The translations under genes were made by a program, and so were the position numbers. The notes under the pieces were generated by a model. The model was not told the origin of the DNA, made no database searches, and saw only the letters and a program-made list of their open reading frames with translations. From Candidatus Eiseniibacteriota bacterium (GTDB lineage Bacteria > Eisenbacteria > RBG-16-71-46 > CAZAMP01), in contig OZ245046.1 of NCBI GenBank assembly GCA_965224245.1, positions 1,792,001 to 1,856,000 on the forward strand: a DNA stretch of 64,000 nt, written 5' to 3'. Below are positions 1-64,000 of this stretch, in pieces. Numbering within the stretch: the stretch's first letter is position 1; the number at the start of each line of letters is the position of its first letter.

Positions 1-205
1 CCTGGTTACCGACGAGCCGCAGGTAGGCCTCGTGGACGAGCGCGGTCGGCTGGAGGGTGTGATCGGGTCGCTCGGCCGCCATCTCCTTCTGCGCCCGGGC
101 CCTCAGCTGGTCGTAGACGAGGGGCAGGAGCTCCTCGACGGCCGCGCCGTCTCCTCGGCTCGCCCGGCCGAGCAGGTGCGTGACCTGGCTGGCGGAATCC
201 GTCAT
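1..205 (-). CDS. ECF sigma factor, TIGR02999-like (N-terminal part; runs off window edge)
   Basis: Not in ORF track. Hand translation from ATG 205: MTDSASQVTHLLGRASRGDGAAVEELLPLVYDQLRARAQKEMAAERPDHTLQPTALVHEAYLRL; LLPLVY and HTLQPTALVHEAYLRL are family signatures. Confidence 0.9.
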   Translation of the reverse strand, partial: MTDSASQVTHLLGRASRGDGAAVEELLPLVYDQLRARAQKEMAAERPDHTLQPTALVHEAYLRLVGNQ

Positions 206-313
206 CTTGCCCCTCGGGAGTGGACCCGACGCTCGAACGACATTTGAGAGATGAGGGGTAATCTACCATCGGTCAAGGGTTTCCACCACCGGTCTCCGCT
301 CCGGGTCGGGCGA

Positions 314-739
314 CTACTCGGCGGGAGCGTCGTCCGAGACCCTCTCCTGCCGTCCCGGGTGCGCGTAGAGCAGCGCACGGACGATGTCGCGGTGCGCCAC
401 GATTCCGACGATCTTCTCGCCGTCGAAGATCGGCAGGCGTCGCACGCGGGTGCGCTCCATGAGCTGCGCGCAGTGCTCGACCCGGAAGTCGGGACCGGCG
501 AGCACGAGCGGCTTCGTGGTGATCTCGGCCACGCGGACCTTCCGGGGATCGCGGCCGGTCTCCACCACCTTGTTCACGATGTCGCTGAGGGTCACGATGC
601 CCCACGTGTCGCTCGCGTCCCGCCGCTCCACCAGCACGCTCGACATCTCGTGCGTCCGCATGAGCTCGGTCGCCTCGAGCACCGTGAGATCGCCCCGCAC
701 CCACACGAGCTCGCGGGTCATGATGTCCTGCGCCGTCAT
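314..739 (-). CDS. CBS-pair protein
   Basis: C-terminal 141 aa of ORF 314..1951 (MTAQDIMTRELV...WGIVTLSDIV...VRRLPIFDGEKIVGIV); ATG overlaps the upstream stop (ATGA 736-739). Confidence 0.9.
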   Translation of the reverse strand: MTAQDIMTRELVWVRGDLTVLEATELMRTHEMSSVLVERRDASDTWGIVTLSDIVNKVVETGRDPRKVRVAEITTKPLVLAGPDFRVEHCAQLMERTRVRRLPIFDGEKIVGIVAHRDIVRALLYAHPGRQERVSDDAPAE

Positions 740-2850
740 CGCACGTCTCGCTTTCTCGCCTCGAGGATCTCGAGAGCACGTCTCGAGCTCTCCTCCGCGG
801 CGCGCAAGAGATCCTGGGCGTATCGGAAGTTGTGAATGGCCGCGGACGCGTCCGCGGTCACGAACGAGTAGTTCGACAGGGCCTCCTCGTACAGTCGCTC
901 GGCCGTGGTGTCGGCGGCGGCGCCCCCGCTCCGGAGACGCGCCTCGACGCGATCGATCTGAGTCCGGACGCGGCGGTCGAGCTCCTCGATCGCCGACACG
1001 AAGGCGCGCGTCTCCTCGTCCATGTCGGTCTCGTGGCACCTGATGCACGAGCGCTCGGCGGACGGCCCGGGGGTCGGGGGTGCGTCGTCGGGCTTCCGGC
1101 CGGCGACGTCGACCCCGTGACACGCCGTGCACTTCACCTGGAAGTACTGCATGAGCGCCGGGCGTCCCCGCACACCCGCACCGGCCTCGCCTGCATAGAG
1201 CCGCTTCTGCGGCTCGTGACTGTCCACGTGGCACGCCTCGCAGTCCGTGACCGGATCCTCCTCGCGGGAGCCCGGATGCTCGATCTCGGAGTGACAGTCG
1301 AAGCAGTCGACGAGCTCCTCCCGGACGTGCACGTGATGCATCTCGGGCGTCGCGAGCCACTCGACGTCGAGGTGGCACGCGTTGCAGCGCGACGGCTCGA
1401 CCTCGATGCGTCCCCGCGAGGCGTCGCCGTGGCACGAGTGGCACTCCGCGTCCGTGCGATACGGCGTGTGATCCAGGCGAACCACGGCCGCGCCGGCTCG
1501 TGCGTCGAAGTCGTGGCATCCGCGGCACGGCGTCACCCGCTCGCTCACCGACGCGAAGTGGCAGAGGTTGCACGTGGCGGCCTCGACGGAGAAGTGGACC
1601 TTCTGGCCCCGGTGATTGTGACAGCTCGTGCACGTGGGCATGCCGATCGGCGCGAGCTCGGCGAGATGCGCCGCGTGCGAGAACGCCACGTCCGGGGCCC
1701 CGTCGACCTCGAAGCGCGGCGCGCGCGCCTGGGAGGTGTGACATCCCGATCGGAGGCACGAGGAATCGGGCACCTTGGCCACCGGCTTCGGATCGTAGGT
1801 CTTCGTGGCGTACCGGACGACCATCGCGACGCCCGTGATCTTTCCCCTCACCGCCCCCCGCAGCCCGTAGCTCCAGTGACAGGTCGTACACCGGATTTCC
1901 CGGTGCGCCGAGGTCGTCCAGGTGGCGTGATAGGGCTGCATGTTGTGGCACGACGGGCAGAGGGACGGCGTCTCGGACACCGTGGCGGTGCCCAGCACGA
2001 GCGCCACGAAGACCCCCGCGGACACGAGCGCGGCGCGCAGCACGTACGCGCGGTGAGACCAGATGCCGCGCAGAAAGAGCGATCGATTCGCCCGGCGCAG
2101 GCGCCGGCTGAGGAGTCGGGACATGCTCTCGAACACGACCGCTCCCAGGTGCTCGCGCCGGAGGGCCAGCTGGGTGAAGCGCTCACCGTCGATGACGATC
2201 ACCGTCGACGGCCGCGCGGTGCGGACGGTCGCCGAGCGCGTTCCCCCGAAGAGCTCGACCTCACCGACGATCTCACCCTCGCGGATGCGCGCGATCCGGC
2301 CGGCGCGCTTGGTGGAGACGACGAGCTCACCGGATTCGAGGAGGAACAGGCTGCGGTCCTCCTCGCCTTCCCGGATCAAAACCGTGTCCTTCGGGCAGCG
2401 CCGGAGTGACGCCAGGTTCAGGAGCGCGGCGAGGTCGTCGGCGGCGAGCCGGGAGAAGAACGGCACCCGCCTGAGAAGCGTGAAGAGCGAGAGAACGTCG
2501 TGGTAGCTGAGGATGCCCGCGGGGCGGGAGCCTTCCAGAACGAGGAGATGACGGACCCCGAAGCGCCGCATCAGCCGGCTGGCGTGACCGACGTTCAGCG
2601 AGGGGTCCACGAGGAGAAAGGCGGGTCGCATGACCGAGTCGATGCGAACCTCCGACGGGTCCAGCCCGCGCGCGGCCACCTTGGACACGATGTCGCGGTG
2701 GGTGACGATGCCCCAGGGCACGTCCTCGCGGGACGGTCGGACGATGACGCTCGAGATCCTCCGCTCGGCGAGGAGCCGGACCGCCTCGAAGAGACGCGCG
2801 TCGCCCGGCAGCACCGCCACGTCCCGGGTCATGAGGTCCAGGACCCTCAT
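736..2850 (-). CDS. Fusion of CBS pair, cNMP-binding domain, TM helix and NapC/NirT-like multiheme cytochrome c (11 CxxCH plus one CX4CH)
   Basis: CBS motifs at N-terminus; cNMP cassette GEIVGEVELFGGTRSATVRT; hydrophobic helix AALVSAGVFVALVLG; CPSCH, CTTCH, CLRSGCH, CTSCH, CNLCH, CRGCH, CHSCH, CNACH, CFDCH, CEACH, CTACH, CIRCH. Confidence 0.88.
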   Translation of the reverse strand: MRVLDLMTRDVAVLPGDARLFEAVRLLAERRISSVIVRPSREDVPWGIVTHRDIVSKVAARGLDPSEVRIDSVMRPAFLLVDPSLNVGHASRLMRRFGVRHLLVLEGSRPAGILSYHDVLSLFTLLRRVPFFSRLAADDLAALLNLASLRRCPKDTVLIREGEEDRSLFLLESGELVVSTKRAGRIARIREGEIVGEVELFGGTRSATVRTARPSTVIVIDGERFTQLALRREHLGAVVFESMSRLLSRRLRRANRSLFLRGIWSHRAYVLRAALVSAGVFVALVLGTATVSETPSLCPSCHNMQPYHATWTTSAHREIRCTTCHWSYGLRGAVRGKITGVAMVVRYATKTYDPKPVAKVPDSSCLRSGCHTSQARAPRFEVDGAPDVAFSHAAHLAELAPIGMPTCTSCHNHRGQKVHFSVEAATCNLCHFASVSERVTPCRGCHDFDARAGAAVVRLDHTPYRTDAECHSCHGDASRGRIEVEPSRCNACHLDVEWLATPEMHHVHVREELVDCFDCHSEIEHPGSREEDPVTDCEACHVDSHEPQKRLYAGEAGAGVRGRPALMQYFQVKCTACHGVDVAGRKPDDAPPTPGPSAERSCIRCHETDMDEETRAFVSAIEELDRRVRTQIDRVEARLRSGGAAADTTAERLYEEALSNYSFVTADASAAIHNFRYAQDLLRAAEESSRRALEILEARKRDVR

Positions 2851-2869
2851 GACGTCGTGCCGGAGGACC

Positions 2870-4117
2870 TCATGGCGACTCGCCCGGATGCTGGAGGTGC
2901 GCGAGGAGGTCCCGCAGATCGTCGCCCGTCAGCTCCGGCCAGGGATGGCCCTCGCTGAGGACGGCCTCCTTCATCACCGGCGCGTGGTTCCACATGGCCG
3001 AGACGAGGGCCGCCGGCGAGCCGATCACCTCGGCGGCGGTCAGCTCCGGTCCGGGATGCGGAACCTCTCCACCGCCGGAGTGACACTCCGCGCACGAGCG
3101 CTCGGAGAACGTCTCCGCGCCTCGACCGGCGTTTCCGGGGGCGTCGGTGAAGGGGCCGAAGTAGAGGTACGAGATGAGATCGGCCAGCTCCTGGGTCGTG
3201 AAGTGCGGCCAGGGGATGTTGCGCTCCGCGAACGCATCACGCATGACCTCGGCATGGTTCCACATCGTCCCGGCGATCGCCTCCGCCGAGCGGGGCAGCT
3301 CCCGGTCCAGGAGGTCCGGACCGAGCCCCGCATCGCCGGAGTCGGTGCGATGGCAGGTCGCGCATCCCTTCTCCTCGAACCGCCGGCGGCCGAGCTCCGG
3401 GTTTCCGGGGGCCAGGAGCGGGGTCCCGCCCGGGACCGCGGTGCCGATTCCCCGGATGTAGGCGCTGAGGTTCGCGAGGTCACCCGGCTCGAACGTGGGC
3501 GGGCGAACGCCGTGCTCGCGCATGGACTCGAACATCGCGGGGCCGTGGTTCCAGATCGCACGTGCGACGTGGAGGGGCGAGGCGAATCCGGTCAGCGCGC
3601 CGAGATCGGGTCCGATCGCGTCCCCTCGGTCCCCCACGCGGTGGCAACTCACGCATCCCCGCGCGCGAAAGACCTCACGACCGGCGTCCGTGGTGCCCGG
3701 GTCTCCGAGGTAGTCGATGTAGAAGAGAAACGCGACGAGGCGCAGCGTCTCGTCGGGAGTCAGCGTGGGCCACGCGAGCTCCATCTCCTCGAACGCGACG
3801 CTCATGCCGGGAACGTGGTTCCAGAGCGCGGCGCCGAGGTCCAGGAAGCTCCCGGAGAAGTGACCCCCGCCCAGCGCGGGCCCGATGTCGGGACCGCTTC
3901 CCGCGATCCCGTGACACCGGTTGCACCCCTTCTCCTCGAAGAGGAATCGCCCATCGATGGGGTTCTCGGGAAGGGACATCGTGTCGCTCGCGATCGCCGG
4001 GGTCACGAGGACGAGCGCGAGGACCGGGACGAGCAGCGTGCGCGCCTTCGGGAGGATCGCGCCGGCTGCTCCCGGCGTCGGGCGCCCCGTGTCGGGCGCG
4101 TTCCACGCGATGCTCAC
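2870..4117 (-). CDS. Exported tetraheme cytochrome c built from four tandem monoheme repeats
   Basis: Signal peptide LLVPVLALVLVTPAIA; CNRCH, CVSCH, CATCH, CAECH, each followed by a WNH...M segment. GTG start at 4117 overlaps the upstream stop (start inferred). Confidence 0.85.
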   Translation of the reverse strand: MSIAWNAPDTGRPTPGAAGAILPKARTLLVPVLALVLVTPAIASDTMSLPENPIDGRFLFEEKGCNRCHGIAGSGPDIGPALGGGHFSGSFLDLGAALWNHVPGMSVAFEEMELAWPTLTPDETLRLVAFLFYIDYLGDPGTTDAGREVFRARGCVSCHRVGDRGDAIGPDLGALTGFASPLHVARAIWNHGPAMFESMREHGVRPPTFEPGDLANLSAYIRGIGTAVPGGTPLLAPGNPELGRRRFEEKGCATCHRTDSGDAGLGPDLLDRELPRSAEAIAGTMWNHAEVMRDAFAERNIPWPHFTTQELADLISYLYFGPFTDAPGNAGRGAETFSERSCAECHSGGGEVPHPGPELTAAEVIGSPAALVSAMWNHAPVMKEAVLSEGHPWPELTGDDLRDLLAHLQHPGESP

Positions 4118-4386
4118 CGCTCCTCCTCCCGGCCGTCCTCCTCGGGCGGCCGGCGTCCCCGGCGCAGCCCCACGAACACGTACGTCAGGACGCTCGCGCC
4201 GGTCAGGTACACGGGAATCGCCACGATCGAGATGCCGATCGATGCGGACGGAACGTCGTGGAGCTGGCGCGAGAGGCGGATGAGGTGAAGGATCCAGGCG
4301 CTGATTCCGAGCACGAAGACCCAGATCATGGCCATGGAGATCACCTGCAGGACGAAGAGCGTACGCTCTTGCTTCGTGCCGCGCAT
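4114..4386 (-). CDS. Small two-TM membrane protein (probable complex subunit)
   Basis: MRGTKQERTLFVLQVISMAMIWVFVLG...; two hydrophobic segments; overlaps or abuts both neighbours (alternative GTG at 4392). Confidence 0.75.
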   Translation of the reverse strand: MRGTKQERTLFVLQVISMAMIWVFVLGISAWILHLIRLSRQLHDVPSASIGISIVAIPVYLTGASVLTYVFVGLRRGRRPPEEDGREEER

Positions 4387-4388
4387 CG

Positions 4389-5780
4389 TCACCTCCCCCC
4401 CGTCGCCGGCTCGCGTCGGCCCGTGGCATCGGCCGTCAGCTCCGGCAGGTAGCTGCGCACGCGCGCGGTCGTCTCGGCGACCGACTTCTCCCGGCCCTCC
4501 CGGCTCTCCCAGATGGAGATCAGGGGAAAGAACCGGCCGAAGACGACGAACCCGATGGCCAGCGACGCCAGCCCTCCGACGAACATCCCCCACTCGACGA
4601 GGCTGGGGACGTAGAACCCGCTGGGATACGGAAGCCTCGGGTTGGCCAGGGACGGCACCACGATGTTGAGCCGCTCGAGCCACATCCCGATCATCACCGC
4701 GATCGAGGCCACGAAGATCCCCGGGATGCGACGCGTTCGACGAAAGCTCAGGATGAGAACGGGGATGACGAAGTTGCACGCCACCATCCCCCAGAAGAAC
4801 GGCGCGTAGGTGCCCTCGAACTTGTAGAGGAAGACGCGCATCTCCGTCGGCTCGTGGCCGAAGAAGGCCGTGAGGTACTCCGAGAACGTGAAGTAGAACC
4901 AGAGCAGCGACATGATCAGCAGCAGCTTCGAGAGATGGCTGAAGTGAATGGTCTTGAGGTAGCGCTCGAGATGGAAGATGCGTCGGAGCACGATCATCAT
5001 CACCAGGAGCGCCGCGATGCCGGAGAAGATGGCCCCCACGACGAAGTACGGGCCGAAGATCGTGGAGTGCCAGCCCGGCTGCAGCGTCATCGCGAAGATG
5101 TACGAGATGACGGTGTGGACCGAGACGGCGATCGGGATCACGAGCACCATGAGGATGCTCATCGCGCGCTCCAGGACCGCTTCCTGACGCGCGGTACCCT
5201 GCCAGCCCCAGGACAGAAACGCGTAGAGCCAGCGCGGGCTGACGTTACGATCCCGGAGCAGCGCGATGTCCGGAATCATCGGGATGTACAGATACACGGT
5301 CGAGGCCATGAAGTACGCGGAGATCGAGGACACGTCCCAGAGAAGGGGTGATTGAAGCCTTCCCGCGCTGAAGATGTTGAGCATGCGATCGGGTCGGCCC
5401 AGGTCGAGCACCGGGTGGACGGCGCCGATCGCCAGCACGACGACCGTGATGACCTCCGCCATCCGCGTGATGGGCCGTCGCCACTCCGCCTGCGAGAGCC
5501 GCAGGACGGCCGAGATCAGCGTCCCGGCGTGACTGATGCCGATGAAGAACACGAAGTTGACGATGTAGAAGCCCCACCCTACCGGCTGGTTCAGCCCGGT
5601 GACCCCGAGCCCTCGGAGAATCTGCCGGCTGAACAGAACCCAGCAGCCGAGGATGAGCAGCGCGAGCAGCGTGAACGTCACGCGGAAGCGCGCGCCCGCG
5701 TGCTCGACCGAGCGCAGGAGATCCACGTCCTCGCACGCGCCCGGCTCGTCGTCCCGTCTGTCCGCGACCGCGTCCGTCAT
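4389..5780 (-). CDS. nrfD: NrfD/PsrC-family quinone-interacting membrane subunit (ActC-like)
   Basis: WGFYIVNFVFFIGISHAG, DLGRPDR, SPLLWD, WHSTIFGPYFVVGAIFSG; about 10 TM segments. ATG 5780 follows a purine-rich RBS (ORF track starts at 5804). Confidence 0.92.
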   Translation of the reverse strand: MTDAVADRRDDEPGACEDVDLLRSVEHAGARFRVTFTLLALLILGCWVLFSRQILRGLGVTGLNQPVGWGFYIVNFVFFIGISHAGTLISAVLRLSQAEWRRPITRMAEVITVVVLAIGAVHPVLDLGRPDRMLNIFSAGRLQSPLLWDVSSISAYFMASTVYLYIPMIPDIALLRDRNVSPRWLYAFLSWGWQGTARQEAVLERAMSILMVLVIPIAVSVHTVISYIFAMTLQPGWHSTIFGPYFVVGAIFSGIAALLVMMIVLRRIFHLERYLKTIHFSHLSKLLLIMSLLWFYFTFSEYLTAFFGHEPTEMRVFLYKFEGTYAPFFWGMVACNFVIPVLILSFRRTRRIPGIFVASIAVMIGMWLERLNIVVPSLANPRLPYPSGFYVPSLVEWGMFVGGLASLAIGFVVFGRFFPLISIWESREGREKSVAETTARVRSYLPELTADATGRREPATGGR

Positions 5781-5808
5781 CGTTCGCCTCTCTCCCTCGT
5801 TCACGCCG

Positions 5809-6495
5809 TCACTCGGTCTCCGAGAGATAGATCACCTTGGGCCGGGTTCCGAGGTCCGCGTGCAGGCGGAACGCCCGGGAGCTCCGGGCCAGGTCGCTCA
5901 CCCGGCTGGCCGGATCGTCGAGGTCCCCGAACTCGATCGCCCGGGCCGGGCAGCTCTCCGCACAGGCGGGGACCACGTCGCCGTCCCGTAGCTCGCGCTC
6001 CTCGACACGCGCCTGCTCCTTCGCCTGGTTGATCCGGTGGTGACAGAACGTGCACTTCTCCACGACGCCCTTGTAGCGACGCGACACGTCGGGGTTCGCC
6101 TTCCGAGCGAGATCACCGGGCCACTCGGGCTCGTACCAGTTGAAGACCTTGGCGTTGTACGGACACGCGGCCATGCAGTACCGGCAGCCGATGCACCGGG
6201 CGTAGATCTGCCCGACGATCCCCTCGTCACCGAGATACGTCGCGTGCACCGGACACACCCGCACACAGGGCGGGTCGTCGCACTGGAAGCACGGCTGCGG
6301 CATGTACGTGACCTTGGTCTCCGCATGGCTTTCCGAGACCTCGCTGATGACCCGCATCCAGTGGAAAGCACGGCTCCTCTCCACCGCCTCCTCCTTTCCG
6401 GAAGCGGCCAGGTTGTTCTCTTGATGGCAGGCGGCCATGCAGGCCCCGCATCCCGTGCAGCGGTCGAGATCGATGACCATGCCCCATCGTGCCAT
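5809..6495 (-). CDS. NrfC/QrcC-like iron-sulfur subunit
   Basis: WGMVIDLDRCTGCGACMAAC, CFQCDDPPCVRVCP, CIGCRYCMAACP, KCTFC...PACAESCP. Confidence 0.93.
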   Translation of the reverse strand: MARWGMVIDLDRCTGCGACMAACHQENNLAASGKEEAVERSRAFHWMRVISEVSESHAETKVTYMPQPCFQCDDPPCVRVCPVHATYLGDEGIVGQIYARCIGCRYCMAACPYNAKVFNWYEPEWPGDLARKANPDVSRRYKGVVEKCTFCHHRINQAKEQARVEERELRDGDVVPACAESCPARAIEFGDLDDPASRVSDLARSSRAFRLHADLGTRPKVIYLSETE

Positions 6496-8948
6496 CAGGT
6501 GTGCCCTCCCTCGTGCGGAGGCGGCCCGCCATGCCGGCGGCGCCGCGTCACGTGAAGCGTCACCGGGGTGGGGCCGGCCGCGAGCGTGCCGTCCAGCGCG
6601 TCGGGGGCCGTGGAGACGATCTCCAGCGGGTTGCTCCCCGCACCGCCCACGCGTTCGTTCAGCGTGTCATGACCCAGCCCGATCGGAACGTGGGCGACCC
6701 CGGGCATCCCACCCCGCTGCACGCGCACCTCCGCCTCGATCGTGCCCCGATCGGAGCGAATGGCCACGCGGTCGCCGTGCTCGACGCCCAGCTCGTGCGC
6801 CGTGGACGGCGCGAGCTCGACCCAGGTGGTCCAGCCCGAGAAGACGGTGTGCCCGAACATCTCGAGCAGCATCGGCGAGACGACCCCCAGATCTCCTCGC
6901 GACGTGATCGGTCGGAAGCAGACCATCGTCAGCTCCGCCGCCTCGTCCGGCTCCGTGGGCTCGTGATGGGGCAGGCAGCTCTCGTCGCTCCCGGTCTCGA
7001 CGCCGCTCGCGCGCTCGTGCTCGAGCAGACGCTGGGAGAAGAACTCGAAGCGACCGGATGCGGTGGCGAACACCCGGCTCCAGTCCGCCTCGGCCCGCAC
7101 CGGCGACCACCAGCCCGCATCGCGCACCATGTCCTCCCAGAGCTCGTCGACGCTCGTGTGGGTCATGAATCGCCACCCGCGCTCCTCCAGGAAGTGGACC
7201 CACGACTCCTCGAACGATCCGCGCGCGATCGCCCCCTGCCCCGACGTCACGAGCCCGGAGAGCCGGTGCTCCAGGTAGGTGTCGTATCGCTCCCAGGGGA
7301 GATGCGAGGCGACCGGCTCACCCAGGCGGGCCGCCAGGCTCAGCAACGTGTCGCCCGCGGTCCGGGTGTCGAACAGCGGCTCCACCACGGGATGACCGAG
7401 ACCGACGCTGTTGAACCCCACCGTCGGAGGCGTGGTGCTCTCGCGCCACGACTCCAGGAACATGGGTGTGGGCAGGATCAGCTGGGCGAGCGAGGAGGTC
7501 TCGTCCAGCACGGAGGTCATCGCGACCACCAGAGGAATCCGGCTCAGTGCCTCGCGCAGCCGATCCCCGGCCGGGCTCGAATGCACCGGGTTGGCGCCGA
7601 CGATGAGCAGAACGTCCAGCGGATGCGAGCCCGAGAGCACGCCGTCGGCCAGCGCCTCCACGGGGTCCGCTCCGAACCGGTGCGACCCGGGGCGCGGCGC
7701 GAAGAGCGACGAGGAGCGATCCAGCGATGGATCCGCGACGGGATCCAGCGGAAGGAACGGGACCCGTGCCGGCAACAGCACCCCCCCCGGTCGCTGAAAG
7801 GCCCCCATGAGCGCGTTGAGAGCGTGTACGCAGACCGCGGTCGCGGTCGCGTTGGAGCCCGCGAGCGCCTCGCCGCCGCTCAGCGCGAGCGGCGCCGATC
7901 CGCGCGCGAAGCGACGCGCGAGATGGATGATGGCGGCCGCCTCGCAGCCGCAAATCGCGGCCACGCGATCGGGGTAGTAGCGCTCCAGGAGGAGGCGACG
8001 AAACCCCATGTGGGGGCGACCCTGATCGTCCGTCCAGTCCTCGAATCCGAAGGTGTGCTCGGCGACGAAGCGGCGATCGTGCCGGCCCTCGCGGACGATC
8101 ACGTGGGCGATGCCCAGGGCCAGGGCGCCGTGCGTGCCGGGTCGGACCGGGAGGTACTGCCTCGCCTTCGCCGCCGAGGGGGAGAGTCGCGTGCCCACGT
8201 GAAGCAGCGTGCAGCGCTCTCCGGATGCCCGCGAGCCCACCAGCGCCGAGATCGCGTGCACCGGTGCCGGACCGTCCTCGTACAGGTCGAGCCCGAACGA
8301 GAGCACGACGTCCGCACGTGCCAGGTCGAAGGCCGGAATCTCGTCCAGGCCCTGCGTGAGCCGGAAGGGCAGCGCGCGATCGACCGAGGGGCGCGAGACG
8401 TTCGGCGACCCGATCGACTCGCCGAAGCGAACGGCCAGCTCGTGGAAGAGCGATCCCGTCTCGCCCGAGAGGATGGCCATGCGTGATCCGTCTCCCGCGG
8501 TCCTGAGCGCGTCCAGGCGCGAGGCGATCCGGTCCAGCGCCTCTTCCCACGTCGTGGGCCGCCGCTCGCCGCTCGCCTCGAGGACGAGCGGTCCCCGGAT
8601 GCGCTCGGGCGCGTAGAGAAGCTCCAGCGCGGAGCACCCGACCGGACACAGCCCGCCCCGGTTCAGGGGATGATCCGGACTGCCCTTGACCCCCACCGGC
8701 AGTCCGTCCACCAGACGCACTCGCAGCCCGCAGCCGCTCTCGCAGAGGCCGCAGATCGTGCTGGCGCCGCTCTCGATGCCGGGTCCGCGGAGGGCGAGCT
8801 CGACGAGATGCTCCGGCACCGACCACTCCCGATCGCAGCCGAGCAGCGTGGCGCCACTCGAGACGCCCAGGAGGCGGAGGAAGTCGCGCCGCGGCAAGCG
8901 CCTCACGTCGTTCCCCTCGATCGCGGTCCACGCTCTCTCCGTCGTCAC
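6495..8948 (-). CDS. Tat-exported molybdopterin-oxidoreductase-family subunit (QrcB/ActB1-like)
   Basis: RRDFLRLLG twin-arginine motif; CGLCESGC...GSPDHPLNRGGLC Fe-S motif; C-terminal dinucleotide-binding-type domain. Confidence 0.9.
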   Translation of the reverse strand: MTTERAWTAIEGNDVRRLPRRDFLRLLGVSSGATLLGCDREWSVPEHLVELALRGPGIESGASTICGLCESGCGLRVRLVDGLPVGVKGSPDHPLNRGGLCPVGCSALELLYAPERIRGPLVLEASGERRPTTWEEALDRIASRLDALRTAGDGSRMAILSGETGSLFHELAVRFGESIGSPNVSRPSVDRALPFRLTQGLDEIPAFDLARADVVLSFGLDLYEDGPAPVHAISALVGSRASGERCTLLHVGTRLSPSAAKARQYLPVRPGTHGALALGIAHVIVREGRHDRRFVAEHTFGFEDWTDDQGRPHMGFRRLLLERYYPDRVAAICGCEAAAIIHLARRFARGSAPLALSGGEALAGSNATATAVCVHALNALMGAFQRPGGVLLPARVPFLPLDPVADPSLDRSSSLFAPRPGSHRFGADPVEALADGVLSGSHPLDVLLIVGANPVHSSPAGDRLREALSRIPLVVAMTSVLDETSSLAQLILPTPMFLESWRESTTPPTVGFNSVGLGHPVVEPLFDTRTAGDTLLSLAARLGEPVASHLPWERYDTYLEHRLSGLVTSGQGAIARGSFEESWVHFLEERGWRFMTHTSVDELWEDMVRDAGWWSPVRAEADWSRVFATASGRFEFFSQRLLEHERASGVETGSDESCLPHHEPTEPDEAAELTMVCFRPITSRGDLGVVSPMLLEMFGHTVFSGWTTWVELAPSTAHELGVEHGDRVAIRSDRGTIEAEVRVQRGGMPGVAHVPIGLGHDTLNERVGGAGSNPLEIVSTAPDALDGTLAAGPTPVTLHVTRRRRHGGPPPHEGGHT

Positions 8949-8972
8949 CTGCCTACCTCCCGTTCGCGACGC

Positions 8973-9509
8973 TCACCGGTGACAGGACACACAGTCGTTC
9001 GAGGCGGCTCGTTCCTGGTGGCACTGCATGCAGTCGTCCATGCGCATGCGCACGAGGGGTCGCGTGAGCGGCACCTCGCGCTCCTCGATCGGTCCGTGAC
9101 AGCGCCCGCACTCGATCCCGCCCACCGCCGTGTGCCGGCGATGCGAGAAGTACACGTGCTCGGGCACGACGTTGACCTTTCTCCACGGGATCGGGACCCC
9201 GTCGCGTATGTACTCCACGGTGCGCGCCTCCTCGGCCGACTCCGTCATCGCCTCCTCGTGGCAGTCGACGCAGACCTCGATGTTGGGGATCGTCGCGCGT
9301 ACGCCCTTCCGCGCGTACACGTGACAGTCCGTGCACTCCAGGCCCGCGTCCTCGACGTGGAGGTGATGGTTGAACGCGATCGGCTGGGTGATCGCCGCAC
9401 CGAGCGCGGCCGGTGCCGCCAGCAGGAGGACGATCCAGCGAGCGTTCCGCAGCCGGTCGCCTCCTCGCCGGCCGCGGCGCCGGCGGCCGTCGGTGGCTGT
9501 GCGCGTCAT
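8973..9509 (-). CDS. Membrane-anchored pentaheme cytochrome c (ActA/QrcA-like)
   Basis: QPIAFNHHLH, CTDCH, CVDCH, VYFSHRRH, CGRCH, CMQCH, CVSCHR; ATG 9509 overlaps the upstream stop. Confidence 0.9.
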   Translation of the reverse strand: MTRTATDGRRRRGRRGGDRLRNARWIVLLLAAPAALGAAITQPIAFNHHLHVEDAGLECTDCHVYARKGVRATIPNIEVCVDCHEEAMTESAEEARTVEYIRDGVPIPWRKVNVVPEHVYFSHRRHTAVGGIECGRCHGPIEEREVPLTRPLVRMRMDDCMQCHQERAASNDCVSCHR

Positions 9510-10729
9510 CGCACCGTCTCCGTGGCCCGTGACAGCTCGATGTCCAGGTGCTGCGTCTCCATGATGACCGGCCGGTAGCGATACGAGAGCTCGGCGCTGA
9601 TGTTCACGGGGCGCCGCTGTCGGACGTAGAACCGGAAGCGCTCGACTTGCTCCCCTCTCGGCGCGACCCGGTTGTCGCTCACCACCTTCGCGCCGTAGAG
9701 GATGGCCTCCCAGTCGGTGTCGATGATGTTGCCGTCCGCGTCGGCGATCACCTTCCGGTAGCGCCGCTCCTGCTCGGTGGTCAGGCCGTCGACCTCCGCG
9801 GTGACGGTGAGCACGACCTCCCGGCTCGGCATTCCGGTCGGCACCTTGTGTCCGGAGCCAACGTTGGCGACTCGCACCCGGACGTCGACGTCGTCTCCGG
9901 TCCGCGTCGCGCCGATGATCTCCACCGACATGGCGTCGCGGAGCTGGTTGCTGTCGTGGATCAGGTCGTGAAGGTGCATGTCCGCCTGCGAGGCCTTGAC
10001 CTCCTCGCTCACCACCCGTCCCTCGCCCAGGACCATGTGACAGGTCTGACAGGGCTTGCCCTCCTCGGCGTAGGGTCCTTCCCGCCACTCGTCGTAGGTG
10101 CTCATGATCGCGGCCCCACCGGGCGCCACGTAGTTGTGGCAGCCGGCACAGAACTCGGCGGTGCCGTGGAGCTCGGAGAACGCCACGTCGTGCGCCGGCG
10201 ATGCCGCCTTCCTCAGGATGCTCCGCTTGATGGGGCCCACGTCGAAGAGATAGGGCACGTCGGCTCCGGCGGGAGCGAGCCCGGACACGGTGTGGCAGAA
10301 GTCACAGCTCACGCCCTCGCGCGTCACGCCCTGCACCAGCTCGTAGTCTCGGTTCGTCATCGTCATCGGCGCGTGGCAGCGGAGACACAGGCTCTTTGCG
10401 TCGTCGCCCGCCTCCTTCAGCGCCATCATGTACGCCGCGTCGAAGATGGGATCGGTCAGCGAGAACGCGTGGAGGCTTCTCTTCCACGATTCGTAGATGT
10501 CGGTGTGGCAGCGACCGCAGACCTGCGCGCTCGTGTAGCCATCCTCGTTGATGGAAACCGACCCGGCGTGTGGCTCGCTCCCGGTCGATGCCGCACGGCC
10601 GACGGCTGCCGGCCCGGCCATCGTCGCCGCGACGGCGAGCGCCGCCGCCAGGATCGGGATCGGTCTCGCGTATCGCCGGGTGCCCACCCGGGCGGTCGTG
10701 GGGAAGCGGGATGGCGCGGCGACGTGCAT
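9506..10729 (-). CDS. Exported pentaheme cytochrome c (c554-like) with C-terminal beta domain
   Basis: Signal peptide; CGRCH, CLRCH, EGVSCDFCH, CAGCH, CQTCH; GHKVPTG. Confidence 0.85.
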   Translation of the reverse strand: MHVAAPSRFPTTARVGTRRYARPIPILAAALAVAATMAGPAAVGRAASTGSEPHAGSVSINEDGYTSAQVCGRCHTDIYESWKRSLHAFSLTDPIFDAAYMMALKEAGDDAKSLCLRCHAPMTMTNRDYELVQGVTREGVSCDFCHTVSGLAPAGADVPYLFDVGPIKRSILRKAASPAHDVAFSELHGTAEFCAGCHNYVAPGGAAIMSTYDEWREGPYAEEGKPCQTCHMVLGEGRVVSEEVKASQADMHLHDLIHDSNQLRDAMSVEIIGATRTGDDVDVRVRVANVGSGHKVPTGMPSREVVLTVTAEVDGLTTEQERRYRKVIADADGNIIDTDWEAILYGAKVVSDNRVAPRGEQVERFRFYVRQRRPVNISAELSYRYRPVIMETQHLDIELSRATETVR

Positions 10730-10783
10730 CGGGGACCCCCCGTCGAAAGAGCCGAGCGACTCCGGACTTCACGACATGAGCCG

Positions 10784-10799
10784 AGCAAGGAGCGTACCG
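10784..10799 (-). promoter_or_regulatory. Sigma54 -24/-12 promoter of the respiratory operon
   Basis: Minus strand CGGTACGCTCCTTGCT (GG-N10-GC, close to TGGCACG-N4-TTGCW), 55 bp upstream of ATG 10729 and next to a sigma54 activator gene. Confidence 0.8.
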
Positions 10800-10872
10800 C
10801 TGGCGCGATCACGCTAACTGGCTGCGGGAGAAGTCTTTCCAGACGAAGGTGAATCAGTGCGAATCGGCACGA

Positions 10873-10887
10873 CTGACAGATTGTCAG
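10873..10887. promoter_or_regulatory. Palindromic upstream activator site (putative bEBP enhancer)
   Basis: Perfect inverted repeat CTGACA-gat-TGTCAG about 75-90 bp upstream of the -24 element. Confidence 0.6.
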
Positions 10888-10951
10888 GCCGGAGCGTGCG
10901 ACCCGGTCTGGCGCAGGGACTTGGCGCGTGCCACGCCGCGCGGAGCGGGTG

Positions 10952-12316
10952 TCAGTTCTGGCGCGAGTCCTCGACGTCACCCGATCGGAGCTTGCGATAG
11001 AGCGTCCGCTCGCTGATGCCGAGCGCCGCCGCCGCGCGGGCGCGGTTCCCATCGAAGCGCTGGAGCAGGTCGTGGATGTACCGTCGCTCGACCTCCTGCA
11101 GCGACAGCGGCGGCTCGTCGGCGTCGCCTGCCCGGTCCTCCGAGGTTGCCGCGAGGTTCGTCGGCAGGTGGCGCCGGCTGATCGCTCCCCCCTCCGAGAG
11201 GATCAGCGCACGCTCGATCACGTTCCGGAGCTCGCGCGCGTTCCCCGGCCACGCGTATGCGCGCAGCATCTCCATCGCGCCGTCGTCCATGGGGGGCGGG
11301 TCGGACGGGCGAAGACGCGAGAGAAAGTGGAGGGCCAGCGGGCCGATGTCCTCGACGCGCTCCCGGAGGGGGGGCACGTCGATGCGAAAGACGTTCAGCC
11401 GGTAGTAGAGATCCTCGCGGAAGGTCCCCTCGCGAACGAGCGCCTCCAGGTCGCGATGCGTGGCGGCGAGCACGCGCACATCCACCCGGATCGACTCCTC
11501 ACCCCCGAGCCGCCGGAACGCGCCCGTCTCCAGCACGCGGAGAAGGCGGGTCTGGAGCGACATCGTCGCGTCCCCGATCTCGTCGATGAGGATGGTCCCC
11601 GAGTCGGCCAGCTCGAAGAGCCCGTGCTTGCGCGCGCTGGCGCCCGTGTAGGCGCCCCGCTCGTGCCCGAACAGCTCCGAGAGCGCGAGGTTCTCCTCGG
11701 TGGAGCCGCAGTCGAGCACCACGAGCGGCCGCTCGCGTCGGGGTCCCTGGCGATGGATGACGCGGGAGACGACCTCCTTGCCCGTGCCGCTCTCGCCGCG
11801 GATGAGCACGGTCGAGCTCGTGGGCGCGACCTTCTCGATCAGCGCCTTCAGGCGCCGCACGGAGTCCGAGCGGCCGATCAGCTCGGGGCTCTCGGAGCGG
11901 CGGTGGAGCGAGTGGCGAAGCGCCGCGTTCTCCGAGCGCATGGCGCGCTTCTCCGCCGCGCGCCGGATGGTCGACTCCAGATGATCCAGATCACACGGCT
12001 TGGTGAGAAAGTCGTACGCGCCCAGCTTGAGGGCCTGGACCGCCGACTCCACCGACCCGTGGCCCGTGAGGATGATGACCTCGGTGAGCTCCCGGACCTT
12101 CTTGATTCGCTCCAGCGTGTCGATCCCGTTCATGTGCGCCATCCGCAGGTCCAGCACGACGACGTCGTAGGGGGTGTGAAGAAGGGCCTCCTCGACGTCC
12201 TCGCCGCGGCTCCTCGTCTCCACCTGGATGTTCGCCGCGTTCAGCTCCCGCGCCAGGACGGTTCGAAACGTATCGTCGTCGTCCACGATCAGCACCGAGG
12301 GATTCAGCGCGCTCAC
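10952..12316 (-). CDS. Sigma54-dependent response regulator (NtrC/AtoC/ZraR family)
   Basis: REC domain (VLIVDDD, DLRM, KP), GESGTGKE, SELFGHERGAYTGA, WPGNAREL, Fis-type HTH. Confidence 0.96.
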   Translation of the reverse strand: MSALNPSVLIVDDDDTFRTVLARELNAANIQVETRSRGEDVEEALLHTPYDVVVLDLRMAHMNGIDTLERIKKVRELTEVIILTGHGSVESAVQALKLGAYDFLTKPCDLDHLESTIRRAAEKRAMRSENAALRHSLHRRSESPELIGRSDSVRRLKALIEKVAPTSSTVLIRGESGTGKEVVSRVIHRQGPRRERPLVVLDCGSTEENLALSELFGHERGAYTGASARKHGLFELADSGTILIDEIGDATMSLQTRLLRVLETGAFRRLGGEESIRVDVRVLAATHRDLEALVREGTFREDLYYRLNVFRIDVPPLRERVEDIGPLALHFLSRLRPSDPPPMDDGAMEMLRAYAWPGNARELRNVIERALILSEGGAISRRHLPTNLAATSEDRAGDADEPPLSLQEVERRYIHDLLQRFDGNRARAAAALGISERTLYRKLRSGDVEDSRQN

Positions 12317-14190
12317 GACCGCACCTCCTCGGCGGCACGCGGCGCCGCCGGCAGGAGGATCGTGAACGCGGCTCCCTCCCCCGGAGCGCTCGAGACCCGT
12401 ATCGAGCCCCCGAGCCCGTCCACGATGATCTTCGAGATGAACAGCCCGAGCCCGGTGCCCTTCCCATCGGAGCGGGCGGAGTAGAACGGCTCAAAGACCT
12501 TCGAGAGCGCCGCCGGCTCGATGCCGCGACCGGTGTCCGTGACCTCCACCCGCACGAACGCGTCCTCGGTCGACTCGACGCGCACGACGAGCCGACCGGG
12601 ACCGTCCATCGACTGCACGGCGTTCAGGAGAACGTTCAGGACGACCTGCCGGATCTTCGCCTGATCCGCGAGGACGATGCACGCCTCGGTCGCCACGCGC
12701 TCGACGACGTCCACTCGCCCCTTTCGGCACTCGTAGCGCAACAGCGCGAGCGTGTCCCGAACGACGGCCCCGACGTCGACGGGCTCCCGGTGGGGTCGCG
12801 GGTTCCGCCCGAGCAGCTTGAGCCGCTCGGTCAGACGCTGGCACCGCCCGACCTCACCGCGGATGAGATCCAGGTACTCCGGAAGCTCGTCGGGGATCTG
12901 CCGGCTCTCGGCGTCGCGCAGCCGGCGTCGCAGACCGTCGAGGCACGTCGTGATGGAGGCCAGAGGGTTGTTGATCTCGTGCGAGATGCCCGAGGCCAGA
13001 AGCCCGAGCGACGCGAGGCGCTCCTGGCTGGCCAGGTGGGCCTCGATCTCCCTGCGCTGCGTGATGTCGCGCCAGATCTCGATGACCTGACGTCGCCCGG
13101 AGGCGGTGTTCAGCGGCGAGGCGGAGATCTCGAAGTGGCGGGGATCGTCTCCGTCTCCGCCGAGCGTGCGAACCCGGCGGGTGACCGCACCGGTGCTGAA
13201 GGTGCTGCGCGCGGGGCAGTCCGCGAGATCCTCGCCGCTGCACAGTCCCGCGCAGTCGCAGCGCCCCGCGAGCGGGGACTCGGTACCTCCCAGTCGTTCG
13301 AAGGCCTCGTTCGCCGTGACCACGTTGAGATCCTCGTCCACGACCACGATCCCGTCGGCCGCCGAGTGGATGACGGCATCCAGAAAGGCCTCCCGCTCCC
13401 TCAGGCGTCGAAGCGTGTGATCGAGACTTCGCGTCATCCGGTTGAGGTGGTCTCCGAGCCGATCGATCTCGTCGGCGCCGCGCACGCTGGCGGAGCGATC
13501 CAGGTCTCCGGCCTCGATCGAGTCCACCACCGTCACCAGAGACGCCAGACGACGCAGCACGAGGCGCCGCATCACGATCATGATCACCGCGATGATGGCC
13601 ACCGAGAGCGTGACCGCCGAGAGCCACATCTTGCGGGTGCTGGCGCTGAGGCTCGCGTCGATCCCCGCCATGGAGTAGTCGACGATCAACACACCGTTCA
13701 CCCGATCGTCCGGGGAGTGGCACTCGTGGCACGCGTCACTGTTGAGGATCGGGTTCACGTTGCGAAACACGCGGTGACCGTCATGGGTCTCGAACGTCAC
13801 CGTTCGCCCCCGAACCGAGGGACCGTGCCGGTGGCAGATCTTGCATGTCGGATCGGACAGCGAGAGCACCCGCCCCCGGTCGGCGGGGTCGGAGGAGAAC
13901 CGGATCACCCCCTTCTTGTTCAGGATCATGACGTTCTCGACGCTCTTCTGATCGGCGAGCCGGCGGACCATCTCCCCGAGATGATCCAGAGAGCGCGAGT
14001 GCATCGCGTGGCGAAGGCTCTGCTCGACGAGCTTGCCCTCGATGGCCGTGGATTCGGCGAGGGAGGCGATCATCTGGCGGCGGTAGTAGTCCTGGAGGAT
14101 CCAGAACGAACCTCCACCGATCACCAGCACGGTGAGCACCACGACCGCTGTGAGCCGGGAGCTCAGAGATCGGAGCGGCGGCCGGAGCAT
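12313..14190 (-). CDS. Membrane sensor histidine kinase with two periplasmic CxxCH motifs, HAMP, PAS-like and HisKA/HATPase domains
   Basis: Two TM helices flank CKICH and CHECH; SHEINNPL H-box; NAVQ, DTGRG and GTGLGL boxes. Confidence 0.93.
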   Translation of the reverse strand: MLRPPLRSLSSRLTAVVVLTVLVIGGGSFWILQDYYRRQMIASLAESTAIEGKLVEQSLRHAMHSRSLDHLGEMVRRLADQKSVENVMILNKKGVIRFSSDPADRGRVLSLSDPTCKICHRHGPSVRGRTVTFETHDGHRVFRNVNPILNSDACHECHSPDDRVNGVLIVDYSMAGIDASLSASTRKMWLSAVTLSVAIIAVIMIVMRRLVLRRLASLVTVVDSIEAGDLDRSASVRGADEIDRLGDHLNRMTRSLDHTLRRLREREAFLDAVIHSAADGIVVVDEDLNVVTANEAFERLGGTESPLAGRCDCAGLCSGEDLADCPARSTFSTGAVTRRVRTLGGDGDDPRHFEISASPLNTASGRRQVIEIWRDITQRREIEAHLASQERLASLGLLASGISHEINNPLASITTCLDGLRRRLRDAESRQIPDELPEYLDLIRGEVGRCQRLTERLKLLGRNPRPHREPVDVGAVVRDTLALLRYECRKGRVDVVERVATEACIVLADQAKIRQVVLNVLLNAVQSMDGPGRLVVRVESTEDAFVRVEVTDTGRGIEPAALSKVFEPFYSARSDGKGTGLGLFISKIIVDGLGGSIRVSSAPGEGAAFTILLPAAPRAAEEVRS

Positions 14191-14271
14191 GGCGAACCCC
14201 TCGACGTGGTCATGCGCCTCTGCTGCTCAAGGCTACCACGATCGCGCCCCGCGTACAGTCGGTGCTCCTGC

Positions 14272-16935
14272 TCAGCGCTCTTCCGGTGTCAGCTGCCGGG
14301 CCCAGTTCAGCACGACGGTCGCACTGGCCTCTCGCGGCGGCGACGCCGGCAAGATCCGGAGAACCCGACCGTCCGGGCTGCTCACGGACTTGCGAAGGTC
14401 CAGGGGCAGCTCGTACAGCATCTCCGGTACCCCGATCCGGAGTCTCGGCTCGGTCTCGAACGACGCCCTGGCTTGCCACCGCCCGGCGGTGTGGCGCGAT
14501 TCGAACCGGATCGCCTTTCCATCCGGCTCCCAGGCCGGGTTGTCCCCGGGCTCGATCGAGACCCGGTGCGGCCGGGTCGGAACCGGGAACGACTCCAGGA
14601 GCACGTAGGACGATCCAGACTCCGAGGTCACGTAGGCGACCCAGCGGCCGTCCGGGGAGAAGCACGCGGACCGTTCCCTCGCGGGCCCCGTGACGTACGG
14701 GTACGGCTCCCCGCTCCCGTCCGTGGGTGCCAGCCACAGATCCATGTTGTCCGCGATCTGTTCGTAGAGGAGGAGCGTTCCGTCGGGCGACCAGTCGAGC
14801 GGGTTCTTGAACGGCGCCGGCCCCACCACGAGCGGCTCGGCGGGGCCGCTCCGCGTGACGGGCTTCCGGTAGATGTTCCACGGGCCATCCGCGTTCGTCG
14901 AGTAGACGAGGTAGTCGCCGTCCGGGGACCACACCGGGTCCGCGCAGTTGGCCGACGAGCTGGTGAAACGGGTCATCACCATGCGATCGAGCTCCAGAAT
15001 CCAGATGTCGGACTCCTCCGGCGTCACCTCGACGACCACGGCCATCCGACGACCGTCCGGAGAGACCCTCGCGTTCTCGTAGACGTTCGGCTCCACGGGG
15101 AGGACGCCGATCTCCTCGCCCGTGTCGCCGTCTGTCCACACGAGTCGCGTGCGGGGATCGTCCGAGGTCAGGAACGCCAGATGGCCCGTGCGCGACGCCG
15201 AGAGGGCGGGCAACCCCACGCCCCCCGAGAGCGGGGGTGCGGCTTCGAGGCCGATCGGATCCCCGGAGACCGCCAGTGCCTCCACGTCGAACGCCTGTGC
15301 CACGAGCTCGCGCCCCCGCTGGAACAGGAGGTATCCCGGCTCGGCATACACCGGCGACACCGGCGATCGGGTGACCGCCACCGGCGCTCCCCCGTCCACG
15401 TGACCCGCCCATACGTCCAGCAGCCGACCCTTTCCGGGGATCGACACGTACAGGAACGTCTCCCCGTCGGGGAGAAACGTCGGGAAGCGATGCGCGGTCT
15501 GCCAACGGCTCTCGTCCAGGACCGTGACCGGCTCGGGAGTCCCGCCACCGACCGGAACCCGGAAGACGGGGCCCTCCCCCTGCGCAAACACGATGTCGCT
15601 GGCGCCCCAGGAGCCTCCGCGATACGAGGCCGCGTCGCAGACGGCCCGCGACTCCCCACCCCATGGCGACTGGACGCGAATCTTGCCGTCCAGCCAGAAT
15701 CCGATCTGCTCCCCGTCGGGAGACCAGAACGACGATCCGCCCCGGTGCGGCACGAAGCGGGACTCCGTCGACGCGAGGTCCCGCACCCAGAGCCCGTTCG
15801 TGCCGTCCGCATCCTGTCCGTTGCACAGGAGCGTGCGGCCGTCCGGAGAGAGCGAGGCATTGCCCGTGGCCCGGCGCATGCTCGCGCCGGGCGGTGGCGT
15901 CACCGTGAACCGGACGAGCTCACCCGGGGGGTCGCCGTCCCGGCGGCTCGGCTGCAGAAGGCTCCACGCCGCGACCAGCACCGCCACCGCCGCCACGGCC
16001 CACGCGAACGCCGACGATCGCCGTGGTGCGGCCGGTGCCGCGGCACGCTCGCCGCCGGCCGACGAGCGCCGGGAGGAGTCGAGGGACTCCTGGATCTCCT
16101 CCAGCGCGAGACGCACGTCGCCGATGTCGCGCTGTCGCTTGCGGGCGTCCTTCTCGAGACACCGCCGGAGGACTCGCCGAAGACGTTCCGGCGTCTCGCC
16201 GGGCAACACCGCCCAGTCCGGCTCCCGCTCCAGGATGCGCGCGATGGTGTCCGAGACGGTCTCCCCGGCGAAGAGCGCTCGTCCGGTCAGGGCCTCGTAG
16301 AGAACGCACCCGAACGAGAAGATGTCGGTCCGTCGATCCAGCGGCTTGCCGCGGGCTTGCTCGGGGCTCATGTAGGCCGCGGTGCCCAGGATCACGCCGG
16401 CCAGCGTCTCCACGGTGAGCGTGGGCGAGTGACTGAGCTCGCCCGCCGCGGCGTCGGATCCCGCATCCTTGGCCAGCCCGAAGTCCAGCACCTTGACCTC
16501 GCCGTCGCCGACCAGCTTGATGTTTGCCGGCTTCAGATCGCGGTGGATGATCCCGCTCTCGTGCGCGACCTCCAGCGCCGTCGCGATCTGACCGAACACG
16601 TCGACCGCTTCCGCCACGCCGAGCGGACCCCGTCGCAGCCGGTCCGCGAGCGTGGGCCCGTCGAGGTACTCGAGCACGAGAAACCGCGTGCCGTCTGCGT
16701 CGCTCTCCAGACCGTAGATGCTGCCGACGTTGGGGTGGTTGAGCGAGGCGAGGACCCGGGCTTCCCGCTCGAACCGGGCCAGGCGCTCGGGGTCACCGGC
16801 CAGATCGACCGGCAACACCTTGATCGCGACCACACGGTCCAGCTGGGGATCGTGGGCCTGGTACACCACGCCCATGCCACCGCGACCGACCTCGCGCTTC
16901 ACGTCGTAGCGACCGAGCTTCTCCGGAGCGTTCAT
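14272..16935 (-). CDS. Ser/Thr protein kinase with TM helix and TolB/PD40-like beta-propeller
   Basis: GRGGMG, VAIK, HRDLKPAN, DFG, YMSPEQ; repeated WSPDG/FSPDG. ATG 16935 chosen (ORF track GTG 16944). Confidence 0.93.
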   Translation of the reverse strand: MNAPEKLGRYDVKREVGRGGMGVVYQAHDPQLDRVVAIKVLPVDLAGDPERLARFEREARVLASLNHPNVGSIYGLESDADGTRFLVLEYLDGPTLADRLRRGPLGVAEAVDVFGQIATALEVAHESGIIHRDLKPANIKLVGDGEVKVLDFGLAKDAGSDAAAGELSHSPTLTVETLAGVILGTAAYMSPEQARGKPLDRRTDIFSFGCVLYEALTGRALFAGETVSDTIARILEREPDWAVLPGETPERLRRVLRRCLEKDARKRQRDIGDVRLALEEIQESLDSSRRSSAGGERAAAPAAPRRSSAFAWAVAAVAVLVAAWSLLQPSRRDGDPPGELVRFTVTPPPGASMRRATGNASLSPDGRTLLCNGQDADGTNGLWVRDLASTESRFVPHRGGSSFWSPDGEQIGFWLDGKIRVQSPWGGESRAVCDAASYRGGSWGASDIVFAQGEGPVFRVPVGGGTPEPVTVLDESRWQTAHRFPTFLPDGETFLYVSIPGKGRLLDVWAGHVDGGAPVAVTRSPVSPVYAEPGYLLFQRGRELVAQAFDVEALAVSGDPIGLEAAPPLSGGVGLPALSASRTGHLAFLTSDDPRTRLVWTDGDTGEEIGVLPVEPNVYENARVSPDGRRMAVVVEVTPEESDIWILELDRMVMTRFTSSSANCADPVWSPDGDYLVYSTNADGPWNIYRKPVTRSGPAEPLVVGPAPFKNPLDWSPDGTLLLYEQIADNMDLWLAPTDGSGEPYPYVTGPARERSACFSPDGRWVAYVTSESGSSYVLLESFPVPTRPHRVSIEPGDNPAWEPDGKAIRFESRHTAGRWQARASFETEPRLRIGVPEMLYELPLDLRKSVSSPDGRVLRILPASPPREASATVVLNWARQLTPEER

Positions 16936-17046
16936 GGCGCGCACGGTAGCACAACTCGTGGCGCTGCCACCTTCACAGGACGTCTCGTGTCCGTCGTCGG
17001 CTCACCCGGGGCGCCCGTGACATCCCCCTGGTCCTCCTCGCCGCGC

Positions 17047-19704
17047 TCAGTGCCCGCGGAATGCCTCCACCCAGTTCTGAACCACCACGATGCTCCCGCT
17101 CGTCTCGGCCGGGTCACCGGCCTGGATCATCAGGAACGTGGATCCGTCCGGATCCGGCGTGTAGCCGTGCACGAGCTCGAGCTGCCGCTCGCCGAGATCG
17201 AACAGAACCTGCGGCCGGCCGAGGGAGACCCCGTCGCCGATCTCGATGTCGACCTCCATTAGACGACCGTCCGACTCGTAGATGAGCCGGGTCCCGTCGG
17301 GGCTCCACCGCGGGTACATGCCGCCGTCGCTCGATACCTGCCATCGCCGGAGCGGCGTCGACTCCGCCTCGAGCTGCGAGAGGTAGACCTCCGAGCGTCC
17401 CGACTCGTCCGAGACGTACGCAAACAGCGAGGCCGTCGGACAGGCCTGGGGATCGATCTCCTGCGCGTTCGTCGCGCGAAGCGGACGCGCGGGCTCGGAC
17501 GCGTCGAGCGGGATCATCCAGACGTTGGATTTCGTCGTCGGCGCATGGAGCTGAACGAGCAGCCGGCGTCCGTCGGACGTCACCGACGGGCAGGCCGACG
17601 TTCGCTGGAACACACCGAGCTCGCCGGCCCGGAAGAGCACGCGGGGCCCGGAGGCCAGCTCCAGGTCGTGGACCTCGATCCAGGAGGAGTCCGAGCGCAC
17701 GACCCCGACGGACGTGTCGGAGAGCCAGAACGGGTTCCGCGCCTCGGGCCCCGAGGCGACCACCGTCCGCGTGCCGCGCATCAGATCCCGCACCTCGAGT
17801 GAGTAGTGCGATCCCTGGAGGAAGGCCTCGATGAGCTTCGTCCCCGACGGGGAGAGCGCCACGTCGTCGATGTGAAGGGCGCGATCGATCGGCTCCCCCT
17901 GGACCCTCCCCTGCCGATCGACGCGTATCAGGTCGTGTCCCTCCGATCCCGCGCCCGCGTACACCAGCGTCCCGTCATCGGACACGCTCGGCACCTGCCC
18001 GCCGGCCGCGACCAGGAACGGCTCCCCCTCGACGCTCAGGTCGTCCAGTGAGAAGGGCACGGCCCAGATCGCGGGCTCGGGCTCCACTCGGTGATAGAGG
18101 ATGTGCCCCGCCTGGTAGATCGGGTACTCGATCGTGATGTCGCCGGGATGCTCCCACAGCTCGCGGTGCTCGCCGTCGCGGATGAGATCGAGCTTGCTCC
18201 GGGCACCGGACAGTGGATGCGGCACAACGAGCACGCCCCGGCCGCCGGGCAGGAGGCTCGGCGCGTGAAAGTCGCTCTCGCGCCGCGCGTCGGGCTCGAG
18301 GATGCACACGGGATCCCCGCCGGTCACGTGTACCTCGTACACGCCCCCGTTGCCGGACGCGAACACGATGTGGTCGCCCGGTCCCCACACCGCGCGCGCC
18401 ACGTCGTCGAAGTCCTCGGGTGTGCTACAGATCGCGATCGCGCGCCCGCCCTCCACCGAGACTCTCCACAGCCGACGGTCGAGCTCGAACCCGATGGCCG
18501 AGTTGTCGGGCGACCAGAACGGGAAGCGGGCTCCGTCGGTCCCCTCGAGCGGCTGCGCCTCGAGCGCGTCGAGCGCGCGGACCCAGAGGTGACCGCTGGC
18601 GGAGTAGACCACGCGCCGTCCGTCCGGCGAGACGGTCGGTGGCTTCATCGCGACGTCGAGGCCCTCCACCGGAATGGCAAAGCGCGTGACGCGCGGCGGC
18701 GTCCGATGCGTGCGGTCGCTCCGCATCTGTGCGATCACGACGACGGTCATCATCGCGACGAGAGCCCAGAGGATCCAGCCGAGGCGCGGGCGGGCCGGCC
18801 GGCCCGCCGCGTCGATCCGGGGATCCTCTCCGAGGCCGGGGCCACGTTCGTGCTCCTCCGCCGCGTCGTCGAGCTCGAGGCGGGCGTCGGCCAGGCTGTG
18901 CAGCCGCCGTCGAGGATCGCGCTCGAGGCACCGGCGGATAAGACGGCGAAGGGCCAATGGCGTGTCCGCCGGCAGAGCGGACCAGTCGATGGGATCGCGC
19001 AGCACCGCGGCCAGCGTGTCGGAGACCGACTCCCCGGCAAAGAGACGCCGGGCGGTGAGGCACTCGTACACCACGCACCCGAACGCCCACACGTCGGACC
19101 GCTGGTCGACGGGGCTTCCCCTCGCCTGCTCTGGACTCATGTAGGCGGCGGTGCCGAGGATGACGTTGGGGGCCGTGGTTCCCGCCAGCCGCGTGGGCGA
19201 CTGCGAGAGGTCCCCGATCGTGTCGGGTCCGCTCTCCAGCGCCTTCGCGAGGCCGAAGTCCAGCACCTTGGCCGAGCCCTCGGAGGTGAACGCGACGTTC
19301 CCCGGCTTGAGATCCCGATGCACCACACCCTGCCGGTGAGCGAACTCGAGCGCGTCGGCGATCTGTCGGGCCACGCGCAAGACCTCGTCCACCGGCATCG
19401 GCCCCGTCTCCAGACGACGGGCCAGATCGGCTCCGGTGATGAGCTCGAGCACGATGAACCGATGATCGCCGTCCACCTCGAGTCCGTGGATGGCGGCGAT
19501 GTGGGGATGACTCAGCGAGGCCAGGAGCCGTGCCTCGCGCTCGAACCGGGCCCGGTGCTCGTCGTCACCGAGAAGCCGCGGTGGGATGATCTTGATCGCG
19601 ACGTCGCGGCCGAGCGTGGTGTCACGCGCGCGGTACACCTCGCCCATCCCGCCTTGGCCGATCTTCTCGACGATCGCGTAGTGTGACAGCGTACGCCCGA
19701 TCAT
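17047..19704 (-). CDS. Ser/Thr protein kinase with TM helix and TolB/PD40-like beta-propeller
   Basis: MIGRTLSHY start after GGGGGGA; GQGGMG, VAIK, HRDLKPGN, DFG; SPDG repeats. Confidence 0.93.
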   Translation of the reverse strand: MIGRTLSHYAIVEKIGQGGMGEVYRARDTTLGRDVAIKIIPPRLLGDDEHRARFEREARLLASLSHPHIAAIHGLEVDGDHRFIVLELITGADLARRLETGPMPVDEVLRVARQIADALEFAHRQGVVHRDLKPGNVAFTSEGSAKVLDFGLAKALESGPDTIGDLSQSPTRLAGTTAPNVILGTAAYMSPEQARGSPVDQRSDVWAFGCVVYECLTARRLFAGESVSDTLAAVLRDPIDWSALPADTPLALRRLIRRCLERDPRRRLHSLADARLELDDAAEEHERGPGLGEDPRIDAAGRPARPRLGWILWALVAMMTVVVIAQMRSDRTHRTPPRVTRFAIPVEGLDVAMKPPTVSPDGRRVVYSASGHLWVRALDALEAQPLEGTDGARFPFWSPDNSAIGFELDRRLWRVSVEGGRAIAICSTPEDFDDVARAVWGPGDHIVFASGNGGVYEVHVTGGDPVCILEPDARRESDFHAPSLLPGGRGVLVVPHPLSGARSKLDLIRDGEHRELWEHPGDITIEYPIYQAGHILYHRVEPEPAIWAVPFSLDDLSVEGEPFLVAAGGQVPSVSDDGTLVYAGAGSEGHDLIRVDRQGRVQGEPIDRALHIDDVALSPSGTKLIEAFLQGSHYSLEVRDLMRGTRTVVASGPEARNPFWLSDTSVGVVRSDSSWIEVHDLELASGPRVLFRAGELGVFQRTSACPSVTSDGRRLLVQLHAPTTKSNVWMIPLDASEPARPLRATNAQEIDPQACPTASLFAYVSDESGRSEVYLSQLEAESTPLRRWQVSSDGGMYPRWSPDGTRLIYESDGRLMEVDIEIGDGVSLGRPQVLFDLGERQLELVHGYTPDPDGSTFLMIQAGDPAETSGSIVVVQNWVEAFRGH

Positions 19705-19762
19705 CCCGGTCCCCCCGCTTCGGGAACGTACTCTGCGTGAGCCGGCGCCCGTCCTCCCGCGA

Positions 19763-19852
19763 CCGCTCGCGGCAGACCTCGCCCATGCCTCCGGCTCCGA
19801 GTTGCGAGACAATCTCGTAGGGGCCGAGGCGAGCTTCGAGGTCGAGAGCCAA
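19763..19852 (-). pseudogene. Decayed 5' stub of a Ser/Thr kinase gene
   Basis: LALDLEARLGPYEIVSQLGAGGMGEVCRER matches kinase subdomain I, after which similarity stops. Confidence 0.75.
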
Positions 19853-20019
19853 CGCGAAGGGGTCCTCTCGATTCACAGGCCGAGAGAGTATCAGGGCGTC
19901 GTGGTCCTCCACCAGGCTCCCGATGGAGAAGCCGGGAGTCGGGAGTGGCGTGACGCCCGCCAGGCGCTCTACAGTCTCATGTCACTCCGGCTCGACTCCA
20001 CGTGACGGAGGTCTGGGAC

Positions 20020-22560
20020 GTGATCGGCAAGAACCTCGCCCACTACCGGGTCATCGAGAAGATCGGCGCCGGAGGCATGGGGGTGGTCTACCGGGCCCGG
20101 GACACCCGGCTCGATCGAGACGTGGCGCTGAAGGTGCTTTCCCCCGAAGCGGCCCAGGACCCCGATCGTCGACTGCGCTTCCTGCGCGAAGCGAAGACGG
20201 TGGCCGCCCTCGAACACCCCAACATCGTCACCCTGCATTCGGTCGAGGAGGACCAGGACACGCACTTCCTGACCATGGAGCTCGTCGAGGGAGAGGGTCT
20301 CGACGAGGTCTTGAAGCAGGGCGCCGTGCCGCTCCCACGCGCGCTCGAGATCGGTGCCTCCGTCGCCGACGCCCTCGCGGCCGCGCACGCGAGGGGCATC
20401 GTCCATCGCGATCTCAAGCCGGCCAACGTCATGGTCGCGAGCGGACGCGTGAAGATCCTGGACTTCGGGCTCGCTCGCCTCGTGCATGCGGCGGCCGGAA
20501 TCGCAGACGCCACCGCAACGACCGCGACCGACGTCACCCGACCGGGGCAAATCCTGGGAACCGTCGCGTACCTGTCTCCCGAGCAGGCCCGTGGGAAGCC
20601 CGTCGATCACCGATCCGATCTCTTCAGCTTCGGCATCTTGCTCTACGAGATGGCGAGCGGGGCTCATCCCTTTCGTCGGGAAAGTGTCGCGGAGACGATA
20701 TCCGCCATCCTCCGGGACGAGCCGGCGCCCGCGAACTCGCCGGTACAGCCGCCGGAGGCGCTGAGCGCGGTCATCCGGCGATGCCTGGCCAAGGATCCCG
20801 GAGATCGCTACCAGTCGGCGCTGGAGCTTCTCGACGAGCTCTCTGATCTGCGACACCAGATCGAACAGGGACGCCGGGCGCGGCGGACCCGGGACGCGAG
20901 AGCGGATCGCAAGCGTGTTGTCGTGTTCCCCTTCGACAACCTGGGTCATGTCGAGGACGACTACTTCGCGCAAGGACTGGCCGAGGAGCTCTCCGCACTG
21001 CTCGCCACCTCCGAGGATCTGAGCGTCGTGTCGCGATCGACGGCCACCCGCTACGATCGCTCCGGCAAGACCACCGGCGAGATCGCCGTCGACCTGAACG
21101 TGGCGTATCTGGTCGATGGATCGGTACGCTGGACACGAGCGGGCGCCCATGCCCGCGTGCGAGTCACCGCTCAGCTCGTGGACGCGCGAACCGACACCCA
21201 GCTGTGGGCGGGCCGACAGGATCGAGAGCTCCTCGACGTCCTCGACGTGCAGGCCGACATCGCCCAGCAGATCGTCGATCAGCTCGGCCTCGAGCTCTCG
21301 GGCGACGCCCGGCGAGCACTGACCGCCCGGCTGACCGACGACGCCGATGCCTACCTCGCGTACCTCCGGGGACAGAGCCTCTTGAACCGGCGAGACTGGC
21401 TCGGCGAGGACTATCGCCTGGCCATCCAGCTGTTCGAGCGCGCGATCGAGCTCGACCCGGGCTTCGCGGCCGCGCAGGCGGGTATCGCGCTCGCTCATGG
21501 ACGGCTCTACCACCATGGTCGCGATCGGTCGTCGGACCGGCTGGCGCGCGCTCGGGAGGCAGCCGCTCGCGCGCTCCAGCTCGACCCGAACTCGCCCCAC
21601 GCACACCTCGCGGCAGGATCCACGCGGTACTGGGGTGATCGGGACTACAAGGGAGCGCTCGTCGAGCTCCGGAGCGCGCAGCGCGCCATGCCGAACGACA
21701 ACGAGCTCCGGACCATCATCGCCGCCGTCATGCGAAGGTCCGGACAGATCGAGGCGTCGTTGCCCCTGTTCGAGACGGTCGCGCGCGAGGATCCCACCGA
21801 CCCGATGGCTCAGCTGGAGCTGGGCAACTGTCACGCCCTGCTCGGGCGGTACGCCGCCGCGGACCCGTACTACCGTCGTTGCCTCGCCATGGCTCCCGAT
21901 CAGGCCTGGGGATACGCCCATCTCGCCTTGAACCTCTGGCTGTGGAAGGGTGATCTGGCGGCCGCCCGCGCGGTCCTCGATTCGATGCCCCGCATGGAGG
22001 TCGCGAACCAGATCCCGCATCTCTACCTGCAGAGCATCTGGGAACGAGACTACGATCGGGCCCTCGCCGAGATCGAGGCGCTGTCCGGGGAGCGGTACGA
22101 GGACCAGGAGGAGTTCCTTCCCAAGCCGCTGCTCCTGGGACACGTCTGGGATCTCGCCGGCGATCGAGGGAGGGCGCGTTCGCTGTACCGCGAGGCCGTC
22201 GTCGTGCTCGAGCAGGCCGCGGAGGGCGAGCCGACGGACGACCGGATCAAGAGCGCGCTGGCCAGGTCGTACGCGGGTCTCGGGCGCGACGCGGAGGCGG
22301 TCGAGACGGCGACGGCCGCACTCGATCTGTGCCCGGTGTCGAGCGACCTCTTCGTCGGATCCGTGCGACTGCAGGACCTCGCGCTGGTCCTGGCCCGGGT
22401 CGGCGCGGTGGACGAGGCGTTGGATCGCGTCGATCAGCTGCTCTCCACCCCCTCGGTCTTTTCGCGCCAGATGCTCCTCCTGAACCCCGCCTGGTCGCCG
22501 CTCCACGGGCACGAGCGGTACCGCGCACTCACCCACGACCTCGGCGAGCGTTCGCGGTAG
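20020..22560 (+). CDS. Ser/Thr kinase with TolB-N-like domain and TPR repeats (no obvious TM helix)
   Basis: VIGKNLAHY, VALK, HRDLKPAN, DFG; VVVFPFDNLG...YFAQGLAEEL; helical TPR-like repeats. Confidence 0.92.
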   Translation: MIGKNLAHYRVIEKIGAGGMGVVYRARDTRLDRDVALKVLSPEAAQDPDRRLRFLREAKTVAALEHPNIVTLHSVEEDQDTHFLTMELVEGEGLDEVLKQGAVPLPRALEIGASVADALAAAHARGIVHRDLKPANVMVASGRVKILDFGLARLVHAAAGIADATATTATDVTRPGQILGTVAYLSPEQARGKPVDHRSDLFSFGILLYEMASGAHPFRRESVAETISAILRDEPAPANSPVQPPEALSAVIRRCLAKDPGDRYQSALELLDELSDLRHQIEQGRRARRTRDARADRKRVVVFPFDNLGHVEDDYFAQGLAEELSALLATSEDLSVVSRSTATRYDRSGKTTGEIAVDLNVAYLVDGSVRWTRAGAHARVRVTAQLVDARTDTQLWAGRQDRELLDVLDVQADIAQQIVDQLGLELSGDARRALTARLTDDADAYLAYLRGQSLLNRRDWLGEDYRLAIQLFERAIELDPGFAAAQAGIALAHGRLYHHGRDRSSDRLARAREAAARALQLDPNSPHAHLAAGSTRYWGDRDYKGALVELRSAQRAMPNDNELRTIIAAVMRRSGQIEASLPLFETVAREDPTDPMAQLELGNCHALLGRYAAADPYYRRCLAMAPDQAWGYAHLALNLWLWKGDLAAARAVLDSMPRMEVANQIPHLYLQSIWERDYDRALAEIEALSGERYEDQEEFLPKPLLLGHVWDLAGDRGRARSLYREAVVVLEQAAEGEPTDDRIKSALARSYAGLGRDAEAVETATAALDLCPVSSDLFVGSVRLQDLALVLARVGAVDEALDRVDQLLSTPSVFSRQMLLLNPAWSPLHGHERYRALTHDLGERSR

Positions 22561-22584
22561 GATCCGCCGACGCAGCCGCCGTCC

Positions 22585-22680
22585 GGGACGATGCTCGGTC
22601 CGTGCGAGACCTCTCCCCCCTCGGCGCCGTGGGAATGGGCGAGGTCTGTCGCGCCCGCAACACGCGGCTCGGTCGCCGAG
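22585..22680 (+). pseudogene. Frameshifted 5' stub of a Ser/Thr kinase gene
   Basis: GTMLGPCE, then after a 1-nt shift LSPLGAVGMGEVCRARNTRLGR; truncated thereafter. Confidence 0.75.
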
Positions 22681-22901
22681 ACGCACCGGCCGGAATCGAG
22701 CCGCAAATCGCTGCCGTGCAGCGTCTTGTGGTCAACATCTCATACTGAATCGAGACAGAGCCCCGCACGGGGCACCGGCGAGCCGGTGGCCGTTTCGCGT
22801 CTCCCGACTTGCTCTTCATGGCGTCCTGTCACATCCTCTTCGACCTGGATTCGAACCCGACCCTTCGAACCCGACGACCACCCACATGGAGGAACGGACA
22901 C

Positions 22902-23540
22902 GTGAAGACCCTTCTGCGACTCGGCGTCGCGGCCATCGCCGCGATCGCGATCAGTCAGCCGGCCCTGGCGCAGCACGATGACCACGACGGCCACGACCAC
23001 GGCAGCCATGACCACGGCAGCCACGACGCGCCCGCGTACGACGAGGCGGCCATGATGGAGGCGTGGATGAAGGCCGCCACTCCGGGCGAGGCGCACGCCG
23101 AGCTCATGACGCTGGCCGGCGAGTGGGACGCGGCGATGACGACCTACGAGATGGGCAAGGAGCCCGAGACGAGCACCGGCACCGCGAGCTACGAGGTGCT
23201 CTTCGACGGTCGCGTTCTCCGGGGCACGTTCCACGGCACGATGATGGGCATGCCGATGCAGGGACTGAGCCTCGAGGGCTACGACAACGTCTCCGGCGAG
23301 TACTGGTCCACCTGGGTCGACAACATGGGGACCGGCATCGGCGTGATGAGGGGCACCAAGCAGGCGGACGGCTCGATCGAGTACGAGGGCGACATGAGCT
23401 CGCCGATGGGGCCGATGCACATGCGCATGATCGCGACCCGCCCGTCGGAGGACGAGGCCAAGATGGTCATGTACGTGACCATGGGCGGCATGCCCGAGTT
23501 CAAGAACATGGAGATCACGTACACCCGAAAGGGTGTCTAG
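22902..23540 (+). CDS. Exported DUF1579-like protein with His-rich N-terminus
   Basis: GGAGG RBS then GTG; signal peptide; HDDHDGHDHGSHDHGSHD; TPGEAH..L..LAGEW, GYDN, STWVDNMGTG. Confidence 0.82.
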   Translation: MKTLLRLGVAAIAAIAISQPALAQHDDHDGHDHGSHDHGSHDAPAYDEAAMMEAWMKAATPGEAHAELMTLAGEWDAAMTTYEMGKEPETSTGTASYEVLFDGRVLRGTFHGTMMGMPMQGLSLEGYDNVSGEYWSTWVDNMGTGIGVMRGTKQADGSIEYEGDMSSPMGPMHMRMIATRPSEDEAKMVMYVTMGGMPEFKNMEITYTRKGV

Positions 23541-23564
23541 TGTCCCGCTAGCGCCTCCACCCCC

Positions 23565-23593
23565 GCGACCGGCCGGAGCCGCCGGCCGGTCGC
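23565..23593 (+). terminator. GC-rich hairpin, possible terminator
   Basis: GCGACCGGCCGG-agccg-CCGGCCGGTCGC, a perfect 12-bp stem 25 nt after the stop; no clear U-tract. Confidence 0.5.
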
Positions 23594-23649
23594 CGTTCGC
23601 TCGCCGTTCAGGGTTTGGTGAGCGCGCCCGCCGCCCGTAGACTGCGCGC

Positions 23650-25827
23650 ATGTCGTTCACGTGGTTGACGCGATGGAGTCTCTCCGCGCGCATCTTCGTC
23701 GGGCTCGGGCTCGGCATCGCTGTCGGGCTCTTCTTCGGAGAGCGCGCCGCGGTGCTGCAGCCGATCGCCGACGTCTACATCCGCCTGATGCAGATGACGG
23801 TGCTGCCGTATCTCGTCCTGTCACTGATCGTCGGGTTCGGACAGCTCGATCCGTCCCGGGCGCGACGGCTGGCGCTCTACGCGGGCGCACTGCTCCTGCT
23901 GGTTTGGGCGGTGGTGGGTGTGGTCATCGTGACCGCGCCGCTGGCGTTTCCGGAGAAGGAGAGCGCGTCCTTCTTCAGCCACTCCCTCGTCGAGCCCCGG
24001 AAGCCGTTTCCGGTGGCCGATCTCTACTTCACCTCGAACCCCTTCCACTCGATGGCCAACGCGGTGGTGCCCGCGGTGGTGCTGTTCAGCTCGCTGGTCG
24101 GGATCTTCCTCGTGGGCGTGGAGGGTCGAGAGCGCGTGATCGAGGCTCTCCGGACGCTCAACCGGTCCATCGAGCGCATCACGCACTTCATCATCCGGCT
24201 CACGCCGATCGGCGTGTTCGGGATCGGCGCGGTGGCGGCGGGGACGATGCCGCTGGAGACGTTCGAGCGCCTCGAGGTGTACTTCCTCGTCTTCGCCCTG
24301 GTCTCGCTGCTGTTGACGTTCTGGGTGCTACCGCTCCTCGTCACCGCCCTGACCCCGTTCCGATACGGCGAGGTCGTGGGCGCGGCCAGGGACGCCCTGG
24401 TCACGGCGTTCGCGACGAACAACGCGTTCATCGTGCTCCCGGTCCTCGTGGGCCGGTCGAAGGCACTGCTTCGCAAGCACCATCTGCTCGATGAGGAGAG
24501 CGCGTCCTCGGCCGACATCCTGATCCCGGTGCTGTTCAACTTCCCCAACGCGGGCCGGCTCCTCACACTGCTCTTCATTCCGTTCGCGGCCTGGCTCTCG
24601 GGGTCGATGCTGCCGGTGGCCGACTACCCGCGGCTCATCGCGGTGGGCATTCCCACGTACTTCGCCAAGGCCCAGGTGGCGATTCCGTTTCTCCTGGACG
24701 TGTTCACGCTGCCCCACGATCTCTTCCAGCTCTACATCCCCACCTCGATCCTGAACGGCAAGTTCGACTCGATGGTGGCGGCGATGAACCTGTTCGTGTT
24801 CGCGCTCATCGGCTCGGCCGCGATGGGAGGCTCCGTTCGCGTGAGCCGGGGTCGCGTGCTCAGGGCCGTCGCGGCCACCCTCGGGGGCGTCTCGCTCGTC
24901 GTCGCCACCGCGCGCGTTCTGGCGAGCATCGTGGTCGGCGGCGACTACGACGCCGACGAGGTCATCCGCCGCATGCACGCCTCCCGCGACCACGGTGGGG
25001 CGATCGTTCATCGGGACCTGTCGTCGGTCGACCGACCCGACGCACACCCCGACGGCGTGCTCGCCCGTGCGCGGGAACGGGGCACGTTGCGACTCGGCTT
25101 CGATCCAGGGAATCTGCCGTTCAGCTTCTTCAACGCCGATAGCGCACTGGTGGGCCTGGACGTCGAGCTCGCCTGCGATCTCGCCGACGCGCTCGGCCTG
25201 ACGCCCGAGTTCGTTCCCGTCTCCTGGCCCGACTTGCCCGGCATGCTGGCCGACGGCCTCATCGACGTGATGCCGAGCATGTGGGTCCGCCCGTACTGGT
25301 TCGGCTCGCTCCGGCTGTCCACCCCGTATCTGACCTGCACGGCGGGGCTCCTCGTGCGCGACGAACGTCGCCACCAGTTCCAGACGCTCGACACGATCCG
25401 GGGGCAGCGTGATCTCCGGATCGGTGTCCCCCTGGGGGTGACCCAGCTCGCCTCGGCGGTGGAACGCTACTTCGGCGGGACCGGCGCCGAGTTCGTCACG
25501 CTCCCGACGGGTCGCGCGTTCGTCGAGCGCGACGGCCTCGGTCTCGACGCGGCGCTGATCCCGGCCGAGTCGGGGGCCGCGGTCACACTGCTCCACCCCG
25601 AGTACTCGGTCGTCGTCCCGCAGCCCGATCCGGTGCGGATTCCGTTCGCGTTCGGCGTGGCCCTCGATGCCGACCCGCTCCTCATGGTGGTCGACGAGTG
25701 GGTCGTGTTCGCCGAGAGTGACGGACGGATCGCCCGCGCCTACGACTACTGGGTGCTCGGCGAAGGAGCACGCCCCACCGGTGGTCGCTGGTCGATCGCC
25801 AGGGACGTCCTGGGCTGGATCGACTGA
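23650..25827 (+). CDS. Dicarboxylate/amino acid:cation symporter fused to a family-3 solute-binding domain
   Basis: Multi-TM N-terminus (YIRLMQMTVLPY, TPIGVF); C-terminal RGTLRLGF...PFSFFN...GLDVELA. Confidence 0.88.
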   Translation: MSFTWLTRWSLSARIFVGLGLGIAVGLFFGERAAVLQPIADVYIRLMQMTVLPYLVLSLIVGFGQLDPSRARRLALYAGALLLLVWAVVGVVIVTAPLAFPEKESASFFSHSLVEPRKPFPVADLYFTSNPFHSMANAVVPAVVLFSSLVGIFLVGVEGRERVIEALRTLNRSIERITHFIIRLTPIGVFGIGAVAAGTMPLETFERLEVYFLVFALVSLLLTFWVLPLLVTALTPFRYGEVVGAARDALVTAFATNNAFIVLPVLVGRSKALLRKHHLLDEESASSADILIPVLFNFPNAGRLLTLLFIPFAAWLSGSMLPVADYPRLIAVGIPTYFAKAQVAIPFLLDVFTLPHDLFQLYIPTSILNGKFDSMVAAMNLFVFALIGSAAMGGSVRVSRGRVLRAVAATLGGVSLVVATARVLASIVVGGDYDADEVIRRMHASRDHGGAIVHRDLSSVDRPDAHPDGVLARARERGTLRLGFDPGNLPFSFFNADSALVGLDVELACDLADALGLTPEFVPVSWPDLPGMLADGLIDVMPSMWVRPYWFGSLRLSTPYLTCTAGLLVRDERRHQFQTLDTIRGQRDLRIGVPLGVTQLASAVERYFGGTGAEFVTLPTGRAFVERDGLGLDAALIPAESGAAVTLLHPEYSVVVPQPDPVRIPFAFGVALDADPLLMVVDEWVVFAESDGRIARAYDYWVLGEGARPTGGRWSIARDVLGWID

Positions 25828-25859
25828 TCCCGGCACGCCGCGGAGAGGAGCGACACCGG

Positions 25860-26876
25860 ATGCGGTCCCGACACGCCATCACGAACGCGGCGCTCGCGCT
25901 CGTCCTGGGCGCGGCCGCCGCGGTGGCGGCGGAGCCGCCGGAGAGCCCGGCGGGGACAGAGCCGACCCCGGAGGAGACGGAGCAGACCCCGGAGGAGACG
26001 GAGCCGACCCCGCCGCGACCCCGTCCCGACCTGGCCCAGCGCGCGGCCTCGCACCTTCTGTTCACGCCCGTGCGCTGGGTGGACGACCTCTTCGGCGAGG
26101 AGATCGGCGCACAGGAGACCAATCACTCCTACCTGCGCGTCTCGGGCAGCGCGCGCGGGCAGGAGCGGGACGATCCGGACTACCGGCCCGGCACGCGCCT
26201 GAAGCTGGACTTCCCCCGCGTGAACCGGCGCCTGAGCCTGATCCTGTCCGGCGGACCGGACGACGACATCGACGACCTCGCCGATCATCCGGACGACGGC
26301 GCGGACCTCGACGTTCCGGCGGAAGAGGACCGCAACAACTCGTTCCTCGGGCTAAACCAGCAGCTCGTCCGCTGGGTTCGCACCCGGGTGGACCTGCGCG
26401 GAGGCGTCAAGGCCGGATGGCGTCCGTTCGGTCAGCTGCGCTTCCGGCAGGACGTGCCCGTGTCCGGACGATGGCTCCTCCGCCTCACACAGACCGGACA
26501 GTGGATCCACGAGGACGGTCTGGGCGCGGGCACGCGGCTCGAGCTGGATCGGCCGATCGGTCGCACGCTCCTCCGGATCACCGGTCGCGCCACGCTCGAC
26601 GAGTTCGACGGGCTCGACTGGTCGTCGGGCGTGAGCGTGTACCGGCCGCTCCGGCGCCGGGCGGCGGTGTCGATCGATGCGTCGGTGTTCGGCATCTCGG
26701 ACACCCGATCGGAAATCGTGCAGTACCGCGTGGGCACGCGGTTCCGGGTGGCGGTCCGACCGCGCTGGTGGTTCGTCGAGATCGAGCCCGAGCTGACGTG
26801 GCCGCTCGCCACCGATCGATACCGCGTGCCCGCGGTCACGGCACGCACCGAGATCGTGCTCGGATGGACCGGCTGA
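25860..26876 (+). CDS. Exported hypothetical protein, probable outer-membrane beta-barrel
   Basis: Signal peptide; WVDDLFG; amphipathic beta-strand pattern; WWFVEIEPE near the C-terminus. Confidence 0.65.
   Translation: MRSRHAITNAALALVLGAAAAVAAEPPESPAGTEPTPEETEQTPEETEPTPPRPRPDLAQRAASHLLFTPVRWVDDLFGEEIGAQETNHSYLRVSGSARGQERDDPDYRPGTRLKLDFPRVNRRLSLILSGGPDDDIDDLADHPDDGADLDVPAEEDRNNSFLGLNQQLVRWVRTRVDLRGGVKAGWRPFGQLRFRQDVPVSGRWLLRLTQTGQWIHEDGLGAGTRLELDRPIGRTLLRITGRATLDEFDGLDWSSGVSVYRPLRRRAAVSIDASVFGISDTRSEIVQYRVGTRFRVAVRPRWWFVEIEPELTWPLATDRYRVPAVTARTEIVLGWTG
25959..26012 (+). repeat. 21-bp in-frame tandem repeat, about 2.5 copies (EPTPEET)
   Basis: gagccgaccccggaggagacg / gagcagaccccggaggagacg / gagccgaccccg. 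Confidence 0.85.
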
Positions 26877-26909
26877 CGCGCGTGCCCCGGGCCGTCTCGC
26901 CGGGCGCGG

Positions 26910-29711
26910 TCACCCGCCGGCGGGCGCACCCTCCGGCCCGATCAGGCCGTGATGCTCCAGAAACGCCACGAACCGACCGTCGGCCCGCACGTCGGCCTGG
27001 AAGCGGGGGTCGCGGATCAGGTTGGCGTAGACCCAGGGGTTCGCGCACACCGTCGGCAGGTTGATCAGCGAGATCGGTTGCTCGGTGACCCGCCGGTACA
27101 GGTCGTACACGAGATCGGGCGCGACCATGTCGGCACTCTGCACGAGGACGACCTTCTCCACCGCGCCCCGCGGAAACGTGCGATTGCTCATGATCGACGG
27201 GATGGCCTCCTCCAGCTCGCGCCGGGCGAGCGCGCTGTCGCCGGTCATGTAGGTCAGCTTGGGTCGAAACGTCGCCTTGTCGAAGATGCAGATGACCCGC
27301 TCGCTGTAGGGGCGGGTGGTCGAGCGGAGCGCGCCGTCGATGATGGCGGCCGCTTCGCCGGGGTGTCCCTCGGCGATCAGGAGATGGGCGTGATTGGCCT
27401 CGTCGTTGATCTGAGCGGGACACGACCAGTCCCCGTGACCGGCGTGATGCCGATCCCACCGTCCGGCCCACGCGTCGGCGTAGCCGTCGAAGTCGTCCTC
27501 GAACATCGCGACGATCATCTCGTAGTCCTGCACCTTGCGAACGTTGCACCCCGGACCCCGATCGATCGTGTTCACCGCGTGCTCGAACGCATCGAACGAG
27601 GCCCGCGAGCCGTCGGCGAGGAACGCGTAGTAACGCGCCTCCACGAGGTGATGCGTCGCGGTCGGATCCATGTCCGACAGCCGCTCCAGAAACGGCACCA
27701 TGTCCGCGAACCGTTCGGTCATTTCGTACCCGTAGGTCAGACCGGAGATGACCCGGTAGTTGGCGGGGTCGATCGCGAACGCCCGCTCGAGGACGCCGAC
27801 CGCCCGCTCCGGCTGCTCGAGATCGAGGTACAGGAGGGCCAGGTACGAGAGCGTGACCGCGTCGTTCGGCGCCAGCGTCATCGCCTGGTCGAACGCACGG
27901 ACGGCCTGAACCGCATCCTTGGTGACGACGACGTGGTAGTAGCCCTCGGCTCGCAGCACCTCGAGGTTCCCGGGGTCCAGCTCGCGCGCACGCCCGAGGG
28001 CGGCGTCGGCGGCCGCCAGCGCCGAGTCCGCGTCGGCCTCGCGTCCCTCGAGCCCGCGGTACAGCGCGACCTCGTCGGAGAGGCCCACCGCGAGGAGCGC
28101 CCACCCCTCGACGAAGTCGGGGTCGGTCCGCACCGCCTCCCGGATGAGCGCGATGGCGTCCTCCAGCGCGTCGAAGTCGGGCCAGGCGTTCACGACGCGC
28201 CGCGCCCGGAGATAGCGATCGTAGACGGACGTAGCGGCCGTGGGAACCACGGCCATCCGATCGGCCTCCTCGGGCGTGATGCGCGCCTCCAGCGCGGATG
28301 CGATCGCCTGCGCGATCTCGGCCTGCACGGCGAACACGTCCTCGACGTGACGATCGTAGCTCTCGGACCACAGTCCCTGATCGGTCTCGGAGTCGATCAG
28401 GCGGGCGGTGATGCGGACCTCGTCACCCTGTCGCCGGACGGCCCCCTCGACGACGTACCGAACACCCAGCCGGCGGCCGATCGATCGGGCGTCGTCGGCT
28501 CGGCGCTGCGCGGTCATCGCCGAGCGCTTGGAGATCACGCGGAGGGCGGCGATCGCGCCGAGGCGCGTGAGGACGTCCTCGTACATCCCGACCGAGAAGT
28601 ACGCGTCGGTGCTGTCGGGGCTCAGATCCTCGAACGGCAGCACCGCGAGCGTCGGCGTCTCGGTCCGGCCGGCGTCGCCCCCACCCCCGAACAGCCGGAC
28701 ACCGATCCCGACGAGGACGACGAGGACGACGAGGACCGCGAGCGCCCCCGCGACGGCGAGCGGCGTCGTGCGACGGCGCGCGCCGCCGGTCGGCCCGGCG
28801 GGCGACGGCGTCGCCGTGGGCCCGGACCGCATCGGCATCGTCGTCGCCGGCGTCTCCGCCAGGGCGTGGAGCGCAGCGAGGAGGTCGGTGGCCGACGCGG
28901 GCCTCGCCTCTCGGTCCTTCTCGAGACACGTCATCACCACGTCCGCGAGCGGCCCGGGCACGGACGTCAGGACCTCGTCCGGACGCGCCGGCGTCCGGTT
29001 CAGGATCTCGTTCCAGATCGCCGCGTGCGTGGCGCCGGTGAACGGACGGGCTCCGGTCAGCATCTCGTACAGCACGATGCCCACCGAGAACACGTCCGAC
29101 CGCGGATCGACGGCCTGTCCGAGCGCCTGCTCGGGACTCATGTAGTGCACGGTCCCGAGCGTGGTGCCGGGCTCGGTCACGTCGAACGCGGCGGGCGGGC
29201 CCTTCCCGGTCACCGTCGGCGAGTCGGGGTTGACGACGTCGGCGGGCCGCTTGGCCAGACCGAAGTCCAGGATCTTCACGTCACCGCGCGTGGTGATGAG
29301 CAGATTCGCGGGCTTGATGTCCCGGTGGACGATGCGCGCCGCGTGGGCGGCGGCCAGCGCGTCGGCCACCTGGACGGCCAGGCGGATGGTCTCGCCCGGG
29401 TCGATCGGGCCGCGTCGCAGCCGCTCGGCCAGCGTCTCGCCCTCGAGGTGCTCCATGACCAGATAGAGCCGCCCCTCGTGCTCCCCGAAGTCGTGGATCA
29501 CGCAGATGTTCGGATGGCTCAGGGCCGACGTCGCCCGCGCTTCCCGTTCGAACCGGGCCCTGGCGGCGGCGTCGAGGTGCAGTCCCCCGGGAAGCAGCTT
29601 GATCGCGACCCGTCGATCGAGCGTGCGATCGATCGCCAGGTAGACCTCGCCCATGCCCCCCTGGCCGAGGCGCTCGGTGATCTCGTAGCGGCCGATGCGG
29701 GTTCCGATCAC
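26910..29711 (-). CDS. Ser/Thr kinase with TM helix, TolB-N-like domain and TPR repeats
   Basis: VIGTRIGRY, VAIK, HRDIKPAN, DFG; TM helix LAVAGALAVLVVLVVLVGIG; LAVLPFEDLS. Confidence 0.92.
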   Translation of the reverse strand: MIGTRIGRYEITERLGQGGMGEVYLAIDRTLDRRVAIKLLPGGLHLDAAARARFEREARATSALSHPNICVIHDFGEHEGRLYLVMEHLEGETLAERLRRGPIDPGETIRLAVQVADALAAAHAARIVHRDIKPANLLITTRGDVKILDFGLAKRPADVVNPDSPTVTGKGPPAAFDVTEPGTTLGTVHYMSPEQALGQAVDPRSDVFSVGIVLYEMLTGARPFTGATHAAIWNEILNRTPARPDEVLTSVPGPLADVVMTCLEKDREARPASATDLLAALHALAETPATTMPMRSGPTATPSPAGPTGGARRRTTPLAVAGALAVLVVLVVLVGIGVRLFGGGGDAGRTETPTLAVLPFEDLSPDSTDAYFSVGMYEDVLTRLGAIAALRVISKRSAMTAQRRADDARSIGRRLGVRYVVEGAVRRQGDEVRITARLIDSETDQGLWSESYDRHVEDVFAVQAEIAQAIASALEARITPEEADRMAVVPTAATSVYDRYLRARRVVNAWPDFDALEDAIALIREAVRTDPDFVEGWALLAVGLSDEVALYRGLEGREADADSALAAADAALGRARELDPGNLEVLRAEGYYHVVVTKDAVQAVRAFDQAMTLAPNDAVTLSYLALLYLDLEQPERAVGVLERAFAIDPANYRVISGLTYGYEMTERFADMVPFLERLSDMDPTATHHLVEARYYAFLADGSRASFDAFEHAVNTIDRGPGCNVRKVQDYEMIVAMFEDDFDGYADAWAGRWDRHHAGHGDWSCPAQINDEANHAHLLIAEGHPGEAAAIIDGALRSTTRPYSERVICIFDKATFRPKLTYMTGDSALARRELEEAIPSIMSNRTFPRGAVEKVVLVQSADMVAPDLVYDLYRRVTEQPISLINLPTVCANPWVYANLIRDPRFQADVRADGRFVAFLEHHGLIGPEGAPAGG

Positions 29712-29870
29712 GCGTTCTCTCGATCCGATCGGGAGTGGCCGTCGGCGACCGGGAAGAATCGGCCCCACACGTCTCGGCCCCGTCGTCGACGGGCCCGGTG
29801 CGTCATCCGACGTCGTCAGGCTCGGCCAGCATACTCGACGCGTCGCACATCTTCCATGGATCGCGTATCC

Positions 29871-30065
29871 TCAGCGTCGATCTCGCTCCGCGCTCGCTCG
29901 GCCCGGCAGCCGCGTCGGCTTGCAGAGGTAGCGCTTCTGGTTGGCCACGCGCGCGCACTTTCGACAGATGAAGCGGGGCCGATCCACCAGACGCGCGATC
30001 TCGTCCAGGTGGTCCCGCAGCGTGGACTTCGAGACGTCACACAGGCTGTCGAACTCGGCACCCAT
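29871..30065 (-). CDS. Small Cys-rich protein (64 aa)
   Basis: GGAGG RBS; MGAEFDSLC...PRFICRKCARVANQKRYLCKP. Confidence 0.75.
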   Translation of the reverse strand: MGAEFDSLCDVSKSTLRDHLDEIARLVDRPRFICRKCARVANQKRYLCKPTRLPGRASAERDRR

Positions 30066-30109
30066 GGAAGACCTCCGCGTCGCCGCGCCGGGAGCTCGGG
30101 CGGTGCCGG

Positions 30110-30988
30110 GTGCTCGACTCGAACACGACCGGGAGCCCCGAGATGCACGACCGCGATCACGGCTCGCCGGCGCAATCGCCGCCGAGCCCCCACGACCCGA
30201 AGCATACACGACGAGGTCCGTGCGCGAGACGGCGCGTGCCCTGCTCCGGAGCCCGGGCCTCATGCATCCGACGTACCGGGTATCTCGTGCTGGTGAGCGC
30301 GTGCCTCGGGTACGGCACCGCCCACGCCGAGCCGCCGGTCCGGGGCGAGAACTCGGCGATGGTCGCCGCGGCGGACACCCCCGCCGCGCACGAGCACCAC
30401 GACGACGCCACGGTCCATCACCGCTTCGAGGACGCGGACGCGTGGGCGGCCCGCTTCGAAGACCCCGATCGAGACGCGTGGCAGCTCCCCGACGACGTCG
30501 TATCGGCCATCGTCACCCGCGACGACCTCGTCATCGCCGACATCGGCTCGGCGACCGGGTACTTCCCGGTCCGCTTCGCCCGGGCCTGCCCCGACGGACT
30601 GGTGATCGGAGCCGACATCGAGCCCGACATGGTCTACTACCTCAACGATCGCGCCCGCCGCGAGGGGCTCTCGAACCTGGTCAGCGTGCTCGCGGCACCG
30701 GACGATCCGCATCTGCCGGCAACGGCCGACGTGATCTTCATCTGCAACACCTACCATCACATCGACGATCGTCTGGATTACTTCACGCGCCTCCGAGGTC
30801 AGCTCCGCGAGGACGGCCGGCTCGTCGTGGTCGATTATCGACCGGCGTCTCGGCGCGGACCGCCGCACAAGCTCCCCGCCGAGCACGTGGAGACCGAGCT
30901 CATCGAGGCCGGCTACGAGGTCGCCGAGCGACACGACTTCCTGCCCGATCAGTACTTCGTCGTGTTTCGCCCCCGAGCCGGTCAATGA
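30110..30988 (+). CDS. Class I SAM-dependent methyltransferase (start uncertain)
   Basis: RDAWQLPD, VIADIGSATGYF, DIEPDM, NTYHHI. Confidence 0.85.
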   Translation: MLDSNTTGSPEMHDRDHGSPAQSPPSPHDPKHTRRGPCARRRVPCSGARASCIRRTGYLVLVSACLGYGTAHAEPPVRGENSAMVAAADTPAAHEHHDDATVHHRFEDADAWAARFEDPDRDAWQLPDDVVSAIVTRDDLVIADIGSATGYFPVRFARACPDGLVIGADIEPDMVYYLNDRARREGLSNLVSVLAAPDDPHLPATADVIFICNTYHHIDDRLDYFTRLRGQLREDGRLVVVDYRPASRRGPPHKLPAEHVETELIEAGYEVAERHDFLPDQYFVVFRPRAGQ

Positions 30989-31116
30989 TCGATCGACACG
31001 ATCGGCGATCGCGGTTCGAGCGCGCTGGACCGGGAGGCTTGCGTCCGGCGGTCGTCCCGGGGCTATACTCGCGCGAGTCCCTTCACCCCGACGCCGGCGG
31101 CCGGAGGATCCTCGCG

Positions 31117-31311
31117 ATGCCGTTCTACGAGTACCGCTGCTCGTCGTGCGACGAGCGCTTCACGCTGATGCGCGCCATCGACGAACGGGACCTTCCCGCG
31201 GCGTGTCCCGGCTGCGGCGCGAACGAGTCGACGCGCCAGCTCTCCGTGTTCGCGACCGGCGCCTCGGACGCGTCGGTCGCCGGCGATGCGTGCCGGCCGG
31301 GCTTCTCCTGA
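31117..31311 (+). CDS. FmdB-family zinc-ribbon protein
   Basis: GGAGG RBS; MPFYEYRCSSC...CPGCG...RQLSVF. Confidence 0.9.
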   Translation: MPFYEYRCSSCDERFTLMRAIDERDLPAACPGCGANESTRQLSVFATGASDASVAGDACRPGFS

Positions 31312-31598
31312 CGACCCGCCCGCTAGGGAGCCGGGTGCCCCCTCCCTCACACCGGAGTGAGCGATCCGACCGGCCGGCGTGCCCGACACCGACCCCCTCC
31401 CCGCGCGCTCGCGGGCGAGCCGCCGCGCGAGGCCGTTCACGCTTGACAGGCTCCGCGGTCACGTTGCTAACTCTCGACGTGCACGGACGATACAAAGACG
31501 ACCATCCCGACCGGCGCGGGAGACGCCCGGTCCCCGGCACGATGCGCTCCCCGCTCGCGCGCGGCAGCGTCATCCCCCGTCGATCGGGCGCAGTCCCG

Positions 31599-32408
31599 AT
31601 GCCCGGAGACGGGAGCGGAGCTCTCGGGATCACACGTTCGGTCGTCCTGTCTCTGCTCCTCGTCTCGACCTCGCTCCCGACATCCGGAGCGCGTGGCGAC
31701 CCGCCGCGTCTCCGCGTCTTCGCCGCGGCCAGCCTCACCGACGTGCTCGAGAGCCTGGCATCCGGGTTTACGGACGCACGCGTGGACGTGAGCCTCGGGG
31801 GATCCAGCGCACTCGCCCGGCAGATCCGCGACGGCGCACCGGTCGACGTCTTCGTCTCGGCCAGCCCCGACTGGATCGAGGACCTCCGCGAGGCGGATGC
31901 GATCACCGGAGAGGCGGTCGTGCTCGCCCGCAATCGCCTGGTCTGCGTCGCCCCCCGGGGCAGTCCGCTCGCCGAGGTGGGAGACGGCCTCACCGCGCCC
32001 GAGCCGGTGGAGCCGCAGGCGCTCTTCGCGCGACTGGACGACGGCGCGCGTCTCGGCATCGCCGACCCGGGCGTGCCGGCCGGCGAGTACGCGCGGGCCG
32101 CGCTCGATCGCCTCGGCGTGCTTCGCGATCTCGAGCGCCGCCTCGTGGGCCAGAAGGACGTACGCGCGGTCCTGCACGCCGTCGAGCAGGGCGAGCTGGT
32201 GGCCGGGTTCGTCTACGCCACCGACGCCGCGGTCGCCGACGTGATCGTGCTGTTCGCGTTCGACGCCGCCACGCATCCCGCGATCGAGTACCAGGCCGTG
32301 GTGCCCCGTGAAGCCGAGAGCCCGGAGCTCGCTCGCCGCTTTCTCGTCTACCTCCGAAGCGACAGCGCGCGAGCCGTGCTCACCCGCGCCGGCTTCGACG
32401 CACCCTGA
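31599..32408 (+). CDS. modA: Molybdate ABC transporter substrate-binding protein (start approximate)
   Basis: VFAAASL, GSSALARQI, DVFVSA, VPAGEYA, GFVYATDA; followed by modB and modC. Confidence 0.92.
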   Translation: MPGDGSGALGITRSVVLSLLLVSTSLPTSGARGDPPRLRVFAAASLTDVLESLASGFTDARVDVSLGGSSALARQIRDGAPVDVFVSASPDWIEDLREADAITGEAVVLARNRLVCVAPRGSPLAEVGDGLTAPEPVEPQALFARLDDGARLGIADPGVPAGEYARAALDRLGVLRDLERRLVGQKDVRAVLHAVEQGELVAGFVYATDAAVADVIVLFAFDAATHPAIEYQAVVPREAESPELARRFLVYLRSDSARAVLTRAGFDAP

Positions 32409-32415
32409 AGACCCC

Positions 32416-33093
32416 ATGACGACCACGGCCGAGCTCGACGTCGTTCTGCTCTCGGTTCGGGTGGCGGCACTGGCGGTGATCGCCAGCCTGATCCCCGGCA
32501 TCCTCGTCGGGTGGCTCCTGGCGCGCTGGACCCATCCGCTTCGCGCGCTGGTTCAGGGCGTCGTGATGTTGCCGCTCGTGCTTCCTCCGGTCGTGACCGG
32601 GTACCTCTTGCTCTTCGCCTTCGGTCGGAGCCGCCCGCTCGGCCAGGCCTGGCACGCGCTCACCGGCGGACATCTGGCGTACACGACGACGGCGTGCGTG
32701 ATCGCGGCGGCCGTCGTGGGCTTCCCGCTCCTGGTCGAGGCGATCCGCCTCTCGATGCTGGGCGTCGACCGCCGCCTCGAGGACGTCTCGCGGAGCCTGG
32801 GTCGCGGTCGCATCGACACGTTCGTCCGGATCACGCTCCCCCTCGCGATGCCCGGGCTCAGCGCGGGCGCCGTGCTCGCGTTCGCGCGCGCCCTGGGAGA
32901 GTTCGGCGCGACGATCGTGCTGGCCGGGAACATCGCGGGTGAGACGCGTACGGTACCGATCGCGGTGTACACGCTCCTGAACGTACGCGGCGGTGAGGAT
33001 GCCGTGGTGCGCCTGGTGGCCCTGAGCGTCGCGCTCTCGCTGGCGGCGCTGCTGGTCTCGTTCCGACTCTCCGCGCGGCAGAGGCGGGCGTGA
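32416..33093 (+). CDS. modB: Molybdate ABC transporter permease
   Basis: LPLVLPPVVTGY, FARALGEFGAT, GNIAGETRT. Confidence 0.95.
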   Translation: MTTTAELDVVLLSVRVAALAVIASLIPGILVGWLLARWTHPLRALVQGVVMLPLVLPPVVTGYLLLFAFGRSRPLGQAWHALTGGHLAYTTTACVIAAAVVGFPLLVEAIRLSMLGVDRRLEDVSRSLGRGRIDTFVRITLPLAMPGLSAGAVLAFARALGEFGATIVLAGNIAGETRTVPIAVYTLLNVRGGEDAVVRLVALSVALSLAALLVSFRLSARQRRA

Positions 33094-34166
33094 TGCTGGA
33101 GCTTCGGGTCCGCCACCGCTTTCGCGCGTTCTCGCTGGATCTGGAGATGTCCTCGTCGGGGCCGGTGCTCGGGATCTTCGGACCGTCGGGCAGCGGCAAG
33201 ACGACGCTCCTCCACACGATCGCGGGTCTCCTCCGCCCGCACGCGGCCCGCGTCGTGGCCGGCGGCCGTGAGGTGTGCGCGGTACCGCGCGGGTCGTGGA
33301 TGCCGCCCGAGAAACGACGCCTGGCGCTGGTGACCCAGGATCCCCTGCTGTTCCCCCATCGCAGCGTCCGTGACAACCTGACCTACGCGCCGGGCGCGGC
33401 CGCCCGCCTGGAGAGCGAACGGGGTCGGCGCGTCCTGGGCGTGCTCCGGATCGGGTCGCTGCTGGAACGCGGGACCCACAACCTCTCCGGAGGCGAGCGC
33501 CAGCGCGTCGCGCTCGGTCGCGCCCTCCTGGCCGATCCCCTGCTGCTACTCCTGGACGAGCCCACGAGCTCGCTCGACGCCGAGCTGTCACGCGACGTGC
33601 TCGGCCTCCTGCTCCACGTCAAGCGCGAGCTCGGCGTGCCGATGGTGTTCGTGACCCACCGCGCGCCCGAGCTCCTGGCGCTGGCCGACGACTGCGTCGT
33701 GCTCGACACCGGTCGGCTGGTCACGCAGGGGCCGCCGGTGCGCGTTCTGCGGCGTCCCAGCACGCTCGGGGTGGCGTCGCTGGTCGGGGTGGACAACCTC
33801 CTGTGCCTGCCCGTCGTCGATCACGACGAGTCCGGGGGCGTCACGCGACTCGACCTGGGCTCGGGGCTCTCGCTGTCGGCGCCGTTCTGCGACGTGCCCG
33901 CGGGAACGATGCTCGATGTCGGTCTCTACGCCGACGAGGTTCTGATCTGTCTGGAGACCCCGACCGGCATCTCCGCCCGGAACGTGCTTCCGGGCCGGGT
34001 GCTCGCACTGGATGGCGTGGGCCGCGAGGTGCTGGCGACCCTTCGCGTCGGCAAGGTGTCGATCTCCGCACGACTGACGCCCGCCGCGACGCGGGAGCTG
34101 CAGCTCCGCGAGGGCTCACGCGTGATGGTGATCGTCAAGACCGCGTCGATCCACCGGCTGAGCTGA
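33090..34166 (+). CDS. modC: Molybdate ABC transporter ATPase with TOBE domain
   Basis: GPSGSGKTT, LSGGERQR, LLLDEP, ISARN. Confidence 0.95.
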   Translation: MMLELRVRHRFRAFSLDLEMSSSGPVLGIFGPSGSGKTTLLHTIAGLLRPHAARVVAGGREVCAVPRGSWMPPEKRRLALVTQDPLLFPHRSVRDNLTYAPGAAARLESERGRRVLGVLRIGSLLERGTHNLSGGERQRVALGRALLADPLLLLLDEPTSSLDAELSRDVLGLLLHVKRELGVPMVFVTHRAPELLALADDCVVLDTGRLVTQGPPVRVLRRPSTLGVASLVGVDNLLCLPVVDHDESGGVTRLDLGSGLSLSAPFCDVPAGTMLDVGLYADEVLICLETPTGISARNVLPGRVLALDGVGREVLATLRVGKVSISARLTPAATRELQLREGSRVMVIVKTASIHRLS

Positions 34167-34310
34167 CCGACGATGAGGTCACCGACGTGTGGCATCGTCC
34201 GGTCCGCGACGCTCGCGAGCGGGTTTCCGGCCGTGACTCCGGTACGCGCGTCGGTCACAATGCGGCGACCACGCCGAGCGGCAGTCGCCGTCGATCGAGG
34301 AGTCCACGCG

Positions 34311-34997
34311 ATGTCAATCCGCCCCCACACGTCGGCTCCGGTGATCATCGCCGGCATCGTCGCCGTCCTGCTTGCGAGCGGATGCAGCTCGACGCGATCG
34401 GTCGGTGTGAGTCCCTCGGGCTTTCTGGGTGATCTGTCGAGTCTACAGGTCGTCGACGCCGAGACCGGAGGCGAGGTTCTCGTGAGCGAGCCGGGCGTGC
34501 TCGGGCGATACGATCGGTTCCTCCTGGACCCCGTGGTCATCGTGTTCGCCGACGACACCCCGGCCCGGGCGATCGATCCCGAGGACCTGGCGCGATTGAC
34601 CGCGTCTCTTCGCGCGACGGTCGCGGACGCGCTGCGCGACGGGAACTACGACGTCGTCGAGTCGCCCGGACCGCGCGTGCTCCGGATCCGGGCCGCTCTG
34701 ACCCGGGTCGATCCGTCACGGCCGGCGGTGAACGTGGCCGGGAAGGCCGCGGGCGCCGCCGCGGGGGTCGGTGGGTTCGTCGTTCCCGGCATCGACCTAG
34801 GTGGAGCTTCGATCGAGGCGGAGATGATCGACTCCGACACGGGCGTCCGGGTCGCCGCCTATCTCGATGCGCGTCGCGGACGACGATTCGGAGGCACGGT
34901 CGACGCGGCCCGCAAGTGGGGCCACGCCGAGGAGGCATTCGGCATCTGGGCCTCCGAGCTTCGAGGCCGCCTCGATCGGCTCCGGCGGGAGCGCTAG
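34311..34997 (+). CDS. DUF3313-like lipoprotein
   Basis: Lipobox LASGC; SGFLGD; PGPRVLRIRAALT; GASIEAEMIDS. Confidence 0.8.
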   Translation: MSIRPHTSAPVIIAGIVAVLLASGCSSTRSVGVSPSGFLGDLSSLQVVDAETGGEVLVSEPGVLGRYDRFLLDPVVIVFADDTPARAIDPEDLARLTASLRATVADALRDGNYDVVESPGPRVLRIRAALTRVDPSRPAVNVAGKAAGAAAGVGGFVVPGIDLGGASIEAEMIDSDTGVRVAAYLDARRGRRFGGTVDAARKWGHAEEAFGIWASELRGRLDRLRRER

Positions 34998-35003
34998 GTC
35001 CCC

Positions 35004-35429
35004 GTGATCCTCGTGATCCCCGCGATCGTGGTCCTGGTCGGCGCGGCGATCGCCATCCATTACGAGACGCTTCGGCTGGCATCCCGCACCTGGCCCGGCG
35101 GGACCCGACGCCCCCGCCTCGTCGTGATCGGCGGCGTCGGGCTCGCGCTGGTCGCGCACGTGCTCGAAGTGTGGGTGTTCGCGATCGGCTACTTTCTCCT
35201 GTCGCGCATTCGGGAGGCGGGAACGCTCGGGGGCGAGTTCACCGGTGCGTTCCTCGACTGCACCTACTACTCCTTCGTCGTGTACACGTCGCTCGGCTTC
35301 GGAGACGTGACCCCGGAGGGACCCATTCGCCTCCTGACCGGCATGGAAGCGCTGACGGGACTGGTGCTCGTGGCGTGGACGGCCTCGTTCATGTTCCTGC
35401 AGCTTCGATCGCAGTGGACCGCCGACTAG
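35004..35429 (+). CDS. Small potassium-channel-family (Ion_trans_2) protein
   Basis: Pore-like motif YYSFVVYTSLGFGDV between TM helices. Confidence 0.85.
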   Translation: MILVIPAIVVLVGAAIAIHYETLRLASRTWPGGTRRPRLVVIGGVGLALVAHVLEVWVFAIGYFLLSRIREAGTLGGEFTGAFLDCTYYSFVVYTSLGFGDVTPEGPIRLLTGMEALTGLVLVAWTASFMFLQLRSQWTAD

Positions 35430-35458
35430 CCGAGAGCACCCCGACGCGGGGCGACGAC

Positions 35459-36814
35459 TCAGCGCACGTCGAAACGGGTCACGTGTCGGGCCATCAAGAC
35501 CGGCTCTGACTCCTCGGCCGGAACCCCCAGATACTCGGCCACCGACGACACGAGGCGCGAGTAGTACACCTCCGCCGTCACCTCGACGGGTCCCGGCGCC
35601 AGCCCATCGGGCAACATCCACGTATACGTCTCGTTCCGGGCTGCGAGCGGCGGCAGACGGTAGTCCGGCCCGAAGCTCGCCGTGTTCCATTGCGCGATCG
35701 TCATCCGTCCCTCGGGGTCGAGGTACGGAAGCCGGTAGATCCGATCCCCCTCGGGCACGTCGCCGTCGCGGCGCAGCCCCGCGAAGTCCGGCTCCCCTCG
35801 GATCTCGCCGATGTCCTGGTAGGCGCGCGCGGTCGGCGAGGCGATCGTGTAGGCCTCACCCTCGAAGCCTTTCGGATCCACGTGCAGGTGATACGTCCGG
35901 CCCTCGGCGTCGGTCGCCTCGACGTGCAGCCACACGACGCGCTCCTCGGCCGACCCCGACGGGATCATGTGGCCGGCCTTGGCATTCACGACCGTCGCGA
36001 CGAGGCGGACGTCGTCGCCCGAACGCGCCATCGGCTCGGTCGCGTGGATCCGCACCTCGACCGCGCCCGCGAGCTTGCCCGGATCGTGGGCGCCGTGGAA
36101 GAGATGCTGACGCACGTCCGGATGCACGTCGCCGTCGAGCACGCTCACGCCCTCCGCCCTCGGCATGTGGCAGTCCTGGCAGACGATGTTCGCCTCGGCG
36201 TACGGGCTCTCCTTCCACTCCAGGTGCGTGGCCTTGACCCGCTGTCCGAAGGGGTCCTTCTCGTTGTGGCAGGTCCCGCAGAGCTCGGCGGACGCGAGAA
36301 AGTCGTTCCTCACGATGTCGTGGTAGTCGCTCCGTCCGGTTCCGCGCGCGCCCTGCTTGGCCTCACCCGGCTCGATCACGTAGTTGAAGTTGAACGGTAC
36401 GTCCCCGTCGAAGCCGGTGATGCTGTGGCACACCTCACAGCTGACGCCCTCGTTGGCGCGGGTTTCGCCGGAGGGACGGCTCGGTGGGATGTCCCCGGCC
36501 AGGAAGGCCAGCGGCGCGTGGCAGCCGTTGCACCCGGCCTCGATCTCGGCGACCTTCGGCTCGGTCTGACTGTGGGGATAGGCGAGCTCGAAGTACTCGA
36601 TCTCGTCCCAGTGATGCGTGAACGACTGCGACATCAGATTCTGCTCGTGCTGTCGCGCGATGTCGACGTGACACTCCGCGCAGACGTCCGGGGTGTCGAA
36701 CCGGTCGTACGGATGCGACCCGAGCTCGGCGGCCGGGGCCGAAGACGCAAGAGCCGTGAGAGAGACGAGCGCCACCGGGAGAGCGAGGCGGCGCGAACGA
36801 ACGTGGCGGAACAT
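35459..36814 (-). CDS. Exported pentaheme cytochrome c (c554-like)
   Basis: Signal peptide; CAECH, CNGCH, EGVSCEVCH, CGTCH, CQDCH; GHMIPSG. Confidence 0.87.
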   Translation of the reverse strand: MFRHVRSRRLALPVALVSLTALASSAPAAELGSHPYDRFDTPDVCAECHVDIARQHEQNLMSQSFTHHWDEIEYFELAYPHSQTEPKVAEIEAGCNGCHAPLAFLAGDIPPSRPSGETRANEGVSCEVCHSITGFDGDVPFNFNYVIEPGEAKQGARGTGRSDYHDIVRNDFLASAELCGTCHNEKDPFGQRVKATHLEWKESPYAEANIVCQDCHMPRAEGVSVLDGDVHPDVRQHLFHGAHDPGKLAGAVEVRIHATEPMARSGDDVRLVATVVNAKAGHMIPSGSAEERVVWLHVEATDAEGRTYHLHVDPKGFEGEAYTIASPTARAYQDIGEIRGEPDFAGLRRDGDVPEGDRIYRLPYLDPEGRMTIAQWNTASFGPDYRLPPLAARNETYTWMLPDGLAPGPVEVTAEVYYSRLVSSVAEYLGVPAEESEPVLMARHVTRFDVR

Positions 36815-37117
36815 GGTGACCTCCGCGTGTTGTCGCCCGAAGAGCCGAGCACGCTAGCACCGCCCGGACGGAGGTTCAACGGTGCGGTCCGTGGGCGGTG
36901 CGCCGAGGTTCCGTGATGATCCGCGGTCTGGCCCGACGCGCGGCCAGCCCCGGCCCGCGGATTGGAATCACGTTCACATCGCCGCCCTCGCGCGCCGTCG
37001 ATTGATGCACATACATCATTGTGCTCGCCTCGCGATCCCTGGCAGCGTTTTGGCGCGCCCGCAAGTGCCGCCGCACACACGCGCCCGCCGTGCGGCCCAA
37101 CAGACGGAGCGTGCGCC

Positions 37118-40100
37118 ATGAACCCTGCGCTCACCACGTCCGTCGTCGCGACGGCGACGTTTCTCCTCGCGTCGGTCGGATACGCCAACGGGCTCGTCAA
37201 CAAGGACTCACCCCCTCGGGTCCAGAACACGCCCAGCCTGGCGCTGAACCCGACGTTCACGCAGCAGATGTGTGCGGCTTACGTGGACGATCCCGGTGCG
37301 CTCAACGGGATCGGCACGAGCTTCAGCATCGACGGTGGCATCACGTGGATCGACAGCTACACCCCGATCCCCTCGATCATCGGGAACGAGTACGACCCCA
37401 GCCTGGTCTTCGATCCGGCCGGCTCGGTGCTCGTCGGCTTCTGCACGTACGACGCTCTGATCCCGTCACAGTCGGGCATCATGTGCGCGTTCTCGTTCGA
37501 TGGGGGCCAGAACTTCGCGCTTCCGGCTCCGATCTTCATGGGCACCGGACCGATGGGCACGATTCCCTTCGAGGTCAAGCCCAAGCTGGAGCTGGATGAC
37601 CATCCGACGAGCCCATACATGGGAACGGTGTACGGCATCTGGGAGCGAGACCTCACGAACTGGATCAACAGTCAAGCCTGCTTCTCGTGGGCACCCGCGG
37701 TCGGGGCTCCCTGGACGGCCCCTCCGACCGTGCTGAACGACGCTCCCGCGGGTGCCTGGCTGACGCTGTGGCCCGATCTCGCGGTGGGACCCGACGGACG
37801 CGTGTTCGGGGGCTGGCTCGACACCCCGTACTGGATGCAGCACCAGGGCGCGATCTACGTGGACTCCTCTCCGGACGCCGGCATGACCTGGGGACGCGAC
37901 GTCCCCGCGGTCACCTTCTGGGCGGTGCCCCAGACGTTCACCGACGTCACGGGCATCCCCACCTACACCGCGATGAGCTACCCGTCGATCGAGGTGGATC
38001 CATCCAATCCCCTGCGGGTCTGTGTCGTGTATGCGGCCGATCCGGACGACGGGACGACGATGGAGACGCGGATCGACAGAGGCGATCAGCCGCCCGGCAC
38101 GGCGGACGTACAGTTCCTGCATCCGTTCAACGGCGCCACGCAGATGGCGGCGGAGAACGGCTGGGTGCACACCGTCTGGGTCGACTATCGCGCGGGCTAC
38201 GGTGACGTGTACGCGTGCCGCTCTCAGACCGGGATCGCGACGTGGCCGTATCCCGACGTCCTGCTGAGCACGCTGGCTCCCCCGCTCCACACGGGCTCGA
38301 ACAACGCGAACGTCGCGACCAGCGGCAACGACGTCTACGTCGTGTGGGACGAGTGGAACGGGGTCGACTTCGCCAATCTCATCTTCTTGAACCGCTCCGC
38401 GGACAACGGTCAGACCTGGCTTCCGACCCCCCTCGCGCTCGACCATCAGGGGCGCACGGCCGCTCAGCCGATCGTGGTGAGCTCGGGATCCAACGTGTGC
38501 GTCGTGTGGGAGGCATTCAGCACAACGGGCGTCCGGGAGATCCGGTCCAATCGTTCGATCGACCGGGGAGTGACCTGGCTCAATCCGGAGATCCGTCTTC
38601 CGACACCGGCCGGTGTCGATGCGTTCTGGCCCCACGTCGCGTCGAGCGGGTCGATGGTCCATGCCGTCTGGTATGAGGATGCGGGGGGCGGCAACTCCGA
38701 CGTCTACGCGAGTCGCTCCACGGACGCCGGCCTGACCTGGTCGACACCGACGCGCCTCAACCAGCCCATTCCGACCATTCGCTTCGGTCCGAAGGTCGCC
38801 TGCACACCCACGGGGCAGGTCTACGTCACGTGGGTCGACAAGCGGGTCAACGGGGTCGAGAATCCGTACTTCACCATGTCGCCGGACTTCGGACTGAGCT
38901 GGACGCCCGACGTCCGGATCAACGTCGGTGTCGCCACACCCGGAACGACGATCGATCGTGACTCCCAGATCGCCTGCAACGGAAGCGACGTCTACGTGGT
39001 CTACACGAGCGATCGCCTGGGGACGGTCGGGGCCGGCCCGACCGATGCCTTCTGCGCGCACTCCGCCGATGGCGGCATGACGTGGACGGACACCCGCCTC
39101 GACACCGGTGACAGCGGCGGGCAGTGGTTCGCGGCGCTACCACGCATCAGCGTCGATGGCACCTACGTCTACGTCGTCTGGCAGGACGATCGCAACTCCC
39201 CGACGCCGCTGGGTACGTTCGACATCTACGGCACGTACTCCGTCGACGGTGGCGCGACGTGGCTGGTCCCCGACTATCGGATCGACATGGGCGACCCGCC
39301 GGGATCGTCGAGCTCGACGACACCGCACGTCGCGTCCGACTACACCGGACCGTACTACGGGTGGGAGGACGACCGGCGCGGACAGGGCGACGTGTACGTC
39401 AACCAGTACCGGACGGGACCGGACCAGGGAGACATCTTCTTCATCGAGTCTCTCGATGCCGGGCTGACCTGGTCCAACCCCCTCCGCGTCAACGACGACG
39501 TGGGCACGAACGACCAGTGCAAGCCGTGGCTCGACATCAAGCCCGCCGGCACCGTCGACGTGGTGTGGTACGACACCCGCATGGACCCCAACGACCGGAT
39601 CCTCGACGTGTTCTTCGCCGCGTACCAGCCCGGGGCGCCGGCATTCACGGCCAACGTCCCGCTCAACACGGCGCCGATCGTTCCCCCACCGTTCCCGGCG
39701 CCGGGACTCGGCGACTACATCTGGGTCGACGTGGACACGACGATGGCTCACGTCGTGTGGACCGACACGCGGCGGCCGGCGGACGCGGGGCTCGGTGACA
39801 TCTACTACGTGGCCGTCGAGAACCCCGAGCCCCTGGGCGCGGACAGTGGGGGATCCTCGTCGGAGATGCCGTCCCTGCCGTATCTCCACGCAGCGAGCCC
39901 GAACCCGTTCCGGGCCGACGCCGAGCTGACGTTCCTGCTGCCGGAGAGAATGCACGTACGGGTATCGATCTACGACGCCGTTGCTCGTCACGTGGTGACG
40001 CTCGTCGAGGAGCCCCGCGACGCGGGGACGCAGACGGTTCGATGGGACGGGTGCAATCAGAGCGGCGCGCGCGTGTCGCCGGGCGTGTACTTCTCGCGAC

Positions 40101-40150
40101 TCGAGGCGGGCGGCGTCGTTCGCGTTCGGAAGATCGTGCTCGTGAAGTGA
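37118..40150 (+). CDS. Secreted BNR/Asp-box beta-propeller protein with FlgD/T9SS-like C-terminal Ig domain
   Basis: Signal peptide; about 10 SxDxGxTW repeats; PNPF...IYD...WDG...GVYF tail. Confidence 0.85.
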   Translation: MNPALTTSVVATATFLLASVGYANGLVNKDSPPRVQNTPSLALNPTFTQQMCAAYVDDPGALNGIGTSFSIDGGITWIDSYTPIPSIIGNEYDPSLVFDPAGSVLVGFCTYDALIPSQSGIMCAFSFDGGQNFALPAPIFMGTGPMGTIPFEVKPKLELDDHPTSPYMGTVYGIWERDLTNWINSQACFSWAPAVGAPWTAPPTVLNDAPAGAWLTLWPDLAVGPDGRVFGGWLDTPYWMQHQGAIYVDSSPDAGMTWGRDVPAVTFWAVPQTFTDVTGIPTYTAMSYPSIEVDPSNPLRVCVVYAADPDDGTTMETRIDRGDQPPGTADVQFLHPFNGATQMAAENGWVHTVWVDYRAGYGDVYACRSQTGIATWPYPDVLLSTLAPPLHTGSNNANVATSGNDVYVVWDEWNGVDFANLIFLNRSADNGQTWLPTPLALDHQGRTAAQPIVVSSGSNVCVVWEAFSTTGVREIRSNRSIDRGVTWLNPEIRLPTPAGVDAFWPHVASSGSMVHAVWYEDAGGGNSDVYASRSTDAGLTWSTPTRLNQPIPTIRFGPKVACTPTGQVYVTWVDKRVNGVENPYFTMSPDFGLSWTPDVRINVGVATPGTTIDRDSQIACNGSDVYVVYTSDRLGTVGAGPTDAFCAHSADGGMTWTDTRLDTGDSGGQWFAALPRISVDGTYVYVVWQDDRNSPTPLGTFDIYGTYSVDGGATWLVPDYRIDMGDPPGSSSSTTPHVASDYTGPYYGWEDDRRGQGDVYVNQYRTGPDQGDIFFIESLDAGLTWSNPLRVNDDVGTNDQCKPWLDIKPAGTVDVVWYDTRMDPNDRILDVFFAAYQPGAPAFTANVPLNTAPIVPPPFPAPGLGDYIWVDVDTTMAHVVWTDTRRPADAGLGDIYYVAVENPEPLGADSGGSSSEMPSLPYLHAASPNPFRADAELTFLLPERMHVRVSIYDAVARHVVTLVEEPRDAGTQTVRWDGCNQSGARVSPGVYFSRLEAGGVVRVRKIVLVK

Positions 40151-40172
40151 CGGGCCACCGTGTCGTGGCGGC

Positions 40173-40205
40173 GGCGCGGCCGGGAGTCGACTCCCGCGCC
40201 GCGCC
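40173..40205. terminator. Hairpin between convergent genes
   Basis: GGCGCGGC-CGGGAG-tcga-CTCCCG-c-GCCGCGCC. Confidence 0.5.
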
Positions 40206-40217
40206 GGCGTCGTGGGA

Positions 40218-40586
40218 TCAGACGCTGAGCGTGGCCGCGCCCGCACGAATGAGCTCGTGCATCGCGGAGGCTCCCACGACCGTCACCGACTCGAGCAGAT
40301 CGTCCGGCGTGTAGCCGCGGACGCCCGCACAGGGCGGACACACGAGCACCTGGCCGCCGGCCGCGATCATGCCCTGGATCATGTCCTTCATCGGAGGATC
40401 GAGGGGGTTCAGTCGGGCCACCTCGGCGGCGCCCTTTCGCACCCAGTCCACTCCGGAGCTGGCAAGGAACACCGTGACCTCGAGACCGGACGCGATACCG
40501 GAGTTGGCGACGCTCCACCCCACCGATGCGCGCTCGTCGTCCATGCCACGCGTGATCATCACGACCAGCTTCTTGCTCTCTGACAT
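40218..40586 (-). CDS. DsrE-family protein
   Basis: AAGGAG RBS; MSESKKLVVMITRG...VFLASSGV...VCPPCAGVRG. Confidence 0.88.
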   Translation of the reverse strand: MSESKKLVVMITRGMDDERASVGWSVANSGIASGLEVTVFLASSGVDWVRKGAAEVARLNPLDPPMKDMIQGMIAAGGQVLVCPPCAGVRGYTPDDLLESVTVVGASAMHELIRAGAATLSV

Positions 40587-40753
40587 CTTGGAACTCCTTG
40601 CCTGGGAAGCAGTGATGGTGTCGTCGCGCCGCGGTGCGCCGCGCGACGTCTCTCGGAAGGTCCATTCGAGATCGGTGCCGGAAACCTGCAATCGCACCCC
40701 GGGACAATCGAGGTCAGGGCCGGGCCCCACGCCGGACTAGGGGCGGCGAGCGG

Positions 40754-41281
40754 CTAGTTCGCGCCGGGCCCGGCGGGCTCGTCGTTCTCGGACCAGTGCG
40801 CATGCGTGAGTCGCCATCCGTCGTCGCGACGGATCCAGATCTCGGTCCCGCGCGCCTTGATGTCCGCTCCCTTCTTCCACTGCACGCGCATCGCGTACGT
40901 GTGCCACGCGACGTCCCCGTTCACGACGACCTGATTGGCCGACTCGTCGAGCCACTCGGCCGCCCCCACGCGCGACCACATCTGCTCGAGGCCCCACTCG
41001 ACCACGGAGATCGACTCGAAGTCCAGCGTGCCCCGGGGGTGGAACAGCCTCAGGTCCTCCGAGTCGTCCAGGAGACGGGTCACGTGCTCGACCTTCATGG
41101 TCGAGTACGCCTTCATCAGCCGCTCGTGGGCGGCCCGAACCGCCTGTCGGTCCGCCTCCAGCGCGTCGTCCGACGCGGCGCCCCGGGCGGAGGCCACGAG
41201 GCCCCCGAGAACCCCGATGACGATGAGCAGGCCGACCGTGCCCGCCGCGACGGCTCGCCAGGTCCAGAAGATGCGTCGCAT
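40754..41281 (-). CDS. Exported or anchored NTF2/SnoaL-like protein
   Basis: GGAGGAG RBS; N-terminal hydrophobic segment; GDVAW...RGTEIWIRRDDGWRLTHAHWS. Confidence 0.8.
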   Translation of the reverse strand: MRRIFWTWRAVAAGTVGLLIVIGVLGGLVASARGAASDDALEADRQAVRAAHERLMKAYSTMKVEHVTRLLDDSEDLRLFHPRGTLDFESISVVEWGLEQMWSRVGAAEWLDESANQVVVNGDVAWHTYAMRVQWKKGADIKARGTEIWIRRDDGWRLTHAHWSENDEPAGPGAN

Positions 41282-41505
41282 GTACTCCTCCATCCGGAGA
41301 TCGACTCGGGTCCGGGCGGACGGTCCATCGGGCGGCCGCGCCGGTGGGACGAGACCAACGCTAACCCCTCGCCGGCGGCGCGATCCAGCGATTTGGGTCG
41401 TTGGCGCGCGGCCCGGCGCCGATCCGCCCGCGGCCTTGCGTCGAGGGTAATGTCCAGATATATTTCTCATCATAGAGTCGCACGACCGCAGCAAGGAGGT
41501 TCCGT

Positions 41506-43053
41506 CTGCCCCTGCCAACCCCATCACATCCGGACCCGGATACGTCCGGGCCGCCGAGCCACGATGGACGGGGACTCGTCCTGTTGACCGGAGCCAGTGG
41601 CTACGTCGGCGGCCGCCTGCGCCGCCGTCTCGAGTCAGCCGGGCGGCGCCTGCGCTGTCTGGCGCGCAGTCCCGAGACCGTGGCGGCTCGCGCCGGCGCG
41701 GGCACGGAGGTCGTCCGGGGAGACGTGCTGGACCCGGCGAGCCTCGAACGCGCCATGCGCGGCGTGCACGACGCAGTGTACCTCGTTCACTCGATGGGCA
41801 CCTCCGACTTCGAGGCCCGCGATCGCGAGGGGGCCCGGAACTTCGCCCGGGCGGCCCGCGCGGCCGGCGTGCGGCGGATCGTGTATCTCGGCGGACTCGC
41901 CCGCAACGACGAGGCGCTCTCTCCCCATCTCCGGAGCCGCCACGAGGTCGGCGAAATCCTGCGAGCATCCGGCGTCCCCACGATCGAGCTCCGCGCATCG
42001 ATCGTGCTGGGATCGGGCAGTCTCTCGTTCGAGATGATCCGCTCACTGGTCGAGGCGCTCCCGATCATGGTCACCCCGAAGTGGGTGCGGGTGGAGGCGC
42101 AGCCGATCGCGATCGAGGACCTCCTGGACTACCTGATCGGGGTGCTCGAGCTTCCGACAGAGGACAGCCACGTGTTCGAGATCGGCGGCGCGGACCGCGT
42201 CTCCTACGGCGATCTGATGATCGAGTACGCGCGTCAGCGAGGCATGAGACGGGTCATGCTGCCGGTTCCGGTGCTGACGCCGTGGCTGTCGAGCCTGTGG
42301 CTCGGGATCGTGACGCCGCTCTACGCGCGGGTCGGCAAGAAGCTGATCCAGAGCATCGAGCATCCGAGCGTGGTGCGTGACACGCGGGCCCTCACGGTGT
42401 TCACGGTGCGACCGCGGGGCATGACGGACGCGATCGCGAGCGCGCTTCGCCACGAGGAGAGCGAGTTCGCCGAGACGCGATGGTTCGACGCCGTCTCGTC
42501 GGGGGTGTCCGGCGACACCACGCGCACGATGCGGTACCACAACCGCGTGATCGATACTCGCTGGCGACGGGTCGGGGTCGCGCCGGCCGAGGCCTTTCGC
42601 CCCATCCGCGAGATCGGCGGCCGCCGCGGGTGGTACGCGTACGACCGGCTGTGGAAGCTGAGGGGCTTCCTCGACCTCCTCGTCGGAGGCGTCGGCGTGC
42701 GGCGCGGCCGCACCCACCCGAACACGCTGGTCATCGGGGATGCCCTGGACTTCTGGCGGGTCGAGGCCTACGAGGCCGACCGCCTCGTACGACTCGCAGC
42801 CGAGATGAAGGTCCCCGGCCGGGCGTGGCTCGAGTTCGAGGTCACGCCGGACGGCTCGGGAGCCCGGATCCGACAGACGGCCATGTTCGATCCGCGCGGT
42901 CTGAACGGGCTCGTCTACTGGCACGCGCTCCGACCCATTCACGCCGTCGTCTTTCGCGGGATGCTCGACGGGATCGCCCGGGCCGCCGTTCGCGGAGCCG
43001 AGACCCGGGGCAAAGGCGACGCCCGCATGCTCGGGGCGGGCCGCACGCGATGA
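41506..43053 (+). CDS. NAD(P)-binding SDR with DUF2867 domain (YbjT-like); possible CTG start
   Basis: LVLLTGASGYVG, YLVHSM, HLRSRHEVG, GSGSLSFEM, LDFWRVE, AEMKVPGRAWLEF. ORF-track start is TTG 41584. Confidence 0.9.
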   Translation: MPLPTPSHPDPDTSGPPSHDGRGLVLLTGASGYVGGRLRRRLESAGRRLRCLARSPETVAARAGAGTEVVRGDVLDPASLERAMRGVHDAVYLVHSMGTSDFEARDREGARNFARAARAAGVRRIVYLGGLARNDEALSPHLRSRHEVGEILRASGVPTIELRASIVLGSGSLSFEMIRSLVEALPIMVTPKWVRVEAQPIAIEDLLDYLIGVLELPTEDSHVFEIGGADRVSYGDLMIEYARQRGMRRVMLPVPVLTPWLSSLWLGIVTPLYARVGKKLIQSIEHPSVVRDTRALTVFTVRPRGMTDAIASALRHEESEFAETRWFDAVSSGVSGDTTRTMRYHNRVIDTRWRRVGVAPAEAFRPIREIGGRRGWYAYDRLWKLRGFLDLLVGGVGVRRGRTHPNTLVIGDALDFWRVEAYEADRLVRLAAEMKVPGRAWLEFEVTPDGSGARIRQTAMFDPRGLNGLVYWHALRPIHAVVFRGMLDGIARAAVRGAETRGKGDARMLGAGRTR

Positions 43054-43230
43054 CGGCGGCTTCGAGCGACCTCCGTTCCGAGATGGACGGACCCGTGCGC
43101 ACGCTCGCGATCGTGTTCGGCGATCAGCTCGACGGAGGCTCCCCGGCCCTCGACGGGCTGGACGGTCCTGGCCGACGAGAAAGGACACCGGCGCCAGTTC
43201 CTGGGCTTCCCCGAGGAGTACGAGAAGTAG
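43050..43230 (+). pseudogene. Chimeric remnant: photolyase-related N-terminus joined out of frame to a ferritin-like C-terminus
   Basis: RTLAIVFGDQLD (DPRP/CryB-PhrB-type start), then at 43165-43230 VLADEKGHRRQFLGFPEEYEK* in another frame. Confidence 0.6.
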
Positions 43231-43270
43231 CCCGGTCCGCGGCATCCGCGTTGGTGCGTCCGGCGGGTCG

Positions 43271-44350
43271 TCAGCCACGCGCCAGCGCGGCGTGGATGCG
43301 CATGTACTCGCTGATGTTCTCGATCGTGACCAGCCCGACGAGGCGCCCGTCGTCCACGACGGGCATCGTCCGGCACGAAGACCCCTGCAGCCGCTGGAAC
43401 GCGCGCTCGGTCATCTCGGTCACCCCCGCCGTCTCGAACTCGGCGCGCATGAACGCCCGGACCGGTCGCGCACGGCCGTCGTGCTGGAGACCCTTCAGCA
43501 GGTCCGCCTGGGTGAGGATGCCGACGACACGTCCGCCCTCGAGGATCGGAAAGTCGGTCTGGGATCCGGCGATCGTCAGCTCCACCGCCGCCTGCAACGG
43601 ATCGGCCACGTCCAGCGTCCGGAAGTCGGTGATCATCACCCGCCACACCGGGACCCCCGAGAGTGCGTGGCGCATCTCGACGAGGCTCGACTCCTGCGCG
43701 GCCCCGATCCACACGAAGAGCGCCACGACCACGAGAAACGGGTTCGAGAACAGGCCCACGAATCCGAGGACGAACGCCACGGCCTGCCCGACGTTCGCGG
43801 CCAGGTGTGTCGCCCGCGCATACGGAAGCCGCGTGGCCAGGAGCGCGCGCAGCACGCGCCCCCCGTCCATCGGGAACGCCGGGATCAGGTTGAACAGCAC
43901 GAGGAACACGTTCACGACGACCAGCCGCTCGAAGAACGATCCCCTCGTCATCCCCAGCTGATCCAGCGGGTGCCAGGAGTTGGTGAGGATCAGCATCATC
44001 CCCAGGCCGATCGCGATCACGACGTTGACCGCCGGACCGGCAAACGCCACCAGGAGCTCCTGTCGCGGATCCTCGGGAATGCGCTCGAGGCGAGCCACGC
44101 CCCCGATCGGGAGCAGCACGATGTCGCGCGTGCCGATGCCGAACCGGCGGGCCGTGAGCGCGTGTCCGTACTCGTGAAGCACCACGCACAGGAAGATCGA
44201 CAGGACGAACGCCACGCCCTCGATCGCGGCGGTGATCGATCGACCGGCAACGAGGTGCGAGACGCCGATCCACGCGATCAGCAGGACGAAGGTCGCGTGC
44301 ACGAACACGCCGATGCCGGCGAACTCCCCCAGCTTCCAGGACCACTTCAT
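43271..44350 (-). CDS. Site-2 protease (M50) with CBS pair
   Basis: HEYGH, NLIPAFPMDGGR, C-terminal CBS domains. Confidence 0.95.
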   Translation of the reverse strand: MKWSWKLGEFAGIGVFVHATFVLLIAWIGVSHLVAGRSITAAIEGVAFVLSIFLCVVLHEYGHALTARRFGIGTRDIVLLPIGGVARLERIPEDPRQELLVAFAGPAVNVVIAIGLGMMLILTNSWHPLDQLGMTRGSFFERLVVVNVFLVLFNLIPAFPMDGGRVLRALLATRLPYARATHLAANVGQAVAFVLGFVGLFSNPFLVVVALFVWIGAAQESSLVEMRHALSGVPVWRVMITDFRTLDVADPLQAAVELTIAGSQTDFPILEGGRVVGILTQADLLKGLQHDGRARPVRAFMRAEFETAGVTEMTERAFQRLQGSSCRTMPVVDDGRLVGLVTIENISEYMRIHAALARG

Positions 44351-44544
44351 CGCTCGCGACCTCCTCGACGAGCGCCCGACCCCGGTCGTTCGCCGGCCGT
44401 TCGCTTCGTTCTGCGACTCCTCGCGTGCGGAGAGTGTATCGAACTGAGACGGTCCAGGTTCCCTTCGATCGCAACGGCCGCACCGTGTCCGCGCAATCTG
44501 CGATGGGACGCGTCACTGCGCACCTCCCCCGACGGAGGAGCCGC

Positions 44545-44560
44545 TGGCACACCCGATGCT
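44545..44560 (+). promoter_or_regulatory. Sigma54 -24/-12 promoter of the Hsp20 pair
   Basis: TGGCACACCCGATGCT (GG-N10-GC), 69 bp before ATG 44629. Confidence 0.75.
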
Positions 44561-44628
44561 ATCTGTCCATGTCGTGCCGGCGTCCCGGGGACCCGGGACG
44601 CGACGGACGCGAAAGGAGGGTTCGCATC

Positions 44629-45096
44629 ATGCAGACGTCGTGGGATCTGTTCCGGGAGATGGATGCGATCCGGCAGGAGTTCGATCGCGTCTTCCGAGAC
44701 GCGGGCTTCGAGCGCGGTGGGCTGCCACTGGGTCGGTTCTCGTTTCTTCCCGCGCAGAGCGCCCGGACCTACCCGCTCACGAACGTGAGCGAGGACGAGA
44801 CGACCGTCTACGTGGACGCGCTCGCCCCCGGGCTGGAGCCGTCATCGCTTTCGCTGAACGTCGTTCGGAACCAGCTCCAGATCACCGGTCACAAGCCCGG
44901 CAACGACGCCTCGGTCGATCCGGCCGCCTACCATCGGAGCGAACGCGCCGCCGCGCGCTTCGCCCGCACGGTGACGCTGCCGGCCGAGGTGGACTCCGAC
45001 GAGGCGAATGCCCGCTACCGGAACGGCATCCTCCGGATCTCGCTGCCGAAGTCCGAGGCGGCAAAGCCGCGCCAGATCCAGGTGACCGTGAGCTGA
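44629..45096 (+). CDS. Hsp20/alpha-crystallin small heat-shock protein
   Basis: AAAGGAGG RBS; YP..NV.E, YHRSER, ARYRNGILRISLPK. Confidence 0.93.
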   Translation: MQTSWDLFREMDAIRQEFDRVFRDAGFERGGLPLGRFSFLPAQSARTYPLTNVSEDETTVYVDALAPGLEPSSLSLNVVRNQLQITGHKPGNDASVDPAAYHRSERAAARFARTVTLPAEVDSDEANARYRNGILRISLPKSEAAKPRQIQVTVS

Positions 45097-45151
45097 CCGT
45101 CGTCCGGGTGACCGGACGCGGACCGGACCCATTCGATGAAAGGAGCGCACC

Positions 45152-45544
45152 ATGGCCGAGCAGACCGTACCGGCCACGACGGACCGGACCGAACGAACCC
45201 CGGCGACCCGTGACGACGAGCGTTTCTCGACGCCGCCGGTCGACATCTACGAGACCGACGACGAGCTCGTCGTCGTCGCCGATCTGCCCGGCGTCGACAA
45301 GTCGGCGCTCGACGTTCGCGTCGAGGACGGAAGACTGACCATTCAGGGGCGGGCCGCGCACGAGATGCCGGGGCTGCCCGTCCGCGAGGAGTTCGAGCTG
45401 GGGACGTTCTTCCGCCAGTTCGAGCTGGCCGAGATCGTGGACCAGACGGCGATCAAGGCCGAGCTGAGGAACGGGGTCCTGACCCTGCATCTGCCGAAGG
45501 CCGACGAGGTCAAGCCGAGGTCGATCAGCGTGGAGGTGGCCTGA
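45152..45544 (+). CDS. Hsp20/alpha-crystallin small heat-shock protein
   Basis: PPVDIYET, ADLPGV, NGVLTLHLPK. Confidence 0.95.
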   Translation: MAEQTVPATTDRTERTPATRDDERFSTPPVDIYETDDELVVVADLPGVDKSALDVRVEDGRLTIQGRAAHEMPGLPVREEFELGTFFRQFELAEIVDQTAIKAELRNGVLTLHLPKADEVKPRSISVEVA

Positions 45545-45547
45545 TCC

Positions 45548-45571
45548 GGGCCCGCGGCTCGCCGTGGGCCC
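45548..45571 (+). terminator. Hairpin after the Hsp20 pair
   Basis: GGGCCCGCGG-ctcg-CCGTGGGCCC (one G-U pair); no U-tract. Confidence 0.4.
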
Positions 45572-45990
45572 GCGCGGTCCGGCGAGCCGCCGGCGATGCG
45601 CGCAAGATGAGGCTCGTCAATCAGTTGGGGAGCTGATCGCTCGCATCACACGATCTCGGCGGGCACCGCTCCCGCGGGCGTCCGCCGAGGTCGAGTCATC
45701 GTCTCACTGCCTCCCCGCACCGCCGCCACGCGGCCGAAACCGGCCACGAACCTCAGGTAATTTCTCGATTGGCTGCCCCATGAAGTTGTACAACGGTCAG
45801 TTACGGGATTGGCCAAATCCGGACACCTGGGCTAGAGTTGTATGCAGGTTCGTCGATCGTTCGCGTTCCCGCGACCATGACGCGCGACTTCACGGGCTGA
45901 CCGACCGTGGAGCTCCGGCGCAACGATCGAGTGTTGGAGAGGGTTTCCTGCGCCGCGCCGGGCCCCCACGACAATCAGGAGGTTACCCAC

Positions 45991-46329
45991 GTGGCCCTGC
46001 GTGTATGTGTATTGTGGCTGTGCGTGTTCGCGTTGGCCAGCGGCGCCGGGGCATGTCCCGACGTCGTGCACCTGAGTGCGACGTCGAACTGGGAAACGCA
46101 CACGCTCGTCGATGCAGAGAGTGGGTCGCCGGTCGTCGCCATGTTCGACGTGACCGCGATCGGGCCCGAGACGGACGTCGAGGTGTTCGACGGGTCCGAA
46201 TGGGTGGCCGTCTCGGCGGGCTCGTCGACGCCCGGCACGATGGTCCGGCTCACGAGCGGAGGCGACGCGTCGGTCGCCTATCGAGTCGACGGGTGCGAGG
46301 ACGACATCATCATCTGGCCGGACGAGTAG
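45991..46329 (+). CDS. Small secreted hypothetical protein (112 aa)
   Basis: AGGAGG RBS before GTG; signal peptide ending in AGA; acidic beta-rich mature part with a Cys near each end. Confidence 0.65.
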   Translation: MALRVCVLWLCVFALASGAGACPDVVHLSATSNWETHTLVDAESGSPVVAMFDVTAIGPETDVEVFDGSEWVAVSAGSSTPGTMVRLTSGGDASVAYRVDGCEDDIIIWPDE

Positions 46330-46330
46330 A

Positions 46331-47479
46331 TCAGTTCGGGACACCGGCGCCGATCAGATCGGCAGCCAGCGCGTGGGCTCCGTGTCGCCCGACGCGCCGA
46401 ATGCAGTCGGCTTCGATCAACGCGTGCAATTGCTCGCCGCTCGGACGCGGCGCGAGCGAAAACTCTCTTCGCAGGTCGTCGACGTCGAACAGCCCGCTGA
46501 CCCGCAGGAAGCGGACGAGCTCGTCGTCGGGAACGAGGTTCTGGCCCACCCCCACGCGCTCGGCGAGCCGATCGTAGCTGATCGGCAACACGTCCGAGGC
46601 CGGCCGGCCGGTCGCGTACTGATAGGCCGCCTGAGCGCTCGGCAAGTAGTCGAACGGTCCGAACGCCCGCAAGAGCGCGATGGCATGCTCGGCGCATGCC
46701 GCGGCACGCTCGGCGTTGCCCACGTCGGCCAGGGTCACCGACAGCGTGACCAGCGCGCGACCCAGCCGGATGCGATCGAATGCCTTGGTGAAGGCGCGCG
46801 CCACCGCCTCGATCTCCGCCCGTGCTCGCTCCAGTCGCCGCTCGCGTCGGAGGATCAGGGCGGTTGCCTCGCGCGCGTTGAGGTAGCCCGTGGTGTCGTG
46901 CAGCCGTACCGCGAGACGTCCCGACTCGGTCACGTGCTCGCGAGCCCGATCCAGGTCACCGCGCCGCTCGAAGACACCCGACAGGGCGAGGCTGGCCACG
47001 GCCCGGCGGTGATCGTCCGACTCGTCGTCGCGCACCTCGGTCAGCACGTCGATCGCGTCGTCGAACGCGCGTCGCGTCCGGTGGAGGCGCCCCAGCGAGA
47101 GCAGCACGTCGAGCCGCCGCTGGCCGGTGGCCGCCCTCCGTGCCCGCTCGAGACACTCCAGAGCGGCGCGGACGTGGTAGCGGCGTCCGTGTACGAACGC
47201 CCCGGTGAGGTAGTCGGCCATGATCGGATCGGGATCCGCGTCGAACAGCTCCAGCGCGTCCGTGTAACGTCCCGACAGCGCCCGGACGATGCCGAAGCGA
47301 CGCCGCACGTCGACCGACGGATGCTCGCCGCGGAGGTGCTGCCGGGCGGCCGTCACGAGGGCCGTGGACCAGGACCGTGGAAGCGGGGCGGCCGCGAACT
47401 CGGGCTGACGCGCCAGGGCGGAGCGCAGTCGACGGCGCTGGTGCGCGAGGTCGATGTAACGATAGACCTGCGGTTCCAT
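46331..47479 (-). CDS. TPR-like helical-repeat protein with possible C-terminal winged helix
   Basis: Repeats such as LGRLH...FDDAIDVL and LS.VF..RGDLDRA; C-terminal FDVDDLRREFSL...LHALIEADCIRRVG. Confidence 0.6.
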   Translation of the reverse strand: MEPQVYRYIDLAHQRRRLRSALARQPEFAAAPLPRSWSTALVTAARQHLRGEHPSVDVRRRFGIVRALSGRYTDALELFDADPDPIMADYLTGAFVHGRRYHVRAALECLERARRAATGQRRLDVLLSLGRLHRTRRAFDDAIDVLTEVRDDESDDHRRAVASLALSGVFERRGDLDRAREHVTESGRLAVRLHDTTGYLNAREATALILRRERRLERARAEIEAVARAFTKAFDRIRLGRALVTLSVTLADVGNAERAAACAEHAIALLRAFGPFDYLPSAQAAYQYATGRPASDVLPISYDRLAERVGVGQNLVPDDELVRFLRVSGLFDVDDLRREFSLAPRPSGEQLHALIEADCIRRVGRHGAHALAADLIGAGVPN

Positions 47480-47611
47480 TGCCCACCCACTCGACGAGAC
47501 GGCCGACCAGACGATTGTGCATTCCGATAGCGGGTTCGGATCCAGTTCCGGATGAGTCGGTCCCCGACGACTTCTACCAGATCGGAGCCTCGTCCGACAA
47601 GCTCTCCCGAC

Positions 47612-48130
47612 CTAGAAACCGATCAGCGACACCACGTCATACCCATCCAGCGCGCGCCTGCCCTCGAGAAAGCCCAGCTCGACCAGGAACGCCATCCCAC
47701 TCACCCGGCCGCCGGCCCGCTCGACGAGCCGAGCGGCCGCTCTGGCCGTCCCACCGGTGGCCAGAAGATCGTCCAGGATCACCACGCCCCCGGCGCTCTC
47801 GCATGCGTCGCGGTGAATCTCGAGCGTGTCTGTGCCGTACTCCAGCGCGTACTCCTCGGTGAGCGTCTCGGCCGGGAGCTTCCCCGGCTTGCGGATCGGG
47901 ATGAACCCCACCTCGCGGGTGGCGGTGACGTAGCCTCCGAGGATGAACCCGCGCGCCTCCACCGCGGCCACGTGCGAGACGCCTGTCCAGTCGATCAGCG
48001 CGTCCAGATCCTGCATCGCCCGGCGGAACACCGGCGGGTTGGCGAAGACGGGCGTCAGGTCCTTGAAGACGATGCCGGGCTTGGGGAAGTCCGGGACGTC
48101 ACGGATCACGTCGAGGATGGGATGCGTCAT
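47612..48130 (-). CDS. apt: Adenine phosphoribosyltransferase
   Basis: IRDVPDFPKPGIVFKD, EARGF, RKPGKLP, DDLLATGGT. Confidence 0.97.
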   Translation of the reverse strand: MTHPILDVIRDVPDFPKPGIVFKDLTPVFANPPVFRRAMQDLDALIDWTGVSHVAAVEARGFILGGYVTATREVGFIPIRKPGKLPAETLTEEYALEYGTDTLEIHRDACESAGGVVILDDLLATGGTARAAARLVERAGGRVSGMAFLVELGFLEGRRALDGYDVVSLIGF

Positions 48131-48188
48131 GGGAGTTCCCCCTGTCGACCGGCGCATGACGGCGATGCGCATGAGGTGCCGGAACGTG

Positions 48189-48461
48189 TCAGCGGATTCC
48201 GAACGACTCGAGATCGTGACGCGGATCCTGCCAGTCCACGAGCACGCTGTCGACCCGCGACGTGCGCGGCCCGCGACGAACCGCCTCGAGAAGCTGCTCG
48301 AGGAGCCCCTCGTCGCCCTCGGCGAGAACCTCCACCGATCCGTCCGCGCGGTTACGGACCCAGCCCGTGACGCCGGGCGGGGCCGAGCGCTCGGTGTGGA
48401 AGCGGAAACCCACTCCCTGAACGCGCCCTGAGACGCGGAGGTGAAGTCGCTTGTGAGCCAC
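48189..48461 (-). CDS. acyP: Acylphosphatase
   Basis: VSGRVQGVGFR, GWVRNRADGSVE. Confidence 0.93.
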   Translation of the reverse strand: MAHKRLHLRVSGRVQGVGFRFHTERSAPPGVTGWVRNRADGSVEVLAEGDEGLLEQLLEAVRRGPRTSRVDSVLVDWQDPRHDLESFGIR

Positions 48462-48593
48462 GCTCCGACCTCTCGACCTCGAACCGCCGTCGAGCTCACC
48501 GTGGCCGGATGCGCTGGAGCTCGGAGGGGGTGGGACGCACATCGGGGCGACGAGACCGTCTTCCGTCCGACGCGGTCGACCCGGCGGTGGGAA

Positions 48594-48671
48594 TGGTCGG
48601 GGCGAGTGGATTCGAACCACCGACCTCCTGCTCCCGAAGCAGGCGCGCTAACCAAACTGCGCTACGCCCCG
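48594..48671 (-). tRNA. tRNA-Pro(CGG)
   Basis: CGGGGCGTAGCGCAG...CCTGC-TTCGGGA-GCAGG...GGTTCGAATCC...CGCCCCGACCA. Confidence 0.97.
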
Positions 48672-48728
48672 TTCCTGATTGCGAGGCGGGAGCATTGCAC
48701 GGCGCCGGAAGACTCGTCAAGCCGGCAT

Positions 48729-49382
48729 CTACCCCGGGTCCCGCCAGCCGCCGCGGCCGCGCAGGGGCACGAACCGGCACTCGCTGAGATGCCGCTCGCG
48801 GAGAAAGCCGCCGTGATCCCGGTCGATGGCCAGGAGCGACTGCTCGTCCCGGCTTCCGAGTGGAATCACGAGCCTCGAGCCCGCATCGACGTAGGGCCAG
48901 GCCCAGTCCGGCACCGAGTGGGTCGCCGCGGTGACCAGGATCGCCGCGAAACGCGCACGTCCCCGACCGGATACGGCCCGGGCACCCGTCGACAGCACGG
49001 CGCCGGCCTCACCGGCGACGCCCTGGATCCACCGGCCCAGTCCCAGCTGCCGGCGCACCCGCGCGGCGTCTCGGGCCAGCTCGGGGTCCAGCTCGATCGT
49101 GGTGACCCGGACGCCGAGCGCGGCCAGCACCGCGGCCTGGTAGCCCGATCCGGTTCCGACCTCGAGCACGTGGTCGTCCTCGCCGACCTCCGCGGCCTCG
49201 GTCATCAGCGCGACGATGTACGGCTGGGAGATCGTCTGGCCGCGCGCGGTTGGCAGCGCGCGGTCTTCGTAGGCGCGATGGCGAAAGCGATCGGGCACGA
49301 AGCGCTGGCGAGGGACCTCGGCCATCGCGGTGAGGACGGCCTCGGACCCGATGCCGCGCCGGCGGAGCTGGTCGTCGATCAT
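48729..49382 (-). CDS. pcm: Protein-L-isoaspartate O-methyltransferase (start may lie at 49421 or 49436)
   Basis: VPRQRFV, AYEDRALP, GQTISQPYIVA, VLEVGTGSGYQAA, RFVPL. Confidence 0.92.
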   Translation of the reverse strand: MIDDQLRRRGIGSEAVLTAMAEVPRQRFVPDRFRHRAYEDRALPTARGQTISQPYIVALMTEAAEVGEDDHVLEVGTGSGYQAAVLAALGVRVTTIELDPELARDAARVRRQLGLGRWIQGVAGEAGAVLSTGARAVSGRGRARFAAILVTAATHSVPDWAWPYVDAGSRLVIPLGSRDEQSLLAIDRDHGGFLRERHLSECRFVPLRGRGGWRDPG

Positions 49383-49417
49383 CCGGGCGCGCTCGGCCCG
49401 ATGGCGATCGGGCTCTG

Positions 49418-50167
49418 TCAGTCGCCAAAGCTCCAAGAGGCCATGTCCTTGGCCAGCTCGGTGTGGGTCAGGTCCAGCGAGAGCGGCGTGATCGACGTGA
49501 ACCCGTCGTTGATCGCGGTGAAGTCGGAGCCCTCTTCGTGCTTCCACGTGGGCTTGTCCCCACCGATCCAGTAGTAGTCCTTGCCGCGCGGGTCCGTCCG
49601 GACCTCGAGCACGTCCTGGTACACGCGATGTCCGAGGTGCGTGATCCGGATGCCGCGATGCGTCTCCAGCGGAATGCTGGGCACGTTCACGTTCAGGAGC
49701 GCCCGCTCGGGGAGCCCGTGGTGCACGACGGCGTTCACGATCCACGGAATCACCGCATACGCGGTCTCGTAGTCGTGGGCATCGAACGTGGCCAGGCTCA
49801 CCGCCAGCGACGGCACGCCGAGGATGGCCCCCTCGAACGCGGCGCTGACGGTGCCCGAGTACGTGACGTCGTCACCCATGTTCGGTCCGTGGTTCATCCC
49901 GCTGATCACGAGATCGGGCCGCTCGTCGAGGAGCCCGTTGAACGCCGCGACCACGCAGTCGGTGGGCGTGCCGTCCACGCTGTAGCGATCGGGGCCCTCG
50001 GGCAGGATCCGGAGCGGGCGGCGCAGCGTCAGCGCGTGGCTGGCGGCGCTCTGCTCCCGATCGGGCGCCACGGTGATCAGGCGTCCGAGACCGGCCAGCG
50101 ATTCCGCGAGCGCCGCCAGGCCCGGCGCGTGAATCCCGTCGTCGTTGGTCAGGAGAATGATCGGCAC
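49418..50167 (-). CDS. surE: 5'/3'-nucleotidase SurE
   Basis: ILLTNDDGI, GTPTDCV, SGMNHGPN, YSGTV. Confidence 0.97.
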   Translation of the reverse strand: MPIILLTNDDGIHAPGLAALAESLAGLGRLITVAPDREQSAASHALTLRRPLRILPEGPDRYSVDGTPTDCVVAAFNGLLDERPDLVISGMNHGPNMGDDVTYSGTVSAAFEGAILGVPSLAVSLATFDAHDYETAYAVIPWIVNAVVHHGLPERALLNVNVPSIPLETHRGIRITHLGHRVYQDVLEVRTDPRGKDYYWIGGDKPTWKHEEGSDFTAINDGFTSITPLSLDLTHTELAKDMASWSFGD

Positions 50168-50231
50168 GGCTCGTCACCCTCGATTGCAGTGCGTGGAGAA
50201 GGTGCGTGCCCGCGCACGGCGAAGGGAAGAG

Positions 50232-50308
50232 TGGTCGGGGCGACTGGATTCGAACCAGCGACCACCTGGACCCCATCCAGGTGCGCTACCAGACTGCGCT
50301 ACGCCCCG
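50232..50308 (-). tRNA. tRNA-Pro(GGG)
   Basis: CGGGGCGTAGCGCAG...CCTGG-ATGGGGT-CCAGG...GGTTCGAATCC...CGCCCCGACCA. Confidence 0.97.
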
Positions 50309-50530
50309 ACCGCAATGCAGGGGTCTTCGGTCGCGTCCGTGGTGCACGGCACCGCAATCGCGACCGCCGAATGCTACGGTGGCGCTGCGGGTCCCTCAAG
50401 TGAAATCGCGTCGGCCACCTCGGATCAGGGGAAGTGACCGCCGTTGCTGGCGCTCGCGGCCGGGGTCTCACGTCACACGTGATGCGATCTCCCCCGGGAA
50501 GCGCCCTTCCCCCTGGCGTGTCGGGGCGTG

Positions 50531-51109
50531 TCAGGCCGCTCCGGGCGTCGACTCCAGCATCGCCAGGAGGGACTCCAGCTCCCGGCGCACCTCGCTGACG
50601 GCCGACACACGCTCGGCATCCGCGAACGTGAGCTGTCCCGGATCGACGTCGCTCTCGCCGTCCGAGGCGTCTCGGTCCGGGGCGTCATCGCCGGCTCCGT
50701 CTCGACCGGCACCGGCGGCGGGGGCCCCATCCGCGCGGGCGGCGGCCGATCGGCCGCGCGGGCGGCGCGCCGCCGTGGCGGGCGAGCTCACAGCACCCGG
50801 TCGCGCCGGGGTCGACGGGGCGACCACCGCCTCGGAGTCGACGAGCTGCCCGTCGACGAGGATCCCCACACGACGGGCATCCAGGAGCTTTCGCCGGGCG
50901 CCCGCGATCGTGTAGCCGTGGCGGTACAGGAGATCGCGAATGGTCAGCACGAGGTTCATGTCCCGGGTGCGATACTGGCGGTTCCCCGCGCGGTTCTTCT
51001 TCGGGCGAAGCATCTTGAACTGCGTCTCCCAGTAGCGGAGGACGTGGGGCTTCACGTCGGCGGCATCGGAGACCTCGCTGATCGAGTAGTAGAGCTTTCC
51101 ATCCGTCAT
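50531..51109 (-). CDS. MerR-family HTH regulator
   Basis: KLYYSISEVS...PHVLRYWETQF..LRPKKNRAGNRQY; the merR-tRNA-Pro-surE context is common. Confidence 0.92.
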   Translation of the reverse strand: MTDGKLYYSISEVSDAADVKPHVLRYWETQFKMLRPKKNRAGNRQYRTRDMNLVLTIRDLLYRHGYTIAGARRKLLDARRVGILVDGQLVDSEAVVAPSTPARPGAVSSPATAARRPRGRSAAARADGAPAAGAGRDGAGDDAPDRDASDGESDVDPGQLTFADAERVSAVSEVRRELESLLAMLESTPGAA

Positions 51110-51180
51110 CGACGCCTCTCCTTCTCCATCAGGCTCTCGCCGTCGGGACTCGTTCGTCACCCGCGGAGCTCGGCTCTGTG

Positions 51181-52188
51181 CTACCAGACCTCCGCGCGCG
51201 GCTTTCGCAGCATCAGGTCGCGGATCGTGGTTCTCGGGTCCTTGCCCTCGAACAGGATCCGGTGGATCTCGGTCGAGATCGGCATCTCGACCCGGTGACG
51301 AAGCGCCAGCTCCTTGATCGCCTTCGCCGTGGACACGCCTTCGGCGACCATGATCATCTCGGCCTGGATGTCCTCCAGCGTGCGTCCGTGCGCCAGCTCG
51401 ACACCGACCGTGTGGTTCCGGCTCTGCTCGCTCGAGCACGTCGTGACCAAATCGCCCAGCCCCGCCAGACCCGCGAACGTCTCGCGACGTCCCCCCATCG
51501 CGCTGGCCATGCGGATGATCTCAGCGAGCCCTCGGGTGATCAGGGCTCCCCTCGTGTTGTCCCCGTAGCCGAGCCCGTCGGAGATCCCGACCGCTATGGC
51601 GATCGTGTTCTTCAGCGCGGCCCCCAGCTCCACGCCGACGACGTCGCTGTTCGTGTACACCCGGAACGTCTCGTTCATCAGCACCGACTGCGCGCGGCGG
51701 GCGGTCTCCTCGTGCGTGCTGGCCGCCACGACGGTGGTCGGCATGCCGAGCGCGACCTCGCGGGCCAGGCTGGGACCGCACACCGTACCCACGTTGCGCT
51801 CGGCGCCATCGGGAAGCTCGTCGGCGATGACCTCGGTCATGCGCATCAGGGTCGACAGCTCGATGCCCTTGGCCAGCGAGATGTGAATGGCGTCCCCGCG
51901 ACTGGAGCCCGAGACACCGCGCGCCACCTCGCGCATCGACTGCGATGGGATCGCATAGAAGATGGTGTCCACGTCGGCCAGCGCATGCGCGAGCGTGGAC
52001 GTCGGCGCGACGCCGTCGGGCAGCGTGATCCCCGGGAGGAAGGTCCGGTTCTCGCCGAGGATCCGGATCTCCTCGATGACCCGTGGGTTCCGGCCCCACA
52101 GCCGCACGGCCCGTCCTTCACGTGCCAGCATCACGGCGATCGTCGTGCCCCAGTTGCCGGCCCCGAGGACGCAGACGGGTAATGACAT
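51181..52188 (-). CDS. gpsA: NAD(P)H-dependent glycerol-3-phosphate dehydrogenase
   Basis: GAGNWGT, KGIE, GVELGAALKN, GLGDLVTTC, SRN. Confidence 0.97.
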   Translation of the reverse strand: MSLPVCVLGAGNWGTTIAVMLAREGRAVRLWGRNPRVIEEIRILGENRTFLPGITLPDGVAPTSTLAHALADVDTIFYAIPSQSMREVARGVSGSSRGDAIHISLAKGIELSTLMRMTEVIADELPDGAERNVGTVCGPSLAREVALGMPTTVVAASTHEETARRAQSVLMNETFRVYTNSDVVGVELGAALKNTIAIAVGISDGLGYGDNTRGALITRGLAEIIRMASAMGGRRETFAGLAGLGDLVTTCSSEQSRNHTVGVELAHGRTLEDIQAEMIMVAEGVSTAKAIKELALRHRVEMPISTEIHRILFEGKDPRTTIRDLMLRKPRAEVW

Positions 52189-52189
52189 G

Positions 52190-52819
52190 TCAGCTTCGCT
52201 TGAAGGAGAATCGACGTTCCTCACCGCGGCGCAGTTTACGCAGATTGGATCGGTGGCGCAACACGATTGCCAGCGCAATCACCCACGTGACAACGATTAA
52301 CGCTACGCGTGCGGAGCGGGGGGGGAACACCCACGTGGTGAGGACCGGAATGGTGGTCGCGCCCAGCATCGACGCCACCGACATGTAGCGCAACGAGAGG
52401 AGCACGACCACGAACACCGCCAGCCCGCCCAGCGCGGCGCTCGTCACCAGGAACAGAAGCACGCCGCCGCCGGTCGCCACGCCCTTGCCGCCGCGGAAGC
52501 CGAAGAACAGCGGCCAGGTGTGACCCACCACCGCGCCGATGCCGCCCGCCATGCCCAGGTGCAACGGATCCACGCCGGCCAGCGGCGCAACCACCCAGCG
52601 CCCGAGCGCCACGGCCGCACTCCCCTTCAGCATGTCCCCGACCAGGACCGGCACCGCCGCCCGCATGCCCAGCGAGCGGTTGACGTTCGTGAAGCCCGGG
52701 TTGCCGCTGCCCACGTCGTGAATCGAGAGCCCGTGCAGGCGCGCCACGACGACGGCGCACATGATGCTTCCGAGGAGGTATCCGGCCACCAGTGTCACGG
52801 TGACCGACAGAGCCGTCAT
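52190..52819 (-). CDS. plsY: Glycerol-3-phosphate acyltransferase PlsY
   Basis: YLLGSI, GSGNPGFTN, DMLKG, GH.WP.F..FRGGKGVAT, RHRSN. Confidence 0.96.
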   Translation of the reverse strand: MTALSVTVTLVAGYLLGSIMCAVVVARLHGLSIHDVGSGNPGFTNVNRSLGMRAAVPVLVGDMLKGSAAVALGRWVVAPLAGVDPLHLGMAGGIGAVVGHTWPLFFGFRGGKGVATGGGVLLFLVTSAALGGLAVFVVVLLSLRYMSVASMLGATTIPVLTTWVFPPRSARVALIVVTWVIALAIVLRHRSNLRKLRRGEERRFSFKRS

Positions 52820-52985
52820 CGTGATCCCTCACGGTTCAGAGTCCGTTCACTCGGACTCGCGTACCATACTCCACGTGACGTCCGGTGAAGTCAAACCGTC
52901 ACCCGTGCGGTGCCGCGCCATGGCCGAACGATCGGTCGCCGGGATCGGACGCGTCGCGGCGAGACCGGCGCCGATCCCTCCGACG

Positions 52986-54305
52986 TCACTTCCGTCGATA
53001 GAGCACGCGGAGCGGCGTCCCGAAGTAGCCGAAGCTCTCGCGGAGGCGGTTCTTGACGTAGCGCCGGTAGTTGTCCTCGACCATGTTCGGCTTGTTGCAG
53101 TACACGATGAACGTGGGAGGCGCCACGCCGACCTGTCGCATGCCCCAGAACCGCATCATGGCGCCCTTGGTGTACGGGTGCGACTTGGCGGCGGTGACGC
53201 GATCGATGAATGCGTCGAGATCCGCGGCGCTCTGCTCGGCCCGGGCGGCCCGGTAGACGTCGTCGATGCGCTCCATGACCCGCGAGACGCGCTGGGTCGT
53301 CCTGGCGGACAGGAACTCCGAGGGCGCGTGATCGAAGTCGGGCACGTGGCGGGCCGCCTCGCGTACGATGTCGCGCGAGGTCAGCGTCTCCTTGCTCTCG
53401 ACGACGTCCCACTTGTTGAAGACGAAGAGTACCGGACGCCCCGACTCGAAGGGCATCGCCGCGATGCGGAAGTCCTGCCGGCTCAGGGGCTCGGTGGCAT
53501 CGAACACGACCACCGCCACGTCTGCCCGCTCCAGCGATCGCGTGGTCCGGATCGACGAGAAGTACTCGGCGCCGCGCGTCGTCTTCGTGCGCCGGTGGAG
53601 CCCCGCGGTGTCGATCAGCGTGTAGTCGCGTCCCTCGTAGCGGAAGTCGGTGTCGATCGCGTCGCGCGTGGTGCCGGGGATCTCGCTGACGATCATGCGC
53701 TCGCGCTGGAGCATCGCGTTCACGAGGGAGGACTTGCCCACGTTGGGCCGTCCGATCACGGCGATGGCGATCCGGCCGTCGGTGTCGGCGGTCTCGCCGG
53801 GGGGCATGTCGGCGGTGATCTCGTCCAGGAGGTCGGCCACACCGCGTCCCTCGAGCCCGGACACGAGGTGAAGATCGCCGACGCCCAGCTCGGCGAACTC
53901 GTGCCCGGCGGCCTCCAGCGGCTCCGCGTCGATCTTCGTGACCACCAGCGTCACGTCCGCGCCCCGGCGGCGCAGTAGGTCGGCCACGTCGTGGTCGTCG
54001 GCCACGGGCCCCTCTCGCCCGTCCACGACGAACAGCACGCGGCGGCTCTCGCCGAGCGCCATCTCGACCTGCTCGCGGATGCGCTCCTCGATGATCCCCT
54101 CGGCGGCCAGGAGGAGCCCGCCCGTGTCGACGAGCATGAAGGGCTTCCCTTCCCACTCGGTCACGGCCATGTGGCGATCCCGGGTCACGCCGGGCGCGTC
54201 GTCGACCACGGCCTGGCGCCGGCGCAGGATGCGGTTGAAGAGCGTGGACTTCCCGACGTTGGGACGGCCCACGATGCTGACGATGGGCAGGCTGGCGCGA
54301 CTCAT
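52986..54305 (-). CDS. der: Ribosome biogenesis GTPase Der (EngA)
   Basis: Two G domains (GRPNVGKS twice; DTGG, DTAG) and a KH-like C-terminus. Confidence 0.98.
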   Translation of the reverse strand: MSRASLPIVSIVGRPNVGKSTLFNRILRRRQAVVDDAPGVTRDRHMAVTEWEGKPFMLVDTGGLLLAAEGIIEERIREQVEMALGESRRVLFVVDGREGPVADDHDVADLLRRRGADVTLVVTKIDAEPLEAAGHEFAELGVGDLHLVSGLEGRGVADLLDEITADMPPGETADTDGRIAIAVIGRPNVGKSSLVNAMLQRERMIVSEIPGTTRDAIDTDFRYEGRDYTLIDTAGLHRRTKTTRGAEYFSSIRTTRSLERADVAVVVFDATEPLSRQDFRIAAMPFESGRPVLFVFNKWDVVESKETLTSRDIVREAARHVPDFDHAPSEFLSARTTQRVSRVMERIDDVYRAARAEQSAADLDAFIDRVTAAKSHPYTKGAMMRFWGMRQVGVAPPTFIVYCNKPNMVEDNYRRYVKNRLRESFGYFGTPLRVLYRRK

Positions 54306-54458
54306 GGCGCGGGAGTCTACGGCAAAGCGGCGGGACGCGCCACGCGATCGATGACGGGGACCCCGACGCCGCGTCTCTGGTGAGACCGGCGTTGCCCGAC
54401 CGGCGCACCATCAGGCATTAAGGCACTCCCGGCCCCGGATTCATCGACGAGGTTCTCG

Positions 54459-54914
54459 ATGACGCTCGCCCGTCTCCGCTCGACCGTCCTCACGCTCGCG
54501 GCAGCGGCCGTGATTCCCCTCGCCGGGTGCGACGAGGACGAGTCTCCCACCGGACCCAGCGGTAACGGCGCAACCCGTTCCCGGCACACGTGGCCGCCCA
54601 GCTGGCCAGGGCCTACCGGACATCGCAGCCCCGCAGGCGACGACGGCCACGAGGCGGGAGACGCCGACGTCTACGCCGCGCTCGTCCACGAGGGATACAC
54701 GTTCCAGCCGTCGGAGGACGGTGGACCGGTGTCGCCGCTTCGGCTCGGCGTACACGGCAGCCCCGCGGTGTTCATCTTCGAGCCGGTGACGTCGGGCGTC
54801 ACCACGCTCTACCGGATCGTGTATCAGCAGGATCTCTACACGCGCGAGGTCCCGGCCGCCCGGTCGAGCGGCGTGGAGACGAGCTGGTCGGAGCTGAAGA
54901 GCCTCTGGAACTGA
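54459..54914 (+). CDS. Hypothetical lipoprotein with SWxxxKxxW C-terminal tail
   Basis: Lipobox LAGC; C-terminus VETSWSELKSLWN. Confidence 0.7.
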   Translation: MTLARLRSTVLTLAAAAVIPLAGCDEDESPTGPSGNGATRSRHTWPPSWPGPTGHRSPAGDDGHEAGDADVYAALVHEGYTFQPSEDGGPVSPLRLGVHGSPAVFIFEPVTSGVTTLYRIVYQQDLYTREVPAARSSGVETSWSELKSLWN

Positions 54915-55372
54915 GCGCACGGGCCACCGGGCGGTCCGTGCGCTTCCGCTCAGGAGGCCGCCGCACGCGCGACGCGACGCCGGCTGCACCGCACCGCACG
55001 GGTCCGCGGGGCCGGCGGACGTGACGAGATCCCGGGCGAAATGCCTCACGTCCAGGTTTCTCCCACCGAGAGGGTCGAGCACGGCCACCTGCCGTCGCGG
55101 GCGCCGAGTGCGCTCGCGCGCGATCGGCGCACGTGAGCCCGCCCGCGACGCGTTCCCGCCGGTTACCGCGCGTCCGGACCCGCGTACCCCCCCAGGTGCC
55201 GACATCGGCTCGGAACCACCACCGAACCGGACGGAGATTTGCCTCACCGAAGTCCGGAGGCGGCCGACCGCCACTCGCGATCGCGGCGTGCCTCCCCTGC
55301 CGTCGCTCCGAGGCTCCCGGAGACGGCGGCTCGGTTCCCGCCGGCCATGGTGGAGCGGATACGGAGGGCGCC

Positions 55373-55546
55373 ATGAAGGGCCTGAAGCTGACCCTCGCGA
55401 TCGCGGCGACCGCGATCACCCTCGGATGCGGTCGCGACGTGACCGCGCCCGACACCACGACGCAGACGACGATCGACGAGCCGCACGCGCTCGGCACCGA
55501 CTGGGTCATCGACGAGATGACCGGGGAGTGGATCCAGCTCAACTGA
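55373..55546 (+). CDS. Small lipoprotein (57 aa)
   Basis: GGAGGG RBS; MKGLKLTLAIAATAITLGC lipoprotein signal; hairpin downstream. Confidence 0.7.
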   Translation: MKGLKLTLAIAATAITLGCGRDVTAPDTTTQTTIDEPHALGTDWVIDEMTGEWIQLN

Positions 55547-55646
55547 GAGACGCGCCTTCGCGGGGGCGTGCGTTGCCGGGCTACCTGACCGCGTCGGGAC
55601 ACACTCCATCGATGGGGTCGCTGCCGACGTGAGACATGGAGGGAAG

Positions 55647-55722
55647 TGGAGCGGGCAACGGGGGTCGAACCCGCGACTTTCAGCTTGGGAAGCTGACACT
55701 CTACCAACTGAGTTATGCCCGC
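55647..55722 (-). tRNA. tRNA-Gly(CCC)
   Basis: GCGGGCATAACTCAG...TCAGC-TTCCCAA-GCTGA...GGTTCGACCCC...GCCCGCTCCA. Confidence 0.97.
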
Positions 55723-55824
55723 TCACGATGGCTAGAGGCGAGGATGATACCTGGCGCACCGGGCGCGTCAAGTCCACCGGGCGGCCGGACCGGGCGGCCC
55801 TGCGCCCGACGGGCGCGACGGCCG

Positions 55825-56850
55825 CTAGTCGAGTGGCACGGGATCCCCATGACGCAGCCGATCCGCGAGACCGGACGCGATCGCCGCCCCGTCGCCCTCC
55901 CCGAGGACGACCCACTCGATCCCAGGCTCGCGACGAAACCACGTGAGCTGTCGGCGTGCAAATCGGCGCGTCTTCGTCTGGATCTCCTGGATCGCCTCCG
56001 CGGTCGACGACTCTCCCCGCACCGCGCGGACCGCCTCGGGATAGCCGAGCGTCCGGTAGGCCGGCCAGCTCGCGTCGAACCCCCGGGCCAGGAGTCCCCG
56101 CACCTCGTCGAGGAGCCCCGCGTCGAACATGGCCACGACCCGCCGATCGATTCGATCGTGCAGCTCGGCCCGGTCTCGATCGACGCCGACGACGTCCGCC
56201 GGAAACGCGGCATGGCCCCAGGCCCCGGGGGCGCCCCCGTCACTGGACCGAGACGGGTCGGCCGCTCGTCCGCCCCCGCCGGCTTCGGCCCCGGACTCGG
56301 CCCACAGCTCGGACATCGGCCGTCCCGTGATCGTCCACACCTCGAGCGCACGCACGACGCGCTCGCGATTGTTGGGGTGCATGCCCGCCGCGGCCACCGG
56401 ATCCACGGCCCGCAGACGCTCATGGAGGGCCGGTGCCCCGAGTTGCCGACACTCCTCGCGCAGCGTGCGCCGTACGTCGGGGTCCGACGGAAGCTCGGCC
56501 AGCCCCCGGCGAAGCGCCCTCAGGTAGAGCCCCGAGCCACCGGTGATCAGGGCCGGCACGTCGCGCCGCGCGAGGTCCGAGAGCACCGCTCGTGCCTCGC
56601 GCGCGAAGCGACCGGCACTCCACGCCTCGCGAGGATCGGCGACGTCGACGAGATGGTGCTGCACCCGGGTACACTCGTCCGGCGTCGGCTTGGCGGTCCC
56701 GACCGTGAGCCCACGATAGAGCTGGCGCGAGTCGCACGAGAGGATCTCCGCCCCGGCGCGCTCGGCTACCTCCAGCGCCAGAGACGTCTTCCCGACCGCC
56801 GTCGGTCCGACCAGCATCAGCGCGCGGCACGTGAGCGGCTCGGGCGACAT
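55825..56850 (-). CDS. miaA: tRNA dimethylallyltransferase
   Basis: GPTAVGKT, DSRQLY, GTAKP, GGSGLY, RRQLTWFR; follows mutL. Confidence 0.97.
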   Translation of the reverse strand: MSPEPLTCRALMLVGPTAVGKTSLALEVAERAGAEILSCDSRQLYRGLTVGTAKPTPDECTRVQHHLVDVADPREAWSAGRFAREARAVLSDLARRDVPALITGGSGLYLRALRRGLAELPSDPDVRRTLREECRQLGAPALHERLRAVDPVAAAGMHPNNRERVVRALEVWTITGRPMSELWAESGAEAGGGGRAADPSRSSDGGAPGAWGHAAFPADVVGVDRDRAELHDRIDRRVVAMFDAGLLDEVRGLLARGFDASWPAYRTLGYPEAVRAVRGESSTAEAIQEIQTKTRRFARRQLTWFRREPGIEWVVLGEGDGAAIASGLADRLRHGDPVPLD

Positions 56851-56857
56851 CTCGGCC

Positions 56858-58702
<1,845 letters not shown>

Positions 58703-58708
58703 GTGTCC

Positions 58709-60085
58709 TCAGCCCACCGGCGGCAGGTCGTCCGGAAGCACCGCGACGAAGCGGTCGACCAGTGCCCGGATCCGCGCCACGACGCCGCGGCGGCCGCCCG
58801 CACTCGCCGGCACGTCCGCGAAGGTCACGACGACGCTCGATCCCCGCGCGCGAGCGCGGCCCTCGCGCACCGTCAGACGCTCTCCATCGCGCGACCACAC
58901 GATCTCGGACTCGCCGCCGTCTCCGGCCATCCACGTGCTCGTTCGCGGCACGCGGAACGTGCCGCCACCGGATCCGACGCCGGTCAGCACGTCGTCGCGC
59001 GCGCCGCCCCACAGGCAGATGCACTCGGCGGCGCCCAGGAAGTCGGCCATCGCATCACACACCGCGCCGATCGACGACGTGAGCCCGTCACCGGTCTCGA
59101 GACGTCCCGAGATCGCACCCACCAGTGCGTCCAGACGCGCGCCACGCCGCAGGCCGTCGAGCTCCGCCACCGAGCGGAGCGCCGGGGTGACCGCAGCCAC
59201 GAGCGCGTCGGCGGACTCGCGCTCGGGGACGTCCACGAGGCGAAGCTCCGCGCCGCCCGGGGCGCCCGCGTCGCCGAGCCGGATCCGGGTCACGCGATCG
59301 CTCGCGGCCTCGTCGGTGACGAACGCCGGCGGCCCGCCGCTCTCTGCCCGACGATCGGACCAGACCATCGGCGCCATGGCGTCGTCGGGCACGATCGCGC
59401 CGAACGCCGCTCCCGTGGTGGCCGAGGCGCGCTCGAGCGTCCACGCGTAGAACTTGCCGAGGTCGTCGAGATACGGGGTCAGACGCGCGAGCGCGTCCAG
59501 CTCGACGTCGTCGAGCCGCTCGTGCGCGGCGATCGCGGTCGCCGCGCCGACGCGGGCGCCCTGCGAGCGCGCCGGCGGAGGGGCATCGGCCACTGACGGC
59601 GCCTGCCCCGGCGCCGATCGCGAGAGCTCGCGTCCGTTCGCTCCCGAGGCCGTGGGGCCCGCCGCGGGCGCCACCGGACTCGGCGCGGATGCGGCGCCGC
59701 TCGACGGCGTCTCGCCGATCGGCTCCATGCGCGTCGTCTCATCCGATCCGTGGGCGTCGGAATCCTCCTCGGGCACACCGTGGTCGGCGGTCAGCCGGTT
59801 CCAGGCGTCGTCCTCGTGCCAGACCTGCTCGGGCGAGAGTCGTAGCTTCGCGGCCAGCGTGCGAAAGGACTCGTCGCCGTAGATCAGAACGTCGCACGTC
59901 GGTAGCTCGTCCCCGCTCTCGTAGACGCGGACGCCGAGAATCTCGGCGATGCGGGTGGTCTCGCGCCCGCCGGGGCGATCCACGATGCCGGCCACCTCGT
60001 AGCCGGCGCCCTCGTTGAGAAGGAGGAAGAGGTCCATCTTGTCGTCGGCGATGCCGGCCAGAACGACCCGCTTCGCGTTGCTCAT
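58709..60085 (-). CDS. Hypothetical protein (Rossmann-like N-terminus, Pro/Ala linker, possible GAF-like C-terminus)
   Basis: ATG 60085 lies 3 nt after the GT9 stop; the ORF fills the gap to mutL. Confidence 0.65.
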   Translation of the reverse strand: MSNAKRVVLAGIADDKMDLFLLLNEGAGYEVAGIVDRPGGRETTRIAEILGVRVYESGDELPTCDVLIYGDESFRTLAAKLRLSPEQVWHEDDAWNRLTADHGVPEEDSDAHGSDETTRMEPIGETPSSGAASAPSPVAPAAGPTASGANGRELSRSAPGQAPSVADAPPPARSQGARVGAATAIAAHERLDDVELDALARLTPYLDDLGKFYAWTLERASATTGAAFGAIVPDDAMAPMVWSDRRAESGGPPAFVTDEAASDRVTRIRLGDAGAPGGAELRLVDVPERESADALVAAVTPALRSVAELDGLRRGARLDALVGAISGRLETGDGLTSSIGAVCDAMADFLGAAECICLWGGARDDVLTGVGSGGGTFRVPRTSTWMAGDGGESEIVWSRDGERLTVREGRARARGSSVVVTFADVPASAGGRRGVVARIRALVDRFVAVLPDDLPPVG

Positions 60086-60087
60086 CG

Positions 60088-61191
60088 TTACTCTCCCGGT
60101 GTCAGGGTCGGCATGTCGGACGTCGGCGCGCCTCGGTCCGGCTCGGCGCATATCCAGGCGGAGAGCGCATCCCAGACGTCGTCGACGGTGATGTCGAAAA
60201 GGCAACGGCGGTGCCCGAAGCGGCAACGATGCCCGCCGTGCACGTGGCACGGCCGGCACGCCATCGCGCGTTCGAGGAGGATACTGTCCGAACGCCACGG
60301 GGCGAAGCCGAACTCTCGCGTCGTGGGACCGAAGAGCGCGATCACCGGAGTTCCGACGGCCTCGGCCACGTGCATCGGTCCCGAATCCGACGTCACCATG
60401 ACCGATGCCTCGGACAGACGCGCCGGGAGCTCGCCCAGATCGGTGGCCAGATCCCGCACGCGTGCCTCTTCCCGGACGAGCGGGGCGAACGCCTCGCGCA
60501 CCCGCGCGTCGTCGGGCCCCCTGACCACGAGGATCGGCCGATCGGTGCGCTCGAGGAGCCGGCGGGCGATCTCGACGTGACGCTCGATCGGCCACCGCTT
60601 GTTGCGCCAGGCGCTTCCGGGGGCCAGCGCCACCGGTCGGGGGCCGGAAGAGGCTCCGGCGGTCGCCCCCGCGCGCGCGGGCACGACGAGACGCGGGCGC
60701 GCGTCGGCACGCGCGCCCGGCACGCCGCGCGCGGCGATCAGATAGCGCTCGATCACCGGCGTGGGACGCCAGCCGAGCCTCGTCGGCGAGAGGATCCGTC
60801 GCGTCGTGCGGGGCCAGCAGCGCGCCAGGAGACGGCGCTGGAGCCCGTCCTTGGCCACGCGGATCAACCGCGGCGCGGCATCGCGCCGGGCTCCCCTGCC
60901 GTCGCCGAGCCCGATGGTGAGGCGCCGGCTCGTGGTGCTCCCCTGCAGATCCAGCACGACGTCGGGGACGAACGCCCGGATCTCCTCGCGCGTGGCGGCG
61001 ACGTGCGCCCGATCCAGCCGGATCAGTCGCGCCAGCCTCGGATCGTCCCGGTACAGTGCGTCGTACGGCGCGCGCGTCACGAGCGCCAGCTCGGCGCAAC
61101 CAGACAGCGATTCGATCACGGCGCTGGCAAGGGTCACGTCCCCGAGCGCACTCAGCCGTACGACGACGACGCGCTGCCGGACCTCGGTCAC
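60088..61191 (-). CDS. Glycosyltransferase family 9 (LPS heptosyltransferase-like)
   Basis: VRLSALGDV, APGS...KRWP, DSGPMHVA, LFGPT. Confidence 0.93.
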   Translation of the reverse strand: MTEVRQRVVVVRLSALGDVTLASAVIESLSGCAELALVTRAPYDALYRDDPRLARLIRLDRAHVAATREEIRAFVPDVVLDLQGSTTSRRLTIGLGDGRGARRDAAPRLIRVAKDGLQRRLLARCWPRTTRRILSPTRLGWRPTPVIERYLIAARGVPGARADARPRLVVPARAGATAGASSGPRPVALAPGSAWRNKRWPIERHVEIARRLLERTDRPILVVRGPDDARVREAFAPLVREEARVRDLATDLGELPARLSEASVMVTSDSGPMHVAEAVGTPVIALFGPTTREFGFAPWRSDSILLERAMACRPCHVHGGHRCRFGHRRCLFDITVDDVWDALSAWICAEPDRGAPTSDMPTLTPGE

Positions 61192-61571
61192 GACCGCCGA
61201 CCGGAGACGTGATAGCGGCGCACGAACTCCTCGTCGAAGTCGTAGACGTCGCGAAAGCTGTCGATCGTGTCCTCCTCGCGGAGCGAGAACAGCTCGACGT
61301 CGACGAGACGTCTCGCGATGTGCCCGAAGTCGACGGTTTCCCGGAGCCCCCAGGCTCGGAACACCGTCGGAGCGAGCGATCCGAAGCGCACACGTGCGTA
61401 GTCCCGCGTCGCCAGCACGAGGTCCCGGGCTCCCACACGGGCCCGCCGACCCTGGCGGCGGTGCACCACGTCGAGCGCGGCCAGCACGAACACGTAGGCC
61501 GCGACCGAGTAACGCGCGTCGCCCTCGGCGAGCACGCTGACGACGTCGTCCACGTCGATGGAAGTCGTCAC
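61188..61571 (-). CDS. Minf_1886-like conserved protein
   Basis: DARY...AYVFV..AL, FG.LA..VF..WG...T.DFG.I, DF..VYDF; overlaps both neighbours. Confidence 0.8.
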   Translation of the reverse strand: MTTSIDVDDVVSVLAEGDARYSVAAYVFVLAALDVVHRRQGRRARVGARDLVLATRDYARVRFGSLAPTVFRAWGLRETVDFGHIARRLVDVELFSLREEDTIDSFRDVYDFDEEFVRRYHVSGRRS

Positions 61572-63187
61572 GACGTCCCCTCGTGCTTGGCCACGACCGT
61601 GTCCCCGTCGAACGCGCTCAGCCGTTCCGGATGATCGACGTTGTAGTGCAGCCCGCGGCTCTCCCGGCGCCGGTCGGCCGACGTCGCGACCAGCTCGGCG
61701 ACCAGCGCGATGTTGCGCAGCTCGATCAGATCGGGGGTCAGGAGATAGCGGGCGAAGTAGCCCTCGATCGTTCGGCGGAGCCCCTTCAGGCGTTCCCGTG
61801 CGATCGCCAGGCGCTCGTCCGAGCGGACGATCCCGACGTAGTCCCACATCAGCGCGCGCACGTTGTTCCAGTCGTGCTCGAGGATGATGGCCTCTCGAAC
61901 GCGCACCGCGTGCCCCGAGTCCCAGGGCGCATGCGGATCCACCGATCCCAGCCGGCGGTGATCGGCGACGGCGCTCTCGATCGCCCGCGCCGACATCACC
62001 GCCGCCTCCAAAAGAGAGTTCGACGCCAGGCGATTCGCCCCGTGCATCCCGGTGTGCGTGACCTCGCCCGCGGCCAGGAGCCCTGGCACGTCCGTGCGGG
62101 CGTCGAGACCGGTCATAACGCCCCCGCAGACGTAGTGCGCGGCCGGCACCACGGGCATCGGCTGCTGGGTGATGTCGATGCCGAGACCGGCGCATCGCTC
62201 GTAGATCTGCGGAAACCGCTGGCGAACGCGATCGGCCGGGAGGTGCTCCAGGTGCAAGAGCACGTACGGATGTCCGAGCCGCTTCAGCTCGGCGTCGATC
62301 GCGCGCGCCACGATGTCGCGGGACGCGAGCTCGGCGCGCGGATCGTACTCGGACATGAACGCGCGGCCGTCGATCGTGGTCAGGGTGGCGCCTTCGCCGC
62401 GGCATGCCTCGGAGACGAGGAAGCTGCGGGCGACGTGGTGATAGAGGCAGGTCGGGTGAAACTGGATGAACTCGAGGTTGGCCAGACGCGCGCCCGCACG
62501 ATAGGCCATGGCCAGCCCGTCGCCGGTCGCGATGTCCGGGTTCGACGTGAACTTGTACGCCTTGCCGGCCCCTCCGGCGGCGAGGAGCGTGACCGGGGCC
62601 AGGAAGGACGATATCTCGTGCGAGTCGCGATCGAGCACGAACGCGCCCACGACCCGATCGTCGGCCGGTGCGCGACCGTGCTCGCCCCGGCGTCGCGAAT
62701 CGAGAATCAGGTCGACCGCCATGTGGTTCTCGAGGATCCGGACGTTGGGATCGGCGCGCGTCGCCGCCACCAGCGCCTCCGAAATGGCCAAGCCCGTCCG
62801 GTCTTCCACGTGCGCGACCCGCCGGTGCGTGTGGGCCCCCTCGCGCCCCAGCGCCAGATCGCCGGCCCGATCGCGATCGAACGCCACCCCGAGCTCGATC
62901 AGCTCGCGGATCTTGCCGGGACCGTCGGTCACGATCGAGCGCACGACCTCCTCGTTGCAGAGGTGATCGCCGGCGACCAGCGTGTCGGAGACGTGGGCCT
63001 CGACCGAGTCGTCGTCGCCGAGCACGGCGGCGATCCCGCCCTGTGCGTACCGGGTGTTGGACTCGCCGAGGGCGCGCTTGGTGACGACGGTGACCGAGCC
63101 GTGCTCGGCCAGTCGCAGAGCGGCGTACAGCCCGGCCAGACCACTGCCGATGATTAGAAAGTCAGAGGAATGGGTGTTCGTGGTCAT
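61568..63187 (-). CDS. nadB: L-aspartate oxidase
   Basis: IGSGLAGL, YAQGGIA, EGAH, EFIQFHPT, SEACRGEG, HGANRLASNSLLE, ESRGLH. Confidence 0.96.
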   Translation of the reverse strand: MTTNTHSSDFLIIGSGLAGLYAALRLAEHGSVTVVTKRALGESNTRYAQGGIAAVLGDDDSVEAHVSDTLVAGDHLCNEEVVRSIVTDGPGKIRELIELGVAFDRDRAGDLALGREGAHTHRRVAHVEDRTGLAISEALVAATRADPNVRILENHMAVDLILDSRRRGEHGRAPADDRVVGAFVLDRDSHEISSFLAPVTLLAAGGAGKAYKFTSNPDIATGDGLAMAYRAGARLANLEFIQFHPTCLYHHVARSFLVSEACRGEGATLTTIDGRAFMSEYDPRAELASRDIVARAIDAELKRLGHPYVLLHLEHLPADRVRQRFPQIYERCAGLGIDITQQPMPVVPAAHYVCGGVMTGLDARTDVPGLLAAGEVTHTGMHGANRLASNSLLEAAVMSARAIESAVADHRRLGSVDPHAPWDSGHAVRVREAIILEHDWNNVRALMWDYVGIVRSDERLAIARERLKGLRRTIEGYFARYLLTPDLIELRNIALVAELVATSADRRRESRGLHYNVDHPERLSAFDGDTVVAKHEGTS

Positions 63188-63426
63188 ATGGCCCTACTTG
63201 ATTGCGGTAGGGGCAGTTAGGGTGATCGACGGAGAGGTCGCTCGAAGCGTGAAGGCCCCACTATAGGGCCGCTCCCGCCGGGTCGCAACGTACAATCGCG
63301 ACCCGAAGCGCCTCCGTGACACCCCGGCGAACGCCAGAGACTAGGCGGTTGTGGCGGGTTTCGACCACCACGAACACCGGTGTGCGCTCGTCGCGCTCTT
63401 TCCGGCTTTCCGAGGAGGCCAGTGCC

Positions 63427-63978
63427 ATGCGTCAGGCCATCGCGGCTTCGGCGGTCCTCACCCTCGCGGCCCTGTCGGGTTGTGATGGGGATCTCGAGGT
63501 TCCCCGATCAGACGTCGAAATCATGCGCATCAACGGCGGCTACGCGCTTCAGAGCGCGGTCCGAAACGCTGGCGAGGATGGCGTCTTCGGTAACGAGGAC
63601 GACTTCATCACCGAGGACCAGGTCTGGGTGACGTTCGTGAACAACCCGTCCGACGAGCAGGGCACGATCGGATCCTCCGGCGCGTTCTCGTCGGTGACCT
63701 TCGATCGCTACCGTGTCTCGTTCACCTCCACGCCCGCGCTCGCGGACTTCGTCGGCACCTGTCACGCGCGCGTCGCGTCCGGCGACAGCGCGGGTGTCGG
63801 CGTCGTCGTCGTGCCCGCGGTTCGCAAGCAGATCGATCCGCTCGTCGGCATCTACACCGGCACGCAGCCGCCGATCGAGGCCAACGCGACGATCGAGTTC
63901 TGGGGTGAGGAGAAGACCTCGGGGCAGGAGATCCACGTTTCCGGCAGCCTCGTGGTGAACTTCGGGCTGGCGCGGTAA
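63427..63978 (+). CDS. Hypothetical lipoprotein
   Basis: GAGGAGG RBS; lipobox LSGC; beta-rich mature region. Confidence 0.7.
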   Translation: MRQAIAASAVLTLAALSGCDGDLEVPRSDVEIMRINGGYALQSAVRNAGEDGVFGNEDDFITEDQVWVTFVNNPSDEQGTIGSSGAFSSVTFDRYRVSFTSTPALADFVGTCHARVASGDSAGVGVVVVPAVRKQIDPLVGIYTGTQPPIEANATIEFWGEEKTSGQEIHVSGSLVVNFGLAR

Positions 63979-64000
63979 CGTCCAGGGACGCGTCTCACCC

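Follow-up and report, generated by a model that had tools for sequence, protein, structure and literature searches.

A sensor region with CBS and cyclic-nucleotide-binding domains fused to a twelve-haem cytochrome suggests cytoplasmic control of a respiratory electron path

Gene organization of the locus

Near the start of the window (the whole 64,000-nucleotide stretch of DNA that was analysed), a single open frame on the minus strand (736..2850) encodes a protein of 704 amino acids followed by a stop codon. Pfam, hydropathy, and motif counts recovered what the original prediction had read in this frame, namely a CBS pair, a cyclic-nucleotide-binding (cNMP) domain, one transmembrane helix, and 11 CxxCH motifs plus one Cx4CH. 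The CxxCH cysteines lie at positions 298, 321, 407, 427, 442, 470, 489, 516, 537, 574, and 602, the Cx4CH motif is CLRSGCH at 365, and the motif count found no CxxCK in the 704 residues. The protein, here called P0001, is organized as follows:

736..2850, minus strand: whole fusion gene; CBS pair, cNMP domain, helix, transmembrane segment, 12 c-type haem sites, helix bundle
2476..2850, minus strand: CBS pair (Bateman module), residues 1-125; Pfam CBS x2, E 1.2e-19
2155..2475, minus strand: cNMP domain, residues 126-232; Pfam PF00027, E 1.3e-16
2215..2274, minus strand: phosphate-binding cassette, residues 193-212, with Gly196, Glu197, Arg205, Ser206, Ala207, and Thr208
2053..2154, minus strand: Arg-rich linker helix, residues 233-266, from the cNMP C-helix towards the membrane; model and alignment
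1975..2052, minus strand: single transmembrane anchor, residues 267-292; the only hydrophobic helix in the hydropathy scan
1735..1974, minus strand: NrfH-like start of the haem domain, residues 293-372, with haem 1 CxxCHxM, haem 2, Lys337, and haem 3 Cx4CH
1393..1734, minus strand: middle c7/c3-like haems 4-7, residues 373-486; Pfam Cytochrome_C7 at 438-493, E 1.5e-12
1024..1392, minus strand: OcwA/NrfA-like five-haem block, haems 8-12, residues 487-609; OcwA 6i5b, E 2.7e-12
739..1023, minus strand: C-terminal three-helix bundle, residues 610-704, with His673; model and OcwA alignment

The fusion gene is followed by a small gene for a stand-alone CBS pair, whose ATG overlaps the fusion-gene stop codon (ATGA) and whose product shares 36% identity with the CBS pair of P0001. 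On its other side, a gap of 19 bases separates it from a block of same-strand genes:

314..739, minus strand: stand-alone CBS-pair gene, 141 aa; Pfam CBS x2, E 4.9e-24
2870..10729, minus strand: upstream same-strand genes, probable operon; Pfam, NCBIfam
2870-~4429, minus strand: four-domain class I cytochrome c with an internal start; Pfam
4389-5804, minus strand: NrfD/QrcD-like; NCBIfam best match DsrP, then QrcD (36.4 against a cut-off of 570)
5809-6495, minus strand: QrcC-like FeS protein; NCBIfam QrcC, 299.9 against a cut-off of 400
6495-8948, minus strand: molybdopterin-like, QrcB-like protein with a Tat signal; NCBIfam QrcB, 296.8 against a cut-off of 440
8973-9509, minus strand: QrcA/ActA-like pentahaem protein; Pfam, with QrcA the best NCBIfam match (115.5 against a cut-off of 180)
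9506-10729, minus strand: c554-like pentahaem protein; Pfam, haem count
10952-12316, minus strand: sigma-54-dependent response regulator; Pfam
12313-14190, minus strand: HAMP-PAS histidine kinase; Pfam

The NCBIfam scores for QrcA-D and DsrP all fall under their cut-offs, so these names are best matches only. The fusion gene is probably the end of an operon resembling those for Qrc and alternative complex III (ACIII), with the kinase and sigma-54 regulator genes (10952..14190, minus strand) directly upstream of the block. A -24/-12-like site at 10785-10799 (minus strand) is a weak candidate promoter only, and a scan for sigma-54 promoters returned 25 matches where 38.6 were expected by chance. 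Scans of positions 1-3000 for terminators and sigma-70 promoters, and of positions 1-15000 against Rfam, returned no match. The DNA has 70% GC and lies on a contig of 6.45 Mb, and an LPS heptosyltransferase gene in the window suggests that the host is diderm.

The fusion is conserved but rare

At 90%-identity clustering, a search of 5.8 billion clusters yielded a set of eight fused proteins and the more distant P0019. Seven of these, from independent records, are full-length fused proteins 52-56% identical to P0001, and P0019 is 40% identical. All fused proteins form one clade in the tree (support 100), and their cytoplasmic parts are at least as similar to that of P0001 (56-67% identity) as the whole proteins are (52-56%). 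The fusion is therefore conserved but rare, and it extends beyond the single assembly in which it was first seen.

These homologues bear directly on whether the fusion is an artefact in which chimeric assembly or a frameshift joined two genes. Eight further proteins, encoded on different contigs and drawn from ENA, NCBI, and JGI records, have the same full-length architecture, and the junction itself (residues 233-300, window positions 1950-2150) is the best-conserved part of the protein. Codon-position GC is even along the gene and typical of its neighbours, with third-position GC (GC3) at 0.90, the level of the adjacent genes. An artefact is thus extremely improbable. The motif set is also far beyond chance, because all 12 haem motifs recur across the 152 related modules, each in 151 or more, and the Gly, Glu, Arg, Ser, Ala, and Thr residues of the cassette are unchanged in 8/8 fused proteins. 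As read from these sequences, one real gene joins two predicted cytoplasmic nucleotide-sensing domains, through a single helix, to a predicted periplasmic cytochrome with twelve haems.

The cytoplasmic sensor region

The N-terminal domain has both hallmarks of a Bateman module, tandem CBS motifs and the G-h-h-T/S-x-x-D motif, which we take to be the ribose-phosphate binding signature of CBS motifs. In the fused-family alignment, this signature occurs in both CBS halves wherever the segment is present (7/8 rows each). The CBS pair was modelled with pLDDT >90. Its nearest solved relative is the CBS pair of cyanobacterial CBS-CP12 (5nmu; E 4.6e-20, 37% identity), a fold match with an rmsd of 1.7 Å over 120 residues. 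CBS-CP12 is a soluble protein fused to a CP12 peptide, without the membrane and haem parts that P0001 has. Three further CBS matches in the PDB (9znf, 9zni, and 9sr9), listed as archaeal ribosome hibernation factors, were set aside as irrelevant.

The cNMP domain matches PF00027 at residues 150-229 with 60.7 bits (cut-off 27.5). Among solved structures it is closest to the PKA regulatory subunit (3of1, 1.9e-11) and to the CNB-A domain of PKG, and its fold matches include CRP/GlxR, CNG/HCN channels, and the CNBH domain of CNNM. The GE...RSAT cassette lies at residues 196-208, and its Glu197, Arg205, and Thr208 align to those of PKA-R and PKG, with a one-residue deletion relative to both cassettes. 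The predicted integrity of the sensor motifs was thereby upheld for the cassette as for the CBS signatures kept in the fused family. P0019, the most distant fused relative, has Asn at the phosphate-binding Arg position and only one recognisable CBS; cNMP binding may therefore not be general in the family. No adenylate or guanylate cyclase was found among the 45 window reading frames scanned. Prediction of a complex of two copies of residues 1-266, run without controls, scored 0.22 against a mark of 0.42 and was weighed neither for nor against a homodimer.

These features could also be read as those of a constitutive cytochrome whose CBS and cNMP-like domains are structural only, serving dimerisation, assembly, or localisation without a signalling ligand. 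The shortened cassette and the loss of the cassette Arg and of one CBS signature in P0019 fit that reading. So does the precedent of CNNM, a fold match whose cNMP-like domain is not known to bind cyclic nucleotides, which means that a CBS and cNMP tandem can serve as a scaffold. CNNM is not known to have the cassette residues, which are intact in P0001. Moreover, these residues are unchanged across P0001-clade proteins that are only about 55% identical overall, the CBS ribose-binding motifs persist in every row with the segment, and the nearest sequence relatives, PKA-R and PKG, are true cAMP/cGMP binders. We consequently regard a purely structural role as improbable.

Linker helix, membrane anchor, and topology

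In the structure model, the cNMP domain leads into two predicted helices (233-265 and 267-292) whose sole break is at residue 266. The first of these, the linker helix, has the highest mean pairwise identity of any segment in the fused family (78%, against 49-69% in the others), as would be expected of a signal-transmitting element. The second, the anchor, aligns to the membrane helix of NrfH, and the first CxxCH follows at residue 298. Since an Arg-rich stretch precedes the helix, haem motifs follow it, and a signal peptide is absent, we infer a type II membrane protein with cytoplasmic sensors and periplasmic haems. The same signals support the earlier proposal that cytoplasmic sensors are covalently linked to a periplasmic haem part.

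The twelve-haem module

The haem part starts like NrfH. Its first segment aligns to NrfH (2j7a) with an E value of 1.3e-4, and its CxxCHxM, SxH histidine, and haem 2 all have aligned counterparts in D. vulgaris NrfH, the CxxCHxM of haem 1 falling on C43-H47-M49. Among 152 related modules, Met304 is kept in 143, Lys337 in 136, and the Cx4CH cysteines in all. Lys337 has the same spacing after the haem 2 histidine (+12) as NrfH Lys82, a position extrapolated from an alignment that ends three residues earlier. NrfH Met49 and Lys82 (CymA Lys91) are quinol-site residues according to a preprint (bioRxiv 10.1101/2022.01.10.475773). Compared with the NrfH fold, the module start gave a TM-score of 0.49 on the target.

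The original prediction had called this part a NapC/NirT-type cytochrome, which is borne out in part: it carries an NrfH-type quinol-site signature, but within a 12-haem module whose Pfam score in P0001 is under the cut-off. Specifically, Cytochrom_NNT (PF03264) matches residues 272-353 with 22.6 bits, just under the cut-off of 24.1. The same family reaches 29.4 bits, above the cut-off, in the fused homologue P0019, and precomputed annotation assigns it to homologues P0002, P0003, P0005, P0006, and P0008. The NrfH equivalog TIGR03153 scores 37.7 bits, below its cut-off of 134.2. NapC/NirT proteins have four or five haems in about 150-400 residues, whereas twelve haem sites are present here. 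In NrfH, CymA, NapC, and TorC, as in P0001, an N-terminal helix leads directly to haem 1, with CxxCHxM, the SxH histidine, haem 2, and the lysine. Those proteins have four or five haems; P0001 has twelve, with Cx4CH as the third site and a 266-residue cytoplasmic sensor region before the helix.

Haems 4-7 gave a weak match to a Geobacter dodecahaem protein (3ov0/3ouq), and this region is the lowest-confidence part of the structure models. Beyond it, residues 487-692 align with OcwA of Thermincola potens (6i5b) over the last five haem sites, a conserved Met, and the C-terminal three-helix bundle (helices 610-640, 648-665, and 672-703; pLDDT >90), in which His673 is kept in 148 of the 152 modules. 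Foldseek of the haem part placed OcwA first, followed by the NrfA, ONR, and MccA families; it gave no match at E <1e-3, and these fold matches were used only as support for sequence results. By these comparisons, the haem part is a dodecahaem module that is widespread (221 cluster representatives at E 1e-30 or better) but uncharacterised: it starts with an NrfH-like predicted quinol site, continues with c7-like haems, and ends in five haems that resemble those of OcwA and NrfA. It is thus, by its motifs and matches, not simply NapC/NirT. The accessible part of a survey of Desulfuromonadia cytochromes (PMC11492766) contains no family matching the module and no mention of CBS, cyclic nucleotide, or receiver domains.

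Because the last five haems are OcwA/NrfA-like, a catalytic role is possible. The protein could by itself use quinol to reduce a substrate (an oxyanion of nitrogen or sulfur, hydroxylamine, or a metal), perhaps under sensor control. Such a regulated enzyme overlaps our preferred reading of a regulated electron-transfer cytochrome and differs from it solely in the role of the haem end. Its support comes from the alignment with the NrfA-like part of OcwA, the NrfA, ONR, and MccA families among the fold matches, and P0019, whose Pfam cytochrome c552 score of 24.5 bits passes the cut-off of 24.1. In addition, His545 aligns with the first His of an OcwA His-His pair. As described in PMC6703420, OcwA acts at the cell surface as a soluble reductase with nine haems, two of them open, and this pair sits over the open, five-coordinate haem 5. 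P0001 differs from OcwA in being membrane-anchored, in its NrfH-like start, in lacking CxxCK, and in having extra conserved His. Both the absence of CxxCK and the weakness of all fold matches speak against an enzyme, and His505 and His508, invariant in the family and aligned with no His in OcwA, could close the haem at this position. Furthermore, ten His outside the haem motifs, together with Met567, show ≥95% conservation in the 152 modules. By these counts, they would provide enough axial ligands for 11 haems, the NrfH-like haem 1 apart, which fits an electron-transfer chain. We therefore view a reductase as rather unlikely.

Other N-terminal additions to the haem module

The module also carries other domains at its N terminus. 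P0059 has a receiver domain with the acceptor Asp present, P0159 a receiver-like domain without it (read from the sequence, Pfam having reported none), and P0161 a cNMP domain alone; some relatives have large membrane domains in this position. A scan of 26 N-terminally extended proteins showed no kinase, cyclase, or DNA-binding output in any of them, and the cytoplasmic domains fused to the module in relatives were all of input or receiver types. At one locus (L001), an unfused homologue lies directly after genes for a receiver and a histidine kinase. In the best trees, the three types of sensor fusion were placed apart, but since the AU test failed to reject a single clade of all 12 sensor-fused rows (p 0.136), we do not claim three independent origins. 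A scan of genome contigs found five relatives among 76 pattern matches, none of them fused, and the ESM Atlas gave no usable match. The sole non-family match with both sensor domains was P0169 (cNMP, CBS, and DUF294), in which 31% of the query region was covered.

The receiver-fused relatives favour inside-out control over inward redox signalling. In the latter case, the redox state of the haems or quinone pool would act through the helix on cytoplasmic nucleotide affinity or partner binding; the partner could be, for example, the product of the stand-alone CBS-pair gene or the kinase and sigma-54 regulator encoded nearby. A rigid, strongly conserved helix could transmit both ways, the separate CBS-pair gene is translationally coupled, and a two-component system lies upstream. 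There is also precedent, as some chemoreceptors contain c-type haem sensor domains and the TorS kinase is subject to feedback from TorC, a NapC/NirT cytochrome. Against it, CBS, cNMP, and receiver domains are input modules without catalytic or DNA-binding output, and no relative scanned supplies one (0/26). Twelve haems with a conserved quinol-site signature far exceed the needs of a sensor, and the phospho-acceptor Asp kept in P0059 indicates a protein that receives rather than sends signals. Together, these points make an outside-in redox sensor unlikely.

Proposed mechanism and significance

In our preferred reading, the protein would be a quinol-linked multihaem cytochrome that adenine and cyclic nucleotides regulate from the cytoplasmic side; we give this a probability of roughly 55%. 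From the domains, motifs, topology signals, conservation, operon context, and parallel fusions described above, we infer the identity of the ligands, the direction of signalling, and the gating of electron flow. The periplasmic part would be a quinol-linked twelve-haem electron-transfer module whose NrfH-like quinol-dehydrogenase start adjoins the membrane helix. On the cytoplasmic side, a regulatory tandem would comprise the CBS pair as adenosyl-nucleotide sensor and then the cNMP domain, with the cytochrome as the regulated effector. Ligand occupancy would be relayed through the conserved helix to the membrane anchor, which, as in NrfH, would adjoin the quinol-site haem 1. The signal could then alter quinol/quinone turnover, or change how the protein oligomerises or which partners it binds, and within the periplasmic electron network of the Qrc/ACIII-like operon one branch would be throttled as a result. 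A candidate partner for the sensor module is the stand-alone CBS-pair protein encoded by the translationally coupled gene. More tentatively, these proteins may represent an unrecognised class of ligand-gated respiratory cytochromes in which the dodecahaem module has come under cytoplasmic control more than once, by CBS and cNMP domains, by a cNMP domain alone, and by receiver phosphorylation, with the stand-alone CBS-pair protein as a stoichiometric co-regulator. In that case, bacteria could switch an electron path between quinone pool and periplasm on or off within seconds and independently of transcription.

The architecture thus suggests that cytoplasmic small molecules may directly control a respiratory electron path. 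To our knowledge, nearly all regulation described for bacterial cytochromes of respiration and extracellular electron transfer acts on transcription and maturation. The expectation that no characterised protein combines CBS, cNMP, transmembrane, and multihaem parts agreed with our search of a collection of open-access literature, which found no description of one. If the proposal is true, sensors of energy charge and second messengers built into a quinol dehydrogenase would give direct, post-translational control of electron flow and would couple the quinone pool's redox state to adenylate status and to cAMP/cGMP. A natural ligand-switchable haem conduit would also become available for bioelectrochemical engineering. 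With a small, clearly delimited fused family and a soluble sensor part, the idea lends itself to direct testing. The present comparison also delimits a widespread unnamed 12-haem module.

Comparison with known systems

The regulatory logic has precedent, because in Foldseek searches the tandem matches cytosolic regulators of CNNM2/3 and the cNMP part matches CNG/HCN channels. Between 304 and 307 columns aligned to the cytosolic domains of CNNM3 (6mn6) and CNNM2 (6n7e). CNNM/CorB are membrane proteins with a cytosolic CBS pair followed by a cNMP-type domain, as in P0001, and they are an established case of a membrane protein that this pairing regulates in the cytosol. Unlike CNNM/CorB, P0001 has no Pfam match to the DUF21 transporter domain, places its sensor N-terminal to a single helix, and has a cytochrome as the controlled part. 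The MloK1, SthK, HCN, and CNG channels share with P0001 a cNMP domain, a helical linker, and a transmembrane effector. In the channels the effector is a pore, whereas in P0001 it is a single-helix haem protein with the sensor N-terminal to it and the cNMP domain after a CBS pair.

Proteins with cNMP, CBS, and DUF294 domains represent a common bacterial pairing of the same two sensor domains, but they have a nucleotidyltransferase output and no membrane or haem part. QrcABCD and ACIII are resembled by the upstream genes and not by P0001 itself; to the Qrc-like set, the operon adds the c554-like pentahaem protein, the four-domain cytochrome c, and the fusion protein.

The fusion gene and its anatomy

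The protein under study, P0001, is encoded by the following feature:

736-2850, minus strand: fusion gene, a single open frame of 704 codons

The original prediction of one uninterrupted 704-aa frame was thus borne out. The GC3 of the gene (0.90) matches that of neighbouring genes, and at 70% GC, long overlapping frames like those seen here on other strands and phases are to be expected. Pfam placed a pair of CBS motifs (E 1.2e-19) and a cNMP-binding domain (residues 150-229, E 1.3e-16) in this one frame, as had been claimed, together with c7/c3-type haem domains. Scripted scans of the whole protein found 11 CxxCH motifs, one Cx4CH motif (Cys365-Cys370), no CxxCK and one hydrophobic helix at about residues 267-292, so that every countable item predicted was correct. 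Because the stretch before this helix is Arg-rich, that after it is not, and no signal peptide could be read from the sequence, the CBS and cNMP domains are probably cytoplasmic and the haems periplasmic, in agreement with the topology first proposed. Attachment of c-type haem occurs on the periplasmic side, which fits the placement of the haem motifs in P0001.

The fusion recurs in a rare family

In a word-indexed search, 8000 candidates from 5.8 billion protein clusters were scored, and 18 proteins reached E <= 1e-3. Eight were full-length fusions of 638-715 aa (P0001-P0008, the window's own included), 52-56% identical over 90-100% coverage; two others matched in the haem half only and eight in the cNMP domain only. 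A profile search added no further fused clusters, the same eight making up 8 of its 15 matches at E <= 1e-40, and phmmer, run exhaustively against 1.84 billion representatives, contributed a ninth and more distant fusion (P0019, 695 aa, 40% identity). The domain-architecture check therefore places the fusion beyond this assembly, with seven full-length homologues and P0019 in independent records. We also scanned 185,579 species-representative genomes with two peptide patterns common to all eight fused proteins; the 76 pattern matches yielded five relatives, all aligned from residue 260 onward, and no fused relative. The CBS-cNMP-haem fusion family is rare.

A chimeric assembly or a gene-joining frameshift is an extremely improbable source of this architecture, since P0001-P0008 share it at full length on separate contigs in ENA, NCBI and JGI records. 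Moreover, the junction (window 1950-2150, residues 233-300) comprises a linker helix and the membrane anchor, and the linker is the most conserved segment of the fused family (78% mean pairwise identity versus 49-69% in other segments). All 12 haem motifs are invariant among the eight proteins, as is the phosphate-binding cassette of the cNMP domain, G-E-x-E-L-F-G-G-x-R-S-A-T.

The haem half is a widespread dodecahaem module

The haem half of P0001 belongs to a conserved and widespread module, apparently without a name. It matched 221 cluster representatives at E <= 1e-30 (phmmer, 1.84 billion representatives), and among the best 150 of these, 147 align only over residues ~220-704. Each of the 12 haem sites is kept in at least 151 of 152 modules.

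The proposed NapC/NirT-type start was upheld in part. Residues 272-353 score 22.6 bits against the NapC/NirT Pfam family, slightly below the curated cut-off of 24.1; the module start aligns with Desulfovibrio vulgaris NrfH (2j7a, E 1.3e-4) through the helix, CxxCHxM, SxH and haem 2. Of the 152 modules, 143 retain Met304 and 136 retain Lys337, which lies 12 residues past the haem 2 His, the same spacing as NrfH Lys82. According to a preprint (bioRxiv 10.1101/2022.01.10.475773), the quinol-site haem of NrfH has Met49 of the CXXCHXM motif as its proximal ligand. The middle of the module resembles c7 units. Its end aligns with OcwA of Thermincola (6i5b, E 2.7e-12) over residues 487-692, a region that takes in five haem sites, one Met residue and a helix bundle. 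When a second model of residues 260-704 (pLDDT 75.6) was used for fold searching, the best matches were OcwA and NrfH, then NrfA, ONR and MccA, all weak and none at E < 1e-3.

This likeness bears on whether the haem end conducts electrons or is catalytic, the latter being compatible with regulation. OcwA has an NrfA-like design in which haem 9 has His-Met ligation and two haems are open, a His-His pair lying over each (PMC6703420). The alignment with OcwA, in which His545 of P0001 falls on the first His of the pair above haem 5, speaks for catalysis. However, the module has invariant His505 and His508 where OcwA has no His, and ten conserved non-motif His residues plus Met567 would provide distal ligands for 11 haems. 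For these two reasons we consider a catalytic end unlikely and think it more probable, on sequence grounds, that the haems form an electron-transfer chain in which a single haem, the NrfH-like one, is open.

Variants and phylogeny of the module

To survey module variants, we ran Pfam on 26 N-terminally extended relatives, tabulated motifs and hydropathy for 167 proteins, and read four sequences. The forms were:

Stand-alone module forms: ~440-500 aa
C-terminally extended forms: 14-30 CxxCH
Membrane-domain forms: polytopic region ahead of the module, ~4-27 predicted helices
P0059: canonical receiver domain, acceptor Asp kept
P0159: receiver-like N-terminus read from the sequence, acceptor Asp absent; Pfam reported no domain
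P0161: cNMP domain alone, cassette degenerate, first haem motif (CxxCH) lost

No Pfam family matched the polytopic N-terminal regions, even with the E threshold relaxed to 5. Twelve membrane-domain proteins of ~1320-1440 aa (P0029, P0061, P0066, P0079, P0101, P0103, P0104, P0108, P0129, P0147, P0162 and P0167) carry a ~900-residue N-terminal region with roughly 20-27 predicted membrane helices ahead of the 12-haem module; shorter forms, in which 4-10 helices are predicted, could reflect truncated gene models. In a Phycisphaerae MAG (locus L001, 8170-11353, plus strand), a receiver gene and a histidine-kinase gene precede an unfused 461-aa module homologue, which is followed by an unassigned 392-aa ORF (11350-12528) and another multihaem cytochrome. 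This arrangement is a split counterpart of the receiver-fused form.

For phylogeny, 15 of the 167 proteins (eight with the cNMP domain only and seven fragments) were removed, leaving 152 modules. FastTree grouped the nine CBS-cNMP proteins in one clade with support 100, nearest to membrane-domain forms, and placed the receiver forms and P0161 elsewhere; IQ-TREE recovered the same clade from 54 of the 152 rows. These placements suggest that the sensor fusions may be of separate origin; a single grouping of all 12 sensor-fused rows was not rejected by the AU test (p 0.136). Receiver and cNMP domains are unrelated folds, so the module must have acquired different domains on two or more occasions, or else exchanged one for the other.

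The sensor half and its proposed role

Among solved structures, CBS-CP12 of cyanobacteria (5nmu) is closest to the CBS pair, at E 4.6e-20, 37% identity and an rmsd of 1.7 Å. Both halves keep G-h-h-T/S-x-x-D, which we take to be the ribose-phosphate signature of CBS domains. By sequence, the cNMP domain is nearest to two true cyclic-nucleotide binders, the regulatory subunit of yeast PKA (E 1.9e-11) and CNB-A of PKG, and Glu197, Arg205 and Thr208 of P0001 align to PKA and PKG. Foldseek matched the sensor half to CRP-type regulators, to CNG, HCN and TAX-4 channels and, over ~305 columns, to the cytosolic CBS and CNBH domains of human CNNM2 and CNNM3. When residues 1-265 were searched alone, the eight of 15 matches that carry this CBS-cNMP tandem all belonged to the fused family; the remaining matches share the cNMP domain with unrelated enzymes, among them a cNMP-CBS-DUF294 nucleotidyltransferase.

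A purely structural, non-binding cytoplasmic domain would be consistent with a cassette one residue shorter than in PKA and PKG. We regard it as quite unlikely, given the invariant cassette in P0001-P0008, the retention of both CBS signatures and the binding ability of the closest cNMP relatives. Across the fused family, identity in the cytoplasmic part is 56-67%, not below that of the whole protein (52-56%).

We propose, with a probability of roughly 55%, that P0001 is a quinol-linked cytochrome controlled by cytoplasmic CBS-cNMP input. The tandem would be the input and the cytochrome the effector, because all cytoplasmic domains found on the module are input-type. No output-type domain was seen among the 26 N-terminally extended relatives scanned, which makes the reverse direction, an outside-in redox sensor, improbable. 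In the AlphaFold model (mean pLDDT 82, >90 over residues 1-190), helices 233-265 and 267-292 run from the cNMP domain to the membrane with a sole break at residue 266. Under the effector reading, the signal would pass via this conserved helix into the membrane anchor; in NrfH the anchor borders the quinol-site haem, and the corresponding anchor here would receive the signal, with altered quinol/quinone turnover or assembly state as the probable outcome.

The closest working analogies are the CBS-regulated CNNM/CorB transporters and cNMP-gated channels. Since all parts of P0001 belong to known families and its regulatory logic is precedented in transporters and channels, the fusion is not categorically new. 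It is nevertheless of real interest, because whether a respiratory cytochrome can be under direct allosteric control becomes a question open to experiment. As predicted, no characterised protein of this architecture came to light: within the open-access full text and bioRxiv papers covered, we found no description of a multihaem or NapC/NirT cytochrome to which a CBS, cNMP or receiver domain is fused, and the main text of a Desulfuromonadia cytochrome survey lacks the terms CBS, cyclic nucleotide and receiver.

Operon and neighbouring genes

The fusion gene is the penultimate gene of a minus-strand run, whose other members include a Qrc/ACIII-like gene set and are given here in the order in which they would be transcribed:

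10952-14190, minus strand: HAMP-PAS histidine kinase and sigma-54-dependent response regulator, directly upstream of the cytochrome operon
9506-10729, minus strand: c554-like pentahaem
Starting at 9509, minus strand: QrcA/ActA-like pentahaem, ATGA overlap with the preceding stop (9506-9509)
Within 2870-10729, minus strand: molybdopterin-like subunit, Tat signal, Cx2Cx3C FeS motif kept; best NCBIfam QrcB
Within 2870-10729, minus strand: FeS subunit; best NCBIfam QrcC
Within 2870-10729, minus strand: NrfD-type subunit; best NCBIfam DsrP/QrcD
3' end of the 2870-10729 block, minus strand: cytochrome c with four class I domains, then 19 bases to the fusion gene
314-739, minus strand: stand-alone CBS-pair gene, 141 aa, its ATG overlapping the fusion stop (ATGA)

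None of the Qrc-like genes reached an NCBIfam cut-off, whether for a Qrc family or for DsrP, so these names denote best matches only. Gene content gives the operon 26 c-type haem sites in all, and its quinone-interacting modules would be of two kinds, one NrfD-type and the other NrfH-type. The 220-base gap after the regulator holds one weak -24/-12-like site (10785-10799, minus strand); across the window, this pattern occurs no more often than expected by chance. The stand-alone CBS-pair protein is 36% identical to the fused CBS pair and may either partner the sensor module in a stoichiometric way or compete with it.

Elsewhere in the window, an M50 site-2-type membrane protease with a C-terminal CBS pair (43271-44350, minus strand) would be a second CBS-regulated membrane protein, and a 141-aa Ion_trans_2 two-TM-type ion channel gene adjoins a 451-aa multihaem c7/c3-like cytochrome on the minus strand (35004-36814). 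A stretch of less than 16 kb (14272-29768) contains four large Ser/Thr protein kinases of 852-952 aa, whose tails are of the PD40 beta-propeller or TPR type. The 725-aa protein at 23650-25827 (plus strand) has both a sodium:dicarboxylate symporter domain and a solute-binding domain of family 3, an unusual union of transporter and binding protein.
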